A stretch of 64,000 bases of DNA from contig JBAXGO010000001.1 of assembly GCA_037139335.1 (NCBI GenBank), positions 4,503 to 68,502 of the forward strand, in the 5' to 3' direction. The position numbers were made by a program, and so were the translations under genes. The notes below the pieces were generated by a model. The model was given only the letters and a program-made list of their open reading frames with translations, was not told the DNA's origin and searched no databases. Below, one piece after another: positions 1 to 64,000 of this stretch. Within the stretch, counting starts at the first letter, position 1. Each line of letters opens with the position of its first letter. Source of the DNA: a bacterium. GTDB lineage: Bacteria > Patescibacteriota > Dojkabacteria > JAOAGR01 > JBAXGO01.

Positions 1-1105
1 TGGTGTTTTGCCAAGAGTTCATGGATCTGCAATTTTTAATAGAGGTGAAACGCAGGTACTTAGTGTTGTTACATTGGGTTCTTCTAGATTAGAACAAATC
101 GTAGAGGGATTGGAAGGTGAGGGCACAAAAAGATATATGCATCACTACAATTTTCCTCAATTTTCCGTCGGTGAAGTTGATAGAAAATTTGGAATGGCAA
201 ATAGACGTGCAATCGGTCACGGAATTATTGGTGAAAAATCAATTTTACAAGTTCTTCCTGGTGAAGATAATTTCAAATATACAGTCAGAGTTGTCTCAGA
301 GGTTTTGGGCTCCAATGGTTCTACCTCAATGGCAGCCACATGTGGCTCTATGCTTGCTCTTCTAGATGCAGGTGTAAAATTAGAAGAACAAATTGCAGGT
401 ATATCCATGGGTTTGATTTATGAAGGAAATGGTAAATATGTCCTATTTACAGATATTATTGGTGATGAAGATCATTATGGTGATATGGATTTCAAGATTA
501 CAGGAACTAGAGATGGTTGGACTGCAATTCAGCTAGATAATAAACTTCAGGGAATTCCTGTTGAAATTTTGATAGAAGCTGTTGCTCAATCAAAGAAGAC
601 TAGAATACAAATACTTGATTATTTATTAACAGTTATCAATGCACCTAGAGAAGAACTTTCTCAATTTGCGCCAAGAATTACTACAATTAAAATTAATCCA
701 TCGAAAATTGGTGATGTTATTGGTCCTGGTGGTAAAGTAATTAAAGAAATTATTGCTCAATCAGGAGCCGAAATTGATATTGAAGATGATGGTTCAGTAA
801 ATATTGCTGCTTCATCAGAAGAAGCCTCAAAGAAGGCCATTGTTTTAATCAAAGAGGCTTTAAACGAAGTTGAACCGGGAACAATACTAGATGCAGTTAT
901 AAAAAGAGTTGAAACATATGGTGCATTTATCGAAGTAAATCGAAATTTTGGAGGACTTGTACATGTTTCACAATTGAGTGATGAATTTGTAAAAAATGCA
1001 GCAGATATTGTTAAAATTGGTGATAAAGTTAAAGTAAGATATGATGGCACTGATGAACAGGGAAGACATAATTTCTCGATGAAAGGTTTGGGATTAGCTA
1101 AGTAA
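1..1105 (+). CDS. pnp: Polynucleotide phosphorylase, C-terminal part (second RNase PH domain, KH and S1 domains). The 5' end lies outside the window.
   Basis: The ORF is open to the window edge. An RNase PH-like core is followed by a KH motif (IGDVIGPGGKVIKEI) and an S1 domain (GTILDAVIKRVETYGAFIEV). Confidence 0.9.
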   Translation, partial: GVLPRVHGSAIFNRGETQVLSVVTLGSSRLEQIVEGLEGEGTKRYMHHYNFPQFSVGEVDRKFGMANRRAIGHGIIGEKSILQVLPGEDNFKYTVRVVSEVLGSNGSTSMAATCGSMLALLDAGVKLEEQIAGISMGLIYEGNGKYVLFTDIIGDEDHYGDMDFKITGTRDGWTAIQLDNKLQGIPVEILIEAVAQSKKTRIQILDYLLTVINAPREELSQFAPRITTIKINPSKIGDVIGPGGKVIKEIIAQSGAEIDIEDDGSVNIAASSEEASKKAIVLIKEALNEVEPGTILDAVIKRVETYGAFIEVNRNFGGLVHVSQLSDEFVKNAADIVKIGDKVKVRYDGTDEQGRHNFSMKGLGLAK

Positions 1106-1143
1106 AGTATGACAGAAAAACATGCATATGATATTATTTTCGC

Positions 1144-1539
1144 ATGAAAAGTAATTTAAACAAAAAAATAAGTAATTTATTAGTATCTGCTGTTGTAATA
1201 TTCTTCACAGCAGCAGATATTGTTCAGGCTAAATGCGGTATTGTCGCAGATCCTTTGGACCCAAATTGTACAGGTACTCCATCACTTGGCGATTTGGTTG
1301 GAGGATTTATTCCGTTTATTCCTATCGCAGTTGGTGTATTATTATTTGGAATGATAACCGTTGGAGCAGTTCAGATTACTATTGCTGGTCCAAATGATGA
1401 AGCTAAGAAAAAAGGAATTCAAACTATTCAAAATGCCATTGTTGGTGCTGTAATATTGTTTGTTTCAGTAGGCATAGTTTCATTAATTGAAGCTATTTTT
1501 GGTGTCAAACTTTTATATGGAGTAAATATTGGAAAATGA
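1144..1539 (+). CDS. Small secreted two-TM protein, TrbC/VirB2-like (T4SS pilin-like), member A1 of the paralog array
   Basis: Signal peptide, then a Cys pair (KCG..DPNCTG), then TM1, a charged loop (NDEAKKKGIQTIQNAI) and TM2. This is the topology typical of VirB2/TrbC pilins. Confidence 0.55.
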   Translation: MKSNLNKKISNLLVSAVVIFFTAADIVQAKCGIVADPLDPNCTGTPSLGDLVGGFIPFIPIAVGVLLFGMITVGAVQITIAGPNDEAKKKGIQTIQNAIVGAVILFVSVGIVSLIEAIFGVKLLYGVNIGK

Positions 1540-1937
1540 TTAAAAAAAATATACAAAAATTTAGTTTAATGTTTTTTTCTTTATTCCTTCTATCATCTAA
1601 TGTTTTTGCCGATTCGGATTGTGTGAAAAATAACCAAGTCCCTTCGCTTTGGGATCCGAATTGTACTGGCAAAACACCATCTATTGGCGATATTATCGCA
1701 GGAATTGTCCCAATAATTCCTACCTTAGTAGGTGCTTTACTTTTTGGTGTACTAATTTGGGGTGGAATTCAGATTTTTAGTGCGAATGCCAATGAAGAGG
1801 CCAAGAAAAAAGGCATCAAAACTATACAAAATGCTATTACAGGAATTGTATTACTCTTTTTATCAATTGCAATTATTACAATTATTGAATCAATACTAGG
1901 TCAAAAAATATTATTTGGTGTCTTTGTAAATAAATAA
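1536..1937 (+). CDS. TrbC/VirB2-like pilin-like protein, paralog A2
   Basis: Close paralog of A1 with the same signal-Cys-TM-loop-TM layout (DPNCTG, EEAKKKGIKTIQNAI). Its start overlaps the A1 stop by 4 nt. Confidence 0.55.
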   Translation: MIKKNIQKFSLMFFSLFLLSSNVFADSDCVKNNQVPSLWDPNCTGKTPSIGDIIAGIVPIIPTLVGALLFGVLIWGGIQIFSANANEEAKKKGIKTIQNAITGIVLLFLSIAIITIIESILGQKILFGVFVNK

Positions 1938-1943
1938 AGATTT

Positions 1944-2720
1944 ATGAAAGTTTATAAAAATATAATCAAATTAAGTATATTTTTAATATTACTCTTTTCT
2001 TCATTTAATTTCGCATTTGCTGCTCCAGTGCCAACTACTACTACAGTTACTCCTATGCAATATGCGAAAACAACTCCATGTCCTAGAGTTGGTACTACAA
2101 ATAGTTCTGGAAGTGTTGTTACATACGATGAATACGAAAAATGTCTTGAAATTGAAAGTGGTGCAAATAAAATAAATGCGAGTGGTTTTTTTCCCAATTT
2201 TAATTTTAACGATATTATAGGTGTTGTAACTACAATATTATTAGCTTTACTAGTAATAATTTTAACATTCAAAATAGTGCTTGCCGCTTTTAAATGGGCA
2301 AATAATGATGGTCAAGATAAGAATAAGAAAGATGCTATTAAAAGTATTAGTAATGGAATTGTTGGTTTGATAATATCTTTTTCAGCTTATTTCGTTATAA
2401 TTATTATAAGAGGCTTTTTCAATATCGACACTCAGTTGATACAGTGTAGTAACCTGTATTTTAAAAATGCTACGTCTTATGAAAATAATTCTAGTGCTGC
2501 ATCGATAACGACATCAGAGTCAGAATTCAAAAAATGCATAGATTTAGCTGGTAAAACTAATGTATTATCAGATAGCACAAAATATTCTGGTTTTATATCA
2601 AATATTCAAAAAAATTGTTCACCAAAATATTATGAATATTTATCTTCTACAAAGGAAATAAAGGTTTATGATAATCAGAAACTTAATCAATGTTTTGCTG
2701 ATGAATTGAAAAAATTATGA
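1944..2720 (+). CDS. Pilin-like two-TM protein with a ~100-aa Cys-containing C-terminal extension, paralog B1
   Basis: Signal peptide and a Thr-rich N-terminal segment (PVPTTTTVTP). A TM-loop-TM core carries FKWANNDGQDKNKKDAIKSISNGIVG. The C-terminal domain has 4 conserved Cys and ends in QCFADELKKL. Confidence 0.5.
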   Translation: MKVYKNIIKLSIFLILLFSSFNFAFAAPVPTTTTVTPMQYAKTTPCPRVGTTNSSGSVVTYDEYEKCLEIESGANKINASGFFPNFNFNDIIGVVTTILLALLVIILTFKIVLAAFKWANNDGQDKNKKDAIKSISNGIVGLIISFSAYFVIIIIRGFFNIDTQLIQCSNLYFKNATSYENNSSAASITTSESEFKKCIDLAGKTNVLSDSTKYSGFISNIQKNCSPKYYEYLSSTKEIKVYDNQKLNQCFADELKKL

Positions 2721-3418
2721 AAAAAATAAGTAAATTTATAATAATATTATTAACATCTTTTACATTAGTAAATATTGTTTCTGCGGCTACTCCTTGTCCT
2801 GCAGGAGATCAATCAGCAGATTGTGTCTCAAATGGCTTTGGTTTTGATGCAATAGATCTTAGAAGATTCTTTCCAAGTTTATCTTTTAATGATGTAATTT
2901 CTAGTACGGCAACGATTATTTTAATAGGATTGGTGATATTATTTGGTTTTAGAATAATTCTTGCAGGTTTCAAATGGGTTAATAATGACGGTCAGGATAA
3001 AAGTAAAAAAGATGCATTGAAAGGAATTATTAATGGAGTTGTTGGTATTGCGATTACATTTTCAGCATATTTTATAGTTTTATTCGTAAGGTCTTTGACA
3101 GCTGGTAATGATCAGCTTGTAAATTGTGCTAATCTTTATTATCGTGATACCAATTCATACATTACTAATTATAATGCTGGGGTGGCAGATACTTTTGGAA
3201 ATGCATCAGAAGAATTTACAAGGTGTATGAAGTTAGCTGGCTGGGCAGATACACTATCTGCTAGTGGAAAATTTAGTACTTTTACCACGAATCTAGATAA
3301 TAATTGCAAACAATATCTTACTTCGTCTCCAAACTCGAGTGGAATTGTGAAAGGGATTGAGATTAAAGATAAAAATAATTTACAACAATGTTTTGTTAAT
3401 GAACTAAAGAAATTATGA
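2717..3418 (+). CDS. Pilin-like two-TM protein with a Cys-containing C-terminal extension, paralog B2
   Basis: Paralog of B1 with core loop FKWVNNDGQDKSKKDALKGIINGVVG, conserved Cys in the C-domain and the ending QCFVNELKKL. It overlaps the B1 stop by 4 nt. Confidence 0.5.
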   Translation: MKKISKFIIILLTSFTLVNIVSAATPCPAGDQSADCVSNGFGFDAIDLRRFFPSLSFNDVISSTATIILIGLVILFGFRIILAGFKWVNNDGQDKSKKDALKGIINGVVGIAITFSAYFIVLFVRSLTAGNDQLVNCANLYYRDTNSYITNYNAGVADTFGNASEEFTRCMKLAGWADTLSASGKFSTFTTNLDNNCKQYLTSSPNSSGIVKGIEIKDKNNLQQCFVNELKKL

Positions 3419-4104
3419 AAATAAAATCAATAAAATATATTTCCATTGTATCGTTAGGTTTGCTCGGGGCTTCTAGTATTTCAAATGCAGAAACGACTAC
3501 TTGCAAAGATAGTTTTGCTCCGAAGTTTATATGTGAAAAATTCGCAGATATTACTACAAATTTCACATTTGGTTCAGTGCTTGATATGTTTTTTTCTATA
3601 GCTATTGCGGCACTTGTTGTTTTTATCTTATTTCAAATTGTGAAGGCAATCTTCAAATGGGTCTCTAAATCTGGTGATGAAAAAGAACGATCAGGGGCAA
3701 TTAAATCAATCTCAAATGCAGTTGCCGCAGGTATTGCTTTATTAGTTCTATTATTCGTAGTCCCATTATTTACTGATTTATTAAATATTGGTGGTAAACC
3801 AAATCCAGCGTATGTCTGTTATTCGGCTACAAGTTCTACTATGACACAGGCTAATATAGATCAGGAGACAGGTGCCTTGAATTCTGGTGTTAGTGCTTCT
3901 GAATTATCTGGAGGCATCGCATATGAAGGCAAAGCAAAAGGCGGAACTAAGAATAATAAAACAGCAGATTTTATAACTTTAACTGCGGATAATAAAGACA
4001 CAGTGGATTTTTTGAGCACAAAAATGTATTGCAAGGACAAAGATACTGGTGATGAGTATAAAGATGGATATGTTGTTTTGAAGAGAGTTGGGATCAAAAA
4101 GTAG
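3415..4104 (+). CDS. Pilin-like two-TM protein with a C-terminal extension, paralog C1
   Basis: Signal peptide and a Cys pair (TTCKD..FICEKF). The TM-loop-TM core carries FKWVSKSGDEKERSGAIKSISNAVAAG, followed by a ~100-aa C-terminal domain with 2 Cys. Confidence 0.5.
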   Translation: MKIKSIKYISIVSLGLLGASSISNAETTTCKDSFAPKFICEKFADITTNFTFGSVLDMFFSIAIAALVVFILFQIVKAIFKWVSKSGDEKERSGAIKSISNAVAAGIALLVLLFVVPLFTDLLNIGGKPNPAYVCYSATSSTMTQANIDQETGALNSGVSASELSGGIAYEGKAKGGTKNNKTADFITLTADNKDTVDFLSTKMYCKDKDTGDEYKDGYVVLKRVGIKK

Positions 4105-4175
4105 TCAAATAGTGTATGGTATTGTATAATTAATGCTTTAGTTTTAATATATCTTAATTAATTTTTTACATATAT

Positions 4176-4865
4176 ATGAATAAGAATAGTATAAAGTATT
4201 CTGTAGCCGCAGGAGCTGTTTTAGTAGCTAGTACATCTGTTGCTCATGCTGAAGATATTAGTTGTGATGGTTCATTGGTTCCTCAAGTCTGCAAAATATT
4301 CGCAGGAGCAGGAAGTTTCTCAGTAAGTGGTATATTACAGTCAGTTTTTGCTGTAGTTATTGCTATACTCGTCATTTTTATATTATTCCAAATTGTCAAA
4401 GCCGTATTTGATTGGGTTGGCAAATCAGGTGATGAAAAAGCAAGAAGTGCTGCAATCAAATCAATTACAAATGCAGTAGTTGCAGGTATCGTATTATTAG
4501 TTGCAATCTTGATTGTTGTTGTAGGATCAAGTCTTTTGAACATTGGTACACCAGCCGTTAATTATGTTTGTGTTGCTTCATCAACTCTTCCTAGCGGAGC
4601 CGCAAATCTAACGGCAAGAGGTACATTACTTTCTGGCAATTTGAAAGAACTTCCTGATGTACAAGCTCAAGAAGGAGCAGGCGTAAACAATAAATGGAAT
4701 GAAGGTTCTGCTTATGATAAATATATTAAAGGAACTACTGGGGCTGATGAGGACGTAGTCTCAGCATTAAAGAAAGTAAAATGTGTTCAGACATCTGGTG
4801 AAAGTAGTGGTAAAGAATATTCACCTAATTACTGGGTTGTTGCTAAAGTAGGTTTGAAAAAGTAA
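4176..4865 (+). CDS. Pilin-like two-TM protein with a C-terminal extension, paralog C2
   Basis: Paralog of C1 (ISCDG..QVCKIF; FDWVGKSGDEKARSAAIKSITNAVVAG). The array ends in an intrinsic terminator at 4879-4920. Confidence 0.5.
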   Translation: MNKNSIKYSVAAGAVLVASTSVAHAEDISCDGSLVPQVCKIFAGAGSFSVSGILQSVFAVVIAILVIFILFQIVKAVFDWVGKSGDEKARSAAIKSITNAVVAGIVLLVAILIVVVGSSLLNIGTPAVNYVCVASSTLPSGAANLTARGTLLSGNLKELPDVQAQEGAGVNNKWNEGSAYDKYIKGTTGADEDVVSALKKVKCVQTSGESSGKEYSPNYWVVAKVGLKK

Positions 4866-4878
4866 ATTAAGTCTTTTT

Positions 4879-4920
4879 AATAGGTCTTGTACTGAGAGGT
4901 ATGAGACCTATTTGTTTTTT
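4879..4920 (+). terminator. Rho-independent terminator closing the pilin-like array
   Basis: Stem taggtct/agaccta followed by tttgtttttt. Confidence 0.6.
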
Positions 4921-4969
4921 ATCGCAACTTATTTTATTATTCTAAAGATAACTAAACTGTCAAAATTAA

Positions 4970-6817
4970 ATGTTCAAACGTTTTAATGCCCAAAACGCTG
5001 ATGGAGAGCTGTATACTGCTTTGGATTTTTCTGGTTCAAATGCTTTTTTGTATTTTGCAAAAGATGGAGATATATCTATCTTGCGAAAATTTATTCAATT
5101 AAGCTGGGCTAGTACTTCTGAAGATGGTCTATCGCTAACACTAAATCTTAATTCGAGTGATCATACTATTTCTTCCACTCCTGATAATATTTATTTAGAT
5201 GAAAATGTTGCCAAAATTAGTGCCATGGAATCCTTTTATGGTATTGGATATTCGGATTATTCTAAATTATTTGTTATCACATATACACAGCTTTTGAATC
5301 TTGAACTAGGACGAATTCCTTTTCAACAATATTTAAATAGGTATGTCTTTCATAAACCAGATTCCAAATCTTATTATTCACCAGTTGAAGATATTTTTTA
5401 TGATATTGAGCAAGCCAGAAAATATAGTGGTGATAATTCAGCATCAACATTAAAAAAAGAAAAAAATGATATTTCTGAAAAATCTGAAATTTTAAGAAAA
5501 AAAATTAAAGATTTAGAAAATATAAATTTGGATAATGATATAGATGTAAATATTGATGAAAAAATAAATAATCTTGAAAAAAAATTAGGAGATCAAAAAA
5601 AACAAGATGAGTATGTTGGCCGTAAAGAAGTTTTGGTAGAAGAATTAAAAAGTATTAATGAAAAAATAAAACAATACGAGGTAGCTCTTAACAAAGTTTC
5701 AAAAGTTGATATTGATATGGTGAAATACAATAACTTTATGAGGTTAAATGTTCAGAGAGTAGAGAATGACTTATCTATGTTTCTATATCGTATTCGAGAA
5801 AGAGAAAAAGTCCTTTCAGATTTAGCTAATATCCATGTACAGTATCAAGCCTCTGATTCAAAACATTTGGCATATCTTCCGTTTATTATATTATTAATAA
5901 TATCTATAAGTGTTGGATTGACATTGAGCTTTATAGCAGATCCATTTGTTGGTGCTGTTTTAGGATCGATAATGTTAGTCTTAAGTTTGTTCTTTCTAAT
6001 ATTTTTCAAATCTTCTGGCAAAGTAAAGCCAAATGAATTAAGCCGAGATAAAGTATCGGCTATTGCAAATGAAATAGATGCTTTGAAATCAGCCAAGCAA
6101 AGGTATCTTCAAAATATGGGCTTTCAAAACGAAGATGATTATTTTGCTACGAAAGCACTTGTTAGAGCTTTGTTATTTCAAAAGGAAAATGATTTAGCCA
6201 AAATTCATGAGAAATTTGAAGGTAAAGAACTTAGTGATTATAAATATTTATATTCAGAAAAAAATAAAAAAATAGTAGATTTGCAGATTGAGATTGATAA
6301 ATTTGGGCCTATAATTTCTCCCGAAGAATATATTAGGAAAAAACGAGAGCTAGATATGCTCAAATTAGAAAAATCAGCAACTATTACTAATTATTCAGTT
6401 GAAGATAATTCCAAACAAATTGAAGAGCTTAAAAGAGAACTTGATACACTTCTTACGTCAAACAATGGAAATCTAGTAAATAATCCACTCGATGTTTATT
6501 TACGAATATTGCGAGAATATTTCGAAGATGAAAATATTCAGGCAAATAATGAGTATGTTCTTGATAATAAACAAATTAATTCATATGAAGAAAAGGTCGA
6601 GATGTTAATTATTCAAAGATATGCATATTTGATGTCCAATTTTCCTGATTCAAATCTTCCTATTTATCTAGAAGATCCTTTTGCTGGTGTCGAAAATAAA
6701 AATATTATCAATAAAATAATTAATTTTTGTTCAAAAAATAAACAAGTTATTCTAATATCTGAACATGATAATTATAAAGATTTAGGATTGAAAGTTTTAA
6801 ATCTTTCTTCTAATTAA
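4970..6817 (+). CDS. SMC/SbcC-like coiled-coil membrane protein with degenerate ATPase head motifs
   Basis: N-terminal domain with a Walker-A-like but non-canonical FSGSNAF. Long coiled coils (K/E/N-rich heptads) are interrupted by two TM helices (LAYLPFIILLIISISVGL..., AVLGSIMLVLSLFFLIFF). The C-terminal lobe has a Walker-B-like IYLEDPFAGVE and an H-loop-like QVILISEHDN. Confidence 0.45.
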   Translation: MFKRFNAQNADGELYTALDFSGSNAFLYFAKDGDISILRKFIQLSWASTSEDGLSLTLNLNSSDHTISSTPDNIYLDENVAKISAMESFYGIGYSDYSKLFVITYTQLLNLELGRIPFQQYLNRYVFHKPDSKSYYSPVEDIFYDIEQARKYSGDNSASTLKKEKNDISEKSEILRKKIKDLENINLDNDIDVNIDEKINNLEKKLGDQKKQDEYVGRKEVLVEELKSINEKIKQYEVALNKVSKVDIDMVKYNNFMRLNVQRVENDLSMFLYRIREREKVLSDLANIHVQYQASDSKHLAYLPFIILLIISISVGLTLSFIADPFVGAVLGSIMLVLSLFFLIFFKSSGKVKPNELSRDKVSAIANEIDALKSAKQRYLQNMGFQNEDDYFATKALVRALLFQKENDLAKIHEKFEGKELSDYKYLYSEKNKKIVDLQIEIDKFGPIISPEEYIRKKRELDMLKLEKSATITNYSVEDNSKQIEELKRELDTLLTSNNGNLVNNPLDVYLRILREYFEDENIQANNEYVLDNKQINSYEEKVEMLIIQRYAYLMSNFPDSNLPIYLEDPFAGVENKNIINKIINFCSKNKQVILISEHDNYKDLGLKVLNLSSN

Positions 6818-7677
6818 AGATTCTTCAAAACAATTTGAGTCTTTGGGGTTGTTTTTCCTTTCTTAATCTTTGTATACTTGATGGTGCTGGAAAGGTTCTT
6901 GTGGCCAACTATTTGTGATAGTTTCAAAATATTTTCACCGTTTTTAATATGGTGATATATAAAAGTATTTCGAAGATCGTTGACTGTTGCATTCGTTATC
7001 TTGGCTTTTTTCATTGCTCGGCTGATATATGTGCGAGCGTTTCTTATGATAATTGGTTTCCCTGCTTTAGTGACAAAAACATAACTGTTCTTCTGTGTAT
7101 TTGGTCTGACATCAAAATACATTGAGATTGCATCAGTTGCTGCTGAATTTAATGGAACTGTACGAGATGGGGTGCTTTCATTTTTTTCGATTCTTACTGC
7201 ATAAGGTTTCGTTTTAGATTTATAGCATATATCGCTAACTTTTAGCCTACATAATTCTCCAATTCTAATGCCAGTTTGTAAAAGAAGTTCTATCATTGCA
7301 TAAGTTCTAATATCTTTCAAACAAGAATTCCTAAGCTTAGTATATTCTTCTTTTGTTAAATATCTAGGAGCTTTTTCTTTAATTTTTGGATGATGTATGT
7401 TTTCTGAAGGATCTTTTTTAATATAATTTTGCTCCTTCATATGTTTGAAGAATGACCGTATACTGTTTATTTTTCTTGAAATACTTTTTAAATCGTAGTT
7501 TGCTTTTTTTAAAATTGCAATGTATTTTTTTATTCCATCTTCATCTACATCTTTCAATTTAAGTACTTGTAGCGTGGTGAATAATTGTTCAATGTCTTTT
7601 ACATACGCTTGTACAGTATATGCGGATTTTCCGTTCTCTTCTAGAAAGTTTTTATATTTGTTTATATAAGTCTTCAC
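6814..7677 (-). CDS. xerD: Tyrosine site-specific recombinase, XerC/XerD-like (phage integrase family)
   Basis: N-terminal SAM-like domain (AYTVQAYVKDIEQLF). The C-terminal catalytic domain has the R...H..R...Y residues (LRNTF, VGHKNLSSTIKYTKI). Its stop overlaps the stop of the convergent upstream gene. Confidence 0.75.
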   Translation of the reverse strand: MKTYINKYKNFLEENGKSAYTVQAYVKDIEQLFTTLQVLKLKDVDEDGIKKYIAILKKANYDLKSISRKINSIRSFFKHMKEQNYIKKDPSENIHHPKIKEKAPRYLTKEEYTKLRNSCLKDIRTYAMIELLLQTGIRIGELCRLKVSDICYKSKTKPYAVRIEKNESTPSRTVPLNSAATDAISMYFDVRPNTQKNSYVFVTKAGKPIIIRNARTYISRAMKKAKITNATVNDLRNTFIYHHIKNGENILKLSQIVGHKNLSSTIKYTKIKKGKTTPKTQIVLKNL

Positions 7678-7739
7678 TTTATGTTATTCTATGATACTAA
7701 TTTATGTAGTAAGTGATTCTATCACATAATGTATAGGAT

Positions 7740-8159
7740 ATGAACAAAAATCATAAGGATTATACACAATTTATCAAATCTTCAAAAGGGTTGAAATCAA
7801 TTCTTATGTTTATAGTCTTCCTAATTTTGTTTAGTGGACTAGCTGTATTTCTAGTTGTTCAATATAATCAAACAGTATCAAAAAGCAATCAACTTCAAAT
7901 ATTAGAAAATGAACTAAAAGCTGAAAAACAGAGAAATGACGAGCTAAAATTACAGAAAGAAGACGTTAAATCTGATACATATATTGAAAAAGAAGCAAGA
8001 AATAAACTAGGATATTCATATCCAAATGAAAATTTATATATACTAAAAAAAATTGTCGATAGTTCTGTTTCACCAATTGAAAGTAATCCTGTATTATCAT
8101 TAGCTCAGGAAAATAAATCTCCAATTCAGAAATGGATGGATCTAATATTTGGACAATAG
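7740..8159 (+). CDS. ftsB: Septum formation initiator (FtsB/DivIC family)
   Basis: N-terminal TM, a coiled coil and the conserved YIEKEARNKLGYSYPNE motif. Confidence 0.7.
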   Translation: MNKNHKDYTQFIKSSKGLKSILMFIVFLILFSGLAVFLVVQYNQTVSKSNQLQILENELKAEKQRNDELKLQKEDVKSDTYIEKEARNKLGYSYPNENLYILKKIVDSSVSPIESNPVLSLAQENKSPIQKWMDLIFGQ

Positions 8160-8195
8160 AGCATAATTTGGTATAATCCCGAGTGCATGTAAATA

Positions 8196-8270
8196 CGCGG
8201 GGTAGAGCAGTGGCAGCTCGTCAGGCTCATAACCTGAAGGTCGTTGGTTCGAATCCAACCCCCGCAACCA
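8196..8270 (+). tRNA. Initiator tRNA-fMet (CAU)
   Basis: Cloverleaf with anticodon loop ctCATaa. The 5' CGCGGGG and 3' CCCCGCAACCA give a C1-A72 mismatch. The sequence is near-identical in pattern to bacterial initiator tRNA, and CCA is encoded. Confidence 0.85.
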
Positions 8271-8413
8271 TTATTCCTCAGAATCAATTTTCAATAAAAT
8301 TACTTATTCAATTCGTTTATTAATATTGGAACTGCCAATTATAAAAATATTCAGTATCTAATCTTTTATAACTTAAAAAATTCTCGATAAATTGTAGATA
8401 GACCATTATTTTT

Positions 8414-8423
8414 ATGTTAAAAT
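8414..8423 (+). promoter_or_regulatory. Extended -10 element (TGtTAAAAT) upstream of the elongator tRNA-Met
   Basis: TGnTAAAAT lies about 10 nt before the tRNA 5' end. Confidence 0.45.
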
Positions 8424-8432
8424 ACCCCTGCT

Positions 8433-8505
8433 GGCGACGTAGCTCAGGGGTTAGAGCATTGGACTCATAAGCCAAGGGTCGGTGGTTCAAATCCACCCGT
8501 CGTCA
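8433..8505 (+). tRNA. Elongator tRNA-Met (CAU)
   Basis: GGCGACGTAGCTCAG...ACTCATAA...GGTTCAAATCC...CGTCGTCA closely resembles elongator tRNA-Met. CCA is not encoded. Confidence 0.8.
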
Positions 8506-8598
8506 CTTTAGAAAACTTTAACCTAGCTGTCTTCGTACTTTATAAGCTAATATTGTAGAATTCTTGATGGCTCTTTTTACTTTAACATTGAAATTATT

Positions 8599-10527
8599 AT
8601 GGCGAAAAAACTCGATATAAAAAACGTCTTGAATAAGGATGCAAAAAAAAACAGTAATTCTGTAGGTAATAATCCCACAAAACCAATAAAGAGATCCAAA
8701 TCTGGTCTTCCTCTTAATCTTAAAAATATGAGGAATCCCAAAAAATGGTATAAGAATCCTACTTTTTGGATTTTGATAGCTATTGGCTTTTCAATAATTA
8801 TTTTCAAAACAGCTGTGGTTGAACCTCCTACAAAAACTGTAGATTATGGAGCATTTATTGCTGCTGTTAAAGATAAAAAATATACTAAAGTAACTGTTTT
8901 TGATTACAGTGCTGTCGGTACAAAAGAAGATCAAAAATCTACTGATACCGTTGGTATTCCAAATAAATCATCTTTCTCACAAAGTTTAAAAGACGCAGGT
9001 ATACCTGTTACTGAATCTGGAATTACATATGATCAGCCTGCTGCTGTAGATATTTTCCCTTTACTTGTGAATGTTGGTTTAACAATTGGTGCAATCTTAC
9101 TTTTAATTTATTTCTTATCAAAGCAGGGAGGGGCAGGTGGTGGTTCTTCTGGTATATTTGGTATGGGCGAAAGTAAGGCTCGAATGATTTATGGAAAAAA
9201 ACAAGATATTAATTTCGATTCTGTTGCTGGTATAGATGAATCTAAGGATGAATTAAAAGAAGTTGTAGATTTTCTCAAGAATCCACAAAAGTACACGCGT
9301 ATGGGCGCTAGAATCCCAAAGGGGGTGCTTCTAGTAGGGCCTCCAGGAACAGGTAAGACATTATTAGCCAGAGCTGTTTCTGGTGAAGCAGGTGTTCCTT
9401 TCTTTTTCACATCAGGTGCTGAATTTGAAGAATTATTAGTTGGTGCAGGAGCCGCACGTGTTAGAGATCTTTTTGCTAAGGCCAAAAAAGCATCTCCATC
9501 AATTATTTTTATTGATGAAATTGATGCTATGGCTCGAAAAAGAGGCTCTGTAATACAATCTACAGCAACTGAACAAACCTTAAATCAGATACTTGTTGAA
9601 ATGGATGGATTTGATAATAACACTGGAATTCTTGTTTTAGCTGCTACAAATAGAGCTGATGTATTAGATCCAGCTATATTAAGACCAGGTAGATTTGATA
9701 GAAGAGTAACTTTAGATTTGCCTGACAAAGATGCTAGAAGACAGATACTTGATGTTCATGTGAAAAATAAACCATTATCAAAAGAAATTGATTTGGACAT
9801 TATTGCCAGAAGAACTGGAGGATTTTCAGGTGCTGATATAGAAAATATGCTCAATGAGTCCGCTATTATTACAGCCAAAGAAGGCCGATCTGAAATTACA
9901 AATAAGGATATAGAAGAAGCTGTCGCCAAAATAATGGTTGGTCCTGCCAAAAAAACAATGGCTACAGATAAAGATCGAAAAATTATTGCTTATCATGAAG
10001 CTGGTCATGCTATTGTTGGATATATGACAGGAGCTGATAGAGATGTACATAGAATTACTATTATTGCCAGAGGAAGTGCCGGTGGATATACAGAATACAT
10101 CCCTCATGATGATGATAAATTGATGTCAAAAGAGAAAATGACTTCTATGATTACTAGTGTTCTTGCTGGAAATGCAACAGAAAAATTAATTTTCAATGAC
10201 ACTACGACTGGAGCTTCAGATGATTTTGAAAAGGCAACATCTATTGCAAGACGAATGATTACTAAGTATGGAATGGGTGATATTGGTCCAATGGTTTTAT
10301 CGGATGGTGATGATACATATTCTATGACATATGGAATGAGAAAGGAGTTCTCAGAAAAAATTGCTGAAGAAGTCGACAGAAATGTTCAGAGACTTCTTAA
10401 TGAATGTTATGATAATGCTACTGAACTTCTCAAAAGATATAAGGTTAAACTTGAAAGAGTTGTGCAGGTTTTGTTTGAAAAAGAAACTATTGAAGGAGAA
10501 GAATTCAAGGCTATTATGGCTGAATAA
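8599..10527 (+). CDS. ftsH: ATP-dependent zinc metalloprotease FtsH
   Basis: TM segments, AAA+ Walker A (GPPGTGKT), the SRH region and HEAGHAIVG zinc motif. Confidence 0.95.
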   Translation: MAKKLDIKNVLNKDAKKNSNSVGNNPTKPIKRSKSGLPLNLKNMRNPKKWYKNPTFWILIAIGFSIIIFKTAVVEPPTKTVDYGAFIAAVKDKKYTKVTVFDYSAVGTKEDQKSTDTVGIPNKSSFSQSLKDAGIPVTESGITYDQPAAVDIFPLLVNVGLTIGAILLLIYFLSKQGGAGGGSSGIFGMGESKARMIYGKKQDINFDSVAGIDESKDELKEVVDFLKNPQKYTRMGARIPKGVLLVGPPGTGKTLLARAVSGEAGVPFFFTSGAEFEELLVGAGAARVRDLFAKAKKASPSIIFIDEIDAMARKRGSVIQSTATEQTLNQILVEMDGFDNNTGILVLAATNRADVLDPAILRPGRFDRRVTLDLPDKDARRQILDVHVKNKPLSKEIDLDIIARRTGGFSGADIENMLNESAIITAKEGRSEITNKDIEEAVAKIMVGPAKKTMATDKDRKIIAYHEAGHAIVGYMTGADRDVHRITIIARGSAGGYTEYIPHDDDKLMSKEKMTSMITSVLAGNATEKLIFNDTTTGASDDFEKATSIARRMITKYGMGDIGPMVLSDGDDTYSMTYGMRKEFSEKIAEEVDRNVQRLLNECYDNATELLKRYKVKLERVVQVLFEKETIEGEEFKAIMAE

Positions 10528-10550
10528 TGCTTTGTTTATAAATATAATAA

Positions 10551-10581
10551 AGGCTTAGTGAAAATCTAAGCCTTTTTTTTA
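10551..10581 (+). terminator. Rho-independent terminator after ftsH
   Basis: aggcttag / ctaagcct stem followed by tttttttt. Confidence 0.7.
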
Positions 10582-10620
10582 TTAAATTATATTGTTGAAA
10601 AATATTTAGTTGTACAAGTT

Positions 10621-11064
10621 ATGAGAAAAAGAGCTACAGGAATGTTAATTCATCAGGACAAGATTTTGATGATTTATCGTAAAAGAAGGCATGAAGAATT
10701 TTATTACTTACCAGGAGGTCAAATAGAAATTGACGAGAATCCTTTTTATGCTTGTTATCGTGAAATGTATGAAGAAACTGGTGTAGTTATCAAAAATCAT
10801 AAATTAGTTTTTGAATATCATCATATTGATGAATATGAAAATCTTAATAATTATGAGTACTATTTTACTATAAATGAATTTGATGGTGAGCCTGAATTAT
10901 ATGCTAACGGGGATCATTCTGATTTAGAAGCTAAGGCAAAAATGACTGATGATAATTTTTATACATTAGAGTGGGTTGATATTATGAAAATTGATGACAT
11001 AATAATTAAGCCTCATGCCATTAAGGATAAAATTAAAGAAGAACACAGCAGATTATGTTTTTAG
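10621..11064 (+). CDS. NUDIX hydrolase
   Basis: Nudix box GGQIEIDENPFYACYREMYEETGV. Confidence 0.8.
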   Translation: MRKRATGMLIHQDKILMIYRKRRHEEFYYLPGGQIEIDENPFYACYREMYEETGVVIKNHKLVFEYHHIDEYENLNNYEYYFTINEFDGEPELYANGDHSDLEAKAKMTDDNFYTLEWVDIMKIDDIIIKPHAIKDKIKEEHSRLCF

Positions 11065-11630
11065 AAAATTATGAAGAAATTACAGATTGTATTGTTATAG
11101 ATACCGAAACCGTAACCGATGAAATAACTAGGATATCAAAAGTGTGGGAAATCGGACTACTTGTTATCAAAGATTCTCAAATTATTGAAAAAGCAGAATG
11201 GTTGATTTCTCCAGATGCTAAATTTGAAAAACTTGATATTTGGTATCCAGAAGATCACATCTCTATTGAACAAATTAAAGCCAGTCCGAAGTTTATTGAT
11301 TTATATATTGAGTTTGAAAAATATCTACATCCTGATTTTGTAATCTGTGGGCATAATATTGATTACGATATTCGTATGATAAATCAAGAATTAGTAAAAA
11401 TAAAAAAACCATTAATTGGCAAACAAAAAGTTGATACTATCCGTATGGCCAGATTGGTGCATCCTGAATGGACGCATTATAAGCTTGATAATTTATCAGC
11501 TGAATATGGTTTGGAAATTGAAAATAGACATCGTGCCCTAGATGATGCCCATGCTACTGCGTTAGCTTTTCTTAAGATGAAAGAAAAAATAATCAATAAA
11601 GCTGAAGCTGAAAATACTGGACTCTTTTAG
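11055..11630 (+). CDS. DEDDh-family 3'-5' exonuclease (DnaQ/epsilon-like)
   Basis: Exo I motif IVIDTETV, Exo II motif GHNIDYDIRM and Exo III motif HRALDDAHAT. Confidence 0.8.
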   Translation: MFLENYEEITDCIVIDTETVTDEITRISKVWEIGLLVIKDSQIIEKAEWLISPDAKFEKLDIWYPEDHISIEQIKASPKFIDLYIEFEKYLHPDFVICGHNIDYDIRMINQELVKIKKPLIGKQKVDTIRMARLVHPEWTHYKLDNLSAEYGLEIENRHRALDDAHATALAFLKMKEKIINKAEAENTGLF

Positions 11631-11847
11631 TTAAAAGTTAGGAATTGAAAATTGAAAGTTACGAGTTAAAAGTTTGTAATGGTGTCCTCCGGATTTGTCA
11701 TCTCGAATGAAATGAGAGATCCTGTTGAATGAATTTATCGCCAAGTTACTGCTAATCCGTATGACGTAGAACCCAACATTTTATAATTAATCTACTTACT
11801 TTTAATTCTTAACTTTTAATCTATAATTGACACAATGAATAAAATAT

Positions 11848-14445
11848 ATGAAAGAAAAATTAGTACTAATTGATTCAATGGCTCTTATACATAGAGCGTT
11901 TCATGCATATCCAGGACTGACAACTACAGATGGTGTCTTAGTTAATTCCGTTTATGGCTTCGGAGTTATGTTTCTTCAAATATTAAAAAATATTAAACCA
12001 GAACATGTCGTATTTACATCAGATTTAAAAGAAAAAACCGTTAGACATGACAAATATGAAGACTATAAAGCGAATCGTGCGCCTATGGATGAAGGTTTGG
12101 TTAGTCAACTTGAAATAGTCTATGATTTTATTAGATCTACCGGCTTACCTTTGTTTACGAAAAATGGCTATGAAGCTGATGATATTATTGCATCACTAGC
12201 CACGAAATATTCCAATGATTATGATGTCAGAATTGTAACAGGAGATAAAGATCTTCTTCAAATATTAAGTGATGACATTAAGGTCGTTCTTCCAGGAAAA
12301 TCTTTTTCGGATATGAAAATATATACACCAGAAATTTTTAAAGAAAGATTTGGATTTGATTCTATTAATTATATTTATTATAAGGCTTTGCTCGGTGACG
12401 CTGGTGATAATATTAAGGGAGCTAAGGGTATCGGAGAAAAAACAGCGACGGATCTCATCAAAGAATACTATACCCTAGGGGGTATATATGAAAATCTTGA
12501 TAAGATTAAAGAAAGATATCAAAAAATACTAAATGAATATAAGGATCATGTATTTGAAAATATAGAACTAGTTGAAGTTCACAAAGATTTAGATTTGGAA
12601 ATAAATGAAGATCAATCTCGTGTTCAAAATTTTGACTTAAAATCTACAATTGATTTCTTTAAAAAATATGAATTTAATTCTTTAATTACTCAAATTCAAA
12701 AACTTGGATTAAAAATTGATAATAGTATTGTAATAGAAGAAAAAAATAAAATTATTTTTACTTTAAACGATGATAAAAAAAATGAATATGTTAATTTTAT
12801 AAAATATAAGGAGAAATATATTTGCTTTGATGATAATTATAATTACCAAATTTCAAATGATATTCCATCTTCGGGAATTACGTTTAATCTGAAAACTTTT
12901 TTGAAAAAAAAAATGTTGCAAGAAAATAATGCAACATCTTTTGATGGCTTATTTAATGATGTTGTTGAAAATAAAATTGATAATAATCTAGAGACAATAA
13001 AAGATAGAATTTCCAAATATGATGATTTGCAGATAATGGCTTATTGTATGGATACTTCTTTCTGTGAAGATTATGTGGTCAAGTTGTATAAAAAAATATT
13101 TCATAAAAATATTGATGATGCGTTTGAAGTATCTGGCGAAAATATCGATAACCAAATTTTACTATCAATCCTGGCTTTTATTGAAATAAAAAAGAAAGTA
13201 AAAAAAGAAATTGGTGAAAAAGAACTTAATGTGTACAAAAATATTGATCTTCCGCTAGTGCCAATTATAGCGGAAATGGAGGATGTTGGTATGAAAGTTG
13301 ATGTAGATTATATTAAGAGTCTTCAAACACAGTTTGATGTCAAAATTAATGAATTAAAGAAAAAAATATTCGAAACTATTGGTCACGAATTTAATCCAAA
13401 TTCAACTAAGGAACTTTCTCATGTTTTATTTGAGGAACTTGGTCTTCCAAAAATGAAAAAAATAAAGACTGGTTTTTCTACAAACGAAAGAACAATAAGC
13501 AAATTGATAGGTGTGCATCCCATTATTGAATTGATTTTAGAATATCGTGAATATACTAAGTTACAAAGTACATATGTGATAGGTCTGCAAAAATTAATTG
13601 TTGATGGGAAAATACATACAGAGCTTAAGCAGGCCGTTGTTGCTACTGGTCGTTTATCTTCTGTTAATCCGAATTTACAGAATATTCCTACTCGAAGTGC
13701 TATTGGTGAGCAAATAAGAAAAGTTTTTATCGCGGACCATAGTTGTCTTTTGTTATCTATGGATTATTCTCAGATCGAATTGCGTTTGATGGCTCATATT
13801 AGTGGTGATGAAAAATTTATTGAAGCATTTAAAGATGCTAAAGATATTCACACGAATACTGCGTCATTAATGTTTAATGTTGCTGAAGAAGATGTTAGTT
13901 CAGAGCAGAGAAGAGTAGCTAAAATGATTAATTTTGGGATCATATACGGCATATCCGACTTTGGACTTTCTGATCGGCTTGGTAATATTGATGTGAAAAC
14001 AGCAAAAGAATTTATACAAAAATATTTTGAAAGATATCCAATGGTTGAGGAGTATTTTGAAAAAATAAAAAAAGAAGTTAAAGAAAATGGCTATGTAGAA
14101 ACGATATTCGGTAGACGAAGATATTTTAATATTGAAGCTGGAAATTACATGGTTAAACAGGCTATGTATCGAGAGGCTATAAATATGCCTATTCAAGGAG
14201 CAGATGCTGATATTGTAAAAATGGCAATGATAAAAGTTCAAGATCTTATTAATAAAAAATATTTGGGCAAAGTTCAAATGTTGCTTCAGATTCACGATGA
14301 ACTTCTTTTTCAAATTGTTGATGATGAAAAAATTAAAAATGATTTTGAATCTGAGGCAAAACAAATTATGGAAAGTATTGTTGAATTGAAAGTCCCGATG
14401 ATAGTTAATATCAAGTCTGGTATAAATTGGGGCGAAATGAAGTAA
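11848..14445 (+). CDS. polA: DNA polymerase I
   Basis: N-terminal 5'-3' exonuclease domain. Polymerase motifs A and B (RRVAKMINFGIIYGIS) and motif C (LLQIHDELLF). Confidence 0.95.
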   Translation: MKEKLVLIDSMALIHRAFHAYPGLTTTDGVLVNSVYGFGVMFLQILKNIKPEHVVFTSDLKEKTVRHDKYEDYKANRAPMDEGLVSQLEIVYDFIRSTGLPLFTKNGYEADDIIASLATKYSNDYDVRIVTGDKDLLQILSDDIKVVLPGKSFSDMKIYTPEIFKERFGFDSINYIYYKALLGDAGDNIKGAKGIGEKTATDLIKEYYTLGGIYENLDKIKERYQKILNEYKDHVFENIELVEVHKDLDLEINEDQSRVQNFDLKSTIDFFKKYEFNSLITQIQKLGLKIDNSIVIEEKNKIIFTLNDDKKNEYVNFIKYKEKYICFDDNYNYQISNDIPSSGITFNLKTFLKKKMLQENNATSFDGLFNDVVENKIDNNLETIKDRISKYDDLQIMAYCMDTSFCEDYVVKLYKKIFHKNIDDAFEVSGENIDNQILLSILAFIEIKKKVKKEIGEKELNVYKNIDLPLVPIIAEMEDVGMKVDVDYIKSLQTQFDVKINELKKKIFETIGHEFNPNSTKELSHVLFEELGLPKMKKIKTGFSTNERTISKLIGVHPIIELILEYREYTKLQSTYVIGLQKLIVDGKIHTELKQAVVATGRLSSVNPNLQNIPTRSAIGEQIRKVFIADHSCLLLSMDYSQIELRLMAHISGDEKFIEAFKDAKDIHTNTASLMFNVAEEDVSSEQRRVAKMINFGIIYGISDFGLSDRLGNIDVKTAKEFIQKYFERYPMVEEYFEKIKKEVKENGYVETIFGRRRYFNIEAGNYMVKQAMYREAINMPIQGADADIVKMAMIKVQDLINKKYLGKVQMLLQIHDELLFQIVDDEKIKNDFESEAKQIMESIVELKVPMIVNIKSGINWGEMK

Positions 14446-14491
14446 ATCTTTTTCATCGGTGTGTAAGAATAAGTTGGTGGTAATTAATTAA

Positions 14492-14518
14492 CTCTCGTAT
14501 AAAACCGAGAGTTTTTTT
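14492..14518 (+). terminator. Rho-independent terminator after polA
   Basis: ctctcg-tataaaac-cgagag followed by ttttttt. Confidence 0.75.
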
Positions 14519-14871
14519 GCTATATTTTTGTGATTGGAAGTATTTTTAGAATACTTGTTAATATACGGAATAGTTTTTTCTCCTTGGTTCTTAGTATTTT
14601 GAATCCGTTTAGAAATACACAATCACTTTCTCTGCTTAAAAGCTAAGTTTAGAAATTCTAAATATATTTGTTTAATAAAACACTTGGTTGTTGCAATTAA
14701 ATAAACAAATTTTCCTTATCCTAAAAAATCCAAGTAGTCTCCAAGTTTATTCACTAATCTATCCACTAATAAAAAAGCATGTTACGCAAAAGGCGGTGTC
14801 GATATAAGGCGACAAGCAATCCTGTCTGTAAAAAAGACAACTCTTTACTTTTATAAAATCTATAGTCTTGA

Positions 14872-14880
14872 TGGTATAAT
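14872..14880 (+). promoter_or_regulatory. Extended -10 promoter (TGgTATAAT) placing the transcription start at or next to the mnmA ATG (leaderless)
   Basis: A perfect TGnTATAAT ends 8 nt before the first ATG (14889). There is no room for a Shine-Dalgarno sequence. Confidence 0.45.
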
Positions 14881-14888
14881 TAGTGCTT

Positions 14889-16001
14889 ATGGAAAAAACA
14901 TTTTTAAAACACAAAATAGTTGTTGGTATGTCTGGAGGAGTCGATAGCTCTGTGGCGGCAGTTCTTCTGAAAGAGGAGGGTTATGATGTTATTGGTGTTC
15001 ACATGAAATATTGGTCCGAAAAAGACGAATTCGAGCTTTGTGATACTGGTATTGTCAATAATGATCCATCGAAGGCAAATGCATGTTGTTCGATTGATTC
15101 GCTTGAGGATGCTCGTCGTGTATGCGCGAAATTGGAAATCCCATTGTATGTTGTGGATTTGAAGGGTGAATTCAAAAAGAAAATTGTAGATACTTATATT
15201 GAAGATTTGAAAATTGGTTTGACGCCTAATGCGTGTGTTATTTGTAATAGAGATGTTAAGTTCGGGCTTCTGATGGATTATGCTGAGTCTATTGGGGCGG
15301 AATATGTTGCCACTGGTCATTATGCTCAAATTTATAACGATGAAAAAATTGATCGGTATGTTTTGAAAAAGGCTGTAGATGAAAACAAAGACCAGTCCTA
15401 TTTTTTATCGCTGTTATCACAAAAACAACTTTCGAAGATTAAATTGCCTTTAGGTACATTAACAAAAGATAAAGTTAGGGAAATTGCATCGCAGTATGGT
15501 TTGGTAAATTCGAAAAGAAGAGATAGTCAGGATTTATGCTTTATTGCTAATGATTATAAGACTTTCGTGCAAAAATATGCACCTAGTAAATCTGGAGATA
15601 TTATTTTGAAAGAAAGTGGTAAAAAAATTGGAACTCATGATGGGTTATCTCTCTATACAATTGGACAGAGGAAGGGCCTTTCTACGATTATAAATAAACC
15701 ATTATATGTGAGCTTTAAAGATTATGGTAATAATGTATTAGTGGTTGATTATAATGCAGTTAATGACAATACAAAGGTTATTTTAAAAGATTTTAACTGG
15801 ATAAAAATTCCGAATAAGAACACAAAATTAAATTTTGTTGGACGTTATCAAGGAATCGGTCGAGTAGTTGATTCGATAACTCATGATGGTTATGATGTTG
15901 TGGTGGGTTTCAACGACTCTGGTGTCAAATTTTCAGCTGGGCAGATCGGAGCGTTGTATGAAGGAGATATTTTAATCGGGGCTGGAAAAATAATAGACTG
16001 A
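14889..16001 (+). CDS. mnmA: tRNA-specific 2-thiouridylase MnmA
   Basis: PP-loop motif VVGMSGGVDSSVAA and conserved catalytic Cys residues. Confidence 0.9.
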   Translation: MEKTFLKHKIVVGMSGGVDSSVAAVLLKEEGYDVIGVHMKYWSEKDEFELCDTGIVNNDPSKANACCSIDSLEDARRVCAKLEIPLYVVDLKGEFKKKIVDTYIEDLKIGLTPNACVICNRDVKFGLLMDYAESIGAEYVATGHYAQIYNDEKIDRYVLKKAVDENKDQSYFLSLLSQKQLSKIKLPLGTLTKDKVREIASQYGLVNSKRRDSQDLCFIANDYKTFVQKYAPSKSGDIILKESGKKIGTHDGLSLYTIGQRKGLSTIINKPLYVSFKDYGNNVLVVDYNAVNDNTKVILKDFNWIKIPNKNTKLNFVGRYQGIGRVVDSITHDGYDVVVGFNDSGVKFSAGQIGALYEGDILIGAGKIID

Positions 16002-16003
16002 AA

Positions 16004-16690
16004 ATGTTTGGATTTTTTGGGCGAGGTGAAAAACTGAAAGATGAAGCTCGTACAAAAGTAGCTCCAGAGCTATTAATGTCTGTTTTTGATTCATTTATGA
16101 TTAAGTATGGTGAGGATCCGAATTCTTTTCCAAAGAGTACTTTTGCGCGACTGGATATAGAAATAAAAAATAGTATACGCACTGCTTTTGCCTCGTCTTA
16201 CACTTCTTTTTCTCAAGCTAGTGTCTTTTTGAAACATATGCATTGTGGTTCTGATGGCTTATATCCGTTTGGCTTTAATATTGATCGGACTGGGTTTCCT
16301 TTTCAAAAATTAACTTCCAATCAAGTTGTCATGATCATGGCGAATGTAGATCCGCCGTACAATACTATAGACGGGAAAACGGAATCGAATTCCATTATTG
16401 GCTTTTTTGGCGTTAAAGGAAAAGAACTTTTTTATCTAAGTAGTGCTGGAGGGGGTAGATTTAGTAAGGAATTTGCTCACTCTAGATCGGGCTATGATTA
16501 TATGATTAAGTCAAGTGGTGAAAAAAATATATTTTGGTGGTTGAAGGATGATGATGGTGGTGAAGTTGATGAAACAAATAGTCGTGTATTGAGTAGTGTG
16601 CGTTTATATGTCTTTGAAGTAGGGGGCGATGGTGCTCGCAGTGGCGTTGAAAAACATGCAAGGTTTTCGATGCAATCCTCTCGACTTTAG
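16004..16690 (+). CDS. Hypothetical protein, translationally coupled to mnmA
   Basis: Its ATG lies 2 nt after the mnmA TGA. It has a 228-aa ORF with no recognisable motif, and the block looks locally GC-richer. Confidence 0.5.
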   Translation: MFGFFGRGEKLKDEARTKVAPELLMSVFDSFMIKYGEDPNSFPKSTFARLDIEIKNSIRTAFASSYTSFSQASVFLKHMHCGSDGLYPFGFNIDRTGFPFQKLTSNQVVMIMANVDPPYNTIDGKTESNSIIGFFGVKGKELFYLSSAGGGRFSKEFAHSRSGYDYMIKSSGEKNIFWWLKDDDGGEVDETNSRVLSSVRLYVFEVGGDGARSGVEKHARFSMQSSRL

Positions 16691-16860
16691 GATTTTTTTA
16701 ATAAAATTTATATTACTTTTGTGCTAAAAAACCCATCAAATTTGATTAAAAAAGGCTATAGAATTTTATAAAAACTGTTATTATTTTATTACGAAAGGAT
16801 AAAATAAATATTAATTTTTTTTAATGCTGATTTGTTCATTATTTATGCGGTATTAGGGTG

Positions 16861-16889
16861 TTGACAATAGTATTTCAAACTGATATTAT
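16861..16889 (+). promoter_or_regulatory. Consensus sigma70 promoter (TTGACA-17-TATTAT) for the 16S rRNA transcript
   Basis: ttgaca, a 17-nt spacer and tattat lie about 140 nt upstream of the 16S 5' end. Confidence 0.6.
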
Positions 16890-17028
16890 CACGATGCTTT
16901 ATCAAAACTAAAGCGTTTTTCAATAAGGTTTTCTGATTGAAATCCCAAATGATCATTAACAATCTACAAGTGGTAAGAGTGCAATTTGAAACATAATTGC
17001 AAAAATATTTTTTCGTCAATTTATACTA

Positions 17029-18603
<1,575 letters not shown>

Positions 18604-18880
18604 TTAAAGGAGCTTTGAATCAGATCACACTGATTCATCAAAAATTTATAAAATACATTGTAATTCGATTGAAAAAATACTCTTACCGCTTGTAGGCAGT
18701 TAATGATCTTTTTTCTTTTTCAAAGTTAAAAAGTTCATAAGTTAAATAGGTTAGTATGTTATTGTTACCCTGAGCTTGTCAAACCAACACCATGACAACT
18801 ATTTTTGTTAAATTTTCTTCACTAGTTTTTTCTTCCTAAACGCATTACCATTTACTCTTAACTTTTAATTCTTAACTGAT

Positions 18881-19222
18881 ATGCAGGTAATACTAAAAAG
18901 TGACTCCGTTGAGTACCATAATGCATCTTCATGTACAGCGATAGAATATCCATCAAATGAAAAAGATATTAATATTGCGGGAATTATTATAAACGGCCGT
19001 TATCCCGAAACTGGTCTTGCTTATAACAAGGTTTGTAAGCTCATGGCTTATGTAGTAAAAGGTAGTGGAAAACTTGTCGTAGAAAGCCTAGAGGTTGTCT
19101 TAAATATAGGTGATGTCGTTACTATTAATCCAATGGAAAAGTACTACTGGGAAGGCTCTATGGAGCTAATAATGCCAAGTGTACCAGCATGGACACCAGA
19201 TCAATATATACATGAGGAATAA
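18881..19222 (+). CDS. Small cupin-fold protein (no metal-binding His motif)
   Basis: 113 aa with a beta-barrel-like pattern (GDVVTINP...). It lies between 16S and tRNA-Ile. Confidence 0.4.
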   Translation: MQVILKSDSVEYHNASSCTAIEYPSNEKDINIAGIIINGRYPETGLAYNKVCKLMAYVVKGSGKLVVESLEVVLNIGDVVTINPMEKYYWEGSMELIMPSVPAWTPDQYIHEE

Positions 19223-19410
19223 ATCTTGAATATTAGATCGATAAAAGATAAATTCCGTGAAATTTAAATGATTTTTATGGCTGAATTATTTACGCGTGAG
19301 TTATACGAAAAGATTAGTGATAATTCACATTATGTTTATGTAACTATACAAAAACGAGAATCCGAAGATGAGCAACCGAAAATCATGTTTTAGAGTTTAA
19401 TTTTGGAGCT

Positions 19411-19734
19411 ATGCTTGGAGATAGATCTAAAATAATAATTAAGTCGTTATCAGAGTTGTTAAAACAAGGATATGCTGAAATTAGTAGAGGAGATCTTTTA
19501 TTCGAAAGACCTAAACAGGGTGAGGAAATAATTCAAAATGGTGATTCTTTTTTGAGAACACATTTCATTACGGTCACTGGAAATGAAAGCGGTTCAGTAG
19601 TTGAAAATGGGCGTAGAGCAACTTGTATGGCAATTCAAAATATTGTTGGAGATAATGTTGGTGTTGTAGGAAAAATTGGTTTTGAATCTCGTGTTGTTTA
19701 CGATACACAAAAAATACCTATAATTAAGCCTTAG
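19411..19734 (+). CDS. Hypothetical protein
   Basis: 107-aa ORF between 16S and tRNA-Ile with no motif recognised. Confidence 0.35.
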   Translation: MLGDRSKIIIKSLSELLKQGYAEISRGDLLFERPKQGEEIIQNGDSFLRTHFITVTGNESGSVVENGRRATCMAIQNIVGDNVGVVGKIGFESRVVYDTQKIPIIKP

Positions 19735-19900
19735 AATATTGTTTAATAGTTATTGATAATTATCAGCTTTACTGGTAACATTCTTTTGCTGTTTTTCAAA
19801 ACGGTTCTTTCTTTTTTGTAATATTTAGGAACTGTATTTAGGAAGACATAGATTGAGTTTATAGTATTCGTTATTGGCGGTTGCAGAAAGATATGGTTAC

Positions 19901-19977
19901 GGGCGATTAGCTCAGCTGGTTAGAGCGCAGTCCTGATAAGACTGAGGTCCTTGGTTCGAGTCCAAGACCGCCCACCA
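19901..19977 (+). tRNA. tRNA-Ile (GAU)
   Basis: Cloverleaf with anticodon loop ctGATaa and a TTCGAGT T-loop. CCA is encoded. Confidence 0.9.
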
Positions 19978-20055
19978 TTTGTCAGTTAACAGTTTAAAAT
20001 TAAAAATTAAGAGTTTTGGCACAGTATTCAGAAAAACAACTTTTAATTGATTTTG

Positions 20056-20131
20056 GGGCCCTTAGCTTAGCTGGTAGAGCGCCTCGTTTGCAACGAGGAG
20101 GTCAGGAGTTCGAATCTCCTAGGGTCCACCA
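20056..20131 (+). tRNA. tRNA-Ala (UGC)
   Basis: Anticodon loop ttTGCaa and the G3:U70 identity pair. CCA is encoded. Confidence 0.9.
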
Positions 20132-20136
20132 TAAAG

Positions 20137-20160
20137 AAATCCCGTGAGGGATTTTTTGCT
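20137..20160 (+). terminator. Rho-independent terminator immediately after tRNA-Ala
   Basis: aaatccc-gtga-gggattt followed by tttgcttttt. Confidence 0.7.
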
Positions 20161-20211
20161 TTTTATAAAAACTTCACAGTAGAAAAATGTCTTTAGTGTT
20201 AATTTATTGTT

Positions 20212-20487
20212 ATGAAAACAAAAATAGTTGATCTAATAACCAAGTCCTTCCAGCCAGAATCAATATTTAATTACGGTTCTCGGGCCAGAACGGATTGTCT
20301 TGATAAAAGTGATTACGATATTGGTGTTATCTTTTCGGATGCAAACTTTGTTAGCAGAATGGCTTTGAAGAAAGCTATTAATTTAGATGGCGTTAGTGCT
20401 TATCCTTTTCACTTAAATGATTTCAAGAATGGAATGATTGATACTCCATTTCAAAAAAGTATCTTTAGTAATATTTCAAAAACATAA
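20212..20487 (+). CDS. Minimal nucleotidyltransferase (MNT/Pol-beta superfamily), possibly truncated by a frameshift
   Basis: The GS-x9-DxD motif YGSRARTDCLDKSDYDIGV is present. The ORF ends just after an A6 run. Confidence 0.55.
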   Translation: MKTKIVDLITKSFQPESIFNYGSRARTDCLDKSDYDIGVIFSDANFVSRMALKKAINLDGVSAYPFHLNDFKNGMIDTPFQKSIFSNISKT

Positions 20488-20701
20488 GTTTGCTATTACA
20501 TACGACGAAATTATTAAAGAGTCGGAATTATTAAAATTGCGGAAATACACTGAACTAGTTGCTAATGCATATAAAGTTAGGTTGGGAGAAATGAAAGTCT
20601 ATGAATCTGATCTTTATAAAAATATCTCTTATATTAATAAATTCATAGAACCAAAATTTATGGATTTATATCAATGTTCTGGGGATATTCAATTAATATA
20701 A
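20438..20701 (+). CDS. Hypothetical ORF in the +1 frame overlapping the MNT 3' end by 50 nt. It may be the frameshifted continuation or a HEPN-like partner.
   Basis: It has no ATG start (the track uses TTG). It overlaps the MNT gene and no RxxxxH motif was seen. Confidence 0.3.
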   Translation: MILHFKKVSLVIFQKHKFAITYDEIIKESELLKLRKYTELVANAYKVRLGEMKVYESDLYKNISYINKFIEPKFMDLYQCSGDIQLI

Positions 20702-21002
20702 AAATTTCTGCGTTGCTCAAATATTGGTTTGTCGAGTATTTTAGTAGCTAAATGTATAAAAAATTTCCATTATTAGTTCTCATAGCTAAACTATGATACG
20801 TAATATTATCTAGTATTAAGCCTTTCTGTCGATATCTATCATTCCAGAATTGCTTTTCATTTTATAAAAATATTATTGGTGGTATTAATTGCACAACTTT
20901 ATAAATCGTTTGTTATAAAAGATATCGTGGAAAAATGTGTGAACGTATGTGGGCAATAGGACTTGCGTGTTATAATCTATCATGCATTTAATATCCTCAT
21001 AA

Positions 21003-21356
21003 ATGTCAAACCCTCCACAAGCATCTGAAATATATGTACCTCGTTATTATATTGAAATCGCCAATAATAAAGGTGGATCGGCTCCTTCTTTTTTAGTTAA
21101 CCGTAATTTAACGCTAGCTATTTTAGAATTAGGTCGTAGTGAAAATATTTATGAATTAATTAATAATAGTATTCCAGTCCCAGAGCTTCTGAAAAGAGTA
21201 GATAGGTTCTTTGCTTTTGGCGATAAATTTGGATGGAATAAAACAAGAAAACTTCAAGTTATAAATGACGCAGGGCGAAGACCTTTCCTTCCTCAAGGTA
21301 TTGAACATAAAAAAGAAAAAATATTGAAGTATATGTTGCTAAATCGGGACTATTAG
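21003..21356 (+). CDS. Hypothetical cytoplasmic protein
   Basis: 117-aa ORF preceded by an extended -10-like tgtTATAAT at about 20966-20974. Confidence 0.45.
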   Translation: MSNPPQASEIYVPRYYIEIANNKGGSAPSFLVNRNLTLAILELGRSENIYELINNSIPVPELLKRVDRFFAFGDKFGWNKTRKLQVINDAGRRPFLPQGIEHKKEKILKYMLLNRDY

Positions 21357-21382
21357 GTCGTCAAACAATTAAGCTTGCACTG

Positions 21383-21757
21383 GTGGATTTTGTATCAGAA
21401 CCTACACAATCGGAAAGTAATGCCGGTTATAGAGAAGTTATTCGGTTACAATTTGGTAATCCATTTGGTGGTGATTCCGCTTTGATTGTTATTGGAAAAA
21501 AGATTCCTGGACAAAATAAATTATTATATTCTTATACTATTCGTGATACTAGATTTGATCCGTGGGTGCAAGTTTACATTTCTAATATAAATAATCCTGA
21601 TAATAGATTTGTAACGGAAAACGATGAGGTAGTCCGAGATATATCTTCATATGGATTTGAATATCAGACTGGATTCTTACAATATATGGGGATTCCAACT
21701 TTTTCAAGGCATGTTGGTGATTATTCTCCTGTATCGATTAAGAATAATAGAAATTAA
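21383..21757 (+). CDS. Hypothetical cytoplasmic protein
   Basis: 124-aa ORF 26 nt downstream of the previous one, probably the same operon. Confidence 0.45.
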   Translation: MDFVSEPTQSESNAGYREVIRLQFGNPFGGDSALIVIGKKIPGQNKLLYSYTIRDTRFDPWVQVYISNINNPDNRFVTENDEVVRDISSYGFEYQTGFLQYMGIPTFSRHVGDYSPVSIKNNRN

Positions 21758-21764
21758 TTATTAT

Positions 21765-22967
21765 TTAATCTACCCACACTGGAGTGTCAATTTCTGCCCA
21801 ATTATAAAGCCATTTTACATTTGTTAATGGTGTCCTGATGCAACCTAAACTTCCTCTGGTGTGATAGTCCATTCCTCCGTAATTAGTTGGAGTAGGGGTG
21901 TCGTGAATTCCATAATCTTGGTAAAAAGGCATCCAATAATTTACTAATACATCATAATTATGACCACTTGTGTCGACTCCTCTCAGATGTTCTTGTTCTT
22001 TTTTTTGAAATATCGCGAATTTACCTGTTACTGTTGGGGATAAATCTTTTCCAGTAGTTACTACTGTTGTAAAAACTGGAACTCCATACTCATATGCGTA
22101 CATCTTTTGATCAGCAATACTGATGTATATGAATTTTGGTGCGTTGTTTTTTGCGGTTGGAGCCTGAACGTTCTTTGCTTGATTATCTTTCTTTTGTTGC
22201 TCAATTTGTTTTTCTAATTCTTGTGCGGAAGATAATTGTGCAGATAAGTTAGGCGTATACACTGTTTTTACATCACTATATGCTATTGTTTTACCTTTCC
22301 ATTTGGTGAGTAAGTCAGAAACTTTCGATTTGTAATCTGTTAATGATGTTGCGATATTTTCTTTGGTTGGTACTGTTGAAAAATATTTTGCAAGTCTATT
22401 GGCTTCTGTTTCGTTAGTAAGTAATTCGTTGTATAGATTAATTTCTTTTGAAAAAGATAATTCAACTGCTAATTTTACGTCTAATTCGTAAACAGTGAAC
22501 GTATTAATATTAGGAATTGGTATTGAAGGGTTATTTAAAGCTTGTTTTAGTGAAGTATATTGGCTTTTTATCTCTTCATAACTTGGCAATTCTGTAGCTT
22601 CTGGCAAGCTCAAATTTTGTTCGATTTTATTTAATGTTTGTAATGTATTTTCTTTATAGTAATTTTTGTTATTAATTTCGATATCTTTCTTGTAATTTGA
22701 AAGTTCAGAATTAATGGACTTTAATTCGAAGATATATTTAATATTATTAATTTTATTTTTTGCTTCGCTCATAGCGACTTTTATTTCAGAATATTTATTA
22801 GAGTCAACATCCTTAATAAGGCTGATTGCAGATTCTATAGAATTAATAGAACTTGTTGCCTTATTGTTTTCGCTAATAAAGAACCATATGAAAGTTCCTA
22901 ATATTGTGACTACTATTAATACAATAGTAAGAAATGTGAATAATAGGATTGTTTTTATGTTTTTCAT
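21765..22967 (-). CDS. L,D-transpeptidase (YkuD domain) with an N-terminal TM and a coiled-coil region
   Basis: C-terminal YkuD catalytic motif (YGIHDTP...GSLGCIRTP). N-terminal membrane anchor and a long coiled coil. Confidence 0.75.
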   Translation of the reverse strand: MKNIKTILLFTFLTIVLIVVTILGTFIWFFISENNKATSSINSIESAISLIKDVDSNKYSEIKVAMSEAKNKINNIKYIFELKSINSELSNYKKDIEINNKNYYKENTLQTLNKIEQNLSLPEATELPSYEEIKSQYTSLKQALNNPSIPIPNINTFTVYELDVKLAVELSFSKEINLYNELLTNETEANRLAKYFSTVPTKENIATSLTDYKSKVSDLLTKWKGKTIAYSDVKTVYTPNLSAQLSSAQELEKQIEQQKKDNQAKNVQAPTAKNNAPKFIYISIADQKMYAYEYGVPVFTTVVTTGKDLSPTVTGKFAIFQKKEQEHLRGVDTSGHNYDVLVNYWMPFYQDYGIHDTPTPTNYGGMDYHTRGSLGCIRTPLTNVKWLYNWAEIDTPVWVD

Positions 22968-23561
22968 GCTTTTTGTGACTTCTCAAATAATGCCATGTTT
23001 TAATACATTCGTAAAGAGTAAAGATACTTACATATGTATAAAACTATAATATGATAATTATATTTCTATTTATTCAAATTATTCGTAAATTTTATCATAA
23101 TTTTGTTAAAAAATTGTAATATTTTGTATGTTTTTGTAATTATATGATTTTCAATCTTTATCTATCTGCATTAATGCCGTGATTATCTATGTTTTTTATG
23201 TATTAAATGTGTTGCATTTTGTAATAACATATGGTATATTTTCAGCCGATATGACGCTAATGTCCTCTATTCATAATACAAGTCAATTACCACGCGCGTA
23301 GTTAGACCTCTGTAGTGATATTATTCTTTATAGAACTGATAAATCTAAGTGTTGCGGTTTATGAATTATTATGATAATATCACCGTGCTTTGCTAATGTA
23401 AGTTATAAGTTGAAGATTAAGAAGTAAGTCTTCAGCTTGAAAGCTTGTAAAAGCAATCAAATGTTCCTTTAAAACTGAATAGGTTATTTTTGCAAAATTC
23501 AATTGAGTCTAATTATAAAACAAGTCTCTTGTTTTTGGTGGATTCATTGTTCGTAAATTTG

Positions 23562-26680
<3,119 letters not shown>

Positions 26681-26815
26681 ACAAATTTACGAATTTTTGC
26701 AAAAATTAGCCTGTTCAGTTTCAAAGGAATATATACTGAATTATTAGTGACAAATTAATAATTTAGTGATATACTCCCAGAGTGTTCATACGACAGTTAG
26801 TAATGCTGACTGTTG

Positions 26816-26931
26816 TATGGTCACTGTAGCGAAGCGGCACTACCTCTTCCCATACCGAACAGAGTCGTAAAACGTTTTTGCGCCGAAAATACTCGGACCT
26901 TAGGTCCCGGGAAAATAGGTCGTGGCCAGCC
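26816..26931 (+). rRNA. rrf: 5S ribosomal RNA
   Basis: CCCATACCGAACAGAG...GTAAAACG...GCGCCGA...TACTCGG resembles loops B and C of 5S. The terminal helix is tggtcac/gtggcca. Confidence 0.65.
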
Positions 26932-26937
26932 AAAAGA

Positions 26938-26968
26938 GCATCTATGCTAAAACATAGGTGCTTTTTTG
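26938..26968 (+). terminator. Rho-independent terminator after 5S
   Basis: agcatctatg / cataggtgct stem followed by ttttt. Confidence 0.6.
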
Positions 26969-27222
26969 CTTTACAAATAACATCTTTTCCCTCTACTCAA
27001 AGTCGGTATTATCTGCTATAATACCGTGCATTTTTATATGCGCATTTAAAGGAGGATTTAATCGTTGACTAGGTTTAGTTAACAAATTAAAGAAAAATGC
27101 AGTCCTGGAATCATCATGTAAATGATAATTGTAGGGATGTCTTTTTTTATTTGCAAAAAGTTTATTGTATTAGGATTTTGTACAAAAACTTATTATTTAT
27201 AAAATCCGAAAGAAAAAGGTTA

Positions 27223-28371
27223 ATGATGGATGATTTTAAAAAATTAATTCAGGACAATCTTGAAACTGTTGCCAAATTACCAAAACTTAAAAAAGGTGAT
27301 TTGATCCAAGGAAAGGTTGTGGATGTAAAAAAAGGAACTGTTTTGGTAGACATTGGTGCCAAGTCAGAAGGTGTTATAAGTGGTAAAGAACTTGCTACAA
27401 AGGAAAAATTAGAAATCAATGTTGGTGATGGTATTATGGTTTACGTTGTAAACCCAGAAGATGAGGTTGGTAACATTGTTCTTTCTCTTAGAAGAACAGA
27501 TGCCGTACGAAGATGGTTAGCTCTAGAACTTGCTCAAAAAAGTGATGAAGTTGTAGTTGCTACTGTTACAGAAGCAAATACAGGTGGTGTTTTGGTCATG
27601 GTTGGTGGTTTATCCGGATTTATCCCTACCTCACAACTTTCACAAGAAGTTATGGCGCAGACCGGTATTTCCAATATGTCCAAAGATGATATTTCTGCAA
27701 TTCCTATGAAGCTAAATGAACTTGTAGGTAAAGAAATTAAAGCTAAGATCATGGAATTGGATAGAAAGAAAAATAGAATCATTCTTTCTGAAAAACTTGT
27801 TGTAAATGCTCAATCTGTCAAAGAAAGAGAAGCTACATTGAAGAGAATCAAGGTAGGAGATGCATTAACTGGTCAGGTTACAGGTATAACTCCATTCGGG
27901 TTATTTGTAAACGCAGAAGGATTGGAAGGATTAGTCCATCTTTCAGAAATGTCATGGGACAAAGTCGACAATCCAGCAGATCTTTATGAAGTTGGTAAGA
28001 GTATTAAAGTTCAGCTCATTGGTCTTTCTGACAATGGCAAAAGAGTTGCATACTCAATCAAAAGACTTACACCAGATCCATGGGCAACAGTTGTATCAAA
28101 ATACAAAGTTGGTCAATTGGTTAGTGGTAAGATTACTAAAATTGCAGTATTCGGTGCATTCGTAAGAATTGATGATGGTCTAAATGGACTTATTCATATA
28201 TCTGAACTTTCAGATAAAATGGTCACAAATCCTGAGGATGTTGTAAAAGTTGGTGATGCTGTAGAAGTTATGATAATTTCTATCTCTCCCAACGAAAGAC
28301 ATCTTGGTCTAAGTCTCAAAAGAGTGAATGGTAAAGAAGTTGAGTCTTTGGATGAAGAAATGATTAAGTAA
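27223..28371 (+). CDS. rpsA: 30S ribosomal protein S1
   Basis: Four S1 domains. The start is taken at ATGATGGAT (MMDDFKK) after gaaaaagg. The 42-codon N-terminal extension in the ORF track looks spurious. Confidence 0.85.
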   Translation: MMDDFKKLIQDNLETVAKLPKLKKGDLIQGKVVDVKKGTVLVDIGAKSEGVISGKELATKEKLEINVGDGIMVYVVNPEDEVGNIVLSLRRTDAVRRWLALELAQKSDEVVVATVTEANTGGVLVMVGGLSGFIPTSQLSQEVMAQTGISNMSKDDISAIPMKLNELVGKEIKAKIMELDRKKNRIILSEKLVVNAQSVKEREATLKRIKVGDALTGQVTGITPFGLFVNAEGLEGLVHLSEMSWDKVDNPADLYEVGKSIKVQLIGLSDNGKRVAYSIKRLTPDPWATVVSKYKVGQLVSGKITKIAVFGAFVRIDDGLNGLIHISELSDKMVTNPEDVVKVGDAVEVMIISISPNERHLGLSLKRVNGKEVESLDEEMIK

Positions 28372-28383
28372 TTTGTATCCTAG

Positions 28384-28415
28384 GGCTGCGGAGTGATCTT
28401 CGCAGCCTTTTTTTA
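28384..28415 (+). terminator. Rho-independent terminator after rpsA
   Basis: ggctgcg...cgcagcc followed by tttttttt. Confidence 0.75.
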
Positions 28416-28526
28416 TTCATCTCAAATTCACTTATCGTGCTATATATTATAGATAGTAAAAAAGTATACATGTGCAAGATGAATTAGCAATATAAAATCA
28501 TATCTGCTAAAATTGGTCTCGAGTAA

Positions 28527-30968
28527 TTGTTAATGGAATTTATGAAAATACAGAAAACATCAAAAAATTTGGATGAAACATTGAGAATATCTGTTGATAT
28601 TGCTAAAAATTATAATTGTTTAGTTCTTGATGAAAGTATTTTGTTTGCGGCTCTTCTTTCTTTGAAAGAATCTGCTGCTGTCAGAGCACTTCAAGAATTT
28701 GATATTGAGATTGATTCAACTATTGGTAATGTTTTAAGTGCGATTAAAAATAATCTGTCTATTGCTCCTACGTATGACATGTCTGAAAATACGAATAGGA
28801 CAATGGTAATTTCTACAATGTATAAAAAAATATTAGAAGATGCGTACAAAGTTGCGATGCAGATGCCAGCGCCATATGTGGGCACTGAACATTTATTAAT
28901 TGCATGGTATGAAGATGTAGATAATGAAATTAAGGAAAACTTAGTAAAGAAGGGGATAGATCATCAAGCTTTGTACGTTGCGATAAAAAATACGGTTAAG
29001 TATCCAGTTTTTTTTGATGATAAGAATACTAATGAAAAATCTGGTGTTTTGAAAATGATTGGAAAAAATCTAACTGAGATGGCAAGAAAAAAAATGCTTG
29101 ATCCAGTTATTGGTAGAGATAAGGAAATGGATCGTCTGGCTTCAATTTTAATGAGAAGGACTAAAAATAATCCTATACTAATTGGTGATGCTGGAGTTGG
29201 AAAAACAGCAATTGTTGAAGGTTTTACACAAAAAATAGCAAATGGTACAGCACCGTATCTATTTAAAGATAAAACTATTTGGCAGATTGATTCAGCAGTT
29301 TTGTTTGCAGGAAGTCCTATGCGTGGTGATATTGAAAATAAATTATTAGCGTTGATAGATGAAGTAAGTAATGAGAAAACTTCGATACTGTTTATAGATG
29401 AAATTCACACCTTAATAAGCGGTGCACAAGGCGGAGGCGGGGATATTGCCAATGTTTTGAAACCGGCGCTAGCTAGAGGTCAGCTGCGCTGTATTGGAGC
29501 TACGACCTATGCTGAATATGTTAAATATATTGAATCCGATCCAGCTTTGGCTAGAAGATTTCAGCCAATATTTGTTGATGAAATTGATGCAGAAAGTGCC
29601 AAAATTATTGTAAATAAAATCAAGCCGATGCTCGAAAAACATCATCATGTATCTATTTCCGAAGCGATAGTAGAAGAATCTATTGAACTGTCTGAAAGAT
29701 ATATTACAGAAAGGTATTTACCTGACAAAGTAATTGATCTTTTGGATGAAGCAGCATCCAAGATTAATTTAAAATACGTCAGTGTTCTTGATGAAAATAT
29801 TGGGGTTTTACAAAGTTTGGAAGAAGAACAGCAAAGATTGATTGAAGTTGATGATATCTCTGGCGCAGCAAAAATTCGTGAAGCGAAAAGGGAAATTGAA
29901 AAACTTGTCAACGATATTGCAGCACCTAAGAAGGCACATAGTTTTATGCGTGAAGGAGATTTAAAAGATGTTATAAGTCAATGGACTGGAATTCCGATTA
30001 ACTCTCTGACTACTGCAGATGTCAAAAAAATTAAAAATCTACCATCGATTCTTTCCGAATCTGTGATTGGACAAAAAAAAGCTGTTGATATAGTTTCTGA
30101 TGCATTGCAGGTTGCGAAGGTCGGTATATCTGATGAGAAGAAGCCAATGTCATCTTTTCTTTTTGCTGGTCCAACAGGAGTTGGTAAGACTGAAATGGCG
30201 AGGCAAATTGCGGCGGTTTTATTTGGTTCCAAAGATTATTTAGTCCAGTTGGATATGAGTGAATTTATGGAAGCGCATAGTGTATCTAAATTAATTGGAT
30301 CCCCCCCAGGGTATATTGGTTTTGATACGGGTGGCCAGTTGACTGAAAAAATTAGGAAGAGACCCTACAGTGTGGTTCTATTTGATGAGATAGAAAAAGC
30401 TCATCCAGATGTATTAAATATATTACTTCAGATACTTGAAGAAGGGAAGTTAACAGATAATAAAGGAAGAATTGCAAACTTCAAAAACACGATTATTGTC
30501 ATGACGACAAATTTGGGTGCAGAGGCCATAGCCAATAATGAAATCTTAGGATTAAAGGTAAAAGCATCAAAAGAAGATTCAGAAAAAGAAGCGTATGTGG
30601 AAATGGAGAAAAAAGTTATGGAAGAATTAAAAAAACACTTGTTACCCGAATTGATCAATAGAATTGATCATATTGTAATATTTAAATCTCTGACTAAAAA
30701 AGATATTGAAGAAATATCCAGGCTTCAACTTTTGGAATTGGTTAATAGAATAAAAAAGATTAAAAAAATTCAAGTTAGCTTCACTGACAGTTTGAAAAAA
30801 TATATTGCAAAAGAGGGTTATGATGAAGAATATGGTGCTCGTAATATAAAAAGAAAGGTTAATGAACTTATAGAATCAAAGATTAGTAAATATCTTTTGT
30901 CTCGTCAGAAGGCTGTAAAAGTAATTAATCTAGATTATAAAGATTCTGAAGTCGTCGTAAATTCCTGA
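28527..30968 (+). CDS. clpC: Clp/Hsp100 AAA+ chaperone, ClpC-type (short middle domain)
   Basis: Clp_N repeats and two AAA+ modules (GDAGVGKTAI; GPTGVGKTE). The sensor motifs are present and the linker is short. Confidence 0.85.
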   Translation: MLMEFMKIQKTSKNLDETLRISVDIAKNYNCLVLDESILFAALLSLKESAAVRALQEFDIEIDSTIGNVLSAIKNNLSIAPTYDMSENTNRTMVISTMYKKILEDAYKVAMQMPAPYVGTEHLLIAWYEDVDNEIKENLVKKGIDHQALYVAIKNTVKYPVFFDDKNTNEKSGVLKMIGKNLTEMARKKMLDPVIGRDKEMDRLASILMRRTKNNPILIGDAGVGKTAIVEGFTQKIANGTAPYLFKDKTIWQIDSAVLFAGSPMRGDIENKLLALIDEVSNEKTSILFIDEIHTLISGAQGGGGDIANVLKPALARGQLRCIGATTYAEYVKYIESDPALARRFQPIFVDEIDAESAKIIVNKIKPMLEKHHHVSISEAIVEESIELSERYITERYLPDKVIDLLDEAASKINLKYVSVLDENIGVLQSLEEEQQRLIEVDDISGAAKIREAKREIEKLVNDIAAPKKAHSFMREGDLKDVISQWTGIPINSLTTADVKKIKNLPSILSESVIGQKKAVDIVSDALQVAKVGISDEKKPMSSFLFAGPTGVGKTEMARQIAAVLFGSKDYLVQLDMSEFMEAHSVSKLIGSPPGYIGFDTGGQLTEKIRKRPYSVVLFDEIEKAHPDVLNILLQILEEGKLTDNKGRIANFKNTIIVMTTNLGAEAIANNEILGLKVKASKEDSEKEAYVEMEKKVMEELKKHLLPELINRIDHIVIFKSLTKKDIEEISRLQLLELVNRIKKIKKIQVSFTDSLKKYIAKEGYDEEYGARNIKRKVNELIESKISKYLLSRQKAVKVINLDYKDSEVVVNS

Positions 30969-31024
30969 TGTGTGAAAAATGACTGCCTATTTCGACTATC
31001 TATAAAACGACCATACTACAGGAC

Positions 31025-31053
31025 TTGACACTGCTCATTATATAGGTTATACT
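31025..31053 (+). promoter_or_regulatory. Consensus sigma70 promoter (TTGACA-17-TATACT) of the rho leader
   Basis: A perfect -35 box, a 17-nt spacer and a near-consensus -10 box. Confidence 0.65.
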
Positions 31054-31190
31054 GTTGTCGTAATAGTAGATCCCTAGGCTTGGTTGGTTAGAAGCTACAC
31101 TGAGCCTACGGATTTGCTATATACGAAAGGGATTCTTTAGTAACTGCCACTTTGGGAACCAATGAAGGAGTATCGTGTATTTCGTCATTG

Positions 31191-31224
31191 GGGTCGGTTG
31201 GGGCAGTACCGATCCCTTTTTATT
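31191..31224 (+). promoter_or_regulatory. Terminator-like hairpin plus U-run inside the rho 5' leader (candidate attenuator)
   Basis: gggtcggt...accgatccc stem (8 bp with one bulge) followed by tttttatt. It lies between the promoter and the rho ATG at 31390. Confidence 0.5.
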
Positions 31225-31389
31225 CTTCAGCTACTTATTATAGAAATTCAAAAATTCCTCGTAATTGTTATCACTTAGTGCTGAAAAATAGAAAAAATGT
31301 GCTCCAATTTGTATTGACTATAATTTTAACTACTATATAATACTAGTAGTTTTACCCTCATAAAATTTTATTTTTTTCATAAAACCACC

Positions 31390-33201
31390 ATGGCTCGTAC
31401 TAAATTACTTACTGTAAATACTTCTGAGGATACTGAAATTCAAGAAAAAAAATCATTATCGAAACCAGGAAAAAAACCAACCATAAAATCTATCAAAGAT
31501 GAAATAAAGGTTGAAAAAAAAGTTAAACCAGTAAAGGAATTAGTGAAAAAAGCTATCGTTGAAAAAGTTTTAATAGAAGAGAAAACTATTGCTAACCAAG
31601 ACATTAAGCCCGTGGAAATAAATAAAGAGGTTGTTCAAGAAAAAGTTTCTAGTAATCAAATCGAAGAAAAAAATACAACTGTTGAAAAAACAAGAAGTGG
31701 TTTTGAAGGCCAGGTTATTAAACATGTGTCAAACGAAATGAAAAGACCATTTAATAATGATAGAAATAGACCTATGAGAAACCATGAAAACGGAAATTCT
31801 AATCAGTTCGGCAAGAAACCGTTCGATAATAAATACCAACAAAAAGGAAACTCAAACGTTCAAAATAATAGATCAATGCCGCCACAGTTTAATAATGCTA
31901 GTAATAACGGCAGTAATGTTTCAAAAAGTGTTCCACAGTTTACACCTTATAAAATCACAGATCTTGAAGGTAAGACTGTTGCGGAGCTTCGAGAGATTGC
32001 ATCAAAAATGAATCTTGAGGGAGTTGGTGAAATGAATAAGCATGATTTAATTATTTTTATTCTTGCAGCTGCTACTCAAAATCAAGGAAATAACATACTT
32101 GTGGAAGGTATATTGGAAATTATGGCTGATGGAACTCATGGTGTATTGAGATCTATGAAACTTTTACCATCAGAAAATGATGTTTATGTGTCTCTTTCTC
32201 AAATAAGAAGATTTAATATGAGAATGGGCGATTTTGTTGTTGGTCTTGCTAGACTTCCAAAAGATAATGAAAGATATTTATCTCTTCTTCGAGTTGATTC
32301 TATTAATGCTACTAAAGCAGAAGAAGCTACTAATAGACCGTATTTCGAAAGAATGACTCCAATATTTCCTAACAAGATAATGAATCTTGAAACAGAACCA
32401 GAAACACTATCTACTAGACTTATTGATTTATTATCTCCAATTGGTTATGGCCAAAGAGGTATGGTTGTTGCTCCGCCAAAAGCAGGTAAAACATGGCTTT
32501 TAAAAGACATTGCTAAAGGCATAAGCCAGAATCATCCTAATGCTCATTTAATGGTTGTTCTAATTGCAGAAAGACCCGAAGAAGTTACAGATATGGCACG
32601 TTTCGTGAAAGGTGAAGTTTTCGCTGCAAATTTTGATGAATCAGCAGAAGTTCAAGTTAAAGTCGCTGAGTTATCTTTGGAGAGAGCAAAAAGAATGGTC
32701 GAGTCTGGACATGATGTTGTAATTCTTCTGGACAGTATTACACGTTTGGCAAGAGCATATAATGTTGTAATGCCTACATCTGGAAGAACATTGTCTGGTG
32801 GTATGGATCCAATTGCTTTGTATCCACCAAAGAGATTCTTTGGGGCTGCACGTAATTTTGAAAATGGTAAAAGTTTAACAATTATTGCGACAGCTTTGGT
32901 TGATACTGGAAGTAAAATGGATGATGTTGTCTTTGAAGAATTCAAAGGTACAGGTAATATGGAGCTTCATTTGGATAGAGCATTATCTGAGAGAAGAGTA
33001 TTTCCTGCTATTAATATTAAAGAATCTGGTACTAGAAACGAAGATCTATTATTAGGTAAGGAGAATCTTGCTAAGATATGGAGCATTCGAAGACTGATTG
33101 ATGAAATGAAGACCATTGATGCTGTTTCAGCAATTGCCGATAGACTCAAAAAAACTAAAACTAATCAATCTTTTCTTGATACAATTCATGAAATAATCTA
33201 A
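31390..33201 (+). CDS. rho: Transcription termination factor Rho with a long N-terminal insertion domain
   Basis: RNA-binding domain, Walker A (PPKAGKT) and the Q- and R-loops. It is preceded by a ~200-aa K/E- and N/Q-rich low-complexity region. Confidence 0.92.
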   Translation: MARTKLLTVNTSEDTEIQEKKSLSKPGKKPTIKSIKDEIKVEKKVKPVKELVKKAIVEKVLIEEKTIANQDIKPVEINKEVVQEKVSSNQIEEKNTTVEKTRSGFEGQVIKHVSNEMKRPFNNDRNRPMRNHENGNSNQFGKKPFDNKYQQKGNSNVQNNRSMPPQFNNASNNGSNVSKSVPQFTPYKITDLEGKTVAELREIASKMNLEGVGEMNKHDLIIFILAAATQNQGNNILVEGILEIMADGTHGVLRSMKLLPSENDVYVSLSQIRRFNMRMGDFVVGLARLPKDNERYLSLLRVDSINATKAEEATNRPYFERMTPIFPNKIMNLETEPETLSTRLIDLLSPIGYGQRGMVVAPPKAGKTWLLKDIAKGISQNHPNAHLMVVLIAERPEEVTDMARFVKGEVFAANFDESAEVQVKVAELSLERAKRMVESGHDVVILLDSITRLARAYNVVMPTSGRTLSGGMDPIALYPPKRFFGAARNFENGKSLTIIATALVDTGSKMDDVVFEEFKGTGNMELHLDRALSERRVFPAINIKESGTRNEDLLLGKENLAKIWSIRRLIDEMKTIDAVSAIADRLKKTKTNQSFLDTIHEII

Positions 33202-33256
33202 TAGTCTATGTTTGTTATTGATGCTTTTGAGTCCATTATGATGATATAATAAAGCC

Positions 33257-34468
33257 ATGACAATAGATAATACTGGTAATAGAAAAAGAAATAGTGTCGA
33301 TTTTCACTCTGCTTTTCGTGTAAAACAATTGCGGAAGCCTAGGCTTTTCAGATTTGGTAAAACCGAAAAAGATAAAAATGCTTTATCTATTCCCAAAAAA
33401 ACATATTCAATAAAAAAGACTTTCTTTGGGCTTTCCATATTACTAAAGAGATCCAAAAAATTACTTTACAAGAACTTTTTTTGGGGACGTGGTATTTATT
33501 ATAAATACTCAGTAGTTTTTGTAATACTATTAACATTGCTTCCAATCGGTGCATTTGCTAATAATATTAAAAAAGAAGAGAAGGATATTCCAGGTACACC
33601 AGCTACTTTCTATGATGCGGCTTTTGACACTGGCGGTAAGACCGTAATATTGAATAATAAAAATATTGATAATATTCAAGTTTATCAGGTCCAAAACGGA
33701 GATACTTTATCCAGTATTGCTACTAAATTTGGTATTACAGTAGATACTCTTACATATGTTAATCAATTGAATGATTATTCTATATTAAAAGTAGGTACTT
33801 CACTAAAAATATTACCCGTTTCAGGAATTTTATATAAAGTTAATTCGGGTGATACGCTGACAAGTATTGCGAAAAAATATAATATTGCACAAAGTGGATA
33901 CTCGGAACAAGTTATATTGGATATTAATAATCTAGACAGTACTGATTTGAATGTTAATCAAGAAATACTCGTCCCAGGTGCAATAATAGAAAAACCAAAA
34001 CCAATACAAGATCCTGTCGTAGCTCGAACTTCAACGCGAATAATTGTTGTTCCTTCTGGTTCAACATTATTTATTCCACCTACTGCTGGAATAGGTTCTA
34101 TTTCTACATGTTACAGTAGTGTTCATCCTGCTGTGGACATTGCTTCCAATTCATATCCTCCTTTGGTTGCTTCTGCTTCTGGGCGTGTCGTGTATGCCGG
34201 GTATGGCCTTTCTGGTGGTTCAGGAATAGCAGTTAGCATAGATCATGGAAATGGATATATCACACAATATTTACATCTTTCACAACTATCTGTTAGTGCA
34301 GGAGATAACGTACAGCAAGGCCAACAAATTGGTATAATGGGTAGTACAGGTAAAAGCACAGGGCCTCATGTTCATTTTATAATCAAATATAATGGGGTAA
34401 ATCAGAATCCTTTTGAATATGTAAATTTAAGTGATTATCCTAGAGAATATACTGCAACTAGTTGTTAA
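33257..34468 (+). CDS. Peptidoglycan endopeptidase with two LysM repeats and an M23 (LytM) domain
   Basis: LysM motifs (YQVQNGDTLSSIATKFGI; YKVNSGDTLTSIAKKYNI). M23 motifs HPAVDIA and HVHF. The start is uncertain. Confidence 0.8.
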   Translation: MTIDNTGNRKRNSVDFHSAFRVKQLRKPRLFRFGKTEKDKNALSIPKKTYSIKKTFFGLSILLKRSKKLLYKNFFWGRGIYYKYSVVFVILLTLLPIGAFANNIKKEEKDIPGTPATFYDAAFDTGGKTVILNNKNIDNIQVYQVQNGDTLSSIATKFGITVDTLTYVNQLNDYSILKVGTSLKILPVSGILYKVNSGDTLTSIAKKYNIAQSGYSEQVILDINNLDSTDLNVNQEILVPGAIIEKPKPIQDPVVARTSTRIIVVPSGSTLFIPPTAGIGSISTCYSSVHPAVDIASNSYPPLVASASGRVVYAGYGLSGGSGIAVSIDHGNGYITQYLHLSQLSVSAGDNVQQGQQIGIMGSTGKSTGPHVHFIIKYNGVNQNPFEYVNLSDYPREYTATSC

Positions 34469-34478
34469 AAACAAATAA

Positions 34479-35255
34479 ATGAGTTTTATAAGTGGTGAAA
34501 TAAAAAAATTAATGTTTACTCTTTTTGGTGCGGCTTTGTTGATGTTGGGCCTAGTCTGGGTTGCTGGTAATTCGCAGTCAATATTCACTATGTCAAAAAA
34601 AATTGTAAATACTATTACTGGTACTAAGCAATATTCTGATCAATATAAATATAATTTAGATAAGTCAAAAACATATTATCTAAATATTGATACAAATCTT
34701 GGAAAAATGTCTTTCCTTTTATACAAAGATAATGCTCCAAATACTGTGAATAATATTGTCAATTTAACGAAGGATAAATTTTATGATAATACGAAAAGTA
34801 TTGAAATCACTCCAAATTATATTTTAACTGGTAAAGGTTCTAGTAATTCAGAAACCGAATATCGAATTCGAGAAGAGATTAATGCAAATAGTTTGGGGTT
34901 GGACAGGACAACCGTTGGAGATAATTTCTCAATGTTATCAGAACATTTCAATCAACAAGTCTTGAATAAAAATAGTACATTGTCTGTTAAGGATTATTAT
35001 GTTTTAGAAGGATATTCGTATACGGAAAATATTACGTCAAAAAAAATCAAGAAAGGATCTCTAGTTATGTATTCTGAAGTTGCTAATGGTTTTGGTAATA
35101 AGTTTTTCATTTCTACCCAAAATAATCTACCAGCAATTGATGGTCGTATGACTAATTTTGGTGAAATTGTAAACGGTTCTGATGTTTTGGATAAAATTAT
35201 TGCATCTACATCCAAAAATGTTAAAATAGACTCAATTACCATAACAGAAAAGTGA
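34479..35255 (+). CDS. Membrane-anchored cyclophilin-type peptidyl-prolyl isomerase (divergent)
   Basis: N-terminal TM. Cyclophilin-like motifs KDNAPNTVNNIVNL...FYDNT and FGEIVNGSDVLDKI. Confidence 0.45.
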   Translation: MSFISGEIKKLMFTLFGAALLMLGLVWVAGNSQSIFTMSKKIVNTITGTKQYSDQYKYNLDKSKTYYLNIDTNLGKMSFLLYKDNAPNTVNNIVNLTKDKFYDNTKSIEITPNYILTGKGSSNSETEYRIREEINANSLGLDRTTVGDNFSMLSEHFNQQVLNKNSTLSVKDYYVLEGYSYTENITSKKIKKGSLVMYSEVANGFGNKFFISTQNNLPAIDGRMTNFGEIVNGSDVLDKIIASTSKNVKIDSITITEK

Positions 35256-35791
35256 CGGAAAAGATAAAATCTTTTTTTACATTTTTCTTGGTAAAAGTCC
35301 TCCCTGTAATCATTTTCATCCTATTATCATTTGGTCTTTTCTTTTTTATTACGAAAGAAGGGCAGAGAACTACCGAGATATTTGTAAAAATTCACATAGC
35401 AGGAGCTGTAGTTAGTCCAGGACAATATGAACTAAAAAATGGTTCAATTGTGGATGATGCTATACAAAAAGCAGGAGGTTTCGCCTCTAATTATGATGCT
35501 GTCTATGTAGAAGAGAAAATAAATCTAGCAAAGAAATTAAAGGACGAGGATAAAATATTTATTCCATTCAAGCAAGAAGATACTTCAGCTGCTGAAGGTG
35601 TTTCAATAACTGGAAAAATCAGTATTAATAAGGCTGATGCTAAACAATTAGATTTACTTCCTGGAATAGGTGAGGTTACTGCAAAAAAAATAATATCTGG
35701 TAGACCGTATGCCAAAGTTACTGATTTAGTTGATAAAAAAATAATCAGCCAGTCTGTATATGATAAAATCAAATCCCAAATTGATTTATGA
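35252..35791 (+). CDS. comEA: Competence protein ComEA (SLBB plus helix-hairpin-helix DNA-binding)
   Basis: N-terminal TM, an SLBB-like segment and the HhH motif LDLLPGIGEVTAKKII. Confidence 0.75.
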   Translation: MTEKIKSFFTFFLVKVLPVIIFILLSFGLFFFITKEGQRTTEIFVKIHIAGAVVSPGQYELKNGSIVDDAIQKAGGFASNYDAVYVEEKINLAKKLKDEDKIFIPFKQEDTSAAEGVSITGKISINKADAKQLDLLPGIGEVTAKKIISGRPYAKVTDLVDKKIISQSVYDKIKSQIDL

Positions 35792-37163
35792 ATATGTTAA
35801 AAATAGAGTTGATTTGATTTCATTATCTATTGGTGTCTTTCTTGTTGGATATTATTTGGGGGTTGGAATTAAGGGGGATTTTTTTCTTTTTTTCTTTCTT
35901 ATTCTTTGTTTTATTGTTTTAATAATATATAAAAAAGTAGAATTTGTTATACTTTTTATTTTTATATTTGGTATATTTTATTCGTTTCAACTCTTTTCTT
36001 TTCTTTCAACTAGTAATGTGAATGTTGATTCCTCAGTAGATTATGTTGGTTCATATAAAATTATTAGTATTAAAAGATTATTATGGTATAGTGAGAAAGT
36101 TGTCATGAATAACAGCTATTTCTTTCCTACTAGCGGAAGTCGAATTAAGTGCACAAGTGTTGAAAATTTCGAATTTGTAACAGATCCGGAATTAATTAAC
36201 CAAGGAATTAGAAGAAGTGCTACTTGCATTAAGGCCCAATACTATTCGGATAATTCTACATTTGTAAATATTAGGAATAGATTGTCTCAGAATTTTGATA
36301 GTTTCAATTATGATACTTCAAATGTTTTGAAAGGTATTACTTTAGGCATTAAGCCACCGCAAGAACTGAATGAGGCTTTTCGCAATGCAGGTATTTCGCA
36401 TATTCTAGTTATATCGGGATTTAATATAACTCTAATTCTTTTAATCATAACTCAGTTAATAAAAAAATTACCAACATTTTATAAAATATATTCATCAATT
36501 TTTTTTGTTGTTATATTTGTCCTTATTGTTGGACCTACCGCTCCTGTTTTACGTGCTGCTGTAATGGGCTTTATAGCATATTTAGCAACATTTCAATTCA
36601 AAAACTTATCATATGTACGAATATTATTAATTTCGGTAATAATCATGTTATTTCTAGATAACTACATTCTTTTTAACGTTAGTTTTCATCTGTCGTTTTT
36701 AGCAACTTTAGGCATTATTCTCTTTGGAAATATTACTAGAGATCTTTTCAAAATATTGCCAGATATTATTGGAGTACCATTTTCACAATCACTTTCTGCT
36801 GGAGTCTTTACTATACCGTATACTATAAATGTGTTTAGCTCCTTTTCGCCTATGTTATTGTTTACAAACATTATGGTAATTCCCTATATATCGTTGCTTT
36901 CTATTCTTGCGTATTTATATATGATATTTCCTAATATATTGTTTCGCTTCCCACTTGAAATTATGTCAAATTTTATTATTCAATTAGTTTTGTTTATATC
37001 GTCATTTTCTCTATCGAATATGCCTGCTGGCATACAGATTAAAGAGCTGGTTCTTTTTATCCTATTTGTAATAATCTCCTTGGTGGTTGGGATTTATGTG
37101 GTCAGAAAACTTTTGCTATATACGAGGATTGCAAAAAAATGTAAATTTAAGTACTATTGCTAG
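35760..37163 (+). CDS. comEC: ComEC/Rec2-like DNA internalisation channel, short form (competence domain only)
   Basis: Polytopic membrane protein with the competence-domain motif GISHILVISGFNITLIL. It has no metallo-beta-lactamase domain. Confidence 0.7.
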   Translation: MIKSNPKLIYEYVKNRVDLISLSIGVFLVGYYLGVGIKGDFFLFFFLILCFIVLIIYKKVEFVILFIFIFGIFYSFQLFSFLSTSNVNVDSSVDYVGSYKIISIKRLLWYSEKVVMNNSYFFPTSGSRIKCTSVENFEFVTDPELINQGIRRSATCIKAQYYSDNSTFVNIRNRLSQNFDSFNYDTSNVLKGITLGIKPPQELNEAFRNAGISHILVISGFNITLILLIITQLIKKLPTFYKIYSSIFFVVIFVLIVGPTAPVLRAAVMGFIAYLATFQFKNLSYVRILLISVIIMLFLDNYILFNVSFHLSFLATLGIILFGNITRDLFKILPDIIGVPFSQSLSAGVFTIPYTINVFSSFSPMLLFTNIMVIPYISLLSILAYLYMIFPNILFRFPLEIMSNFIIQLVLFISSFSLSNMPAGIQIKELVLFILFVIISLVVGIYVVRKLLLYTRIAKKCKFKYYC

Positions 37164-37190
37164 TAAATTTTTATTTATTAATATTTTTTT

Positions 37191-37817
37191 ATGCATCGAG
37201 ATGATGAAAAGCTAAAGGGGATAATCAAAGAAAAAACCCTTGTTATAATTAAACCAGATGGAGTTCTACGAAAGATTGTTGGTGAATTAATAACAAGATT
37301 CGAAAGAAAAGGTCTCAAAATCATAGCTATGAAAATGGTTTGGCCTACAAAAGAACTTGTAGAGCAACATTATACAGATAGCGAAGAATGGCTAATGGAT
37401 ACTGGTACTAGAACTTACAATAGTTATTTAGAAAAAGGTGTTAAATTGGACAAAACTCCAAAAGAATTAGCTCTTGATGTAAGAAGAAGATTAATGGATC
37501 ATCTTACTGCAGGTCCTGTTGTTGTTTTGGTACTTCAAGGTGCTCACGCAATAGAAGTAGTAAGACGAATGAGAGGTTCTACAAGTCCATTAAAGGCAGA
37601 TGTTGGCACAATAGGCTTCGATTACACACTTGAATCTTATGAGCTTTCTGACGCTGGTGGTTGGGCTATTAGAAATGTTATTCATGCAAGTGACAGTGTT
37701 CAAAATTCTGCAAGAGAAATGGGAATTTGGTTTAAACCAGAAGATATTATTGAATATTCAACAGCAATTGATGATGTTCTTTATGACACAAATTGGTATG
37801 GTGCTTTTACCAGATAA
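37191..37817 (+). CDS. ndk: Nucleoside diphosphate kinase (long variant)
   Basis: KTLVIIKPDGV and the catalytic His region (NVIHASDS). There is an insertion relative to canonical NDK. Confidence 0.8.
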   Translation: MHRDDEKLKGIIKEKTLVIIKPDGVLRKIVGELITRFERKGLKIIAMKMVWPTKELVEQHYTDSEEWLMDTGTRTYNSYLEKGVKLDKTPKELALDVRRRLMDHLTAGPVVVLVLQGAHAIEVVRRMRGSTSPLKADVGTIGFDYTLESYELSDAGGWAIRNVIHASDSVQNSAREMGIWFKPEDIIEYSTAIDDVLYDTNWYGAFTR

Positions 37818-37837
37818 AATTTGTCGGAATTTAGTAA

Positions 37838-37863
37838 AGAGGCTTAATAAGCCTCTTTTTTGT
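37838..37863 (+). terminator. Rho-independent terminator after ndk
   Basis: agaggc-ttaataa-gcctct followed by ttttttg. Confidence 0.75.
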
Positions 37864-38067
37864 TTTATAAAACATGAATTAATCATAGTGAGAGAGCAGA
37901 AATAGAGTAGGATCTAGTTCTTAATAATAAACCGTTTTTTGGAATAATATGTTTTGTCTAGTTAATATAGGGGAAATTTGATATTATTAGCGTTATTGTG
38001 TGAGTATAATCTTAACATTAATAAGATTTGTTTTATCAAATAATAAAGTTAAAGTTGATTGTGTTCA

Positions 38068-38144
38068 CAGGGTATAGCTTAGTTGGCTAAAGCGCCAGGC
38101 TGGGGGTCTGGAGATCGGTGGTTCGAGCCCACTTACCCTGACCA
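38068..38144 (+). tRNA. tRNA-Pro (GGG)
   Basis: Anticodon loop ctGGGgg and a C1:G72 pair. CCA is encoded. Confidence 0.8.
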
Positions 38145-38148
38145 TATA

Positions 38149-38221
38149 GCTTCCGTAGCTCAGGGGATAGAGCGAGGCACTCCTAACGCCTAGGCCGTAG
38201 GTTCGAATCCTACCGGAAGCA
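38149..38221 (+). tRNA. tRNA-Arg (CCU)
   Basis: Anticodon loop ctCCTaa with acceptor stem gcttccg/cggaagc. CCA is not encoded. Confidence 0.8.
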
Positions 38222-38222
38222 A

Positions 38223-39551
38223 TTAATCATTTCCAAATTTAATATATTTTATTTCCGATTTGGAGCCAAAATATATGTAGCTATCAGATCCGTTTTGGGT
38301 CATTAGGAAAGATGTTGATGCATCTTCAGTGACTATATTATCCTGACCTCCAAAATCCGCTAAGTGTATTTTATATTCGCTGTCTGAATAAAAAAACGTA
38401 AATAAATCTGGGAAAACTTGCATGTCTATCGGTGAATATTTTAAGCCTATTGTGAAATATTTATCTTTTGATAATAAACTAATCTTATTTTTTCCTATTA
38501 AGTATGCGGTATTTCGATCCTGAATTTTTATGCTAGATATATTCTTTTCAAATTCTATAATTTTATTTTTATTTAGTTTGTAAATAATGTCGTTATTTAT
38601 TATATAAATGTTTTGATAAAAATATGACATCGAAATATTATTTTTCGCGAATTCGTCGGGTGAATCTACTATTTCTGTTTTATTTTGTGAAACTCCGTCT
38701 ATGCTAAATGTTTCGATATATATTTTATCATTCTCGGCATAAATAATATAAATGTTGTTATTTTCTCCGATCGAATATGATTTTATGCTTCCTGTGAATA
38801 CTAGGTTCTTTTGTACTTTTTGGATATCGCTTATATTGAATGAGTATAATAACTGTTCGTATCTAATAATTAGATAATTATCTCTTAGCTCATATGATGT
38901 TATGGCTCCTGATGGAATTAATGATGATATGTCGCTAAATATGGATTTATTGAAGTCGATTAGCAATGTCTTTTTATCATCGCTTATTAGCACTGAATTA
39001 CCGTTATCGTTGTGTGTTATTTTAATACTTTTACTAAAATCTAGGACGCCCGTAATATTTACACCAACAATTGTACTATCTACATTAAAAAGTGATTTAT
39101 TAAGTGTTAATCTTTCAATGAAAATTTTATTATCTTCTTTAACTGTATAAAACATAAATCTTTCAGAAGTACTTATATTACTTATGTTTTCTCGTATCGA
39201 ATTAATTTTGATATGATTGGGGATTAAAATAGGGCTTATGTATATGACTTCTCCTTGCTTAATATCTACTGAAGTAGTGTAATCCTTTCTGCTATCCTTG
39301 GTTATTTTGAATGTGTAATTTTTTTGATCAAGCTGCTTGAAAGAATGGTTCCTTTCATCCTTATATTTTTCGTTATTAAATAGTACTGTTGTATTATCTT
39401 CTAGATTTTCAATGGTTAGGGCGCCAGTTTGGACGAGAACTTTCTTTTCGAAATCATATTTATAACCTGTCGCAATAATGTATACAATTATTACTATAAG
39501 CAAAAGTAAAAAAAACTCCATTATATTAAAAATATTTTTAAAACGTTTCAT
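38223..39551 (-). CDS. Hypothetical membrane-anchored, beta-rich extracytoplasmic protein
   Basis: N-terminal TM and a 400-aa N/S/I-rich repetitive beta-strand-like sequence. Its stop abuts the tRNA-Arg 3' end. Confidence 0.5.
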   Translation of the reverse strand: MKRFKNIFNIMEFFLLLLIVIIVYIIATGYKYDFEKKVLVQTGALTIENLEDNTTVLFNNEKYKDERNHSFKQLDQKNYTFKITKDSRKDYTTSVDIKQGEVIYISPILIPNHIKINSIRENISNISTSERFMFYTVKEDNKIFIERLTLNKSLFNVDSTIVGVNITGVLDFSKSIKITHNDNGNSVLISDDKKTLLIDFNKSIFSDISSLIPSGAITSYELRDNYLIIRYEQLLYSFNISDIQKVQKNLVFTGSIKSYSIGENNNIYIIYAENDKIYIETFSIDGVSQNKTEIVDSPDEFAKNNISMSYFYQNIYIINNDIIYKLNKNKIIEFEKNISSIKIQDRNTAYLIGKNKISLLSKDKYFTIGLKYSPIDMQVFPDLFTFFYSDSEYKIHLADFGGQDNIVTEDASTSFLMTQNGSDSYIYFGSKSEIKYIKFGND

Positions 39552-39604
39552 CTAAATAATATGATATAATGAAATATATCATTATTTTACCGTAATTTCT
39601 AATA

Positions 39605-40600
39605 ATGTTTCGAAAAACAATAGCGATAGACTTTGGTTCGGTTAAAACAGTAGTTGTCGGAGAAGGAGGGGATATTCTATATCAAGAACCTTCTATCGTT
39701 GCAATTGATAGTATTTCAAATAAGGTAATTGCCATTGGTGAAGAAGCTCAGAAAACAATAGGAAAGACACCAGAAAATATTGCTGTAGCATATCCTATCA
39801 AAGAAGGTGTTATATCTAGTCCTAGAGTAGCAGCCGCTGTACTTTCATATATAATTTCAAAAATTTCAAAAAAAAATCGGTTGTTTAAACCTGATTTAAT
39901 ACTATCTATTCCTGTAGGAATAACTTCAGTTGAGCGTAGAGCTATGTATGAAGCTGGTATGGCTGCAGGAGCTCGAGAAGTTTACCTTGTTCCATCGTTA
40001 TTATGTGCCGCACTTGGCTCGGAAATGGATATTAATTCTGCCTTTGGCAATACAATAATTTCAGTTGGAGGTGGTATTACAGAAATGGGAATAATGTCAT
40101 TGGGAGGGTTAGTTTTATCCAATTCAACTAGGCTTGCAGGTATTAGTATAACTGAGTCTATTATTACTCATATTAAAAAACATCATCAGTTGATTATTGG
40201 CTTTTCTATGGGAGAGATTGTGAAAACTAAGATTGGTAACGCTATTCGAGTTGACGAGCAATTAGAAGTGGAAGTTCGTGGACGTGATGCTACTACTAAT
40301 ATGCCCAAGAATATAGTTTTGCAAACGAATGACATTATTGATGCTATTAAACCTACATTGATGAATATTGTTGTGATGATAAAGCAGATAATGGAAAAAA
40401 CTCCACCAGAATTATCTTCAGATCTTGTTGATGCTGGAGTTATGGTCGCAGGAGGATCTGCTATGTTACCAAATATTGCTTCAGTTTTTACGAAAAGTAT
40501 TGGAGTATCTTTTTATGTTGCTGACAATCCAGCTCTTTTAGTCGCAGAAGGTTTACAACTTATTATTAAACAGCCAGAGCTGTATACAACATATAAATAA
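39605..40600 (+). CDS. Divergent actin-like MreB paralog
   Basis: MreB-like over its whole length (PENIAVAYPIKEGVIS, VERRAMYEAGMAAGAREVYLV, VGGGITEMGIMSLGG), but phosphate-1 is altered (AIDFGSVKT vs GIDLGTANT). Confidence 0.7.
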   Translation: MFRKTIAIDFGSVKTVVVGEGGDILYQEPSIVAIDSISNKVIAIGEEAQKTIGKTPENIAVAYPIKEGVISSPRVAAAVLSYIISKISKKNRLFKPDLILSIPVGITSVERRAMYEAGMAAGAREVYLVPSLLCAALGSEMDINSAFGNTIISVGGGITEMGIMSLGGLVLSNSTRLAGISITESIITHIKKHHQLIIGFSMGEIVKTKIGNAIRVDEQLEVEVRGRDATTNMPKNIVLQTNDIIDAIKPTLMNIVVMIKQIMEKTPPELSSDLVDAGVMVAGGSAMLPNIASVFTKSIGVSFYVADNPALLVAEGLQLIIKQPELYTTYK

Positions 40601-40830
40601 TTAAAAGTTAATAGTTAAACATTAACCATTATTAACTGCATATTACTCCATTCTGAGCTTTGTTCTTTAATACTTTTTTTATGGATTTGTTGATAAAGCT
40701 GTATTACAACTGGTGCAAAATATTCTGTCCTTTTAAAAAAGTCTCGAATTACGAAAGTACAAACTTAGTGCCAGTCGGGTGTCTGTCATCCCAGCGAAAG
40801 CTGGGATCCAGTATTAATCTTATAATCATA

Positions 40831-41091
40831 TTAAACATGAAAAATATCTTTTAAAATATACTTCTGAATAATATATATAATGCCTCCAATTAAATCTTCA
40901 AAAGCCAGAATAAGGTATACTGAATCTTTAAATAGAAGAAATAATATTACTGAAATTAAAAATATTTCAATTACCATTATCTCAAAAATTTTTCTTAGTC
41001 GTCTTCGGGGATTGTGGCGCGAGATATTATCTTTTATTTCAGATTCTATTTCTTGTTGCTTTAAACTCCTTATGTTATTACTTTTTCCCAT
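40831..41091 (-). CDS. Small hypothetical membrane protein
   Basis: 86-aa ORF with one TM. It overlaps the next ORF by 14 nt and may be a single frameshifted gene. Confidence 0.25.
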   Translation of the reverse strand: MGKSNNIRSLKQQEIESEIKDNISRHNPRRRLRKIFEIMVIEIFLISVILFLLFKDSVYLILAFEDLIGGIIYIIQKYILKDIFHV

Positions 41092-41260
41092 ATGCCTTCC
41101 TTATTATCCCTTCAATCTGCTTTGGGTTTAACAATGGGTAGCCAGCGACAACGATGAATATATATCCTTGGTTTAGTAACCAGCTTAGAAAGAATGCTAG
41201 AATGACAATAAAATACATTTGTAACGTTTTTTCTTTAAATTTTGTTTTTCCTACTTCCAT
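41078..41260 (-). CDS. Small hypothetical membrane protein
   Basis: 60-aa ORF with one TM. Palindromes lie in its upstream region. Confidence 0.25.
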   Translation of the reverse strand: MEVGKTKFKEKTLQMYFIVILAFFLSWLLNQGYIFIVVAGYPLLNPKQIEGIIRKAYGKK

Positions 41261-41471
41261 CGAGTAAATCTAATCATATTAGATTTATATCTCAATATTG
41301 GGGAATTACCAAAATACTGAGATATAAATACTAATAGAATAAATAGTAAATGTACGACTTATTAAATGACTATTACCAAAATTTTACTTATTATAATACT
41401 GATAGAGGTTCTGACGAGATTTCTCATTTCATTCGAAATGACAGTGATAATAGGAAAAAGAGTGGGGGGGA

Positions 41472-41500
41472 AACAAAAAAGAGCACCATTATGGTGCTCT
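41472..41500 (-). terminator. Rho-independent terminator after rplL
   Basis: On the minus strand, agagcaccat-a-atggtgctct followed by tttttt. Confidence 0.75.
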
Positions 41501-41521
41501 TAATCTTAGAGTTTGAGTAAC

Positions 41522-41899
41522 TTATTTTACTGTTACTGTTGCTCCTGCTTCTTCTAATTTTGCTTTTGCTTTTTCTGCATCTTCTTTCTTTATACCCTGC
41601 AATACCATCTTTGGTGCTGCGTCTACAAGGTCTTTTGCTTCCTTGAGTCCAAGTGCTGAATTTAATTCTCTTACTGCCTTGATAACAGCAATTTTGTTAC
41701 CACCAGCTGATGTTATTTCTACATCAAATGCTGTCTTTTCTTCTACTGCTTCTGCTGCTGCTGCTGGAGCTGCAACTGCCATAGCTGGCATAGCTGCTGA
41801 TACACCGAATTTTTCTTCGAGTGCTTTTACTAAATCGCTTACTTCAACGATGTTTAATTCGCTGATCTGTTCGATGATTTGTTCAATTTTTGTTGACAT
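41522..41899 (-). CDS. rplL: 50S ribosomal protein L7/L12
   Basis: N-terminal dimerisation region, an Ala-rich hinge and a conserved C-terminal domain. Confidence 0.95.
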
Positions 41900-41921
41900 A
41901 ATTATATAAAATTAATAAATA

Positions 41922-42413
41922 TTATTTAATTTGAGATAAAACAGAGACTAGTTTTTGGATAGGACTCTGAAGATCTTTAACCAATAGTGTTGCAGGAGTA
42001 GCAAGTATGGAAACTAGTTTCCCATTTACTTGATATGCACTACCCAAACCTGCGATTTCTTTCAATCTACTGCCGTTATAAACGTTTGTTCCGACAACTA
42101 CAGAATTAATCTTGTAGTCATTCTCTGATAAAAATTTACTTAATGCTCCAGCATCTTCAATTAGACTTGTTCCTACGAACAATACGTTATTGTAGTCAGC
42201 TGCATTAATCTCGATACCTTCTTCCTTAACTGCTAAATTGAACAATGTGTTCTTAATTAGAGTTAATTTTGCATCATCACTTAATACTTTCTTCAGAGCT
42301 TGTGTCTTTGAAGCGTTAAGTGAACCGCTGAACAAATATATACCAGCTGCTTTATTTACCAGCTTTCTATAATTTTCAACTAATTGTTTTTTTTGGTTTG
42401 TATTTTTTGCCAT
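41922..42413 (-). CDS. rplJ: 50S ribosomal protein L10
   Basis: L10 family. The start is taken at the ATG (MAKNTNQKK); the upstream TTG extension is unlikely. Confidence 0.85.
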   Translation of the reverse strand: MAKNTNQKKQLVENYRKLVNKAAGIYLFSGSLNASKTQALKKVLSDDAKLTLIKNTLFNLAVKEEGIEINAADYNNVLFVGTSLIEDAGALSKFLSENDYKINSVVVGTNVYNGSRLKEIAGLGSAYQVNGKLVSILATPATLLVKDLQSPIQKLVSVLSQIK

Positions 42414-42430
42414 AGTTTTAAAAAACAAAA

Positions 42431-42451
42431 ATCTCAGCTAAATTCGCTGAG
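42431..42451 (-). promoter_or_regulatory. Hairpin plus U-run between rplA and rplJ (candidate attenuator of the L10 leader)
   Basis: The minus-strand mRNA reads tctcagc-gaattta-gctgaga followed by tttttgtttttt, about 18 nt before the rplJ ATG. Confidence 0.45.
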
Positions 42452-42553
42452 ACAAAACAAATAATACCATTTTATGTAGTTTTATTTGTCTAACCAGGAT
42501 TTATTCCTACCGGAACCTAGTGTCTCAGACGTTTGGTATAATACCAGATTGAT

Positions 42554-43159
42554 TTAAATTAGTCTATAGGGAACGCCCATTGATGTTTTAACAAAAATGC
42601 TTTTCACCTTAGTATTAAAGTTCTTTTCGATTCCTTCGCTTAATGTCTTGACTGTGTATTCAATGTTTTCAGAAAGTTTTTCATCATCCATTGATTTTTT
42701 ACCTACTGCTAATTGGATTTGACCTGATTTATTACTCTTAATATTGATTTTACCAGATTTGAATTCACCAATTGCCTTTGCTACATCTTTGGTAACTGTT
42801 CCGTTTTTTGGATTTGGCATAAGACCTGATGAACCAAGATATTTACCTAATATTGCGATTTTTGGCATAACTGTTGGTGTTGCTATTACAACATCAAATT
42901 CTCTCCATCCATTCTTTATTTTCTCTACAAAATCTTCCAATCCAATGAAGTCTGCACCTTTTGCACCATCAGCTTCTGATTTATCGCAAAGAACAAGAAC
43001 TGATTTCTGTTTTCCAAATGAATTTGGAATGTTGATATCCATTCTAATTGCTGCATCTCCAGATTTTGGCTGAACAACAGAAAGTATTACTTCAACTGAT
43101 TCATCAAACTTTCTAACTTTTTGTGATTTTATCTTTTTTAGAATATTCTTAGTGTCCAT
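42554..43159 (-). CDS. rplA: 50S ribosomal protein L1
   Basis: L1 family (KFDESVEV...). Confidence 0.9.
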   Translation of the reverse strand: MDTKNILKKIKSQKVRKFDESVEVILSVVQPKSGDAAIRMDINIPNSFGKQKSVLVLCDKSEADGAKGADFIGLEDFVEKIKNGWREFDVVIATPTVMPKIAILGKYLGSSGLMPNPKNGTVTKDVAKAIGEFKSGKINIKSNKSGQIQLAVGKKSMDDEKLSENIEYTVKTLSEGIEKNFNTKVKSIFVKTSMGVPYRLI

Positions 43160-43162
43160 TTA

Positions 43163-43588
43163 TTATTCAGTAATATTTAAACCAATGCTTTTTGCTGTTC
43201 CGACTACCATAGCCAGTGCAGAATCCATGTTTTTTGTATTCATATCTTTTAGTTTCATTTCTGCTACTTTTTTCAAAATATCCATACTTACTGATCCAAC
43301 CTTTGTTTTGTTAGGTGTACCAGAACCTTTGGCTAATGAAATTTCCTTCTTTATTAAATCAGCAGTTGGAGGAGTTTTTGTAATGAATGTATATGTTCTG
43401 TCTTCGAATACAGTCACTATTACAGGTATTGTTAATCCATCCATGTTTGCTGTCAAAGCGTTGAAAGCATTACAGAATTCCATAATGTTTAACCCGTGTT
43501 GACCTAATGCTGGTCCTACAGGAGGAGCTGGATTAGCCTTTCCTGCTGTAATCTGAAACTTTATTGTTGCTTTTATTTTTTTTGCCAT
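43163..43588 (-). CDS. rplK: 50S ribosomal protein L11
   Basis: MAKKI...[18 protein letters not shown]. Confidence 0.95.
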
Positions 43589-43590
43589 AA

Positions 43591-44136
43591 TTAAATCTTT
43601 TCAATTTCTAAAATATCTAATGTTACAGGAACTTCTCTACCTAAGAAATGAAGTTTCACTGTAACTTTTCCTTTTTCTTCATTAATAGTATCTATTATAC
43701 CAGTGTATTCTTTGAAGTTGCCATTCTTTACTTTTACTGTATCTCCAGGTGTTATGTTGGTCTTTAATACTGGTTGTTGTAATTTAGAGAATTTAATAAT
43801 TGCATCAGCTTGTAAGTCTGTAACTGCTGATGGCTTTTTTTCTGTTCCTACAAAAGAGGTTACTCCTGGTGTATCTCTTACGATTGCCCAAGTATCTTCA
43901 CCCAAGACCATATGTATTAAAATATAACCTGGTAGAATTTTCTCTGTTGCATCTTTCTTTTTACCATTCTTGATCTGAGTTACATTTCTAGTTGGTGTTA
44001 CAATTTCTTGTATTAATTCGCCTAGACCTGCATTGTCAGCTCTCTGTTTAATTAATTCGGAAACTTTGTGTTCATGTCCTGAATGAGTATAAAGGACATA
44101 CCACGCGAATTTTCCCTTGTTCTTATTAAGTATCAT
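43591..44136 (-). CDS. nusG: Transcription antitermination factor NusG
   Basis: NGN domain ([11 protein letters not shown]) and a C-terminal KOW domain. Confidence 0.9.
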
Positions 44137-44378
44137 TTATTTATAAAGTAAAAACATTTGGATATTATCTGGTCTACGCCATATACTAAAGATGCGGTTA
44201 CGACAGAGAATAATATAACAAAAGCGGCGACTTTTACAGTCTGCCAATATGTCATCCAGTCTACTGTTTTTAGCTCCTTATAGGTAGCTATTCCGTAAGG
44301 AATTAGTGTTAAGCGAAATAAACCTTTTGCGGTTTTCTTCAGCAATTTTTTTAAGTTAAATTTCTTTATTTTTTTCAT
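44133..44378 (-). CDS. secE: Preprotein translocase subunit SecE
   Basis: Single-TM small protein with the ELKKVxWP-like motif (YKELKTVDWMTYWQ). Confidence 0.75.
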   Translation of the reverse strand: MKKIKKFNLKKLLKKTAKGLFRLTLIPYGIATYKELKTVDWMTYWQTVKVAAFVILFSVVTASLVYGVDQIISKCFYFINK

Positions 44379-44525
44379 TGTAACAATTGAAAAGCGTTTT
44401 TGTACTTAGAGCGATGTATTGTATGGTTTTTTATTTATTTTTGCAAGATATGCGTGGGGAGTGGGATAGTTAGGAATTGGGGCAAGTTAACAATTAAAAA
44501 TTATAGTACCAAAGCTGGCACGGGC

Positions 44526-44599
44526 GGAAGGACTCGAACCTCCAGGAGCGGTTTTGGAGACCACCCGTTTACCATTAACGGACGCCCGCATGCACAATG
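44526..44599 (-). tRNA. tRNA-Trp (CCA)
   Basis: Anticodon arm GGTCTCCAAAACC as in bacterial tRNA-Trp. CCA is encoded. Confidence 0.85.
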
Positions 44600-44677
44600 A
44601 TTATAATGTAAAAAATGAGAAATTAGAAATTTATGCTTTCTTGACATCTGATTCTAATTTCTCACCTCTTTGTTTTA

Positions 44678-44753
44678 TGGAGCTGAAGATGGGACTCGGA
44701 CCCATGACCTTTCCCTTACCATGGGAATGCTCTACCAGCTGAGCTACTCCAGC
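44678..44753 (-). tRNA. tRNA-Thr (GGU)
   Basis: Anticodon loop atGGTaa with acceptor stem gctggag/cttcagc. CCA is encoded. Confidence 0.8.
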
Positions 44754-44805
44754 ATATGAAAAAAATGCTCATTTAGACAATTTTTTTATTTCTGGCAGTC
44801 AACAG

Positions 44806-44881
44806 TGGAGCCGAAGGCGGGACTCGAACCCGCGACTTGCTGTTTACAAAACAGCTACTCTACCAACTGAGTTACTTCGGC
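44806..44881 (-). tRNA. tRNA-Thr (UGU)
   Basis: Anticodon loop ttTGTaa with acceptor stem gccgaag/cttcggc. CCA is encoded. Confidence 0.8.
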
Positions 44882-45357
44882 ACTAATAAAGAGCATATTA
44901 TCAGGAAAATCATGATAAAAAAAGAACCTCATTCTTACAACAGTCTTTATATCGTAAAAATAAAAAATTTTCAATAGGTCACCTTGGTGAGGGTATGATA
45001 CTGAACGATGTTCTTACGAACAGTCGATTAGGATTTCTCAAAATAACCACGGTTATGTTGGGTTATCCACTCTAAATTGGTGTAGAACAATTTTTCTATG
45101 CATCAAAATTCACACCAAAGTGACGGTATATTTTAACGTATTTTACTTAGGAGTACCATATAATAATTAAGTTGTATTAATTCTACATATTTTTAATAAT
45201 GTATAAGATTCTTATCTTTAAGACAGTTTATGCAACATTAGTAATTGTTTCAGGATGAATTGGTAGTATAAAGTGAATGATTAAGTAAATTATATGCATA
45301 TTGAAAAAAAAATCGTTTTGGTATATCCTCATCCCATAGTAATTAATTTGATATATC

Positions 45358-45609
45358 ATGTCCAAGGTATGTGCATTTTGTGGTAAGGGTGGCGTAAAAC
45401 GCAACAACGGTAGACATACCAGCCATAATAAAAAGAAAACATTCGCAAATAGAGGTCCTCGTGGTTTAGATGCTGTAAAGCATTCTGAAAGCGTAAAGCC
45501 AAATTTTCGAGAAGTTCGTTTAGTAAAAGGTTCGCCTAAAGTAGTTTCTTGTATGAGATGTTATAAATCTCTTAAGGATTCTGTATTAAGTTTAACAGCT
45601 GAGAAATAA
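45358..45609 (+). CDS. rpmB: 50S ribosomal protein L28
   Basis: The CxxCGK...GNNxSH...K.TFxANL pattern is typical of bL28. It is 83 aa long. Confidence 0.6.
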   Translation: MSKVCAFCGKGGVKRNNGRHTSHNKKKTFANRGPRGLDAVKHSESVKPNFREVRLVKGSPKVVSCMRCYKSLKDSVLSLTAEK

Positions 45610-45633
45610 TTTGATATCTGCAACCATTTAGCT

Positions 45634-46695
45634 ATGCCAAGAGATTTAATAGATTTTTTTTGGAAACTCTTCACAGATGATATTGGTATAGATTTGGGAA
45701 CTGCAAATACTAAGATTGCCCTGCGAAACGAGGGGATTGTGGCTACCGAACCAACTGTAGTTGCAATTAACAAGAAAACTAAACAAATATTAAGTGTTGG
45801 CACTGAAGCCAAAAAAATGATTGGCAGGACTCCTGCCAACATTATTGCCATACGTCCTCTAAAAGATGGAGTAGTGTCCGATTTTGACGCTACCCGTGAT
45901 ATGATTCAGCATTTTATAGAATTAGCTTATGGCCGTTCTACAAAAATAATTAAAATTCCTCGTCCTAGAGTTGTTATTGGTATACCTTCCACAGCTACTG
46001 AAGTTGGCAAAAAAGCGGTCAAAGATGCTGCTAAAAGTGCAGGTGCTAGACAAGCATTTGTTATAGAAGAACCAATGGCTGCCGCTATAGGTGCTGGTCT
46101 TCCAATAACCGAACCTCAAGGAAGCATGATAGTTGATATTGGTGGTGGTACTACTGACATAGCGATAATTTCACTAGGAGGTATTGTTGTTGATAAAACA
46201 ATACAAATTGCTGGTGATGAGATGGATCAAGAAATCGTTAATTATGTTCGACATAAATATAATATTATTATTGGTGAAAGAATAGCTGAAGATATCAAAA
46301 TCAAGATAGGTTCTGCATATGAAACAGGTGATAATAAAACAGCAGAAGTAAGAGGACGAGATCTGGTTGATGGCATGCCAAAAGTTTTGATATTAACATC
46401 ACTTGAAATTAGAGAAGCCATAACAGTACAACTAAAGGCTATCACAGAAGCTATTTCTATAGCCTTGGAAGAAGCCCCTCCAGAACTCTTATCAGATATT
46501 GGTGAAAAGGGAATTATTTTAGCAGGTGGTGGAGCCATGATTCCAGGTCTTGCCAAATTTTGTGAGGAACGTGTTAAAATCAAATGTATAGTAGCTGATG
46601 ATCCTATTACATGTGTTGTAAAAGGCACTCAGATGCTACTTGAAGATATTGATTTGCTTTCAAAAGTCCAAGTAGATAAGGATGAACTTATATAA
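45634..46695 (+). CDS. mreB: Rod shape-determining protein MreB (canonical)
   Basis: GIDLGTANT, the phosphate-2 motif and DIGGGTTD. Confidence 0.92.
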   Translation: MPRDLIDFFWKLFTDDIGIDLGTANTKIALRNEGIVATEPTVVAINKKTKQILSVGTEAKKMIGRTPANIIAIRPLKDGVVSDFDATRDMIQHFIELAYGRSTKIIKIPRPRVVIGIPSTATEVGKKAVKDAAKSAGARQAFVIEEPMAAAIGAGLPITEPQGSMIVDIGGGTTDIAIISLGGIVVDKTIQIAGDEMDQEIVNYVRHKYNIIIGERIAEDIKIKIGSAYETGDNKTAEVRGRDLVDGMPKVLILTSLEIREAITVQLKAITEAISIALEEAPPELLSDIGEKGIILAGGGAMIPGLAKFCEERVKIKCIVADDPITCVVKGTQMLLEDIDLLSKVQVDKDELI

Positions 46696-47467
46696 AAGTC
46701 CTAAAATAAATAATATCAGAGGAATACTTTTTGTATTATGTTTAGTTATCGTTTTACTCTCTTATGCGGGATTTTTCCGTATTATTCCTATACTAGATAT
46801 TTTTTCAACTACTATTGGGCAAACTATTACTGATATGAAAAAAGCATCGTCAAGTTTTTTTTCAAAATTTGAAGACAATGAAAAATTAGTGACAGAAAAT
46901 ATAGAACTAAGGAAAGAAATTATCAAAAAGGATGTAGATATTCAAAATATTAAAGATAGTGTTAAAGATCTTGAATCTGTAAAAAAATTACTAAACTTTT
47001 ATAATCCCAAAGCGGATATTATAGTAACTAAAAATATTTCTATTGTGCCATCAGATAAAGTTCCAGTTAAGATTACTATCGATAAAGGATTGAAGAATGG
47101 AATTAAAGAAGGGAAGGCTGTTTTTAACGATAGTGGTAGTTTAATCGGAAAAATATATGTAGCTAGAGAATATAGTTCTGATATTTTGCCATATTATGTA
47201 ATTGATAATATTAAATTACCTATAAAAAGTACTTCGACATCGACCGCTTTAGTCGATGGATATAAGGACGGGCTTGTTGTTTGTACAGATATAGGATTGG
47301 AAACAACAGTTAAGGAAGGGGATTTATTTTTCACTTCTTCTTTAGGAGATCAGGTTTCAGAAGGTATATATGTAGGGAAAGTTGTGAAAATTTCTGCGGA
47401 CGACAAAAAGAAATTTTATCTAGAAGCTGATATCTTAAATGTTGATATTTTGTACGTATATCTATGA
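46682..47467 (+). CDS. mreC: Rod shape-determining protein MreC
   Basis: N-terminal TM, a coiled coil and a beta domain. Its position after mreB supports the call. Confidence 0.6.
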   Translation: MNLYKSPKINNIRGILFVLCLVIVLLSYAGFFRIIPILDIFSTTIGQTITDMKKASSSFFSKFEDNEKLVTENIELRKEIIKKDVDIQNIKDSVKDLESVKKLLNFYNPKADIIVTKNISIVPSDKVPVKITIDKGLKNGIKEGKAVFNDSGSLIGKIYVAREYSSDILPYYVIDNIKLPIKSTSTSTALVDGYKDGLVVCTDIGLETTVKEGDLFFTSSLGDQVSEGIYVGKVVKISADDKKKFYLEADILNVDILYVYL

Positions 47468-47919
47468 TACTAAAAGTTTTTATAATTATATTATTTCTTT
47501 TATGGGGATTTGTTGATAAATCTATGGATTTACAACTTTTCGGATATAGTCTTTTTATAGGTCAATTCGTATATTTATCACTTTTATTAATTCTTAGAAA
47601 TAAGGATTTTTACTCAATATGTGGTTTTTTTTATTTCTTATCATTAGGATCAAGTTTGAATATCATTGGTTTTTTGCCTCTGATGATGCTAATTCTTGAA
47701 TCAATATTTTTTCTTGCTATAACTTTTTTATATTCAAAAAATAGAACTATATATTTTATTATTTGTCTTGTATTCTTTATTCTTAATTATTTTTTGACTA
47801 TATATCTTATGAGTGATTATAGGATGAATTTGTCGTATAATATTTTTATAGTCCTTATCCTCGTAGGACTCGTTGGTGGTGCAATATCAATATTCTCACA
47901 TAAACCTAATGAAAGATAA
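47464..47919 (+). CDS. mreD: Rod shape-determining protein MreD
   Basis: Small polytopic membrane protein between mreC and PBP2. Confidence 0.5.
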   Translation: MILKVFIIILFLLWGFVDKSMDLQLFGYSLFIGQFVYLSLLLILRNKDFYSICGFFYFLSLGSSLNIIGFLPLMMLILESIFFLAITFLYSKNRTIYFIICLVFFILNYFLTIYLMSDYRMNLSYNIFIVLILVGLVGGAISIFSHKPNER

Positions 47920-49747
47920 GATCTTTACTACAATATTAACGCTTGTGCTACTTTTTGTTGTTGCTCTGTCTTCATTTAATATACAAATGATACAAGGTGC
48001 ACAATTAAGGAATGATTCTGTGTCAAAATTCAGAATGGAATATATTAAAGCTTCAAGAGGTCTAATATTTGATCGAAACGGCAAACCACTTGTTCAAAAT
48101 AAATCATCATTTACATTATATTTAGAACCCTTAGTTATATCAGATTATAACCAGTTAAAAGCATCTATAACATCTATTGAAACATCAGAAATCGAATATA
48201 TCGATAAAAAATATAATGAAGTTTTGGATATTCAAAAATTTAACAATGGTTTAGTAGGCAATGACAAAAAAAATGAAAAAATTATTCCAGATAGAATACT
48301 AATTGATAAAAATTTTAACAATCCTATCTTTATAACTCAATATTTATCTGATCCTTCAAGATACAAAGGATTAAGGCTTGAAGAAGAATCACAAAGAGTA
48401 TATCTGCAAAAGGAATTAACAGCTCATTTGATCGGTTATACTGGAGAAGTTGTTGATGAGATTAATCTTGGTTATAGACCAAATACTGAAATAGGAAAAG
48501 CTGGCGTTGAATTATCATATGACTCACTTCTTCGTGGAAATGATGGCAAAGTTTCCGTGGATACTGATACTCAAAAAAGAAATATTGAATCATCTCCAGT
48601 TAATGGTAAAAACTTATACTTATCTGTAGATATTGATATTCAAAAGAGCTTATATGATATTTTGAAATCAGGTATGGAAGAATATAAGGCGACAGGTGCT
48701 GCAGGACTTTTACAGGATGTTAATACAGGAGAAGTTTTGGCTTATATATCACTTCCTTCTTATGATGATAATTTATTTGTTGGTGGAATTGGTAATAATG
48801 ATTTTGATAAATTAAATAAAGATCCGAATTCTCCAATGCTGGATAGAATTATTGATGGCACGTATCCTCCAGGTTCAGACTTCAAATTGAATACGGCAAC
48901 AGCTTTGCTGGAAACTGGTTCTATAACCAAAGATACTATGTTTCCTACTGGTGGATTATTTAAATTTGGTGATGTTACATTTAGAGATTTTTCAAATATT
49001 AATCAAGGAACGCTCGATGTTGTAGGTGGTTTGTGTAGGTCAAGTAATATCTTTTTTATGAAATCCACTCTTCAAATGGATGACTATACCAAGGGACTGG
49101 CTATTAATAAAATTATTGAATATGGATCCCGATATGGCTTAGGTAAAAAAACTGGTATCGATATGCCTGAAGGTTATCCTGGATATATTTCATCTCCTTC
49201 AATTAAAAAAGAATTAACAGGTGAAGAATGGCTCACAGGAGATTTATTAAATGCTTCAATCGGACAAGGGTATACTTTATTATCACCAATACAAGTGCAG
49301 ACAATGGTTACTGCAATTGCAAATGGAGGTAATGTTCTGCAACCTAGAGTTGTAATGGCTACGAATGATAGTCTTGAGGATAGTACAAAGACAAAAACCT
49401 CGCCAATTATAAGAAATAGTATTAATGTTTCAAAAAACACTTTAGATATTATTAAAGAAGGTATGTATTGTGGTGTGCATACTGGAATTATTCAGGATAT
49501 GAATTCATCGTTTGTACAAGTAGCTGCTAAATCTGGAACGGCTGAATTTGGTGCTCCAGATCCTGCTACTGGAGCTTATCCTAATAGGCATGGGTGGGTA
49601 ACAGGTTATTTCCCATATGATAATCCCAAATATTCATTTACATTACTTTTAGAGAAAGGGGGAAGCAGTGGTAATACAGTTAAAGTCGCTAGAAAGTTTA
49701 TAGATTGGCTTTATAAAGATTATAAAATTAATGAGAAAATAAAATGA
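47873..49747 (+). CDS. mrdA: Penicillin-binding protein 2 (peptidoglycan D,D-transpeptidase)
   Basis: N-terminal TM, a dimerisation domain and transpeptidase motifs (SDFK, KSG). The start may instead be the ATG at 47909. Confidence 0.85.
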   Translation: MVVQYQYSHINLMKDKIFTTILTLVLLFVVALSSFNIQMIQGAQLRNDSVSKFRMEYIKASRGLIFDRNGKPLVQNKSSFTLYLEPLVISDYNQLKASITSIETSEIEYIDKKYNEVLDIQKFNNGLVGNDKKNEKIIPDRILIDKNFNNPIFITQYLSDPSRYKGLRLEEESQRVYLQKELTAHLIGYTGEVVDEINLGYRPNTEIGKAGVELSYDSLLRGNDGKVSVDTDTQKRNIESSPVNGKNLYLSVDIDIQKSLYDILKSGMEEYKATGAAGLLQDVNTGEVLAYISLPSYDDNLFVGGIGNNDFDKLNKDPNSPMLDRIIDGTYPPGSDFKLNTATALLETGSITKDTMFPTGGLFKFGDVTFRDFSNINQGTLDVVGGLCRSSNIFFMKSTLQMDDYTKGLAINKIIEYGSRYGLGKKTGIDMPEGYPGYISSPSIKKELTGEEWLTGDLLNASIGQGYTLLSPIQVQTMVTAIANGGNVLQPRVVMATNDSLEDSTKTKTSPIIRNSINVSKNTLDIIKEGMYCGVHTGIIQDMNSSFVQVAAKSGTAEFGAPDPATGAYPNRHGWVTGYFPYDNPKYSFTLLLEKGGSSGNTVKVARKFIDWLYKDYKINEKIK

Positions 49748-50793
49748 ATGATGAAGATTATATAAATCTTTATTTGCGTTCGTTTGATGGCATCGGTCCC
49801 AAAACTCTTAAAAAAGCACAAAATACTTGTACAGGTGAAAAATTGATAGAATATTTTCATCATACAGAGTCGTCTATTTCATTCAAAGATTATAAAAACT
49901 GGAAACAAAAATTTGTCGAAAATGTGGAAAAACGACATATTGGGATCTTAAATATTGATGATGAAAACTACCCTCAACTATTGAAAAATATTGCAAATCC
50001 TCCTGATTTTATCTTTTACATAGGTAATATCTCCTTGATTAATCAAAAATGTTTTGCCGTTGTTGGATCCAGAAGACCAACAGGGTATGGTGTTAATGCA
50101 ACTAAAGATATAACAAAAGGATTATCAGATTATGGATTTATAATTGTTTCGGGTATGGCACTAGGCATAGACAGTATTTCACATTATTCATCAATACAAA
50201 ATGGTACTATCGCAGTTCTTGGTTGTGGACTGAATTATATATATCCTTCAACAAATGGAATTCTATACAAAAAAATTATTGAAAATAATGGACTAATTAT
50301 TAGTGAACTCTTTCCTGAAATTCTTCCTCATCCAGCCTTGTTTGTGCAGAGAAGTAGGATTATTGCTGGTTTAAGTGAGGGATTGCTTGTAACAGAAGCT
50401 GCTCTGAAAAGCGGTAGTCTTTTGGCATGTAATTTTGCATTTGATGCGGGAAGGAATGTTTACGCTGTTCCAGGAGATATTACAAGAGAAACCTCGCGAG
50501 GCTGTAACATGCTTATTAATCGGAATATTGCCAAATTAGTGACAACAGCTACAGATATTATTGAAGATTATTCAAATGATTATATAAGTACAATTCAAAA
50601 AGCTAACATTAGTAATAATTATTCTGATTTGTCTCAAAAAATTATTAGTTTATTAAAAGAAGGTGTTTCAACGGTCGACTTACTATCGGATTCTATTGGA
50701 TGTGATATTCAAAGTATTTTTTCTGAACTAACAGATTTAGAAATAGCAGGCGTAATAGAGCGGGGGGGTAGTGAAATTTATTTAAAGTTATGA
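49744..50793 (+). CDS. dprA: DNA processing protein DprA
   Basis: Rossmann-like DprA core (VVGSRRPTGYG...GMALGIDSISH). Confidence 0.85.
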   Translation: MNDEDYINLYLRSFDGIGPKTLKKAQNTCTGEKLIEYFHHTESSISFKDYKNWKQKFVENVEKRHIGILNIDDENYPQLLKNIANPPDFIFYIGNISLINQKCFAVVGSRRPTGYGVNATKDITKGLSDYGFIIVSGMALGIDSISHYSSIQNGTIAVLGCGLNYIYPSTNGILYKKIIENNGLIISELFPEILPHPALFVQRSRIIAGLSEGLLVTEAALKSGSLLACNFAFDAGRNVYAVPGDITRETSRGCNMLINRNIAKLVTTATDIIEDYSNDYISTIQKANISNNYSDLSQKIISLLKEGVSTVDLLSDSIGCDIQSIFSELTDLEIAGVIERGGSEIYLKL

Positions 50794-50873
50794 TATTATG
50801 CGGTAAAACCATTCCACTGTAACCTTCTTACTTTATTTAACCTACAGTGGATCAGACCTATAAGGAGGAAAAA

Positions 50874-51860
50874 ATGGCACAAATAGATAACTCAAAAGAA
50901 ACCATATCAACGTTTCTTGAAGCTGGTCTTCATTTCGGACACCAGACAAATAAGTGGAATCCCAAAAATAAGAAATTTATTTTTGGCGAAAAAAGTGGTA
51001 TTCATATTATTGATGTATCACAAACAGTAAATTATCTCAACGATGCTCTTGAATTTTTGAAGGATGCCTCAACAAAAGGAGATATTTTGTTTGTAGGTAC
51101 CAAAAAACAAGCCCAAGACATTATCAAAGACACGGCAAGACATTTAGGAATGCCTTATGTTATTTCTAGATGGCCAGGTGGTTTATTAACCAATTTTGCT
51201 AGTGTTAGACAGAGAGTTAGAAAAATTAATGAAATTTTGAAATCATTCTCTGAAGGTATCGAAAATAGAACGAAGAAAGAGTTGGTTTTAATGAAAAAAG
51301 AATTAAAAAAGCTTGAAAGATTATATGGTGGTGTCAGAGTAATGGAAAAAAAACCAGTCGCAATATTTGTAGTAGATTCTAAATACGAAAAAAATGCGGT
51401 TAGAGAAGCTATAAAACTAGGTATTCCAGTAGTTGCTTTGCACGATACTAATGCTGATCCTGATTTAATAAAATATCCAATTCCTGGAAATGATGATGCA
51501 ATCAAATCAATTCAATTGATTGCTAACTATGTAAAAGGAGTTGTTGTACAAAGAACAGGTATGCCTGATGATGTTGATTTTGATAAAATTGATGTCGATA
51601 TTCAAAAAATGACAGAAAAGCTTCATACAAAAACTTCAGTAGAAATTGAAGCAGAAAAACCAACTGTTGTAAGAGTAAAAATGACAGATATTGATTCAGA
51701 AAAGAAAACAGAGCAATCGGTTAAAACAAATGTAGCTCCAGTCAAGGAAAATGCATTTAAGCCAAGACGAGAATTTCCTGCAAAGAACGTTGTTGCAGCT
51801 AAACCTCAAGATAAGCCATTTGTAAAAAAAGAAGCTAAAACTGATACAAAAAGCAAATAA
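50874..51860 (+). CDS. rpsB: 30S ribosomal protein S2 with a C-terminal K/E-rich extension
   Basis: LEAGLHFGHQTNKWNP follows an AGGAGG SD 6 nt upstream. There is an extra acidic/basic tail of about 90 aa. Confidence 0.92.
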   Translation: MAQIDNSKETISTFLEAGLHFGHQTNKWNPKNKKFIFGEKSGIHIIDVSQTVNYLNDALEFLKDASTKGDILFVGTKKQAQDIIKDTARHLGMPYVISRWPGGLLTNFASVRQRVRKINEILKSFSEGIENRTKKELVLMKKELKKLERLYGGVRVMEKKPVAIFVVDSKYEKNAVREAIKLGIPVVALHDTNADPDLIKYPIPGNDDAIKSIQLIANYVKGVVVQRTGMPDDVDFDKIDVDIQKMTEKLHTKTSVEIEAEKPTVVRVKMTDIDSEKKTEQSVKTNVAPVKENAFKPRREFPAKNVVAAKPQDKPFVKKEAKTDTKSK

Positions 51861-51881
51861 TTATTTTTAAAATCTCGCAAT

Positions 51882-52379
51882 ATGAAAGTCAGTATAGAAG
51901 ATATCAAACTTTTAAGAGAACAAACTGCAGCAAGTCTTGCTGATGTTAAGTATGCTCTCGAGCAAGCAGAAGGCGATTATGAAAAAGCTTTGAAAGTTTT
52001 GTTTGAAAAAGGTCTTACTTCTGCAACCAAAAAAATGGAAAGAGAAGCCAATCAAGGAATAATTTATTCATATGTTCATAACTTCAGAATTGGAGTAATG
52101 ATTGAATTAAATTGTGAAACCGATTTCGTAGCTCGTAACACAGAATTTGTTGATTTAGCCAAAGATTTGGCAATTCAGATAGTACTTAATGATCCTAAAT
52201 ATATAGATTCATCTGAAGTTGAAGATTCAAAAGAAGATGTCAAAGATTTTGTACTATTAATGCAACCTTATTTTAAGGACTCTAGTATTACTATTGAAGA
52301 ATTGATAAAAAGATCTATTGCAAAATTTGGTGAAAATATTAAAGTAAGAAGATTTTATAAAATGTCATTAGGAATTTGA
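51882..52379 (+). CDS. tsf: Elongation factor Ts (short form)
   Basis: UBA-like N-terminus (LREQTAASLADVKYAL) and the TDFVARN motif. At 165 aa it is shorter than the usual ~280. Confidence 0.85.
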   Translation: MKVSIEDIKLLREQTAASLADVKYALEQAEGDYEKALKVLFEKGLTSATKKMEREANQGIIYSYVHNFRIGVMIELNCETDFVARNTEFVDLAKDLAIQIVLNDPKYIDSSEVEDSKEDVKDFVLLMQPYFKDSSITIEELIKRSIAKFGENIKVRRFYKMSLGI

Positions 52380-52383
52380 AATT

Positions 52384-52917
52384 ATGGATACTGCTAAATT
52401 GGATAAAGCTGTTGATTACTTTATTGATCAAATAAAATTTATTCATGCCAGTGGTGGTGGTAATTTGATTTTGGAAGAAGTTAAATGTGATGTTTATAAT
52501 TCCAAAATGAGAATTAAGGAATTAGGCACAGTTAATTCACTTGGTGCTGGTGCATATGTTGTAAATCTTTGGGATATGACCATTGCAGAAGAAGTCAAAA
52601 AATCCATTATGAATTCTATAAACCTTAATGCAAATGTTGATGGAGGAACTTTGAAAGTCGTATTTCCTGCTCCAACTCAAGAAAAAAGATTGGAGCTTGG
52701 AAAGTTAGTTTCAAAATATGCTGAAGACTGTCTAATAGCAATAAGAAATATTCGTCGTGATGAAATGACTCAGATTGATAAAGATTTCAAAGAAAAAATC
52801 ATATCTGAAGATCAGAAAAAAACTTTAGAAAACAAAGTTGAAGATGTTATTAAACAATTCAACAAAAAGGTTGAAGAATTAAAAGGGAAAAAAATAATTG
52901 AAATAAATACAATTTAA
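52384..52917 (+). CDS. frr: Ribosome recycling factor
   Basis: RRF family length and pattern, positioned after tsf. Confidence 0.8.
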   Translation: MDTAKLDKAVDYFIDQIKFIHASGGGNLILEEVKCDVYNSKMRIKELGTVNSLGAGAYVVNLWDMTIAEEVKKSIMNSINLNANVDGGTLKVVFPAPTQEKRLELGKLVSKYAEDCLIAIRNIRRDEMTQIDKDFKEKIISEDQKKTLENKVEDVIKQFNKKVEELKGKKIIEINTI

Positions 52918-54107
52918 TGATTGAAACTGCCATAAAAAATATATTTGAAGTATTAATGGGAATTATAACTAGTTTACCTTTAATACTTCTTTTTTTGCTT
53001 ATACTCACTGCTATCGTTTGTATTCATGAACTTGGTCATTTTTTAGCTGCAAAGAAATTTGGAGTTAAAGTAGAAGAGTTTTCAATTGGTATGGGACCTT
53101 TATTATATAAATGGGGAAAAGGAGAAACTCAATATAGTATTAGGGCATTTCCAATTGGAGGTTATGTGAAAATGCTTGGAGAAGGGGAATCAAACGATAA
53201 TCCTAGAAGTTATTCGATTGCTAAACCATGGAAAAGATTAATTATCATTTTCGCAGGTGTTTTTATGAATTTTGTTTTAGTTGCTGTTATTTTCACAGGA
53301 CTAGCTATTGCATCAGGTGGTACTTTTATTGGCGGTAGATTTAATCCTAATTACAACTATCCTTTTGGAGATAATAAATCGTCAAAAATTGGAGTTGGGT
53401 CTCTAGAAGAAGGTTCTCCTGCTCAAAAAGCTGGACTTAAATCATTAGATGTCATTATTAAAGTTAATGATATTGATTATAACGGTGTAGCAGAATATAA
53501 ATCTATTATAGATAAAAACTTAGGTAAGGAGATAAAACTAGAAGTTGCTCCATATCTTGGTGGCGTCAAAAAAAATGTTAACGTAATTCCTAGAACGAAA
53601 GAAGAATTAAAAGAAGGTCAAGGTCCTATTGGTTTTTATATACTAGGTGGAGATGCTTCGTTTATACGAGCTCAATTCGATGGCTTTTCTTTTCCATTTG
53701 CTGGCGTTTTGCAGACCTACAATGCCACTGATAACTATGTAAATACATTAGGTACTATTTTCAAACAAGCCTTTGATAAAAAGGATATACAGCCACTTGC
53801 AGACAGTGTAAGTAGTCCAGTTGGAACATATGCAGTTACCAAAAAAGTCATAGATTTAAATGGTTTTGCTGGATTAATGACTATTACAGCTCTTATTAGT
53901 TTGGCAATAGGATTTATGAATGCTATTCCTTTTCCTGCATTGGATGGCTGGCATGGTTTATTTATAATCTTTGAAATGATTTTTAAGAAGCGACCCAATG
54001 AAAAGCTTTATAATACTATAACATTCTTAGGTTTTGTGTTATTATTAGCGCTGGGGATAATCATTATGATTAAAGATGTCCTCAACTACAATAAATTATT
54101 CGGATGA
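52917..54107 (+). CDS. rseP: Site-2 protease RseP (M50 family) with a PDZ domain
   Basis: HELGHFLAAKKFG zinc motif, a PDZ segment and a C-terminal LDG motif. Confidence 0.85.
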   Translation: MIETAIKNIFEVLMGIITSLPLILLFLLILTAIVCIHELGHFLAAKKFGVKVEEFSIGMGPLLYKWGKGETQYSIRAFPIGGYVKMLGEGESNDNPRSYSIAKPWKRLIIIFAGVFMNFVLVAVIFTGLAIASGGTFIGGRFNPNYNYPFGDNKSSKIGVGSLEEGSPAQKAGLKSLDVIIKVNDIDYNGVAEYKSIIDKNLGKEIKLEVAPYLGGVKKNVNVIPRTKEELKEGQGPIGFYILGGDASFIRAQFDGFSFPFAGVLQTYNATDNYVNTLGTIFKQAFDKKDIQPLADSVSSPVGTYAVTKKVIDLNGFAGLMTITALISLAIGFMNAIPFPALDGWHGLFIIFEMIFKKRPNEKLYNTITFLGFVLLLALGIIIMIKDVLNYNKLFG

Positions 54108-54121
54108 GGAGGTGAGAATTT

Positions 54122-54325
54122 ATGTCTATAGCAGTAAGAGCTGACGAGAATCCAGAAGTTGCTTGGAGAAGACTCGTTAGAGAATTAGTTAGTAATGGTG
54201 TGTTTGAAGAATTGACGAAGAGACAGTTTTACCGAAGTAAGGGAAGCCTTATGAGGGATAAGAGAAGAGCAGTTAAAAAACAAAAGAGAAAGAGAAGTCA
54301 TGCCAAAAGAAAAGCTAAGAAATAA
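54122..54325 (+). CDS. rpsU: 30S ribosomal protein S21
   Basis: Basic 67-aa protein (ALRRLxREL...FYxxxxxxRxxKRxAxKK) with a GGAGG SD. Confidence 0.8.
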   Translation: MSIAVRADENPEVAWRRLVRELVSNGVFEELTKRQFYRSKGSLMRDKRRAVKKQKRKRSHAKRKAKK

Positions 54326-54770
54326 AACTTTTTTTCAGTGTCATTTTGTACCAAAACAGTTAGTTCAGGATATAAATATATTTCTGGATAAACTAATACA
54401 AAATGACACTTTTCTTTTTGAGTTAAATAAATGTAAAGAATTTTTTTCGATAGAGATAAACTTCCTTGATGAAATAGCAATTAGAAAATTAAATCTTGAA
54501 TATCGAGATATTGATAATTCGACCGATGTACTTAGTTTTAATTTAGGACCGGTTGGTGAGATTGATTTATGTTTTTCCATAATAGAAAAAAACGCAATTG
54601 ATCTAAAAATATCATCAAAAGAGGAGCTGTTTCGATGTATAATACATGGAATTCTTCATATACTTGGTTATGATCATATATCCAAACTAGATACTGAAAA
54701 TTTATCTCAGGAAGAAATGTTTTTATTACAGGAAAATATATTAAAAAATGTCACATCAGGTAGTCTATAG
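54300..54770 (+). CDS. ybeY: Endoribonuclease YbeY
   Basis: HGILHILGYDH zinc-binding motif. Confidence 0.85.
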   Translation: MPKEKLRNKTFFQCHFVPKQLVQDINIFLDKLIQNDTFLFELNKCKEFFSIEINFLDEIAIRKLNLEYRDIDNSTDVLSFNLGPVGEIDLCFSIIEKNAIDLKISSKEELFRCIIHGILHILGYDHISKLDTENLSQEEMFLLQENILKNVTSGSL

Positions 54771-56259
54771 AAAATACAGATCGCAAAGTTTTTTACAGTT
54801 AATTGGCCAAGAACATATTGTTCAAACTCTTTCCAATCAGATAAAATCTGATTCCATTGGTCATGCCTATCTATTTTTTGGTCCTAGAGGCTGTGGTAAA
54901 ACGTCTACAGCTAGAATATTTGCAAAAACAATTAATTGTTTAACTCCTATACAAGAAGCTGATGTACTCGTTCCATGTGAAAAATGTGAAAGTTGTATAA
55001 ATTTTTCTACTGAAGATATGGATATCTTTGAACTTGACGCTGCTTCAAACAGAGGTATTGATGATGCTCGTTTATTACGTGAAAAAGTTATATCACAACC
55101 AATTTCTCATAAATATAAAATCGTTATCCTTGATGAGGCTCATATGCTCACTAGAGAGGCTGTAAATTCTTTATTAAAGATAATAGAGGAACCTCCAGAG
55201 TATGTTGTTTTTATGTTTTGTACTACTGAATTTCATAAAATACCAATTACAATTGCTTCTAGGTGCCAGAGGTTCAAATTTCTGCTTGCCAAAGAATCTG
55301 ACATCAAAAAAAAGTTGGAGTATATATGTCAACAAGAAAAAATTGAAGTTAAAGAAAGTGATTTGAATATTATTATAAAATTGGCAAAGGGAAGTTTCAG
55401 AGATTCAGAAAGCTTATTGGAGCAGTTTATTCATACAAACAATAATAATTATTTTGATGATTTATTTAGTTTGTACAATGATAAAAATAAAATTGATAAT
55501 TTTATCGATTATATTCTTAAAGATAAAATTGAAGAATTATGGAATTTTCTTTGCGATTTAGAACAAAATCAAGAAGATCTTAAACAGCTACTTGATGTTG
55601 TAGTTGAGCGGGGGAGAGAATTGGTTGAAGCCAAAAAGATGGAATTTAAAGAGTTCACAAAACTTATACGATTGTCTGGAGGCTTTCGAAACGGAGGAAA
55701 AGAAGAATTCTTGTATCTTTTATGTCGAGTCCAGGATAAAATAAGCCAAGCCGAAGAAAAAACTTTCCCTCATCAATCTACCACGCCGACTGCTAATGCT
55801 CAAAAGCGTGTTGAATGGGATGCTCCTGTTGCTGCTAATAATAATAAAAATTCTGTTTATAATGTGGAGAAACAAGTTCAGCCATCAACTGTGAAAGCAA
55901 TACAGGTAAAAAACGAAGTTGGAGTTTTTAACGAAAGCGGTATTCTTAAAATATTTGCAGATAAAGTGGGAATATATAGCATATTGTTGAAAAGCCGTGT
56001 TGTAATTGAAGGTGAAATTGTTAAAATATTTGTAAATTCAACAGTGTCAAAAATATATCTTCAGAAGAACAAGGTTGGAGCCGAAATTATGGATAAGTTT
56101 AAGGAGGTAAAAGATGTTATAATTGACTTCGTGCATAGCGCGAGTAATATTTCAGAACCTAATAAAACTTCAGAAAAATCCGATATTCAAGGGAAAAAAG
56201 ATGCTGGTGGGGAAGTGTCGGTTGATTTAGAAGAAATATTTGGTTCAAAATTTCAATAA
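54748..56259 (+). CDS. dnaX: DNA polymerase III subunit gamma/tau
   Basis: AAA+ clamp-loader motifs (GPRGCGKT, the SRC-like region) and a zinc module (CEKCESC). Confidence 0.9.
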   Translation: MSHQVVYRKYRSQSFLQLIGQEHIVQTLSNQIKSDSIGHAYLFFGPRGCGKTSTARIFAKTINCLTPIQEADVLVPCEKCESCINFSTEDMDIFELDAASNRGIDDARLLREKVISQPISHKYKIVILDEAHMLTREAVNSLLKIIEEPPEYVVFMFCTTEFHKIPITIASRCQRFKFLLAKESDIKKKLEYICQQEKIEVKESDLNIIIKLAKGSFRDSESLLEQFIHTNNNNYFDDLFSLYNDKNKIDNFIDYILKDKIEELWNFLCDLEQNQEDLKQLLDVVVERGRELVEAKKMEFKEFTKLIRLSGGFRNGGKEEFLYLLCRVQDKISQAEEKTFPHQSTTPTANAQKRVEWDAPVAANNNKNSVYNVEKQVQPSTVKAIQVKNEVGVFNESGILKIFADKVGIYSILLKSRVVIEGEIVKIFVNSTVSKIYLQKNKVGAEIMDKFKEVKDVIIDFVHSASNISEPNKTSEKSDIQGKKDAGGEVSVDLEEIFGSKFQ

Positions 56260-56282
56260 TTATATTTTTAAAAAAATTTTTT

Positions 56283-56585
56283 ATGGTAAATCCTATATCG
56301 CAAATAAACAAAGTTAACAAATTAAGAAAAATTGGTGAACAAAAAAAGAAGGAAATGGAAGCTATCAAAATTCAAGGGGTTTCCGATAAACAGAGGGTTA
56401 AAGTTACTTTAAACGGAACATATGAGATTATTCATATGGAGATAGAAGATGAATTATTATCGTCAGATAAAAAAGAAATGTTGATTAAAGCTATTTGTAG
56501 TGCTCATACAGATGCAAGAAAAAAATTAGAAAAAGAATTAGCAAAAACTATGGATATTAGTCAATTAATGGAGATGTTTAGCTAA
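56283..56585 (+). CDS. ybaB: Nucleoid-associated protein YbaB/EbfC
   Basis: 100-aa YbaB pattern in the conserved dnaX-ybaB-recR context. Confidence 0.8.
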   Translation: MVNPISQINKVNKLRKIGEQKKKEMEAIKIQGVSDKQRVKVTLNGTYEIIHMEIEDELLSSDKKEMLIKAICSAHTDARKKLEKELAKTMDISQLMEMFS

Positions 56586-56586
56586 T

Positions 56587-57204
56587 ATGCCGAATGATTT
56601 TGAGAATTTAATTAATTATATTCAAAGATTACCTGGTATCGGTCCCAAGGCTGCTACCAGGATTGCTATTTATCTACTTACTAAAGATAATAAACTTGCA
56701 AATGAATTATCGACTGCTATTTCACACACTGTAAATACGGTTGGCACATGTATTAATTGTGGTAATTTTTCAAAAAAAGGTAGTTTATGTGCGATCTGTA
56801 ATGATTCTAAGAGGAATCGAGCTTCAATAGCTATAGTAGCTGGAATATCAGATATTTATGCCATAGAAAAAGCAGGGGTTCATGATGGGATGTATTTTGT
56901 ATTTGATGCTATTGATAATTTATTCGAAGATAAATATTTATTTGATAATCAAATAGAAAAATTAGCCTCTATAATTAAAGGTTATATGGATAAAGTAGAA
57001 AGTAAAGTAGAAGTCATATTTGCTCTTCCTTATAACATTGATTCAGAAGTTGCTTGCTCAGTTATTTCCGAAAAATTAGCTGATTTATTCAGTAATAATA
57101 TACATCTAAGTAGAATTTCGCTAGGTATGCCAAGTGGTGCTGATTTTGACTATACGGATAAACTTACCATTTTGAAATCATTCAAAGGCAGAACTGTTGT
57201 GTAA
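56587..57204 (+). CDS. recR: Recombination protein RecR
   Basis: HhH motif (LPGIGPKAATRIA), a C4 zinc finger (CINCGN...CAICND) and a Toprim domain. Confidence 0.9.
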   Translation: MPNDFENLINYIQRLPGIGPKAATRIAIYLLTKDNKLANELSTAISHTVNTVGTCINCGNFSKKGSLCAICNDSKRNRASIAIVAGISDIYAIEKAGVHDGMYFVFDAIDNLFEDKYLFDNQIEKLASIIKGYMDKVESKVEVIFALPYNIDSEVACSVISEKLADLFSNNIHLSRISLGMPSGADFDYTDKLTILKSFKGRTVV

Positions 57205-57365
57205 AACCTTTCTTTATAGAAAGATTTGTTTAAAATACAGGCAAATTATATAGGATTATGTAATAACTGTGGTTTTCCTGTTATAATGTCGAGGTTAAAT
57301 CTTGAGGAAATAACCATAATATGATATAAATCGTATCGAAGTTTTTTTATATAAAGTTATTAATT

Positions 57366-57647
57366 ATGAATAAGTACGAATTGTTGGTTGTGTTGAAACC
57401 AATGTTACCAGATCCAGTAAGAAATGCAGTTGAAGAAAAGATAATTCAACTAGTTTCAGAAGGTGGTGGTTCAATATTGTCTACTGACACATTAGGTAAG
57501 AGATATTTGGCATATAGAATAAAGGGTCATACAGAAGGTTATTATTTGGTATACGATCTAGACTTGACAGCAGAAGCTATCAAAAATATAAACTCATCAT
57601 TAAGAATTATGTCACAGGTACTAAGATTTTTAGTTTTGAAAAAATAA
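57366..57647 (+). CDS. rpsF: 30S ribosomal protein S6
   Basis: MNKYELLVVLKP... matches the S6 family. Confidence 0.85.
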   Translation: MNKYELLVVLKPMLPDPVRNAVEEKIIQLVSEGGGSILSTDTLGKRYLAYRIKGHTEGYYLVYDLDLTAEAIKNINSSLRIMSQVLRFLVLKK

Positions 57648-57651
57648 AAAT

Positions 57652-58083
57652 ATGAGTAGATCATTAAACGTCGTCTTTTTAATTGGTCATTTGACTAGAC
57701 CTCCAGTAATTAAATACACCCCAAATGGTGCTGCAGTTACGAGATTTAGTATCGCCACAAATAGATCTTTTAAGAAAGCTGACGGAACTCTTGATGAAAC
57801 TGTTGAGTATCATGATTTGGAAGCATGGGGCAAATTGGCTGAAATATGTAATCAGTTACTGACTACAGGCAGTTATGTTCATGTTACTGGTGAGTTAAGA
57901 ACACAAAAGTGGACTGACCAAGCTGGTGTTAGCAGATCAAAGACAGTAATTAGATTGAGTTCAATGATTTCATTGACTGGTAAGAAAGAAGGTGTGGCTG
58001 GTTCATCAACATTATCTGATGACGAGGATCGTCCTGTTGTTGATGAGGTAGTTGAAGAAGTTGTTGACGATATGCCCTTTTAA
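57652..58083 (+). CDS. ssb: Single-stranded DNA-binding protein
   Basis: OB fold with an acidic C-terminal tail ending DDMPF. Confidence 0.9.
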   Translation: MSRSLNVVFLIGHLTRPPVIKYTPNGAAVTRFSIATNRSFKKADGTLDETVEYHDLEAWGKLAEICNQLLTTGSYVHVTGELRTQKWTDQAGVSRSKTVIRLSSMISLTGKKEGVAGSSTLSDDEDRPVVDEVVEEVVDDMPF

Positions 58084-58105
58084 GAATCATTAATATTAAC
58101 ATTTT

Positions 58106-58357
58106 ATGGCACAGAAAAAGAAAAAAAAGAAAATTAATAAAAATCATATAACGAATCTGTCATGTCCTTTATGCACAGAGGGAGTTAAAGAATTAGACTA
58201 CAAGGATTTAAGTCATTTAAAGAAGTTTGTATCAAGAAGAGGTAAAATTCTTCCTAGATCTAGAACAGGAGCTTGTGCTAAACATCAGCGTTCTATCTCA
58301 ACTGCTGTGAAAAGATCAAGATATGTAGCTTTATTGCCATTCTTAAATCTTGAGTAA
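58106..58357 (+). CDS. rpsR: 30S ribosomal protein S18
   Basis: Conserved S18 core ([22 protein letters not shown]). Confidence 0.9.
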
Positions 58358-58359
58358 TA

Positions 58360-59592
58360 ATGAATGAATTTGAAAAAAGATACAGTAGAGATAGTTATGT
58401 CGTTTTAATTCTGTTGTGTCTTTTTTTTATTACTGTTGGTTTTTTTACGGGGAGTGTTTTTTTTCCTAGAATTGATAAAAAAACAAACTCGAACATTGAT
58501 TCGTCAGGTTTGATTAAATTTAATCAAGTCGCAGATAAATTGAATTCTGATTTTTATTATAGAGATAAATTACAAACATCTCTTGTTGAAGATTCCACCA
58601 TAAAAGGGCTTTTAGCCGGTTTAGGAGATCCTCCAACTAGATACTATAATACTCAAGAATATTCACAATATAAGGAAGCTCTTGCAGGAAATATTTTCGG
58701 TATTGGTATTGAAATTTCAAGTGATAATGGTAGCTCAAAAATAAATGCTGTTTATTCTGGCTCTCCAGCAGAAAAAGCAGGTGTACTAAAAGATGATGTT
58801 ATTATTAAAGTTGACGATAAAGATACCGAAGGTTTAACTACAAGTGATGTAGCAAATCTTATTCGTGGTCCTATTGGTACAAAGGTAACAATATCGTTTC
58901 GACGAAAAGAAGAAGTTGTCGTATTTCCAATAATTAGAGATAAGATTAAAACTGATAGTATAAAATTTTCAAATCTCAATAATGATGGTATTTGTAAAAT
59001 TGATATTTTGAGATTTACAGATGAAAGCGTAATTGCTTGGGACAATAATTGGGATGTTGCTGTTGCAAAGTTTAATGAACAAAAATGTACTAAATTAATA
59101 ATTGATTTAAGAAATAATGGTGGTGGTTATGTTGATGCTGCTAAATATTCTTTAGGTGAATTTGTTAATGATGGTACCGTAATATTCGGACAGAAAAAGA
59201 GTAATGGTTCAATTGAAAATGTCGCATCAAATAGAGATGTTATGTCAAAAAGTTCTGGCGTACCAGGAAAATTAAGAGATACTAAAACCGTTATTATAAT
59301 AAATTCCTCAAGCGCATCAGCGTCAGAAATATTTGCTGGAGCTATGCAAAGCTTAGGTCGAGCTAAGCTAGTTGGAATTAATTCGTACGGGAAAGGGAGT
59401 GTGCAAGAAACTTATCCCTTTACGGATGGTTCTGCTATGGTTTTTACTACTGCAAACTGGACTTTGCCTAACGGACAGGTCATTGATAAAAATTATCCCA
59501 TAACACCTGATCAAGTAGTGACGATATCTGAAGAAGATACAAAAATTAAAAAAGATCCTCAGTTAGATAAAGCTATAGAATTATTAAAATAA
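58360..59592 (+). CDS. ctpA: Carboxy-terminal processing protease (S41 family)
   Basis: N-terminal TM, a PDZ domain and the S41 catalytic region (NNGGGY...SASASE). Confidence 0.85.
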   Translation: MNEFEKRYSRDSYVVLILLCLFFITVGFFTGSVFFPRIDKKTNSNIDSSGLIKFNQVADKLNSDFYYRDKLQTSLVEDSTIKGLLAGLGDPPTRYYNTQEYSQYKEALAGNIFGIGIEISSDNGSSKINAVYSGSPAEKAGVLKDDVIIKVDDKDTEGLTTSDVANLIRGPIGTKVTISFRRKEEVVVFPIIRDKIKTDSIKFSNLNNDGICKIDILRFTDESVIAWDNNWDVAVAKFNEQKCTKLIIDLRNNGGGYVDAAKYSLGEFVNDGTVIFGQKKSNGSIENVASNRDVMSKSSGVPGKLRDTKTVIIINSSSASASEIFAGAMQSLGRAKLVGINSYGKGSVQETYPFTDGSAMVFTTANWTLPNGQVIDKNYPITPDQVVTISEEDTKIKKDPQLDKAIELLK

Positions 59593-59704
59593 TAATTTCA
59601 TATTATAAAAATATAGTGGTTTCATAGATTGTTGAAATACACTTATATTGTTAATTTCATAAATACAAGTTATGCTTATTATGTTATAGTATTGTATATA
59701 TAAT

Positions 59705-60802
59705 ATGGAAATGAAAAAAATTGATTTATTCAGCTCAAAGATAATACTGATTCCAATATTTCTTGGATCTATCGTTTTAACAGTATTTTTATTACAAATT
59801 GTATTTGGGTTTTTATCTCAATTTGGCTGGCTATTTATCTCATTCATTTATGCGTACATAATATATGTTTTTGTAGCACCTCTCGATAAATTATTACAGA
59901 AAATAAAGATACCATCCAAAGTTTCATTGATATTATCTTTCTTAATAATATTATTAATTCTTTCACTTTCAATAATATTTATTAATCCAGTTTTAACACA
60001 GGAATTAAACAATCTTGCAGATCAAATAAAAAGAAATAATTTTAATAGTTCTTTTGACTTATTTGTCAATGATGTTGCTAGACTGTTAAATACCGATCCT
60101 TTGCAACTTAGAGATAGTGTTATTGGTAATATTACAAAATTTGCAGAATCTATTACCAGTAACATGATTAATATATTAAGTAACGCCTTTTTTACATCTT
60201 TTCAAATAGTATTAGCTTTAATTATTGGTTACTTTTTTATCAAAGAGGGGAATACATGGTTCGAAAGATTTTTGAAATTAATTCCTCAGGGGTATCGAAA
60301 TGAAGTACATGCTATTTCTGAATATTTTAATAGAAGCGCCTCGTCGTTTTTGCGTGTACAAGTCTTTATGGCTTTTATATATGGAGTTATAAATTTTATG
60401 GTTATGAGTGGATTGGGGATTAGCTTTGCTTTAACATCTTCTATCGTTGCTTTTGTAACTTTTATAGTACCTGGCGTTGGACCTTTCATATCAGTACTTA
60501 TTCCTATTATTGTTGCTTTCTTATTTGATGCAAATAAAGTAGTTCTATTAATAATAATATTACTTTTTGTTCAGCAAATAATATTAAATGTCCTAATACC
60601 TAGACTTTATGGCGATAAAGTAGGTGTTCATCCACTTGTTATTTTACTTTCTATACTTATAGGCATTCAACTCTTTGGAGTGCTAGGGGTATTGATTTTT
60701 ATACCAGTTGTAACGGTTATTATAAATGTAGCTTCTATATATTTTGAAAAAACAATTCGGTTATCGAATAGTGAGGAAGTGGAAAATATTAAAGAGTTAT
60801 AG
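59705..60802 (+). CDS. AI-2E family transporter (UPF0118/PerM-like) membrane protein
   Basis: Eight predicted TM segments with the spacing typical of the family. Confidence 0.5.
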   Translation: MEMKKIDLFSSKIILIPIFLGSIVLTVFLLQIVFGFLSQFGWLFISFIYAYIIYVFVAPLDKLLQKIKIPSKVSLILSFLIILLILSLSIIFINPVLTQELNNLADQIKRNNFNSSFDLFVNDVARLLNTDPLQLRDSVIGNITKFAESITSNMINILSNAFFTSFQIVLALIIGYFFIKEGNTWFERFLKLIPQGYRNEVHAISEYFNRSASSFLRVQVFMAFIYGVINFMVMSGLGISFALTSSIVAFVTFIVPGVGPFISVLIPIIVAFLFDANKVVLLIIILLFVQQIILNVLIPRLYGDKVGVHPLVILLSILIGIQLFGVLGVLIFIPVVTVIINVASIYFEKTIRLSNSEEVENIKEL

Positions 60803-61834
60803 TTAAATCTCGTTTTCTTCTTTGGATAATTCAATATTAATTTTCATCAGAATTTCTTTGATTTCGCCTTGCATAAATTTATTAATATTGGAGAAATCAA
60901 GCTTAACTCTATGGTCTGTTATTCTATCTTGTAGGTAATTATATGTTCTAATTTTTTCTGATCTATCTGAATTTTGTATCTGTTTATTTCTCAAATCTGT
61001 TATGCTCTTGTTGCTTTGTTTACTTGCAATATCTTCTAGTCTAGCAAGTAAAACTTTCATTGCCATCTCCTTGTTTTTTATTTGTGACTTCGTATTTTGA
61101 CATGTTACTACTAGGCCTGAGGGAAGATGTGTTAATCTAACTGCAGAATCTGTTGTATTTACGCTTTGCCCTCCATGTCCTGAAGATCTATATACGTCAG
61201 TTCTTATATCGGCAGGGTTTATTTGTACATTACTTTTTTCGACTATTGGGAGTATTGCAATCGATATTGTGGATGTATGTATTCTTCCTGATGATTCTGT
61301 TTTTGGAACTCTTTGGACTCTATGTACGCCACCTTCGTTTTTGAAATAATCGTAAACTGACTTTCCGTTAACCTCGAAAATAATAGTTGAATATCCACCC
61401 GAATCTGCCCCAGATAGTTCTATTATTTCAATATTTGCTTTTTCGTTTAAAATGAATTTTGTATATGCGCTAAAAATATCTTTACAGAAGAGTGATGCTT
61501 CTTCTCCCCCGGCTCCAGCTCTTATTTCTACAATGAAGTTCGATACCGAGGGATTATTTATATCATATAGCATTTGTCTGATCGTATTGCTTAATGCTTC
61601 GAATTCGTCTACGTTAGATCGTAAAAAACTCGAATCGTAGTCTTGAGGGTTGGCTTTTATGTATTCAATATCATTATATAGCTGTTTTTGTTTAGAGAGT
61701 AGGGGATAGAATTTCACTGACATAGAAAAATCCTCAGCCTCAGATTCTGATAGTCTGAGGCCTTGGGATATTTTCTTATTATATTTTTCTATCTTATTAG
61801 TTATAGAATCTAATAAGATTTTATTGTTTGTCAC
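60803..61834 (-). CDS. prfA: Peptide chain release factor 1
   Basis: GGQ motif (SGHGGQSVNTTDSAVR) and the PxT tripeptide (PKT) in the codon-recognition region. Confidence 0.85.
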   Translation of the reverse strand: MTNNKILLDSITNKIEKYNKKISQGLRLSESEAEDFSMSVKFYPLLSKQKQLYNDIEYIKANPQDYDSSFLRSNVDEFEALSNTIRQMLYDINNPSVSNFIVEIRAGAGGEEASLFCKDIFSAYTKFILNEKANIEIIELSGADSGGYSTIIFEVNGKSVYDYFKNEGGVHRVQRVPKTESSGRIHTSTISIAILPIVEKSNVQINPADIRTDVYRSSGHGGQSVNTTDSAVRLTHLPSGLVVTCQNTKSQIKNKEMAMKVLLARLEDIASKQSNKSITDLRNKQIQNSDRSEKIRTYNYLQDRITDHRVKLDFSNINKFMQGEIKEILMKINIELSKEENEI

Positions 61835-62165
61835 CTTGTTTTAATAATTTCATCATATCCTTCAATGTCATAGGAGCATTTGAAGAGTTAGATGCATTTG
61901 ATGCTTCTACTTTCTTAGCTTTTTCTGCTTTTTGAGCAGCTATCTTTTGTTGAAGAACCTTTGCAGCCTGTTGTCTCTTTTCGAAATCCTTGGCTTTATT
62001 AGCAATGTCGACAATTTTTTGTGTACCCGTAAAAAACGGATGACACTTGTAACAGACATCTACCATAAAACTGTCTGTATTCGTTGACCCTACTGTAAAC
62101 TGGTTTTTACAACCGTTACAGATTATGGTCATTTGGTAGTATTTTGGGTGTATAGAACTTTTCAT
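61821..62165 (-). CDS. rpmE: 50S ribosomal protein L31 (Zn-ribbon type) with a K/A-rich C-terminal extension
   Basis: IHPKYY...CNGC...CYKCHPFFTG followed by a ~45-aa lysine/alanine-rich tail. Confidence 0.85.
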   Translation of the reverse strand: MKSSIHPKYYQMTIICNGCKNQFTVGSTNTDSFMVDVCYKCHPFFTGTQKIVDIANKAKDFEKRQQAAKVLQQKIAAQKAEKAKKVEASNASNSSNAPMTLKDMMKLLKQGDKQ

Positions 62166-62206
62166 AATATTCGTGTAAACTCAAGGCATTATATGATTTT
62201 TATTCT

Positions 62207-62443
62207 ATGAATGCAAGGAAAAAAGAGTCAAAGCAGCAACTGATAAATAGGATTCACAGGCTCAAAGGACAGTTGGAGGCTGTGGAACGCATGATTGACT
62301 CAGAAGAGGATCCCAAGGAGGTTCTGGTTCAATTGCAAGCTTGTATTAGTGCAATAAATGGTGTAAAAAACAATTATTCGAAATATCTTATCTTAAACTC
62401 TTCTCTAGGTGATATCCGTGAAGTAGTTGACTTATTAACATAA
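62207..62443 (+). CDS. Metal-sensing transcriptional repressor, CsoR/RcnR/FrmR family
   Basis: LINRIHRLKGQLEAVERMI...VLVQLQACISAINGV matches the DUF156 pattern, including the conserved Cys. Confidence 0.7.
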   Translation: MNARKKESKQQLINRIHRLKGQLEAVERMIDSEEDPKEVLVQLQACISAINGVKNNYSKYLILNSSLGDIREVVDLLT

Positions 62444-62448
62444 AAAAT

Positions 62449-62943
62449 ATGGTTATATCAAAGCAAAAAAATATTGTTATTTCATATGATAACGGTGGTG
62501 TCATAACTAATAGTGAGTTATATGACTCAAGTAAATATATTTGTCTTAGCCTGAATGGCGATATAAAGTCCACTAAGGGGATTTTGTCTATTATAAATCC
62601 GGGTGAGTATGAATATATGGGGATTCTGATTAAGGTCACACAAAATAAAAATACTTTTATTTCGTCTGAAGGTATTAAAATTTGTATAGTGGGAGATGAT
62701 TCATTGCTTATTAAGGAAGATGGAATTAATAATGTCGACATAATTATCCTTGATGCAATCAAAGGGAAAAAATATTCTCAAGAAGATATTTTGGCAATTC
62801 AAAAAGCGATACAACCAAAAATTATTGTTGCAAATTCCCACACTGCTGACGAAAATATCGCCAATGCTGAGAAAATCAATAAAATTAAAATGAAGAGTTC
62901 TGAGCTCGATGCTATTGTAGATACTAAATTATATATTCTCTGA
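62449..62943 (+). CDS. Hypothetical protein downstream of the CsoR-like repressor
   Basis: 164-aa ORF with no motif recognised. It is probably co-transcribed with the repressor. Confidence 0.45.
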   Translation: MVISKQKNIVISYDNGGVITNSELYDSSKYICLSLNGDIKSTKGILSIINPGEYEYMGILIKVTQNKNTFISSEGIKICIVGDDSLLIKEDGINNVDIIILDAIKGKKYSQEDILAIQKAIQPKIIVANSHTADENIANAEKINKIKMKSSELDAIVDTKLYIL

Positions 62944-62948
62944 TTGTT

Positions 62949-64000
62949 ATGGATGAGCTTATCAAATTCGACTTTGAAGCCGAAAAATACGTTGCCGCTT
63001 CTGCGCTCATTGATAAAGAGGCGCTGATGGATGCTGTCGATATACTCAAGCCTACTGATTTTCTTGATTTAAAAAATAAGGAAATATATTTTTCCATATT
63101 TAATCTTTTTCAAAAGGATGTTCCTGTTGATTACCTTACAGTTCTAGCAGATCTTAGGAAGCGAAAGGTATTAGCTAAGGTTGGTAGCCAGTATTTGGCG
63201 GATTTGTCTGTTTTGTTACCGACATCTAAAAACGCTAAACATTATGCTAACATTGTAAGAGAATGTAGTATTAGAAGGCAGCTAAACGATTTATCGGCAT
63301 CACTAGCAAATGATAGTAAAGATCCTTCGTTATTGCCACAAGACTTGTTGGAAAGAGCCGAAAAATTAATATTTGAATTAGCTAAAAATAATTCAGATAA
63401 AGGCTTTAAAAGTATAAAAGATCTTTTTATGTCTGCTTATGAAAGAGTAGAGATGTTATCAAAAAACCCAGACTTAATTAGAGGTATACCTACAGGTTTC
63501 GTTGATTTAGATAAAATTCTTGGTGGTATTCATCAATCTGACTTTGTTGTTGTTGGTGCCAGACCTGGTGTGGGTAAGACTGCATTGATGTTGAATATTG
63601 CATCTAATATGGCCGCAAAAGGTAAAAGAAAGGTTGGGTTTTTTTCATTAGAAATGTCGCAAGATCAACTCGTAGATAGAATTATTTCTATGAGAGGAAA
63701 AATCGATTTTTGGAAGATTAGGACTGGCAAAGTAGATAATGATGCTTGGGCAGCGATGTCTGATGTATTTGGTATGTTTGAGGATGGTGACGTGCTTATT
63801 GATGATACGCCTGGTTTGACTATTAGTGATATTAGAACTAAAGCTAGAAAAATGAAACTTGAAAATGGTTTAGATGCTTTATTTATTGATTATTTACAGT
63901 TAATCATTGGAAGTAGCGCTCATAGAGATAGCAATAGGGCTCAGGAAGTTGCTGAAATATCTAGATCCTTGAAAAATCTTGCAAGAGAGCTTAATATACC
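62949..64000 (+). CDS. dnaB: Replicative DNA helicase DnaB, N-terminal part. The 3' end lies outside the window.
   Basis: DnaB N-terminal domain and Walker A (GARPGVGKTA). The ORF is open to the window end. Confidence 0.9.
   Translation, partial: MDELIKFDFEAEKYVAASALIDKEALMDAVDILKPTDFLDLKNKEIYFSIFNLFQKDVPVDYLTVLADLRKRKVLAKVGSQYLADLSVLLPTSKNAKHYANIVRECSIRRQLNDLSASLANDSKDPSLLPQDLLERAEKLIFELAKNNSDKGFKSIKDLFMSAYERVEMLSKNPDLIRGIPTGFVDLDKILGGIHQSDFVVVGARPGVGKTALMLNIASNMAAKGKRKVGFFSLEMSQDQLVDRIISMRGKIDFWKIRTGKVDNDAWAAMSDVFGMFEDGDVLIDDTPGLTISDIRTKARKMKLENGLDALFIDYLQLIIGSSAHRDSNRAQEVAEISRSLKNLARELNI

Follow-up and report, generated by a model that had tools for sequence, protein, structure and literature searches.

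A chromosomal tandem array of six probable VirB2-like T4SS pilin paralogues downstream of rpsO-pnp in a low-GC bacterium, probably of Patescibacteria type

Tandem arrays of VirB2-like pilin genes are already described in Patescibacteria (CPR): 441 arrays of 2-11 genes were counted in 383 assemblies, with paralogue identities that average 25% and reach at most 54% (PMC12102498). Only 1,135 of 1,948 genomes have virB4 in the neighbourhood of the pilin genes, and about 40% of the pilin-bearing genomes keep the two apart (PMC12102498). In Ca. Southlakia epibionticum ML1, the six pilin genes SEML1_0014-0019 were each scored essential (PMC10633639 Table S1; PMC12857230), and such arrays may, in the published view, build a pilus-like structure (PMC12857230). 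The T4SS of Patescibacteria derives from the monoderm MPF-FATA class, which is without pili, and it has been speculated that pilin diversity could help adaptation to different hosts (both PMC12102498). Since such arrays are on record, the six-gene array described here is genuine but for the most part unremarkable among them, apart from some features specific to its lineage; the separate kind of surface structure that a first-pass annotation had suggested is not supported.

The array spans positions 1144-4865 of a 64-kb stretch of DNA (the window) from a low-GC host (about 31%). Its features, in window coordinates, are as follows:

8-1105, + strand: 3' part of pnp (polynucleotide phosphorylase); the full gene on the source contig has RNase_PH, KH and S1 domains
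1109-1137, + strand: promoter-like site before g1 from a consensus scan (ATGACA, 17 nt, TG-n-TATTAT with an extended -10)
1144-1539, + strand: g1, candidate short (S) pilin, 131 aa; cleavage VQA↓K, 2-Cys outer segment, TM1, NDEAKKKG loop, TM2
1536-1937, + strand: g2, candidate short (S) pilin, 133 aa
1944-2720, + strand: g3, candidate long-A pilin, 258 aa; at NCBI a MAG hypothetical protein, WCJ19_00035
2717-3418, + strand: g4, candidate long-A pilin, 233 aa; C-terminal domain with 4 Cys
3415-4104, + strand: g5, candidate long-B pilin, 229 aa; C-terminal domain of ~104 aa with 2 Cys
4102-4130, + strand: promoter-like site in the g5-g6 spacer, from a consensus scan
4176-4865, + strand: g6, candidate long-B pilin, 229 aa; C-terminal domain with 2 Cys
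4879-4922, + strand: terminator-like hairpin of 15 pairs, 4 of them G-C, followed by the T-run TGTTTTTTAT
4970-6817, + strand: gene for a 615-aa partner candidate without a Pfam or NCBIfam family

The six consecutive same-strand ORFs are present exactly as the first-pass annotation had them, and the array does lie directly downstream of pnp. For g2, a gene caller began the ORF at 1569 instead, which gives 122 aa. Upstream of pnp the source contig carries rpsO and genes for a CCA-adding enzyme, a glycosyltransferase and uvrB, and no complete T4SS; the array is chromosomal and sits among housekeeping genes. The proposed arrangement in three adjacent pairs is borne out by identity, which is 49, 45 and 41% within pairs (45% for g3/g4, 41% for g5/g6) and 20-31% between them, but not by the overlap pattern: 4-nt ATGA overlaps join g1/g2 and g3/g4 as claimed, a third one joins g4/g5 across pairs, and g5/g6 are separated by a 71-nt spacer instead.

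That spacer holds a promoter-like TGTATAAT box common to four lineages, and when the spacers of the window and of loci L003, L174 and L176 are aligned, the extended -10 box TATTGTATAAT at 4120-4130 is kept in all four. The TATGATATTAT box of the site before g1 is partly conserved in related loci; as this site stops 6 nt short of the g1 ATG, the g1 transcript may be leaderless. At the other end, the hairpin and its T-run agree with the intrinsic terminator that had been proposed to close the array. In relatives, just 17-38 nt separate the last pilin gene from the next gene.

All six proteins begin with a positively charged N-terminus and a hydrophobic stretch with an AXA-type cleavage site (VQA↓K, VFA↓D, AFA↓A, VSA↓A, SNA↓E and AHA↓E for g1 to g6). 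Past it come a 2-Cys segment and two strong hydrophobic helices flanking a K/D/E-rich loop, which is the layout of signal peptide, Cys segment, TM1, charged loop and TM2 that had been read from the sequence earlier. The loop motifs quoted at that time were essentially correct as well: N(D/E)EAKKKGI.TIQNAI in g1/g2, FKW(A/V)NNDGQDK.KKDA(I/L)K in g3/g4 and F(K/D)WV.KSGDEK.RS.AIKSI in g5/g6. What had gone unmentioned is an additional C-terminal domain of ~100 aa beyond TM2 in g3-g6, with four cysteines in g3/g4 and two in g5/g6. For example, g3 consists of a signal peptide, a 62-aa outer N-segment (2 Cys), the hairpin core and a ~98-aa C-terminal domain (4 Cys). The subunits of the array fall into three classes, short, long-A and long-B. 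A cleaved signal peptide followed by two TM helices would give a hairpin with the N-segment and C-terminus outside and the loop in the cytoplasm, and this topology is supported by the paired cysteines, which occur in even numbers, are confined to the outer segments of g1-g6 and are conserved in the orthologues r1-r6 of a related lineage.

PF18895 (T4SS_pilin) is the best Pfam match for all six proteins. The short pair scores above the curated (gathering) cut-off of 26.6 bits (g1 29.4, g2 34.2), while g3-g6 fall under it at 20.8-25.2 bits (g3 20.8 with E 4e-4, g4 23.0, g5 25.2, g6 21.3), so that the VirB2-like pilin identity first suggested is supported, with only g1 and g2 past the cut-off. 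These are the only ORFs in the 64-kb window to match a pilin profile, which argues against chance. A g3/g4 profile finds 602 proteins, nearly all via the hairpin core, and of 40 sampled relatives 39 match PF18895 and eight also match PF04956 (TrbC/VirB2), making homology to the latter family transitive; none of the six matches it significantly in a direct search (g4 only, E 9.4). Long-A and long-B profiles are homologous across the core (hhalign 98.6%, E 5e-16), and among 1.84 billion representatives only nine clusters match g3 over its full length. No sequence match to solved pilins or to plasmids was found. The AlphaFold models are poor (pLDDT 58-59), and fold searches with them returned generic helical hairpins only; the best pilin match of the low-confidence g3 model, 8dfu (Aeropyrum pernix conjugative pilus), has a TM-score to target of 0.56 over 74 columns but lacks significance (E 5, probability 0.41). 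We consider it likely that these six chromosomal genes encode VirB2-like T4SS pilin paralogues of the PF18895 family and are transcribed from the two promoter-like sites, in a low-GC host that is probably of Patescibacteria/CPR type.

[quoted passage not shown] Indeed, g2 weakly matches NF045849, a Mycoplasma ICE pilin-like protein (Mbov_0395, E 4e-6), and g5 matches NF045848 and NF045889, Mycoplasma ICE TM proteins (Mbov_0396/MMCAP2_0566, E about 2e-6), but these matches reach 26-27 bits against cut-offs of 40-90, and TM composition may inflate such scores. The MPF-FATA ancestry of the Patescibacteria T4SS would fit a membrane-resident role (PMC12102498), as would the fact that no VirB2-type pilus imaged in any Patescibacterium turned up in the literature searched; moreover, a 100-aa globular domain on each subunit would, by our own reasoning, be awkward in a VirB2-type helix. 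On the other hand, the short subunits g1 and g2 lack an outer domain that could be displayed, yet their conservation equals that of housekeeping proteins, as would suit a polymer with a structural role, and a pilus-like structure is what the published view envisages (PMC12857230).

The rpsO-pnp-array order is shared by five related lineages, four of which were compared for PNPase and are 71-76% identical in it. Their arrays hold 4-6 genes in a constant S-A-B order, and in one fully compared lineage all six genes have one-to-one orthologues (g1/r1 58%, g2/r2 61%, g4/r4 (P0007) 52%, g5/r5 (P0009) 51%, g6/r6 61%), each closer than any paralogue, if barely so for g3 (46 vs 45%). Between orthologues the cores are 63-83% identical, much like housekeeping proteins (68-72%), and the C-terminal domains just 32-47%, indicating that the latter evolve faster than the core. 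This position in five lineages, together with the one-to-one orthologues, points to an array that is old and fixed, rather than to recent amplification or to a variable antigen. Its six members are subunits that have become differentiated and non-redundant, not interchangeable variants.

The first-pass annotation had suggested gene amplification and, as one option, a variable surface antigen, and the Anaplasma and Bartonella virB2 paralogues offer a precedent for such an antigenic or host-range family. The divergent outer domains, and the published speculation on host adaptation (PMC12102498), would speak for it. We regard this idea as largely refuted and very improbable, given that each of the six has its own single orthologue across lineages whose housekeeping proteins are ~70% identical, and given the stable gene composition. 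Repeats in the locus are only paralogue remnants, about 75% identical, with no high-identity repeats, inversion sites or silent cassettes there, and the S. epibionticum pilins are not redundant, each of the six being individually essential (PMC10633639 Table S1).

Directly 3' of the array, in all four lineages in which that end is visible (gaps 17-124 nt), lies the 615-aa gene, which is absent from the remaining ~165 fetched loci, all of them without the array. Its product has, in order, a conserved N-domain, a coiled coil, two central TM helices, a second coiled coil and a C-terminal ABC/SMC-like Walker-B/H-loop remnant (LPIYLEDPF...ILISEHD), a degenerate head in which residues 551-605 weakly match PDB profiles of ABC ATPases (LptB-type, E about 0.04). 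It contains no P-loop and belongs to no detectable Pfam or NCBIfam family.

A Pfam search of those window ORFs of 120 aa or more that are neither part of the array nor nested in a longer ORF found no VirB4, VirD4 or VirB6, as had been claimed, and no VirB4, VirB3, VirB6 or VirB8 was found in the stretch that begins about 10 kb before the array and ends about 72 kb after it. The label "orphan" therefore holds within the window, but is weakened by a VirD4/TrwB-type coupling-protein (ATPase) homologue that the source contig carries 9.3 kb upstream, just beyond the window; in locus L176 such a homologue directly adjoins the array. On gene position alone, this ATPase and the 615-aa protein may be accessory factors. 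A bolder proposal, which we think improbable, is a self-contained new surface system of S-A-B pilins, 615-aa protein and VirD4-like ATPase, independent of a VirB4-based T4SS cluster. It would account for the strict association of the 615-aa gene with the array, for a VirD4-like gene nearby in two lineages (at differing positions) and for the lack of VirB4 in about 82 kb of contig. Yet nearly all Patescibacteria have about two VirD4-like genes per genome, which usually sit at a distance from virB4 and which S. epibionticum can do without; a pilin gene lies near only 1 of 80 loci carrying this ATPase; the 615-aa protein lacks a P-loop and a family; and ~60 kb of the source contig, along with the remaining genome, lies outside the 82 kb.

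If the pilin reading is right, the subunits would be exported by Sec and cleaved by signal peptidase I, judging from their sequences, and the mature proteins would sit in the membrane as two-helix hairpins with the K-rich loop in the cytoplasm. By analogy, a T4SS encoded elsewhere, monoderm and VirB4-based as is typical of Patescibacteria, would extract them and assemble a pilus-like tube or conduit of mixed subunits that is used in host-cell contact. The short pair g1/g2 may form the main body, and the long-A and long-B pairs may expose their C-terminal domains of ~100 aa, stabilized by disulfide bonds, at the tip or along the outer surface, perhaps as adhesion or recognition modules. New here are the post-rpsO-pnp position of the array in five related lineages; the three subunit classes, with Cys-containing outer domains on the long forms that outpace the core in evolution; and the 615-aa membrane coiled-coil protein with its degenerate head.

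Among known systems, archaeal Ced/Ted-type pili (8dfu) likewise show a VirB2-like helical hairpin outside diderm bacteria, although the match is not significant. The Mollicutes ICE proteins Mbov_0395 (about 80 aa) and Mbov_0396/MMCAP2_0566 (about 310-aa TM) also combine short and long hairpin membrane proteins in an MPF-FATA-type T4SS, but belong to a mobile conjugative element, whereas the array has housekeeping genes around it. Anaplasma phagocytophilum, Bartonella and Rickettsia, too, are host-dependent bacteria with a tandemly multiplied, diverged virB2 (cited in PMC12102498), read there as antigenic or host-range variation; the paralogues here are, by contrast, ancient, orthologous across lineages and split into S, A and B classes. 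With TrbC/VirB2 (A. tumefaciens VirB2, RP4 TrbC, F TraA) the array shares a signal peptide, two hydrophobic helices and a basic loop. In solved pili of that family the connecting loop lines the lumen. Unlike those diderm systems, the array has no VirB5 or VirB1 in sight and its host is probably monoderm; classical VirB2 is without the extra outer domains of g3-g6. The closest counterparts are the S. epibionticum array and the "Sec secreted array" of Ca. Nanosynbacter lyticus TM7x, both tandem same-strand PF18895 genes for signal-peptide, two-TM hairpin proteins. The S. epibionticum array, however, lies within a T4SS cluster (SEML1_0006-0019), and encodes pilins of 103-185 aa, where four of the six here are 229-258 aa with lineage-restricted, Cys-containing C-terminal domains; the 615-aa gene that always follows is another distinguishing feature of the array here. 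At the same time, the S. epibionticum array too has six genes, that genome also carries a PF18895 gene directly 3' of rpsO (SEML1_0024 beside SEML1_0025), and the array shares with Patescibacteria arrays in general a chromosomal location with no relaxase nearby and low paralogue identity (20-49%).

Our analysis shows that the region directly downstream of pnp, whose stop codon lies at 1105, holds six plus-strand genes (g1 to g6) that begin 38 nt beyond that codon and are followed at 4879-4922 by a terminator-like hairpin and T-run. Apart from minor corrections to details, these ORFs exist as the first-pass annotation had reported them:

1144-1539, plus strand, g1, ORF of 131 aa
1536-1937, plus strand, g2, ORF of 133 aa
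1944-2720, plus strand, g3, ORF of 258 aa
2717-3418, plus strand, g4, ORF of 233 aa
3415-4104, plus strand, g5, ORF of 229 aa
4176-4865, plus strand, g6, ORF of 229 aa

The proteins form three successive pairs, with identities of 49, 45 and 41% within pairs versus 20–31% between them. The 4-nt overlaps earlier placed within every pair are seen, as ATGA, at g1/g2 and g3/g4, and also at the between-pair junction g4/g5, but g5 and g6 are 71 nt apart. Conserved promoter-like extended -10 boxes occur at two places, just 5’ of g1 and in the g5-g6 spacer:

1109-1137, predicted promoter before g1
4102-4130, predicted promoter in the g5-g6 spacer

An extended -10-like box, TG-a-TATTAT (1132-1146), ends 6 nt upstream of the g1 ATG; because of this spacing, and because no Shine-Dalgarno sequence is visible before g1, there are hints that the g1 transcript could be leaderless. 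No obvious Shine-Dalgarno motif was seen at any of the six genes.

The best Pfam match of all six proteins is PF18895 (T4SS_pilin), with g1 (29.4 bits) and g2 (34.2 bits) scoring above the gathering cut-off of 26.6 bits and g3 (20.8), g4 (23.0), g5 (25.2) and g6 (21.3) below it (E 2e-5 to 4e-4). The TrbC/VirB2 family PF04956 (cut-off 27.9 bits), the other family proposed for them, gave no direct match, g4 alone being listed at 7.0 bits and E 9.4. For the long forms g3–g6, whose Pfam scores by themselves stay below the cut-off, homology is drawn from profile searches. When 1.84 billion representative proteins were searched with a g3/g4 profile, 602 matched, all but nine of them over the hairpin core only, and 39 of 40 sampled matches carried PF18895 (best E 7e-20), eight of the 40 also carrying PF04956. 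The HMM derived from these 40 sequences, all from outside the window, matched all six proteins (35–102 bits) and nothing further within the window, and profile-profile comparison aligned the A and B classes (g3/g4 and g5/g6) over the core with 98.6% probability. Taken together, the top PF18895 match of every protein and the core profile matches bear out the earlier identification: on sequence grounds, the six genes are VirB2-like pilins. Predicted models were of low confidence (pLDDT 58–59) and their fold searches returned generic hairpin matches only; a sequence search against solved structures and a tblastn search of g2 against 72,556 plasmids gave no match. Two database proteins of about 1,050 aa (P0029 and P0057) appeared to match the C-terminal domain through 10–12 weak stretches, but are highly repetitive, probably spurious translations; they were discarded and serve as a caution on summed multi-domain HMMER scores.

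All six proteins, and their orthologues, share a layout of signal peptide, two transmembrane helices and basic loop, as judged by heuristics (AXA sites and hydropathy peaks). Each N-terminus is Lys-rich and runs through a hydrophobic stretch to an AXA cleavage motif; exactly two Cys follow in a short segment after the signal peptide, and behind it come two strongly hydrophobic helices with a K/D/E-rich loop between them. Type IV pilins have a short leader ending in Gly, a hydrophobic N-terminal helix and Glu at position 5, and are prepilin-peptidase substrates. We rejected that family, since the N-termini here are Sec signal peptides of the classical type, with AXA sites, and the G|F/M-T-L-I-E motif is absent. 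A point missed in the first reading is that g3–g6 continue for about 100 residues after the second helix, with conserved Cys in this extension (four in g3/g4, two in g5/g6). The subunits thus fall into three classes: S (short; g1/g2), A (long, four Cys; g3/g4) and B (long, two Cys; g5/g6).

The order rpsO-pnp-array is common to five related lineages (PNPase 71–76% identical among the four compared), and the subunit classes recur in it as follows (L-numbers are loci):

Window: S S A A B B, then the gene for the 615-aa protein
L003: S S A A B B, then a gene for a 613-aa protein
L172: S S A A, then the contig end
L174: S A B B, then a 615-like gene
L176: S A A, two genes presumed B from order, size and one weak PF18895 match, a gene for a 618-aa protein, then a convergent VirD4-like gene

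For every gene, orthologues (46–61% identical) are closer than within-pair paralogues (41–49%), although the margin for g3 is just 46 versus 45%; the duplications therefore took place before these lineages diverged. Over the hairpin core orthologues are 63–83% identical, compared with 68–72% for housekeeping proteins, and over the C-terminal domains only 32–47%, with the Cys conserved there. These rates are consistent with a structural core under constraint to which faster-evolving, probably exposed domains are attached. The A-type C-terminal domain is rare, found in only nine clusters (at 50% identity) among the 1.84 billion representatives; other N- or C-terminal extensions on PF18895 proteins also appear among the g3/g4-profile matches, so that modularity itself is not unique to this lineage.

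The first-pass annotation had taken the array for an amplified family, possibly a variable surface antigen. The age of the duplications speaks against recent amplification and antigenic variation, as does the repeat content of the locus: its only DNA repeats are paralogue remnants about 75% identical, and we found no inversion sites, no silent cassettes and no significant inverted repeats flanking gene segments. A shufflon or other phase variation, suggested by a nearby tyrosine recombinase, was rejected, as no inverted repeats were found and the recombinase and its divIC neighbour also occur together in a locus that has no pilins (L132). That the paralogues can be ancient, conserved one-to-one and structurally differentiated favours a heteromeric structure over antigenic variation.

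The surroundings are ordinary chromosome of about 31% GC. The window carries pnp, a tyrosine recombinase gene, divIC, ftsH, polA, an rRNA operon, clpC, rho, comEA/comEC, mreBCD-pbp2, dprA, ribosomal protein genes, dnaX and recR, and no VirB4, VirD4 or VirB6 was found among its ORFs of at least 120 aa lying outside the array and not nested in a longer ORF. Flanks were read from the source contig, a 142-kb metagenome contig (ENA ERZ27300129 k141_247086), where rpsO, a CCA-adding enzyme, a glycosyltransferase, uvrB and an alpha/beta hydrolase lie upstream of pnp, and the 10 kb past the right window end hold housekeeping genes only. The array had been called an orphan; within about 82 kb this is true of VirB4, VirB3 and VirB6, whereas it does not hold for VirD4-like genes, one of which (about 790 aa) lies outside the window beyond the hydrolase, 9.3 kb upstream of g1:

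L091 (source contig left of the window) 1-676, about 8.2 kb left of window position 1, VirD4-like gene
L132 8177-10627, homologue
L176 14146-16497, homologue

Its product combines DUF8128, DUF87 and TraG-D_C, with a TraG-D_C-like C-terminal region and the Walker B motif YLYVDEFQNF. A 61%-identical homologue passes the Pfam cut-offs for TrwB_AAD_bind, T4SS-DNA_transf and TraG-D_C, which makes the upstream gene a VirD4/TrwB-type coupling-protein homologue; genes 55–64% identical to it occur on hundreds of groundwater and sediment metagenome contigs.

Several features of the neighbourhood are recorded here in their own right. A XerC/D-like tyrosine recombinase (6814-7677, minus strand) and divIC (7740-8159, plus strand) form a divergent pair that is kept in array-bearing lineages where that side is visible, but not in L176; in the distant L132 the pair (11448-12818) adjoins the VirD4-like gene, with no pilins between. 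The pilin block and its housekeeping neighbours may occupy a variable interval between the recombinase-divIC and VirD4-like anchors. The rRNA operon (17022-26931) is split by protein-coding genes:

17022-18603, 16S, 1,582 nt versus a 1,533-nt model, followed by two small ORFs
19901-20131, tRNA-Ile and tRNA-Ala, followed by five ORFs before the 23S
20212-20487, nucleotidyltransferase-like ORF of 91 aa, one of those five
21765-22967, opposite strand, L,D-transpeptidase (YkuD), another of the five
23562-26684, 23S, 3,123 nt versus a 2,925-nt model (so with about 200 nt of insertions), followed by the 5S

Rho (31390-33201) is extended by about 190 aa at its N-terminus, MreB is present as two paralogues (39605-40600 and 45634-46695), competence is represented by comEA, comEC and dprA (35252-37163; 49744-50793), and an S6-SSB-S18 cluster just past the window is followed by a peptidase, not L9. 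These traits fit a reduced CPR-like genome, without proving it. In GTDB scans, long-B pilin patterns had no match, and PNPase reached 48–55% identity in many phyla, none of them clearly the nearest.

A candidate partner of the array is the gene next after it:

4970-6817, gene for the 615-aa protein

Where the distal end of the array can be seen, a gene of this type always comes next, after a gap of 17–124 nt. The protein has two central transmembrane helices flanked by coiled coils, a conserved N-terminal domain with a degenerate Walker-A-like ‘LDFSGSNAFLYFAKDGD’ and no P-loop, and a C-terminus (LPIYLEDPF...ILISEHD) weakly resembling the Walker-B/H-loop region of ABC ATPases. It belongs to no detectable family, NCBIfam and defence-system searches giving noise only, as they did for the other unannotated window ORFs. 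By its motifs it looks like an inactivated SMC/ABC-type protein, putatively anchored in the membrane at the coiled-coil apex. That the array, this protein and the VirD4-like ATPase make up a self-contained module strikes us as very improbable: gene position is the one argument for it, and although the ATPase gene is near a pilin array in two lineages, its position differs between them, and in just one of 80 loci carrying the ATPase is a pilin gene nearby.

The sequences directly show family membership, signals for export and topology, paired Cys, orthology and unequal rates of core and C-terminal domains. Beyond these, we propose that after Sec export and signal peptidase cleavage each subunit would form a hairpin with N-terminus out, loop in and C-terminus out, and that a T4SS encoded elsewhere would extract the subunits and polymerise a heteromeric tube. 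S subunits would form the tube body, and A and B subunits would place disulfide-bonded domains outside or at the tip for host contact; filament assembly by a VirB4-dependent T4SS is inferred by analogy. The main rival, in which the proteins are membrane-resident anchors or channel parts and form no filament, draws on the monoderm ancestry of the system and on weak matches to Mycoplasma ICE hairpin proteins, and we hold it to be unlikely. The fast-evolving, putatively disulfide-bonded outer domains of some subunits are natural candidates for host recognition, and the array has close linkage to the gene of an uncharacterised membrane coiled-coil protein. Such facts are leads for work on cultivable relatives, not a new class of system.

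The structure had earlier been suggested to be of its own kind; instead, the array belongs to a described class of Patescibacteria pilin arrays (PMC12102498). That survey screened 3,035 Patescibacteria genomes using profiles that included PF18895 and PF04956 and found VirB2-like pilins in 1,948 VirB4-encoding genomes, near virB4 in only 1,135 of the 1,948; arrays had 2–11 genes with a mean mutual identity of 25% (maximum 54%), and VirD4-like genes, about two per genome, were mostly distant from virB4 (PMC12102498). With six genes at 20–49% identity, the present array falls within the published definition of at least two tandem PF18895/VirB2-like genes of low identity. In Ca. Southlakia epibionticum, six pilins (SEML1_0014-0019, 103–185 aa) lie within the T4SS cluster (PMC10633639), each scored as essential (PMC10633639 Table S1; PMC12857230), and directly after rpsO there is a seventh PF18895 gene, which is dispensable (PMC10633639); by analogy with the six individually essential pilins, the subunits here would be non-redundant. 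Epibiotic growth requires the Patescibacteria T4SS and its pilin array in the single species tested (PMC12857230); the role of this T4SS is termed ‘completely unknown’ in reviews, with a pilus-like conduit raised as a possibility (PMC12857230). A cell-to-cell conduit of about 8.6 nm between a Patescibacterium and its host has been seen by cryo-ET (PMC11880426). It is improbable that the S/A/B set with the 615-aa protein, and perhaps the VirD4-like ATPase, is a distinct module building a heteromeric VirB2-type tube with disulfide-bonded outer domains, which could be of this conduit kind (PMC11880426) and whose assembly would need the classical virB4 cluster only in part or not at all. The Pam pili of CPR bacteria, with their Ig-like fold and donor-strand exchange, are unrelated to g1–g6. 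Tandem VirB2-like arrays are thus already known, and what is new here is the lineage-specific, ectodomain-bearing subunits and the linked partner gene.

Follow-up and report, generated by a model that had tools for sequence, protein, structure and literature searches.

The window, by which we mean the whole stretch of 64,000 nucleotides analysed here, comes from a probable ultra-small bacterium of the Patescibacteria type and contains six tandem genes on the plus strand at positions 1144-4865 (A1, A2, B1, B2, C1 and C2, Table 1), four of which encode an extra C-terminal domain beyond a core of two transmembrane (TM) helices. These extra domains belong to two unrelated families, with four invariant cysteine residues in B and two in C, and the B module is polymorphic between strains of a sister species. 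On balance we consider it probable that the array encodes VirB2-like hairpin proteins whose B and C domains are displayed outside the cell, and that B alleles are exchanged and kept for surface diversity.

Organisation of the array and assignment of the cores

The gene order pnp-A1-A2-B1-B2-C1-C2-D-xer-divIC-ftsH is fully syntenic with the sister species, which possesses the same six-gene array with protein lengths of 130, 149, 250, 231, 235 and 230 aa. This synteny speaks for real genes under constraint. Identity of the paralogs to A1 ranges from 17 to 47% across the array. A terminator-like hairpin downstream of C2 is the probable end of the six-gene unit. Protein D (4970-6817) gave no match at curated cut-off or at significance in Pfam, NCBIfam or the PDB, and a search of PHROGs returned nothing.

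Hydropathy analysis scored two TM helices in each of the six proteins; a hydrophobic signal peptide was scored in A1, B1 and B2. For C1 and C2 only the two TM helices were scored at the threshold used, and the AxA-type leaders of the proteins other than A1, B1 and B2 were read by eye. The inter-TM loop is short and is net basic in B1 and B2, where residues were counted (5-6 K/R versus 3 D/E). PF18895 (T4SS_pilin) is the best Pfam match for all six proteins; A1 and A2 exceed the gathering cut-off of this family (26.6 bits), and the B and C proteins score just under it (Table 1). With a profile of the B family, 602 proteins were recovered at E ≤ 1e-3. Of 10 matches that were rescanned, 8 reach the PF18895 cut-off; the B-family member P0012 passes with 26.8 bits, and P0020 scores 25.1 bits. 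In a Foldseek search with the hairpin, the Aeropyrum conjugation pilin 8dfu is among the best non-significant matches. For PF04956 no match at E ≤ 1 was obtained with any of the six; only relatives score in that family, at a sub-threshold 18-22 bits against a cut-off of 27.9. Sequence comparison supports the view that the cores of the six proteins are VirB2-like. The C-terminal domains of B and C should be extracytoplasmic, because a signal peptide, two TM helices and a basic loop are combined with even numbers of invariant Cys residues that occur only in the predicted outside segments.

Genes for VirB4, VirB6 and VirB8 are absent from the 64-kb window and its 10-kb flanks, a region that extends from ~10 kb upstream to ~70 kb downstream of the array. 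The single lead is a 790-aa DUF8128 protein, encoded by a gene that ends 9.3 kb upstream and outside the window, which shows weak sub-threshold matches of coupling-protein type (TraG-D_C, TraD and VirD4-like).

Table 1. Features of the six-gene array (window positions; Cys numbering refers to each protein; outside segments are predicted)
Feature	Positions	Strand	Description	Basis
Promoter-like site	1109-1137	+	ATGACA-17-TATTAT, TG-extended, just upstream of A1; weak, site counts not above shuffled expectation	
A1	1144-1539	+	Short T4SS_pilin paralog, 131 aa, N-terminal Cys pair, 13-aa tail after TM2	PF18895 29.4 bits; hydropathy
A2	1536-1937	+	Short T4SS_pilin paralog, 133 aa, 13-aa tail after TM2	PF18895 34.2 bits; 47% identity to A1
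B1	1944-2720	+	258 aa	PF18895 20.8 bits
B1 parts		+	Signal peptide, two-TM protein: signal peptide 1944-2021, N-terminal outside segment 2022-2219 (Thr-rich stretch; Cys46, 67), core 2220-2414, C-terminal domain 2415-2717	
B1 C-terminal 4-Cys domain	2415-2717	+	101 aa; Cys168, 198, 225, 250	AF2; Cys conservation
B2	2717-3418	+	233 aa; start codon overlaps B1 stop	PF18895 23.0 bits
B2 parts		+	Signal peptide 2717-2785, N-terminal outside segment 2786-2902 (Cys27, 36), core 2903-3097, C-terminal domain 3098-3415	
B2 C-terminal 4-Cys domain	3098-3415	+	106 aa; Cys137, 170, 197, 225	Alignment; family Cys conservation; tblastn to B1
C1	3415-4104	+	229 aa	PF18895 25.2 bits
C1 parts		+	Signal peptide 3415-3489, N-terminal outside segment 3490-3579 (Cys30, 40), core 3580-3777, C-terminal domain 3778-4101	
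C1 C-terminal 2-Cys domain	3778-4101	+	108 aa; Cys135, 206	
C2	4176-4865	+	229 aa	PF18895 21.3 bits
C2 parts		+	Signal peptide 4176-4250, N-terminal outside segment 4251-4337 (Cys30, 39), core 4338-4535, C-terminal domain 4536-4862	
C2 C-terminal 2-Cys domain	4536-4862	+	109 aa; Cys132, 203	AF2; Cys invariant, 9 sequences
Terminator-like hairpin	4879-4922	+	15-pair stem followed by a T-run, 14 nt past the C2 stop	

Two families of cysteine-containing C-terminal domains

The original prediction placed a C-terminal domain of about 100 aa with conserved cysteines after the two-TM core in B and C, with four such residues in B1 and B2 and two in C1 and C2. This description is borne out: 101-109 residues follow TM2 in these proteins, and the Cys positions agree with the predicted numbers. 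In the 13-sequence B-family alignment the four C-terminal Cys residues never vary among the sequences that extend over these columns, nor do the two in nine C-family sequences, and mean column identity in the two alignments is only 35-36%, which argues that the pattern is not due to chance. Cys accounts for 3.9% of residues in the B domain compared with 0.73% in the long open reading frames of the window. B1 and B2 do end in QCF(A/V)(D/N)ELKKL as predicted, and across the wider family conservation is confined to L-x-[QK]-C-F. A pair of N-terminal Cys residues, not mentioned in the original prediction, is present in all six proteins.

The B1 and B2 domains are related to each other (39% identity, tblastn E=3e-18). 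The possibility that the B and C domains are diverged homologs was ruled out (hhalign probability 0.2%). Profile searches of the PDB with the B and C domains gave no match, a word-indexed search with the C-domain profile recovered one family member only, which was already known, and searches of a plasmid collection and PHROGs for the domains found nothing. Two apparent tandem B-domain proteins (P0019 and P0046) were rejected as spurious translations of tandem DNA repeats, with scores inflated by many summed weak matches.

AF2 models, which draw on only 5-7 aligned sequences, give 10-residue block pLDDT values of 53-82 for residues 161-258 of B1 and 55-84 for residues 131-229 of C2. The B domain is modelled as mostly helical, with one beta-hairpin in B1, and the C domain (C2) as alpha/beta. 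For both, the prediction is a folded and not a disordered domain; these AlphaFold models are of moderate confidence (pLDDT about 65-84), and no fold match was obtained for them. The domains are kept in every related species sampled.

Divergence between species and between strains

Comparison of the orthologous arrays agrees with the expectation that the cores are conserved while the ectodomains differ: between-species identity is 67-82% in the cores and 35-51% in the C-terminal domains, and the ectodomains evolve faster than the cores (Fisher p 0.017 to 8e-8). The N-terminal mature segments had been described as highly variable in general, which is correct for B1, C1 and A1 (ortholog identity 42-53%) but not for B2, C2 and A2, where identity is nearly core-like (67-76%). 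In the C-terminal domains dN/dS is 0.26-0.66; the ratio stays under 1 throughout, for all regions and windows, and pN is lower than pS for each window of 20 codons. These values do not demonstrate positive selection, since no region has dN/dS > 1. The proposed signature of diversification is therefore only partly upheld: the faster ectodomains and the strain-level alleles of B are in keeping with it, whereas the dN/dS values and the identity of C1 and C2 between strains are not.

Strain-level variation was observed in the sister species, as two B alleles, and not in the window's own species, for which the only second sample (L013, Logan assembly) is 100% identical. The sister species has two deeply divergent alleles of a ~1-kb segment, which spans the B1 C-terminal domain and the whole of B2 and is embedded in chromosomes that are otherwise 99-100% identical. 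DNA identity between L001 and L005 is 36-81%, with indels, over L001 coordinates 9683-10720, and 96-100% across C1/C2 and most of the downstream flank. The divergent segment is bounded on one side by the junction of core and C-terminal domain in B1 and on the other by the junction between the B2 and C1 genes. In the same comparison the B2 core has a dN of 0.007 and a dS of 0.45, the B C-terminal domains a dN of 0.35-0.38 and a dS of 0.8-1.0, and the flanking genes a dS of 0.01-0.03; pN is ~0 over B2 codons 41-140 and 0.3-0.55 in patches of the C-terminal domain. The core is under strong purifying selection. The alleles differ by both substitutions and indels, in patches between the conserved Cys-flanking motifs, and both retain intact reading frames and the scaffold. 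Both are present in a single metagenome sample, ERZ27272740 (L005 and L008); the common allele recurs unchanged in four samples, and one contig carries the L005 allele. The C1 and C2 domains are identical between the two sister-species strains compared. Strain-level allelic replacement is supported by these observations, for B only. Scans of metagenomes and GTDB with the B profile revealed no further B alleles, returning only the known sister contig and L007, which is a distant array of short pilins.

Programmed variation by a diversity-generating retroelement (DGR), a shufflon or silent-cassette gene conversion was ruled out for the window. Neither strand of the window contains further copies of the B or C domains (tblastn), the repeats of the window are limited to paralog-derived direct repeats and chance-level AT-rich inverted repeats, and no repeat sites accompany the neighbouring xerC/D-like gene. 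The indels and high dS of the alleles, and the constancy of the common allele among samples, also argue against a programmed system. The B alleles may have been exchanged by homologous recombination, for which natural transformation is a plausible route given that the window contains genes for ComEC and DprA.

Possible function, alternatives and related systems

By analogy with the topology of VirB2 and TraA, Sec export and signal cleavage would leave a hairpin with a cytoplasmic loop and both termini outside, and the Cys pairs could therefore form disulfides. If the hairpins were then pulled from the membrane and assembled into a polymer as VirB2 or TraA is, their termini would become the outer surface of a filament. 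The appended domains would decorate this filament, or the cell surface if no filament is made, and present a contact face toward the host cell. A1 and A2 may represent plain structural subunits, with B and C as domain-bearing subunits. Selection for surface diversity, related either to host range or to avoidance of phage or host defences, might maintain the alleles. Thus the extra domains may constitute the variable contact surface of the cell, with a putative role in binding. A bolder proposal, which we regard as doubtful, is that B and C are VirB2-type pilus subunits with built-in, disulfide-braced receptor-binding domains, such that a T4SS-type filament of monoderm Patescibacteria shows its own adhesins along its shaft or at its tip, and that B is a host-specificity cassette swapped by transformation-mediated recombination and kept polymorphic.

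Canonical VirB2/TrbC/TraA proteins (PF04956) are likewise helical hairpins, in which the two termini lie together on the side opposite the loop. The pilin termini face outward in solved conjugative pili, so a C-terminal domain would sit on the filament surface. Mature canonical pilins contain ~70-80 aa and no extra domain, and some are cyclised, whereas the B and C proteins have 229-258 aa. To our knowledge canonical VirB2 pilins have no appended domains, as the original prediction stated, but other members of PF18895 do carry C-terminal add-ons and the domain-bearing architecture is therefore unusual rather than unique. For example P0022, P0056/P0117, P0115, P0143 and P0059 possess a core above cut-off and an additional segment, in many cases rich in Cys (6-18 residues). 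These add-ons, which include a ~350-aa extension, Cys-knot-like tails and multi-core fusions, are unrelated to the B and C domains; the tail of a typical PF18895 member has a median length of ~17 aa.

Arrays of VirB2-like pilins in Patescibacteria have already been published. They are widespread, with 441 arrays of 2-11 genes in the survey by Quinonero-Coronel et al. 2025 (PMC12102498). A six-pilin array is essential in Southlakia epibionticum, the one member tested (Wang et al. 2023, PMC10633639). The array described here shares with these systems a tandem set of six divergent paralogs, a signal peptide, a two-TM hairpin with a short loop, and a chromosomal location in a genome that looks CPR-like, and A1 and A2 pass the Pfam cut-off. 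It differs in that four of the six proteins bear ~100-aa Cys-braced C-terminal domains, a feature absent from the accessible text on the published arrays. Further differences are its position, which is flanked by pnp and xer/ftsH and not adjacent to virB4, and the strain-level polymorphism of one module (sister species).

It is conceivable, although we judge it unlikely, that the proteins are hairpin-anchored membrane proteins and not filament subunits, with outside domains that work at the cell surface or in a T4SS-like channel or cell-wall complex, comparable to Mbov_0395 and Mbov_0396/MMCAP2_0566 in the integrative and conjugative elements (ICEs) of Mycoplasma. The Mycoplasma proteins (Mbov_0395/Mbov_0396, MMCAP2_0565/0566) also occur in a monoderm or wall-less context, as a small pilin-like hairpin and a longer hairpin protein with a C-terminal extension. 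C1 matches both MMCAP2_0566 (E 1.9e-6) and Mbov_0396 (E 3.3e-6) below threshold, over the hairpin and ~30 further residues, and all six proteins weakly match the 80-aa Mbov_0395 pilin-like model. T4SS machinery is not adjacent to the array, and no pilus has so far been demonstrated for any VirB2-like protein of the Patescibacteria (PMC12857230). However, the scores fall far under the NCBIfam cut-offs (27 versus 90 bits and 26 versus 40), the best being 26.4 versus 40 for NF045849 (A2), 27.4 versus 90 for NF045848 (C1) and 26.8 versus 70 for NF045889 (C1). Furthermore, ICE context is lacking here and the C-terminal domains are unrelated to those of the Mycoplasma proteins. The best-scoring family of every protein is the pilin family PF18895, and an array that mixes short with long paralogs is equally consistent with a division into major and minor subunits.

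Somewhat less improbable, in our estimation, is the explanation that ectodomain divergence reflects relaxed constraint on the tails and that the B cassette is a neutral import from a diverged lineage, with no adaptive diversification or adhesin role. The dN/dS and pN values given above are those expected under such a scheme; only two B alleles have been sampled, and the C domains do not vary between strains. Against this, neither the Cys residues nor the motifs that flank them vary within the family, the domains are predicted to be folded and persist in every related species sampled, both alleles preserve their frames and scaffold and coexist in one sample, and the divergence is limited to a 1-kb segment with edges at domain and gene junctions in a nearly identical background. 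An artefactual origin of the extensions or of their variability, through a wrongly called stop, a frameshift or chimeric assembly of metagenome data, is highly improbable, even though metagenome assemblies are the source of all the data and the L005 allele lies on one contig. The open reading frames are unbroken, orthologs in other assemblies share their length and Cys pattern, and mis-called stops are ruled out because the sister species has the same array with matching lengths. The window sequence is reproduced at 100% in an independent Logan assembly. The contig names suggest assembly at k=141 and, if so, exact overlaps of that length join the divergent segment to the identical flank, which would argue against a chimera.

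Type IV pilins and flagellins follow a comparable design, as an analogy only. They combine a conserved hydrophobic polymerisation core with a variable domain exposed at the surface, which in type IV pilins is braced by a disulfide, and their allelic diversity is kept by recombination. There is no homology, and the proteins here have Sec-type AxA signal peptides and a hairpin in place of a class III leader and a single helix; the class III prepilin leader motif (G|F/M-T-L-x-E) is absent from the array sequences.

The Cys-braced outer domains and the polymorphic cassette suggest that some array paralogs may be determinants of host contact, in which case variation at the strain level could set the host range of these obligate epibionts. 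No PrgB-like adhesins were detected in Patescibacteria in the 2025 survey (PMC12102498), and adhesin-bearing pilins, if B and C are such proteins, would supply the adhesin function that surveys have missed. The PF18895 hairpin itself is a modular scaffold that accepts N- and C-terminal add-ons and even multi-core fusions, which is relevant to annotation.

Architecture of the pilin array

The six pilin-type paralogs are encoded on a chromosomal segment (31% GC) of a metagenome-assembled bacterium, in tightly packed genes that directly follow pnp, all on the forward strand, with start/stop overlaps of 4 nt at three junctions within the array, a promoter-like site upstream of A1 and a strong terminator-like hairpin after C2. 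T4SS_pilin (PF18895) is the top Pfam match for all six proteins, A1 and A2 scoring above the gathering cut-off and the B and C proteins just below it; none of the six matched the canonical TrbC/VirB2 family (PF04956) in this search. Two TM helices are found in every protein by hydropathy analysis, which also gives leader scores in A1, B1 and B2; in the other three the leader was recognised by visual inspection, as were the AxA-type motifs within the leaders. A short loop, with a net basic charge in the two proteins where residues were counted (B1 and B2), joins the helices. TM2 is followed by 13 residues in A1 and A2, by 101 in B1 and 106 in B2, each with four cysteines, and by 108 in C1 and 109 in C2, each with two. 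A Cys pair is present in the N-terminal mature segment of all six proteins and Cys is absent from their membrane cores; the outside termini of the array proteins carry invariant, even-numbered cysteines.

Coordinates of the features discussed in the text
Feature	Sequence	Coordinates	Strand	Remarks
A1	window	1144-1539	+	ORF
A2	window	1536-1937	+	ORF
B1	window	1944-2720	+	ORF
B2	window	2717-3418	+	ORF
C1	window	3415-4104	+	ORF
C2	window	4176-4865	+	ORF
Terminator-like hairpin	window	4879-4912		15-pair stem and T-run
C/A tail likeness	window	1500-1539, 1898-1937, 4071-4101, 4832-4862		MAFFT alignment
Protein D	window	4970-6817	+	615 aa; directly after array terminator
XerC/D-type tyrosine recombinase	window	6814-7677	-	next to D in 3/3 species examined
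16S and 23S rRNA	window	17022-18603 and 23562-26684
ComEC, DprA	window	35760-37163 and 49744-50793		competence genes
DUF8128 gene	L012 (same contig, outside window)	1-676		790 aa; ends 9.3 kb upstream of A1
Divergent segment	L001 (sister-species strain)	9683-10720		start of B1 C-domain to B2 stop; L001 vs L005
T4SS_pilin-like ORFs	L007 (distant genome)	3829-9116

The C-terminal domains and their distribution

The original prediction described Cys-containing C-terminal domains of about 100 aa in the B and C proteins and a shared terminus, QCF(A/V)(D/N)ELKKL, in B1 and B2; this feature is real and was correctly described. The extensions are not annotation errors such as mis-called stops, since a sister species has the identical gene order pnp-A1-A2-B1-B2-C1-C2-D-xer-divIC-ftsH-polA with near-identical lengths, and at least C1-C2-D-xer is retained in a third species. 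Run exhaustively through 1.84 billion representatives with HMMER, a B-family profile returned only nine full-length clusters, all of which keep the 2+4 Cys pattern, and both C-terminal cysteines are invariant among the approximately nine known C-family members. Because the mean column identity of the B and C domains is only 35-36%, these cysteines and their flanking motifs (QL[VI]NC.NLY, [ST].EF..C and L.[QK]CF) stand out.

Folded, not disordered, domains are predicted by AlphaFold2 models of B1 and C2, which were made for the full-length proteins from shallow alignments and are of moderate confidence. The B1 domain (residues 161-258; pLDDT 53-82 in 10-residue blocks) is modelled as helices and one beta-hairpin, with TM2 extending as a helix beyond the membrane, and the C2 domain (residues 131-229; block pLDDT 55-84) as an alpha/beta structure with both cysteines on strands. 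In fold searches with the full-length models, generic helical hairpins were the only matches; Foldseek gave none that was significant, and its top non-significant matches to the hairpin include the Aeropyrum conjugation pilin. Profile-profile comparison finds no relationship between the two domain types (hhalign probability 0.2%), and neither has sequence relatives in the PDB, plasmids or phage families. Over their final ~10 residues (for example VVAKVGLKK and VVLKRVGIKK) the C proteins look like the short A tails (LLYGVNIGK, ILFGVFVNK), with which MAFFT aligns them, and on account of this likeness the C domain may have been inserted between TM2 and a terminal motif that is conserved.

As to family context, arrays of VirB2-like pilins in Patescibacteria are already known. 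According to the sections cited here, VirB2-like pilins occur with VirB4 in 1,948 Patescibacteria assemblies, adjoining virB4 in 1,135 of them, 441 pilin-gene arrays of 2-11 genes show a mean identity of 25%, and PrgB-like adhesins went undetected across the phylum in that survey (PMC12102498); the six-pilin array of Southlakia epibionticum is essential (PMC10633639; PMC12857230). Appended C-terminal domains of Patescibacteria pilins are not mentioned in the sections cited from these three papers (PMC12102498, PMC10633639 and PMC12857230). The paralogs with appended domains, and the B cassette described below that differs between strains, add a variation to this known family and merit modest follow-up; the function put forward here for them is a proposed one.

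Among 132 single-core proteins retrieved by our profile searches, a set biased by its B/C family members and by matches to a profile including the B domain, a median of 17 aa follows the core, and only about five proteins outside the B and C families have at least 60 extra residues, in add-ons unrelated to the B and C domains. C-terminal extensions of ~350 aa are found in P0056 and P0117, and Cys-rich tails in P0115 (15 Cys), P0022 and P0143; 2-6 fused cores are present in 19 retrieved proteins, and several add-on proteins pass the PF18895 cut-off. Given these unrelated add-ons and fused cores, the hairpin is, to judge by sequence, a modular scaffold, and domains B and C are rare and lineage-restricted cases of a recurrent theme. 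An unexpected arrangement of 3-6 tandem T4SS_pilin hairpin cores per polypeptide is observed in P0029 (552 aa), P0059 (619 aa) and P0130, P0059 additionally possessing a Pro/Thr linker and an 18-Cys domain. The distant genome encodes seven short T4SS_pilin-like ORFs in ~5 kb, six in an unbroken run, the first with a Pro/Thr-rich C-terminal tail; it is labelled "uncultured Gammaproteobacteria" in GTDB, a label that looks doubtful, and its gene content is CPR-like.

Divergence and probable recombination of the B genes

Compared with the sister species, the window's proteins show 67-82% identity in the cores and 35-51% in the C-terminal domains (Fisher p = 0.017 to 8e-8). Of the N-terminal outside segments, those of A1, B1 and C1 vary and those of A2, B2 and C2 are fairly conserved. 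The two species are distant enough for dS to be saturated, which makes the dN/dS values indicative only: 0.26-0.42 in the C-terminal domains and, for the two cores with an estimable dS (A2 and C2), 0.06-0.12.

Comparison of two sister-species strains (contigs L001 and L005) gave DNA identities of 96-100% and dS of 0.01-0.03 for C1, C2 and the flanking genes. Protein D is 99% identical, yet has a dS of 0.11 and two short dips to 86-90% that look small and recombinant. A ~1-kb segment of the B genes falls to 36-81% identity, with indels; here the B2 core has dN 0.007 and dS 0.45, and the C-terminal domains dN 0.35-0.38 and dS 0.8-1.0. In a sliding window pN is ~0 across B2 codons 41-140 and reaches 0.3-0.55 in patches between the conserved Cys motifs, never exceeding pS. 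The pattern is the signature of old, deeply diverged B alleles apparently set into an identical background via homologous recombination, rather than of in-situ hypermutation. This agrees with a common B allele identical across four samples, with the presence of both alleles in one metagenome (ERZ27272740), and with the absence from the window of silent copies, shufflon-like inverted repeats and DGR-type repeats. Assemblies from ERZ27272740 break at the B genes, the 13-kb contig L005 beginning inside B1 and a 1.6-kb contig (L008) spanning exactly B1-B2, which is consistent with an assembly-graph bubble from coexisting alleles. Since the window encodes ComEC and DprA, natural transformation is a plausible route of allele exchange. 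One B-family protein, P0015 (267 aa), has B-type N- and C-terminal domains, yet the sequence of its cytoplasmic loop (KWVSKSGDEKERGAAIK) is almost the same as that of the C family (KWVSKSGDEKERSGAIK), suggesting that B and C paralogs recombined in the past.

Possible function and genomic neighbourhood

In VirB2/TraA pili the loop lines the lumen, the termini are exposed on the outside of the filament, and F-pilin displays C-terminal fusions at its surface. Should the hairpins polymerise in the same way, domains B and C would cover the filament's outside and provide its interface with the host cell, and A1 and A2 would be plain subunits. We lean towards such pilins with displayed domains. Less probably, the array proteins are hairpin-anchored surface proteins that do not polymerise, as may hold for Mycoplasma ICE proteins; the NCBIfam matches of all six are sub-threshold only, to Mycoplasma ICE pilin-like and transmembrane proteins. 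The original prediction of conserved cores with diversifying ectodomains holds in part: the ectodomains change faster than the cores and the B genes form a polymorphic cassette, but positive selection (omega above 1) was found in neither the inter-species nor the strain comparisons, and C1 and C2 are invariant between L001 and L005. Neutral relaxed constraint, a less likely but serious explanation of the divergence, bears on the evolutionary part only and is compatible with either structural model.

The neighbours of the array are housekeeping genes, and no VirB4, VirB6 or VirB8 was found in the 64-kb window or 10 kb on each side. The sole T4SS lead is a DUF8128 protein whose last 224 aa show sub-threshold matches to TraG-D_C (E 6e-4), SXT_TraD (E 8e-4) and a VirD4-like family, and which may be a coupling-protein-like ATPase near the array. 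Protein D contains long coiled-coil-like stretches and central hydrophobic segments and holds the same place in no fewer than two other species, where it is 612-613 and 602 aa long; against Pfam, NCBIfam and the PDB none of its matches was significant or passed a curated cut-off, and PHROGs returned nothing. The XerC/D-type gene is probably a housekeeping Xer, as no inverted-repeat sites or invertible segments were found tying it to the array. The rRNA genes are unlinked: a 4.9-kb gap separates 16S from 23S and contains two tRNAs as well as protein-coding genes, among them a minus-strand YkuD L,D-transpeptidase. An insertion in the 23S is suggested by the length of its match, 3123 nt, to a model of 2925 nt.

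Follow-up and report, generated by a model that had tools for sequence, protein, structure and literature searches.

A degenerate, membrane-anchored Rad50/YhaN-like protein encoded next to a VirB2-like pilin array in Dojkabacteria

A 64-kb stretch of Dojkabacteria DNA, referred to here as the window, contains an array of pilin-like genes followed by an open reading frame for a protein with a long coiled coil, two hydrophobic helices in its middle and altered ATPase motifs at both ends. What kind of protein is this, and does it belong with the pilins beside which it is encoded? A preliminary description, made from the letters of the DNA, had seen in it what looked like an SMC/Rad50 scaffold converted into a membrane protein, with an architecture not recognized as that of a described family. 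The gene and its immediate neighbors are arranged as follows.

1144–4865, plus strand: six VirB2-like pilin paralogues, forming the array directly upstream; all six ORFs match PF18895 (T4SS_pilin), and two of these matches exceed the gathering score.
4879–4912, plus strand: putative terminator-like 15-bp hairpin with a T-run, in the gap that separates the ORF from the pilin array, found by consensus scan.
4970–6817, plus strand: the whole ORF, encoding the degenerate membrane-anchored Rad50/YhaN-like protein; 615 residues, ATG start.
6814–7677, minus strand: Xer-type tyrosine recombinase, the convergent neighbor; it matches PF00589 (E 2.6e-31) and PF02899 and overlaps the stop codon of the ORF by 4 nt.

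The ORF is real, and its start methionine is common to all four homologues at ~50 % identity. Its position directly after the pilin array and its convergence on a tyrosine recombinase were both described correctly. The recombinase marks a break in synteny and is not part of the system; the order Xer-FtsB-FtsH-PolA is also found in two related loci (L002 and L016). An integrase-associated island was considered and rejected: the recombinase is Xer-like, it lies beside FtsB, FtsH and PolA in relatives too, and the GC content is uniform in what is a core-chromosomal setting. A tblastn search against plasmids and phages returned nothing, and the gene is therefore not cargo of a known mobile element.

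The window protein matches nothing in Pfam or NCBIfam at E ≤ 1, PF13514 included, and phmmer against the PDB gave negative results or noise. A profile of its subfamily (A1) matched PDB entries only at E ~0.04, with the hits in the Rad50 coiled coil and, for ABC transporters, in the Walker B/H-loop region. The link to known families is provided by relatives, of which a word-indexed homologue search recovered four close ones and an exhaustive profile search the distant ones; the A1 profile matches 91 representative clusters at E ≤ 1e-3. Alignment of A1 by hhalign with Patescibacterial relatives of ~700 residues gives 99.9 % and E 3.6e-36 over residues 68–607 of the window protein. All 26 of these ~700-residue matches hit SMC_N, AAA_27, AAA_23 or AAA_15, with AAA_27 (PF13514) found in every one, and as a group they match Rad50 structures at E 3.9e-31 and the NCBIfam Rad50 model at 1.1e-21. 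They come from Dojkabacteria/WS6 and are Rad50/SbcC-type ABC ATPases with intact motifs, referred to here as canonical. Judged by sequence, homology to the SMC/Rad50 superfamily holds by way of these canonical relatives, and the window protein is very probably a degenerate Rad50/YhaN-type protein. The profile search that had been proposed as a check thus came out negative for direct Pfam matches and positive for SMC_N and AAA_23 once the canonical relatives served as a bridge.

The canonical relatives do not stand alone in their genomes. A Mre11/SbcD-like gene lies directly upstream in six of six informative canonical loci, as against none of nine non-canonical ones, and this partner matches the NCBIfam models of Mre11 at 1.1e-24 and SbcD at 2.3e-21. 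By tblastn, no Metallophos homologue is present anywhere in the 64-kb window. In other lineages the same slot is taken by forms that are shorter still and have almost no head.

Between its two ends the window protein is made up of the following elements.

5450–5842, plus strand: N-arm helices of the antiparallel coiled coil, residues 161–291 (AF2 helices 161–185, 191–251 and 261–291).
5867–6013, plus strand: transmembrane hairpin at the coiled-coil apex, residues 300–348 (Kyte-Doolittle hydropathy; AF2 helices 303–322 and 325–346).
6038–6466, plus strand: C-arm helices, residues 357–499, broken into five helices in the AF2 model.
6140–6157, plus strand: YFATKA motif, residues 391–396, which appears as FFxxKA in all three family forms and is the consensus in alignments A4 and A5.
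6320–6355, plus strand: PEEYIRKKRELD motif, residues 451–462, the most conserved stretch of the family; Tyr-454, Arg-459 and Asp-462 are invariant in alignment A7.

Kyte-Doolittle analysis places the two hydrophobic helices at residues ~300–322 and 327–348, with a four-residue turn between them and a Lys-rich stretch after. The N-arm has a heptad (3.5-residue) periodicity with a z score of 3.4, reached by 7 of 1000 shuffles, and the periodicity of the C-arm does not rise above shuffles (z 0.9). The earlier picture of a heptad-rich coil split by two transmembrane helices thus stands for the helix pair and the N-arm and falls away for the C-arm. It is the C-arm that holds the residues whose conservation in the family as a whole is highest; Lys-395 and Ala-396 of YFATKA are invariant in alignment A7, and a search with the PEEYIRKKRELD motif as its pattern, using a 12-sequence alignment, brought up the Dojkabacteria and Saccharibacteria loci. 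As had been suggested, the fold was predicted. The AF2 model obtained with canonical homologues in the alignment has a pLDDT of 83.6 and shows an ABC-type head, long helices and the two transmembrane helices; a confident head was obtained only when canonical homologues were included. In this predicted fold the head is bipartite, built from the N and C termini and joined by the antiparallel coiled coil.

The hairpin is not an invention of this lineage. Every relative examined, whether canonical, degenerate or short, has it at the corresponding position, among them all 26 aligned canonical, motif-intact proteins, and so does one Firmicute YhaN-like protein, that of Gracilibacillus, at residues 453–490. 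Known proteins already have the membrane-inserted SMC-like architecture, and it is ancestral to the family, because the canonical relatives share the mid-coil transmembrane hairpin and have a Mre11/SbcD-like gene upstream, as in YhaO/YhaN. The idea of a conversion special to this protein is thereby not supported, and the architecture belongs to a described, little-studied family (SbcE/YhaN; PMC2811018).

The closest known system is SbcE (YhaN) and SbcF (YhaO) of B. subtilis, an AAA_27 system that likewise combines an SMC/Rad50-like head with two long heptad arms and a hydrophobic center in place of the hinge or zinc hook. The central domain of SbcE is hydrophobic and insoluble (PMC2811018). 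The canonical Patescibacterial relatives are of this YhaN type, as they match AAA_27 and carry the Mre11/SbcD-like gene upstream, and the link from the CPR family to Firmicute YhaN is by the C-terminal head only (hhalign, 98.8 %). The window protein has the hydrophobic central domain, as the hairpin at residues 300–348, and differs from YhaN in other respects: it has 615 residues instead of ~950, it matches no Pfam family, PF13514 among them, GKST is exchanged for GD[IV][SA] and the signature motif is missing, and it lies in a pilin/T4SS cluster without a nuclease neighbor. With Rad50/SbcC it has in common the antiparallel coiled coil that emerges from the head. Its arms are much shorter, the transmembrane hairpin stands in for the CxxC zinc hook, neither the ATP-binding motif nor the signature motif survives, and a Mre11/SbcD partner is missing; inspection of the 615-residue sequence found neither LSGG, as had been noted before, nor CxxC. 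What is new here is the degeneration, in which the P-loop is altered, the signature motif deleted and the nuclease gene gone, while the Q-loop, Walker B and H-loop are kept.

A Lamassu-like defense system was also considered and set aside: PADLOC gave LmuB at E 0.0031 and 13.7 bits over the coiled coil only, and there is no defense context. Lamassu LmuB, Wadjet JetC and retron PtuA have intact ATPase motifs and no transmembrane hairpin. SMC-like ATPases of defense systems also differ in setting, as the window locus has no defense-island neighbors, effector nuclease or kleisin, and is flanked by pilins, Xer, FtsB and FtsH.

The ultra-small Patescibacteria (CPR) have a poorly understood T4SS, which is defined by VirB2 arrays and VirB4 (PMC12102498; PMC10633639), and the position of the gene points to this system. 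The reading we favor, and consider somewhat more likely than not, is that the window protein derives from a membrane-tethered Mre11-Rad50-like machine and now serves the Patescibacterial T4SS cluster as a pseudo-ATPase scaffold. It is synteny, and synteny only, that suggests the scaffold role in the T4SS, and we assign this role tentatively, at slightly less than even odds. In the CPR T4SS cluster (VirB4, VirB3/PrgI, VirB6, TrsD and VirB2-like arrays) the gene comes directly after a VirB2-like array of four to seven genes, and in relatives it lies a few kilobases from a DUF87/TraD-like ATPase. The pilin array is directly upstream in three of three lineages of the protein's own subfamily, which supports the preliminary description on this point, and the same array comes before the homologue in L001, L002-4 and L016. 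Counting the wider family, this arrangement is seen in the window and in L001, L002/L016, L009, L012, L014, L020, L007/8 and L011. Downstream, most loci have SpoIID, a 2-TM protein, DUF5657, a protein of ~700–800 residues, SmpB and the DUF87/TraD-like ATPase, which resembles VirB4/VirD4. A VirB6 label for the neighbor of 669–820 residues was dropped, as this protein has a single strongly hydrophobic segment only. A VirB4-like ATPase is found within ~5–8 kb in L001, L009 and L012; the 64-kb window lacks this portion of the cluster.

Dojkabacteria and Saccharibacteria alike keep the gene in its slot, with the pilin array on one side and the SpoIID...VirB4-like block on the other, in three states of degeneration. 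In rearranged clusters (the window, L002/L016 and L001), the break comes after the ORF or its homologue and not between it and the pilins. Both observations speak against the view that the protein is a relic of a membrane-tethered, Mre11-Rad50-like machine for DNA repair or DNA-end handling, which would have no connection with the pilins or the T4SS, retain a DNA- or membrane-organizing role and sit next to the pilins only through conserved gene order. Such a relic agrees with the Rad50/Mre11-like nature of the canonical relatives and with the part that B. subtilis SbcE and SbcF play in double-strand-break repair and transformation, where they gather at the DNA-uptake pole of competent cells (PMC2811018). 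The synteny may not reflect function, because housekeeping genes (S15, PNPase and SmpB) are interleaved in the cluster of these small genomes. The upstream pilin array is missing in some short-form and canonical loci (L010, L015, L019 and L021), and the terminator-like hairpin lies between the array and the ORF in the window. In S. epibionticum, the one species studied by Tn-seq and a Saccharibacterium, Hsp20 comes after the essential pilin array and no such gene adjoins the array, and the protein is therefore not a core T4SS subunit. It is also not among the components given in PMC12102498 and PMC10633639; the survey of Patescibacterial T4SS in PMC12102498 does not list the gene and makes no mention of SMC, Rad50, Mre11, SpoIID or coiled. 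Repair is nevertheless hard to picture for a protein with neither ATPase motifs nor a nuclease, and we consider the relic unlikely and the pseudo-ATPase scaffold the better reading.

The head of the window protein comprises two lobes, in which the positions equivalent to the ATPase motifs can be located.

4970–5449, plus strand: N-lobe, residues 1–160, which presumably makes up the N-terminal half of an ABC-type head, with a strand-strand-strand-loop-helix pattern in both AF2 runs.
5027–5047, plus strand: FSGSNAF, residues 20–26, the strand before the P-loop, aligned with FSDGVNV / FxxGxNV of canonical relatives.
5054–5077, plus strand: P-loop equivalent FAKDGDIS, residues 29–36 (AKDGDIS, residues 30–36), by MAFFT alignment to GxNEAGKST.
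5279–5290, plus strand: Q-loop equivalent TYTQ, residues 104–107, aligned to TAFIxQ by hhalign and MAFFT; Thr-106 and Gln-107 are invariant.
6485–6790, plus strand: C-lobe of the ABC-type head, residues 506–607; hhalign of the C-lobe alone with the canonical C-lobe gives 97.7 %, E 1.8e-12.
6575–6595, plus strand: INSYEEK, residues 536–542, the site of the deleted signature motif LSxGTxDQ, seen as a gap of ~10 residues by MAFFT and hhalign.
6662–6694, plus strand: Walker B and D-loop equivalent IYLEDPFAGVE, residues 565–575, aligned to LILDDPFVTFD; Asp-569, Pro-570 and Phe-571 are invariant.
6743–6766, plus strand: H-loop equivalent QVILISEH, residues 592–599, aligned to QIILFTH; Gln-592, Glu-598 and His-599 are invariant.

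The strings quoted in the preliminary description are thus all present, and the H-loop was recognized correctly. FSGSNAF had been taken for a Walker A-like motif; the string exists, with Gly and Ser positions that vary within the subfamily, and belongs to the strand before the P-loop, the true equivalent of which is AKDGDIS. The Walker B had been described as having its E and D swapped, and this does not hold, as the family consensus is DD (LILDDPF) and the window protein has ED.

The C-lobe is secured by its alignment to the canonical C-lobe. For the N-lobe, it could be argued that the first 160 residues are an unrelated replacement domain, so that half a head is left and a reading of Lys to Asp in the P-loop is meaningless. 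Aligned alone with the canonical N-lobe by hhalign, this region gives 0.3 % and a non-significant E of 0.21, it is covered by no Pfam or PDB sequence match, and in an AF2 run with the subfamily only, pLDDT is below 50 at residues 1–37 and 94–140 of the head. Against this, MAFFT places Asn-9, Gly-12, Gly-33 and Trp-46 on conserved canonical positions, the full-length hhalign alignment takes in the Q-loop region from residue 68, and the order strand-strand-strand-helix-strand of the N-lobe is identical in both AF2 runs. A replacement is improbable on this evidence. The equivalence of the P-loop, including the change of Lys to Asp, is a positional one, and it is not claimed as sequence-level proof because the hhalign result for the N-lobe alone is not significant.

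Walker A, GxxGxGK[ST], is not found in the window protein. In the positional alignment, GKST is replaced by GD[IV][SA]; the subfamily reads [FYT]A..GD[IV][SA], with Gly-33 and Asp-34 invariant in five of five members. Neither LSGG nor LSxGT is present, and I[NS]xY[ED][EQ]K is left opposite LSxGTVDQ. In ABC ATPases, the P-loop Lys and Mg-ligand residue and the signature motif are both required. The replacement in the P-loop together with the deletion of the signature motif should therefore make ATP binding and ATP-driven engagement of heads impossible. From the motifs, the ATPase appears to be inactivated, in agreement with the earlier remark that GK[ST] is absent and the ATPase probably dead or altered. 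The Walker B acidic pair, the Q-loop Gln and the H-loop His are all retained (L[ED]DPF, TYTQ and [ST]EH in five of five members). This invariance would suit an enzyme that still hydrolyzes ATP at a non-canonical nucleotide site; such an activity is very improbable, given an invariant Asp for the P-loop Lys, Ile or Val for the Mg-ligand Ser/Thr and the deletion of the motif that completes the ATP sandwich dimer.

Taken as a pseudo-ATPase scaffold, the protein may be pictured as follows. The chain would double back so that the arms (residues ~161–291 and 357–499) pair in an antiparallel coiled coil, with the hairpin of residues 300–348 at the apex entering the cytoplasmic membrane from the inside. 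The N-lobe (residues 1–160) and the C-lobe (residues 506–607) would meet in the cytoplasm and form an ABC-type head, at a distance of ~130 helical residues from the membrane. The ancestral form would resemble the one still extant in Dojkabacteria/WS6, with ~700 residues, a canonical ATPase head and a co-encoded Mre11/SbcD-like nuclease. The lineage of the window has lost the nuclease gene, and in its protein the P-loop Lys and Ser are replaced and the signature motif deleted. The product may be a static scaffold or adaptor of the T4SS/pilin apparatus that reaches from the membrane into the cytoplasm and is not a motor, with the conserved joints of the coiled coil and the pseudo-head as candidate binding surfaces.

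The window protein is under purifying selection, and its gene holds fast to its place at the 3' end of the VirB2-like pilin array. Five subfamily sequences from different samples, with ~50 % identity and 169 invariant positions, retain an intact frame of 602–657 residues, and the N-lobe is the best-conserved region of the subfamily (58 % identity, 37 % invariant positions). A decaying gene on its way to loss, which the nearly headless forms of other lineages might bring to mind, is hardly credible with such a frame and with a degenerate head that is more conserved than the coils.

It is possible, if rather doubtful, that the Patescibacterial T4SS cluster ancestrally held a membrane-tethered nuclease/ATPase module of the Mre11-Rad50 type, still intact in Dojkabacteria. 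Published work gives the Patescibacterial T4SS no known role at all; the system is essential in the one species tested, and acquisition of DNA or nucleotides has been floated (PMC11665869; PMC10633639). If the module was part of the cluster, the essential T4SS would handle DNA at the membrane, for example by taking up host DNA and processing it to scavenge nucleotides, and the window protein and the headless short forms would be structural T4SS subunits that have outlived the enzymatic module. A Rad50/Mre11-like pair whose apex is transmembrane and whose slot in the cluster is fixed would be a concrete candidate for DNA handling. If the link to the T4SS is one of conserved gene order only, the protein would be a lineage-restricted pseudoenzyme of modest interest.

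For the SMC field, the family offers a natural series in one orthologous slot, from active ATPase to dead head to no head, and indicates that, across phyla, a membrane anchor can take the place of a zinc hook or hinge. Its members have repeatedly been cut back to pseudo-ATPases and headless forms, which suggests an independent function for the membrane-proximal coiled coil. In a crude neighbor-joining tree of the shared core, built without support values, the subfamily of the window protein is placed beside two short forms that keep DDPF.

The open reading frame at 4970..6817 (+) encodes a protein of 615 aa, and all strings quoted in a preliminary description are present in its translation. 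The centre of this window protein is a hydrophobic stretch of ~50 residues. It consists of two helices (aa ~300-322 and 327-348) connected by a four-residue turn, and a Lys-rich segment follows the second helix. Long helices flank this hairpin (aa 161-291 and 357-499). Heptad periodicity is significant for the N-arm (z 3.4), and not significant for the segmented C-arm (z 0.9).

Searches of Pfam, NCBIfam and the PDB gave no match for the window protein itself, and PADLOC yielded a weak match to LmuB at the coiled-coil level alone. A word-indexed search recovered four homologues of ~50 % identity, which were aligned with the window protein as the dead-head subfamily (alignment A1). An exhaustive profile search with A1 against 1.84 billion cluster representatives (E <= 1e-3) returned 91 clusters, splitting into two groups. 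The canonical group (~700 aa) carries the consensus motifs GxNEAGKST, TAFIxQ, LSxGTVDQ, LILDDPF and QIILFTH, and SMC_N, AAA_27, AAA_23 or AAA_15 is matched by 26/26 of these ~700-aa relatives. The short group (~460-590 aa) has neither head motifs nor a Pfam match. With hhalign, A1 matches both the canonical group (99.9 %, E 3.6e-36, aa 68-607) and the short group (99.9 %, E 7.6e-34, aa 189-599). This similarity is more than compositional, because motifs outside the coils align as well (window protein/canonical: YFATKA/FFTxKA, PEEYIRKKRELD/PEEYLRKRRELD, LEDPF/LDDPF and QVILISEH/QIILFTH). The C-lobe alone matches the canonical C-lobe at 97.7 % (E 1.8e-12). Judged by its matches to Rad50 in the PDB (E 3.9e-31) and NCBIfam (1.1e-21), the canonical group is Rad50-like in sequence. 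One canonical member, 27 % identical to P0008 across 547 aa, lies on a 1.9-kb contig (L013, JAGQJW010000119.1) from a MAG labelled Nanoarchaeota, which points either to a DPANN homologue or to misbinning.

A central hydrophobic hairpin occurs in all canonical, degenerate and short members examined, as well as in a Gracilibacillus YhaN-like protein recovered by profile. The TM hairpin is thus ancestral to the family. For SbcE (YhaN) of B. subtilis, a unique central domain that is hydrophobic and insoluble has been described; the protein has SbcF (YhaO) as its Mre11-like partner and localises to the competence pole (PMC2811018). This description and the hairpin in the relatives indicate that the architecture of an SMC with a membrane apex pre-exists in a described family. 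It is therefore not new in itself, although the preliminary description did not recognise it as one of a known family. The analysis connected the CPR family to Firmicute YhaN through the C-terminal head only, besides the AAA_27 matches that both share.

The SMC-like gene has the following neighbours in the window:
1144-4865: VirB2-like pilin array of six divergent paralogues
4879-4912: terminator-like hairpin (15-bp stem and T-run) in the 104-nt spacer from the last pilin gene to the SMC-like ORF
6814-7677 (-): Xer-type tyrosine recombinase, convergent, overlapping the stop codon of the SMC-like ORF by 4 nt

All six upstream ORFs match PF18895 (T4SS_pilin), two of them above the gathering score. 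The pilins comprise a short pair (131 and 133 aa) and four long members (229-258 aa) whose C-terminal extensions contain Cys. The order of all six is kept in the related locus L016 at 49-68 % identity. The homologous spacer of L002 is just 38 nt and that of the window is 104 nt with a hairpin, so transcriptional coupling may differ between lineages. The Xer recombinase is the exact end point of synteny with L001 and L009. L002 and L016 share the junction of the SMC-like gene and Xer, which dates the rearrangement to before the split of those lineages.

BLAST and HMM mapping of 20 related loci reveals one conserved Patescibacterial cluster in Dojkabacteria/WS6 and Saccharibacteria. Its order is [S15-PNPase] - 4-7 VirB2-like pilins - [Mre11/SbcD-like phosphoesterase] - SMC-like TM protein - SpoIID - 2-TM ~200-aa protein - DUF5657 - ~670-820-aa protein - SmpB - ~780-aa DUF87/HerA-type ATPase. 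The block from SpoIID to the ATPase, and the intact pair of an Mre11/SbcD-like protein and a Rad50-like TM-hairpin ATPase, are located as follows:
SpoIID-to-ATPase block: L009 10006-17354; L001 11835-19854; L012 9111-16432
Intact pair: L007 2550-6058; L010 6163-9455; L011 6334-9551; L015 5611-8831

Within the block, the ~200-aa protein is a weak bPH_2 match, DUF5657 has 2 TM segments, and the 670-820-aa protein has no matches. The housekeeping gene smpB is embedded here in most loci seen, and a small ORF lies between it and the ATPase, whose N terminus contains a TM region and whose TraD/VirD4/CedD-like matches fall below cutoff.

The SMC-like slot occurs in three states. The canonical ATPase has an Mre11-like gene beside it in 6/6 informative loci. 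The dead-head form (600-660 aa) is present in the window, L001 and L002-4/L016, and short forms in L009, L012, L014 and L019-21; a nuclease gene beside these two forms was found in 0/9 loci. The lineage of the window protein has lost the nuclease. In Dojkabacteria/WS6 the intact pair sits inside the T4SS-type cluster, with the pilin array on one side and SpoIID on the other. The ATPase gene of WS6 OLB20 (L015) falls into two separate ORFs, of 433 and 255 aa.

Patescibacterial T4SSs have been defined by VirB4 and VirB2 arrays of 2-11 genes, with components including VirB1, VirB2, VirB3, VirB6, VirB8 and TrsD, among others (PMC12102498). The terms SMC, Rad50, Mre11 and SpoIID are absent from that survey, which makes no mention of the Mre11/SbcD-like and Rad50-like pair. 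New here are the pseudo-ATPase variant, the constant position that the family occupies in the T4SS cluster of Patescibacteria, and the intact Mre11-Rad50-like version within it. In S. epibionticum, where the T4SS (SEML1_0006-0019) is essential, Hsp20 comes next after the pilin array (PMC10633639), so the SMC-like TM protein is not a universal subunit. The function of these T4SSs has been called "completely unknown", and DNA or nucleotide acquisition has been suggested (PMC11665869).

The protein might instead be a relic unrelated to the T4SS whose position is kept by conserved gene order. Upstream pilins are not detectable in four relatives (L010, L015, L019 and L021), and no SpoIID, VirB4-like or Metallophos homologues were found within the window. 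Synteny with the pilins is nonetheless fixed for the window protein: in the window and L002/L016 the cluster is broken directly after the SMC-like gene and continues with Xer, FtsB, FtsH and PolA, in L001 the rest of the cluster is present and inverted, and despite these breaks the gene stays with the pilins.

In the multiple alignment, AKDGDIS of the window protein lies opposite the canonical P-loop NEAGKST, and Gly33 and Asp34 are invariant across the subfamily. The P-loop Lys is thus replaced by Asp, and the Mg-ligand Ser by Ile or Val. FSGSNAF, previously taken for Walker A, had been misplaced; it aligns to the strand preceding the P-loop (FSDGVNV). Another, less likely reading is that the N-terminal domain is unrelated to the ABC N-lobe and occupies its place. 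Compared by itself, the N-lobe is not significantly similar to canonical N-lobes, and it was unconfident in an AF2 run with subfamily sequences alone, so the P-loop equivalence is drawn from position and topology.

The signature motif is lost through a deletion of ~10 residues in the window protein and subfamily alignments. A non-canonical residual ATPase, an unlikely alternative, would have to act with this loss and that of the P-loop Lys and Ser; the window protein retains the Q-loop Gln107, the H-loop His599 and the Walker B pair, which is ED here and DD in one subfamily member and the canonical consensus. A gene in decay is the weakest explanation: the protein is under purifying selection, and the N-lobe is the subfamily's most conserved part (58 % identity, 37 % invariant), which argues for a retained non-catalytic function over decay.

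The core of the preliminary description, a catalytically dead, membrane-inserted SMC/Rad50 derivative beside pilins, holds: the window protein is a homologue of membrane-anchored Rad50-like ATPases. The lack of a signal peptide and the positive-inside rule suggest an N-in/C-in topology. The two arms would pair within one molecule as an antiparallel coiled coil and keep the pseudo-head ~130 helical residues away from the membrane. An ATP-driven cycle would be absent, and within the pilin/T4SS apparatus the protein may have a static role, as scaffold or adaptor. Residues conserved across the family (aa 391-396 and 451-462) lie where helices start again behind breaks in the coiled coil, and these residues are the most likely candidates for partner binding.

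The window belongs to the core chromosome of a CPR-like bacterium with low GC content. Its other genes include those for PNPase, FtsB, FtsH, PolA, Rho, ComEC, a Clp-type AAA+ ATPase and a PBP, and its rRNA genes are unlinked (17022-26931). The 16S gene (17022-18603) and tRNA-Ile/Ala (19901-20131) are followed by a gap of ~3.4 kb before the 23S gene (23562-26684); the gap contains ORFs, including a YkuD L,D-transpeptidase on the reverse strand (21765-22967). At 3123 nt, the 23S match exceeds the 2925-nt model by ~200 nt. Two tRNA-Met (CAT) genes, 160 nt apart, lie at 8196-8506, with ftsB on one side and ftsH on the other.

Follow-up and report, generated by a model that had tools for sequence, protein, structure and literature searches.

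A doubly split rRNA locus in a Dojkabacteria genome, with 23S and 5S probably transcribed on their own

The rRNA genes in a stretch of DNA from an uncultured, ultra-small bacterium of the Dojkabacteria (Patescibacteriota) very likely form an orthodox unlinked rRNA locus of the CPR kind: an ancestral operon split at two junctions, which would now comprise at least two transcription units with filler between them. The whole stretch analysed, referred to here as the window, is 64,000 nt long (assembly GCA_037139335.1, contig JBAXGO010000001.1, positions 4,503–68,502, forward strand). The rRNA genes and the two tRNA genes between them all lie on its plus strand (Rfam and ARAGORN):

17022–18603, plus strand: 16S rRNA gene (Rfam RF00177, 1343.7 bits, full length)
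19901–19977, plus strand: tRNA-Ile (GAU) (ARAGORN and Rfam)
20056–20131, plus strand: tRNA-Ala (UGC) (ARAGORN and Rfam)
23562–26684, plus strand: 23S rRNA gene (Rfam RF02541, 2367.6 bits, full length)
26816–26931, plus strand: 5S rRNA gene (Rfam RF00001, 70.7 bits)

From the end of 16S at 18603 to the start of 23S at 23562 there are 4,958 bp (Rfam). A preliminary description of this DNA had placed a 3.4-kb gene-bearing wedge between a 23S–5S unit and a 16S–tRNA unit. The wedge is real, at 3,430 bp from the end of tRNA-Ala (20131) to 23S (Rfam, ARAGORN); the tight 16S–tRNA unit is not, as 16S and tRNA-Ile are 1,297 bp apart and the gap holds two called genes that are absent from that description.

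Signals for transcription and processing

The following elements were recognised in the window, in part by comparison with a relative, L005, whose 23S is 90.9% identical (S1 86%):

16861–16889, plus strand: 16S promoter, TTGACA-17-TGaTATTAT then CACGATG (promoter scan)
16951–17025, plus strand: 16S processing helix, 5′ strand (pairs with about 18659–18707)
20134–20165, plus strand: intrinsic terminator after tRNA-Ala, 10-bp stem then UUUUUUGCUUUUU (terminator scan, folding)
22968–23351, no strand assigned: AT-rich divergent intergenic region, the upstream (promoter) region of the transpeptidase gene, preceding the 23S promoter
23352–23380, plus strand: proposed 23S–5S promoter, TTGCGG-17-TGaTAATAT (conservation in L005, shared core)
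23390–23456, plus strand: conserved leader hairpin between promoter and processing helix (cofolds of window and L005; alignment)
23461–23568, plus strand: 23S processing helix, 5′ strand (54 intermolecular pairs with 26676–26732)
26676–26732, plus strand: 23S processing helix, 3′ strand (cofold)
26933–26972, plus strand: intrinsic terminator closing the 23S–5S unit (−21.3 kcal/mol, z = −5.1, 0/200 shuffles as good)

The 16S promoter is the top promoter-like site between 16000 and 28000 in a consensus scan, with 11 of 12 positions matched and an extended −10. The proposed 23S–5S promoter was missed by that scan, its −35 hexamer (TTGCGG) agreeing with the consensus at three of six positions. Its counterpart in L005, TTGTCA-17-TGaTAAAAT, has the same position and form. 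Moreover, a 16-nt core of −10 and discriminator, TGATAWWATCACSRTG, has exactly two matches in the 64-kb window, one in the 16S promoter and one in the 23S promoter, where 0.01 would be expected; the core also occurs at position 3814 of L005. A distant outgroup, L027, also has a promoter of this type (TTGCGT-17-TGtTAAAAT-CACG) ahead of its 16S. The predicted start from the 23S–5S promoter lies near 23387, about 175 nt 5′ of mature 23S. Upstream, the divergent region (22968–23351) is 26% GC, poorly conserved with L005, and holds several minus-strand promoter-like sites. The AT-rich stretch of roughly 590 bp described previously is confirmed as 594 bp (22968–23561) of 26.1% GC.

The flanks of 23S form 46–54 intermolecular pairs in each of four lineages (the window, L005, L026 and L027). 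In the middle part of this helix the sequence differs among lineages on both strands and pairing is kept, while the core of the 3′ strand, TTCAGTTTCAAAGGAA, is invariant across all close relatives. The flanks of 16S likewise cofold (−80.7 kcal/mol), and the 3′-strand sequence of that helix is kept in L005. The rRNA precursors thus display the long flank complementarity, conserved in relatives, of RNase III-type stems. As to termination, the hairpin after tRNA-Ala folds with −12 kcal/mol (z = −3.4; 1/200 shuffles as good), and the position of the terminator beyond 5S is conserved in L010.

Because a strong terminator follows tRNA-Ala, a convergent opposite-strand gene intervenes, a conserved rRNA-type promoter precedes 23S, and the processing helix is built from the 23S flanks alone, the 23S–5S block is very probably its own transcription unit, as the preliminary description had proposed. 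In the arrangement that we favour, a contiguous 16S–tRNA-Ile–tRNA-Ala–23S–5S operon, upstream of S1–ClpC–Rho, would have been broken between 16S and tRNA-Ile and again between tRNA-Ala and 23S. One unit would start at the 16S promoter, release 16S through its own flanking helix, perhaps continue across two small genes to the tRNA-Ile and tRNA-Ala genes, and stop at 20134–20165. The other would start at 23352–23380, comprise a leader of ∼175 nt followed by 23S and 5S, and stop at 26933–26972; its 23S would be excised through the helix of ∼54 bp (23461–23568 with 26676–26732). The 3.2 kb between the units would be ordinary chromosomal filler with quick turnover, and transcription of the L,D-transpeptidase gene would begin in the AT-rich divergent region that this gene has in common with the 23S promoter and run toward the ORFans. 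Transcription start sites, lack of read-through, direction of change and expression of the ORFans are, throughout, predictions from sequence.

Genes between the rRNA genes

The earlier inventory of the wedge was accurate (ORF list, Pfam, Rfam, ARAGORN): between tRNA-Ala and 23S lie a terminator, an MNT-type nucleotidyltransferase gene, two ORFans, a minus-strand gene for a YkuD L,D-transpeptidase and the 594-bp AT-rich region. The ORFs of both gaps are:

18881–19222, plus strand: 113-aa cupin-like ORF, 16S-to-tRNA-Ile gap (ORF list; called in the NCBI record)
19411–19734, plus strand: 107-aa ORF (orf107), 16S-to-tRNA-Ile gap (called gene)
20212–20487, plus strand: minimal MNT/Pol-beta-type nucleotidyltransferase, 91 aa (Pfam PF18765, Polbeta)
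20438–20701, plus strand: 87-aa ORF in the +1 frame, overlapping the 3′ end of the nucleotidyltransferase gene (ORF list)
21003–21356, plus strand: 117-aa ORFan (orf117; called gene, singleton cluster)
21383–21757, plus strand: 124-aa strict ORFan (ORF list)
21765–22967, minus strand: membrane-anchored L,D-transpeptidase, 400 aa (Pfam YkuD PF03734)

The 91-aa protein scores 31.9 bits against PF18765 (cut-off 26.9) and carries the catalytic motifs GS and DxD, read as YGSRAR and DYD. It also matches PADLOC PDC-S09 (6e-7) and PDB 2rff, a putative nucleotidyltransferase (E = 0.0035). Type VII toxin–antitoxin systems (HepT/MntA) are MNT–HEPN pairs such as HI0073/HI0074. The protein shares with them the signature of the minimal MNT fold (GS...DxD) and weakly resembles MntA and HI0073; unlike them, it has no HEPN partner that we could find beside it, for which reason the HepT/MntA assignment was rejected, and its score against NCBIfam MntA (NF047752) is 26.4 bits, under the equivalog cut-off of 60. 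The overlapping 87-aa ORF is probably not a gene: it is uncalled in the ENA record, the consecutive NCBI locus tags leave none for it, no family match (HEPN included) was found, and its sequence holds no Rx4-6H motif. Its frame preference is weak (codon score 0.195 vs 0.169), and fusing it to the nucleotidyltransferase by a frameshift raised the Polbeta score merely from 31.9 to 32.7 bits. The suggestion of a toxin–antitoxin-like pair therefore fails, and for the 91-aa protein the most fitting description is that of a minimal nucleotidyltransferase that stands alone.

Neither ORFan resembles a known family in the libraries searched. The 117-aa protein has no match in Pfam, NCBIfam, PHROGs, PADLOC, viral contigs or phages, and its single-sequence AF2 model has a pLDDT of 50; the GC content at its three codon positions (0.45/0.33/0.20) is like that of the genome (0.43/0.32/0.21). 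A search of 1.84 billion cluster representatives with the 124-aa protein gave no match but the protein itself; its codon use is native (z = +0.75). The L,D-transpeptidase is composed of an N-terminal transmembrane helix, a long helical spacer and a C-terminal YkuD domain (residues 278–399, E = 3.8e-21, 76.6 bits, cut-off 23.4) with the active-site motif HTRGSLGCIR; the YkuD signatures YGIHDTP, with its histidine, and GSLGCIR, the SxGCxR cysteine motif, are both readable in the translation.

In the gap between 16S and tRNA-Ile, the 113-aa ORF, named ‘cupin domain-containing protein’ by NCBI, has a weak Cupin_2 match (E = 0.005), is the sole codon-score outlier (z = −2.6) and has no counterpart in L005 or L027. 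The neighbouring 107-aa ORF has native codon use (z = +1.4), a strong frame preference and no family match in the libraries searched. For the nucleotidyltransferase, orf117, orf107 and the cupin-like protein the homologue search was non-exhaustive.

Relatives and alternative explanations

In L005 the orthologous locus reads 16S–530 bp–Ile–Ala–23S–5S, with three Pfam-less ORFs (442, 78 and 206 aa) between tRNA-Ala and 23S; no homologues of the wedge proteins were found in the available L005 stretch. A metagenome scan for further close relatives with the 16S–23S interval returned none beyond L005. Two very distant outgroups (23S identity 71–73%) add other states: L027 (16S 78% identical) has a linked, canonical 16S–Ile–Ala–23S–5S operon at the orthologous locus, and L026 has Ile–Ala–23S–5S with no adjacent 16S. 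The locus can thus be traced in linked (L027), 16S-detached (L026) and doubly split (window, L005) forms, and a comparison of synteny, as the preliminary description had advised, finds that gene order is not universal. That description had held that a universally conserved order with uniform composition would indicate an ancient, stable split; composition is uniform (see below), the order is not conserved. Linked rRNA operons are, as a general rule, ancestral. Because of this rule, the contiguity of L027 and the different genes of L005, we infer that the wedge is a derived insertion and the linked operon ancestral, on a sample of few taxa that includes the two distant outgroups.

A derived insertion could be a recent genomic island or other mobile cargo, integrated where tRNA-Ala ends and bringing a toxin–antitoxin-like nucleotidyltransferase together with orphan genes, a reading close to the acquired cargo suggested earlier. 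The wedge does start directly after a tRNA gene, a classical integration site; its genes are ORFans, and MNT-type nucleotidyltransferases are common in defence and toxin–antitoxin islands, as the PDC-S09 match illustrates. Its content also varies among relatives in the manner of islands, being wholly unlike that of L005 at the same junction and missing from L027. However, in GC, dinucleotide, tetranucleotide and codon statistics the wedge falls inside the genome's own distribution and is indistinguishable from the rest of the contig: GC is 0.305 against 0.316 ± 0.016 in controls, delta* and tetranucleotide correlation are mid-range among 122 control windows, and the codon scores of its ORFs are within ±1.3 SD of 50 reference genes. 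No integrase, recombinase or transposase domain was found in any wedge ORF (Pfam, PHROGs, PADLOC, NCBIfam), nor were direct or inverted repeats flanking the wedge, a copy of the tRNA-Ala 3′ end elsewhere (an att repeat), or relatives in PHROGs, IMG/VR, GenBank phages or plasmids. The nearest full-length homologue of the L,D-transpeptidase (39% identity) shares its lineage-specific architecture and adjoins a chromosomal r-protein cluster, not rRNA. We see no sign that the wedge is mobile cargo of recent acquisition, and consider an island unlikely.

Improbable, too, is a 10-kb region that is still one operon, in which transcription from the 16S promoter passes the tRNA-Ala hairpin, crosses the wedge and continues into 23S–5S, with the wedge genes as passengers. 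Such read-through is conceivable in that the terminator scan detected none between 16S and the tRNAs, and in other bacteria Nus-factor antitermination makes the complexes that transcribe rRNA resistant to terminators. It would have to pass the strong terminator at 20134–20165, and it leaves a conserved second rRNA-type promoter 175 nt upstream of 23S. Also in its path is a 1.2-kb opposite-strand gene, the feature by which Lui et al. define unlinked CPR rRNA genes. Very unlikely is an independent 23S–5S unit that starts instead at ttgcaa-18-tataaa (23490–23519), the promoter named in the preliminary description. Both hexamers are present, 18 nt apart, and the site lies 42 nt 5′ of mature 23S, but it failed the consensus scan, its −10 wanting the invariant final T; the 5′ strand of the processing helix encloses it, and L005 differs in sequence around the −35 and lacks the window-specific insertion that contains the −10; and a start near 23526 would omit the part of the strand (23461–23525) conserved in four lineages. 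Finally, rRNA regions are often break or chimera points in short-read assemblies, and the contigs of several relatives end inside 23S, so a chimeric join in this metagenomic region was considered. NCBI, JGI/IMG, ENA and Logan all have records of the wedge proteins, on contigs 142 kb and 117 kb long; several independent samples have yielded contigs with the relative's architecture, and L005 and L006, the two of these that cover the region upstream of 23S, are identical there; and the flanks pair across both 23S and 16S as in a genuine locus. We regard an assembly artefact as exceedingly improbable.

A further idea concerns the filler of the doubly split locus. The junctions 16S|tRNA-Ile, tRNA-Ala|23S and 5S|S1 hold differing sets of small Pfam-less ORFs in each lineage, those of the window with native codons, and the spacers of fragmented rRNA loci might be hotspots, or a nursery, in which ORFan genes particular to a lineage arise. 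We hold this to be doubtful; if true, it would fit repeated de novo emergence or very rapid gene turnover in AT-rich DNA that adjoins the strongest promoters of the cell, where each break would be healed by duplication of the rRNA promoter.

Significance and comparison with known systems

The layout is a further instance of the well-documented CPR unlinked rRNA category, and its practical weight is small: it adds a CPR genome in which neither amplification nor binning can recover 16S and 23S together as one operon. Its value is as a clean worked example of one chromosomal locus that can be traced from linked through 16S-detached to doubly split, with filler genes wholly replaced between genomes whose 23S are 91% identical and a second rRNA-type promoter upstream of 23S. 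The locus could serve the study of rRNA operon fragmentation and of the origin of ORFan genes, and the corrected promoter call is relevant to the design of 5′-end mapping.

Unlinked rRNA genes, defined by a 16S–23S distance above 1500 bp, are the rule in Patescibacteria (Brewer et al., bioRxiv 10.1101/705046, ISME J 2020); the 4,958 bp in the window exceed this distance. Among CPR genomes, category D, ‘unlinked by distance’, comprises genes on the same strand, more than 2000 bp apart, with one or more intervening opposite-strand genes, the rationale being that one promoter then cannot serve both rRNAs (Lui et al. 2021, PMC8172020). The window belongs here by virtue of the minus-strand L,D-transpeptidase gene (21765–22967) between tRNA-Ala and 23S. 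Unlinked rRNA genes are found in 27 of 34 circularised CPR genomes, and the likeness extends to the protein genes between them, one on the opposite strand, to 23S and 5S staying together, and to a CPR host of small genome. Nothing essential sets the window apart from the surveyed cases; here the tRNAs stand 1.3 kb from 16S and 3.4 kb from 23S, and whereas the CPR surveys did not proceed locus by locus, one orthologous locus is compared in its linked, half-split and doubly split forms.

Two bacteria outside this group offer parallels. In Borrelia burgdorferi, RT-PCR showed three separate transcripts, one for 16S and a tRNA, one for another tRNA and one for 23S–5S (Bugrysheva et al. 2011, PMC3037291), which makes it the experimentally characterised analogue of an organisation inferred here from sequence; it differs in having tandem 23S–5S copies and tRNA-Ile as its own transcript, where the window has a single 23S–5S and adjacent tRNAs. 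Helicobacter pylori makes separate 16S and 23S–5S precursors, each processed via its own flanking stem (PMC6582327); its loci are far apart in the genome, whereas the units of the window lie 5 kb apart at the ancestral locus.

Layout of the rRNA locus

The rRNA genes of the window (GC content 33% overall) are separated by protein-coding sequence at two positions. RNA genes were placed with Rfam and ARAGORN. The window belongs to a metagenome-assembled contig of 142 kb (ENA ERZ27300129 k141_247086), which is recorded at NCBI as a MAG (locus tags WCJ19_00105 onward). The wedge is the 3.4-kb gene-bearing stretch between tRNA-Ala and 23S.

Features of the rRNA locus
17022-18603, + strand: 16S rRNA (Rfam/ARAGORN)
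18604-19900: 16S-to-tRNA-Ile gap, 1,297 bp, two called genes
18881-19222: cupin-like ORF in this gap, 113 aa
19411-19734: orf107 in this gap, 107 aa
19901-19977, + strand: tRNA-Ile (Rfam/ARAGORN)
20056-20131, + strand: tRNA-Ala (Rfam/ARAGORN)
20212-20487, + strand: NTase91, MNT/Polbeta-type nucleotidyltransferase of the wedge, 91 aa
Wedge, +1 frame: orf87, 87 aa, overlapping the 3′ end of NTase91
Wedge: orf117 and orf124, 117 and 124 aa
Wedge, minus strand: L,D-transpeptidase, 400 aa
23562-26684, + strand: 23S rRNA (Rfam/ARAGORN)
26816-26931, + strand: 5S rRNA (Rfam/ARAGORN)

tRNA-Ala and 23S lie 3,430 bp apart, 16S and 23S 4,958 bp. The basic observation of the preliminary description is confirmed: the RNA gene positions, every ORF that it listed in the wedge and the AT-rich stretch (594 bp directly before 23S, GC 26%) are all present. 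Its block of 16S and tRNA genes stands only in part, however, since the gap between 16S and tRNA-Ile, with its two called genes, had been missed; given this second gap, the RNA genes form three blocks rather than two. A sub-threshold Rfam scan of 18604-23561 returned only the two tRNAs. Look-up of a 228-aa upstream protein and of protein P0246 found no record. At 24909-24980 the 23S gene, which is 3,123 nt long where the model has 2,925 positions, carries ∼58 nt more than that of a close relative (contig L005); the extra sequence is probably a lineage-specific expansion segment.

Content and origin of the wedge

NTase91 scores above the Pfam Polbeta/MNT threshold (31.9 bits vs 26.9), has the GS...DxD signature and weakly resembles minimal MNT proteins (PDB 2rff, HI0073). 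The transpeptidase has an N-terminal membrane anchor and a C-terminal YkuD domain (E = 3.8e-21) with the active-site motif GSLGCIR intact; its closest full-length relative (39% identity, same architecture) adjoins not rRNA but an S9-L13-L17-RpoA-S4 cluster. Neither orf117 nor orf124 has a match in Pfam, NCBIfam, PHROGs or PADLOC, and an AlphaFold model of orf117 made without an alignment is too poor for use (pLDDT 50). All wedge proteins are singletons at 90% clustering except orf124, whose cluster has one further 124-aa member; among 1.84 billion cluster representatives orf124 matched only itself.

The nucleotidyltransferase had been called toxin-antitoxin-like. A reading of it and its overlapping ORF as a toxin-antitoxin module fails on both components: NTase91 reaches 26.4 bits against the MntA antitoxin family, where the cut-off is 60, and the HEPN partner of an MNT-HEPN pair is lacking. 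orf87 has neither the HEPN Rx4-6H motif nor any family match; it is absent from the ENA called genes, the NCBI locus tags run consecutively past it, and its frame preference is slight. NTase91 is best called a putative solo minimal nucleotidyltransferase. An A6 run at 20451-20456, within the NTase91/orf87 overlap, could mark a frameshift or an assembly error; fusing the two frames there adds only 0.8 bit to the Polbeta score and brings out no C-terminal domain.

The wedge had also been suspected of being acquired cargo, and recent acquisition is not borne out. Set against 122 control windows of its own length, the wedge has a GC content of 30.5% (controls 31.6 ± 1.6%), a dinucleotide delta* of 0.0645, a value reached or surpassed by 31% of them, and a tetranucleotide correlation (r = 0.963) at their 48th percentile. 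In synonymous-codon usage the four wedge genes all score within ± 1.3 SD of a reference set of 50 genes, and the GC1/GC2/GC3 values of orf117 and orf124 are almost identical to the pattern of the genome. GC content and codon usage, the comparison recommended in the preliminary description, thus show no deviation beyond the controls; the sole codon-usage outlier is the cupin-like ORF of the other gap (z = -2.6). A domain search of the wedge found no integrase or transposase, its flanks showed no repeats, the 3′ end of tRNA-Ala is not duplicated, and searches of PHROGs, IMG/VR, GenBank phages and PLSDB plasmids turned up no relative of the wedge proteins tested.

Downstream of 5S lies a conserved S1-ClpC-...-Rho-LysM/M23 block, by which the orthologous locus could be recovered in four lineages: the window, the close relative L005 and two distant relatives, L026 and L027. 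Ribosomal protein S1, encoded just downstream of 5S, has relatives at 82-88% identity, followed by a large group at 53-57% in which the few named sequences belong to Candidatus Dojkabacteria or Microgenomates. The window 16S is 78% identical to that of L027, which carries an S1 named Dojkabacteria HGW-1 by NCBI. On these marker genes the organism is a deep-branching CPR/Patescibacteria lineage. A search of genome contigs with S1 found only two Anaerolineae loci (40% identity, no rRNA), and a metagenome scan with TTCCTTTAAAACTGAATAG gave 10 loci, nine without rRNA and one genuine, the L005 contig.

Arrangement of the rRNA locus in the window and its relatives (identities are to the window)
Window: 16S, 1.3 kb with two genes, Ile-Ala, 3.4 kb with four genes, 23S-5S
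L005 (23S 90.9%, S1 86%): 16S, 530 bp, Ile-Ala, ORFs of 442, 78 and 206 aa, 23S-5S
L026 (23S 73%): Ile-Ala-23S-5S together, with its own TTGTAA-17-TATAAT promoter
L027 (23S 71%): textbook operon 16S-71 nt-Ile-9 nt-Ala-154 nt-23S-130 nt-5S, upstream of S1

That the wedge is a derived insertion is supported: the operon of L027 is linked, and the wedge genes of L005 are entirely different, none of its three ORFs having a Pfam match. Universal conservation of gene order, which the preliminary description had set against an insertion, is not what the relatives show. A tblastn search with the window's wedge proteins found no match in the stretches recovered from the relatives. Gene order across these contigs points to a derived split, with a tRNA-Ala/23S junction common to the window and L005 and a wedge content that has fully turned over. 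The 16S-to-tRNA-Ile gap of L005 contains no credible ORF. In L026 the operon is broken differently: no 16S lies within 4 kb upstream of tRNA-Ile (L026 1-4032), and the gene for a giant cadherin-repeat protein (>1,750 aa) ends 84 nt before it.

The spacer between 5S and S1 is another variable, ORFan-filled spacer of the locus. It spans ∼0.3 kb in the window and 2.6 kb with ∼4 small ORFs in L005 (7401-10000; only one with a Pfam match, a weak and truncated one to Trans_reg_C). In L026 (8000-10000) it measures 2 kb and holds five ORFs without a Pfam match; that of L027 holds two recognisable genes. The window S1 ORF (27097-28371, 424 aa) is overextended at the 5′ side: its close homologues have 381-387 aa and align from residue 44 on, so translation probably begins with the ATG at 27226. 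Rho (31390-33201, 603 aa) is conserved from residue 188, its length being 512-561 aa in close relatives and 421-423 aa in L026 and L027; the N-terminal extension is long and of variable length between relatives.

Processing helices, terminators and promoters

The two flanks of 23S can pair with each other (23461-23568 with 26676-26732, 54 intermolecular base pairs), and the helix forms likewise in L005, L026 and L027 (46-54 pairs). At its centre both strands have changed between the window and L005 with pairing retained; the core of the 3′ strand is invariant across all close relatives. The equivalent 16S helix joins about 16951-17025 with about 18659-18707. A boxA reading of GTTCCTTTAAAACTG was abandoned when the sequence complementary to it turned up 3′ of 23S, which makes it a strand of the processing helix; it may have an antitermination role in addition.

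A terminator lies 3 nt past tRNA-Ala (10-bp hairpin, then UUUUUUGCUUUUU; -12 kcal/mol, z = -3.4), and a second, stronger one follows 5S (26933-26972; -21.3 kcal/mol, z = -5.1), its position kept in one relative. Since the terminator scan found none between 16S and the tRNAs, the cupin-like ORF and orf107 may be carried on the 16S/tRNA precursor; promoter candidates upstream of tRNA-Ile are weak and non-conserved.

The proposal that 23S-5S is an independent transcription unit is very probably right, to judge from sequence; the promoter position put forward with it (ttgcaa-18-tataaa, 23490-23519) is not credible. With that site inside the 5′ strand of the 23S helix, a transcript begun at it would be unable to form the helix. 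The -35 element of the site falls where L005 has a different sequence; the -10 element, in an insertion specific to the window, lacks the final T. Some 110 nt upstream, TTGCGG-17-TGaTAATAT (23352-23380) aligns with TTGTCA-17-TGaTAAAAT of L005. The best sigma-70-like site within 16000-28000 is TTGACA-17-TGaTATTAT (16861-16889), upstream of 16S. The two share a 16-nt core of extended -10 and discriminator, TGATAWWATCACSRTG, which occurs twice in the 64-kb window (0.01 expected by chance): at 16881-16896 (16S promoter) and at 23372-23387 (23S promoter). GTGTTG at -35 precedes both copies, and the core also lies upstream of the L005 23S (L005 3814-3829). Given the conservation in L005 and the core shared with the 16S promoter, we assign the putative 23S-5S promoter to 23352-23380. 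Transcription is predicted to begin near 23387, which would give a leader of ∼175 nt with a conserved hairpin (23390-23456) before the processing helix. The L027 16S promoter (TTGCGT-17-TGtTAAAAT-CACG, L027 2296-2330) belongs to this type as well, and together these sites suggest one clade-wide rRNA promoter class, whose duplication or recruitment went along with the splitting of the operon.

Relation to known unlinked rRNA loci

Unlinked rRNA genes are defined by >1500 bp between 16S and 23S (Brewer et al., 10.1101/705046); the window locus is of this kind, and the layout is already known for CPR. Patescibacteria are named as a clade in which unlinked rRNA genes are the rule (Brewer et al., 10.1101/705046), and 27 of 34 circularised CPR genomes are unlinked (Lui et al., PMC8172020). 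Mildly new are the second copy of an rRNA-type promoter, the second gene-bearing gap (16S to tRNA-Ile) and the complete exchange of the filler ORFans between two genomes whose 23S genes share 91% identity. This exchange raises the idea of rRNA spacers as hotspots of ORFan gene birth, a reading we consider improbable. The experimental analogue of the split locus is Borrelia burgdorferi, in which 16S-tRNA-Ala, tRNA-Ile and 23S-5S are separate transcripts (PMC3037291).
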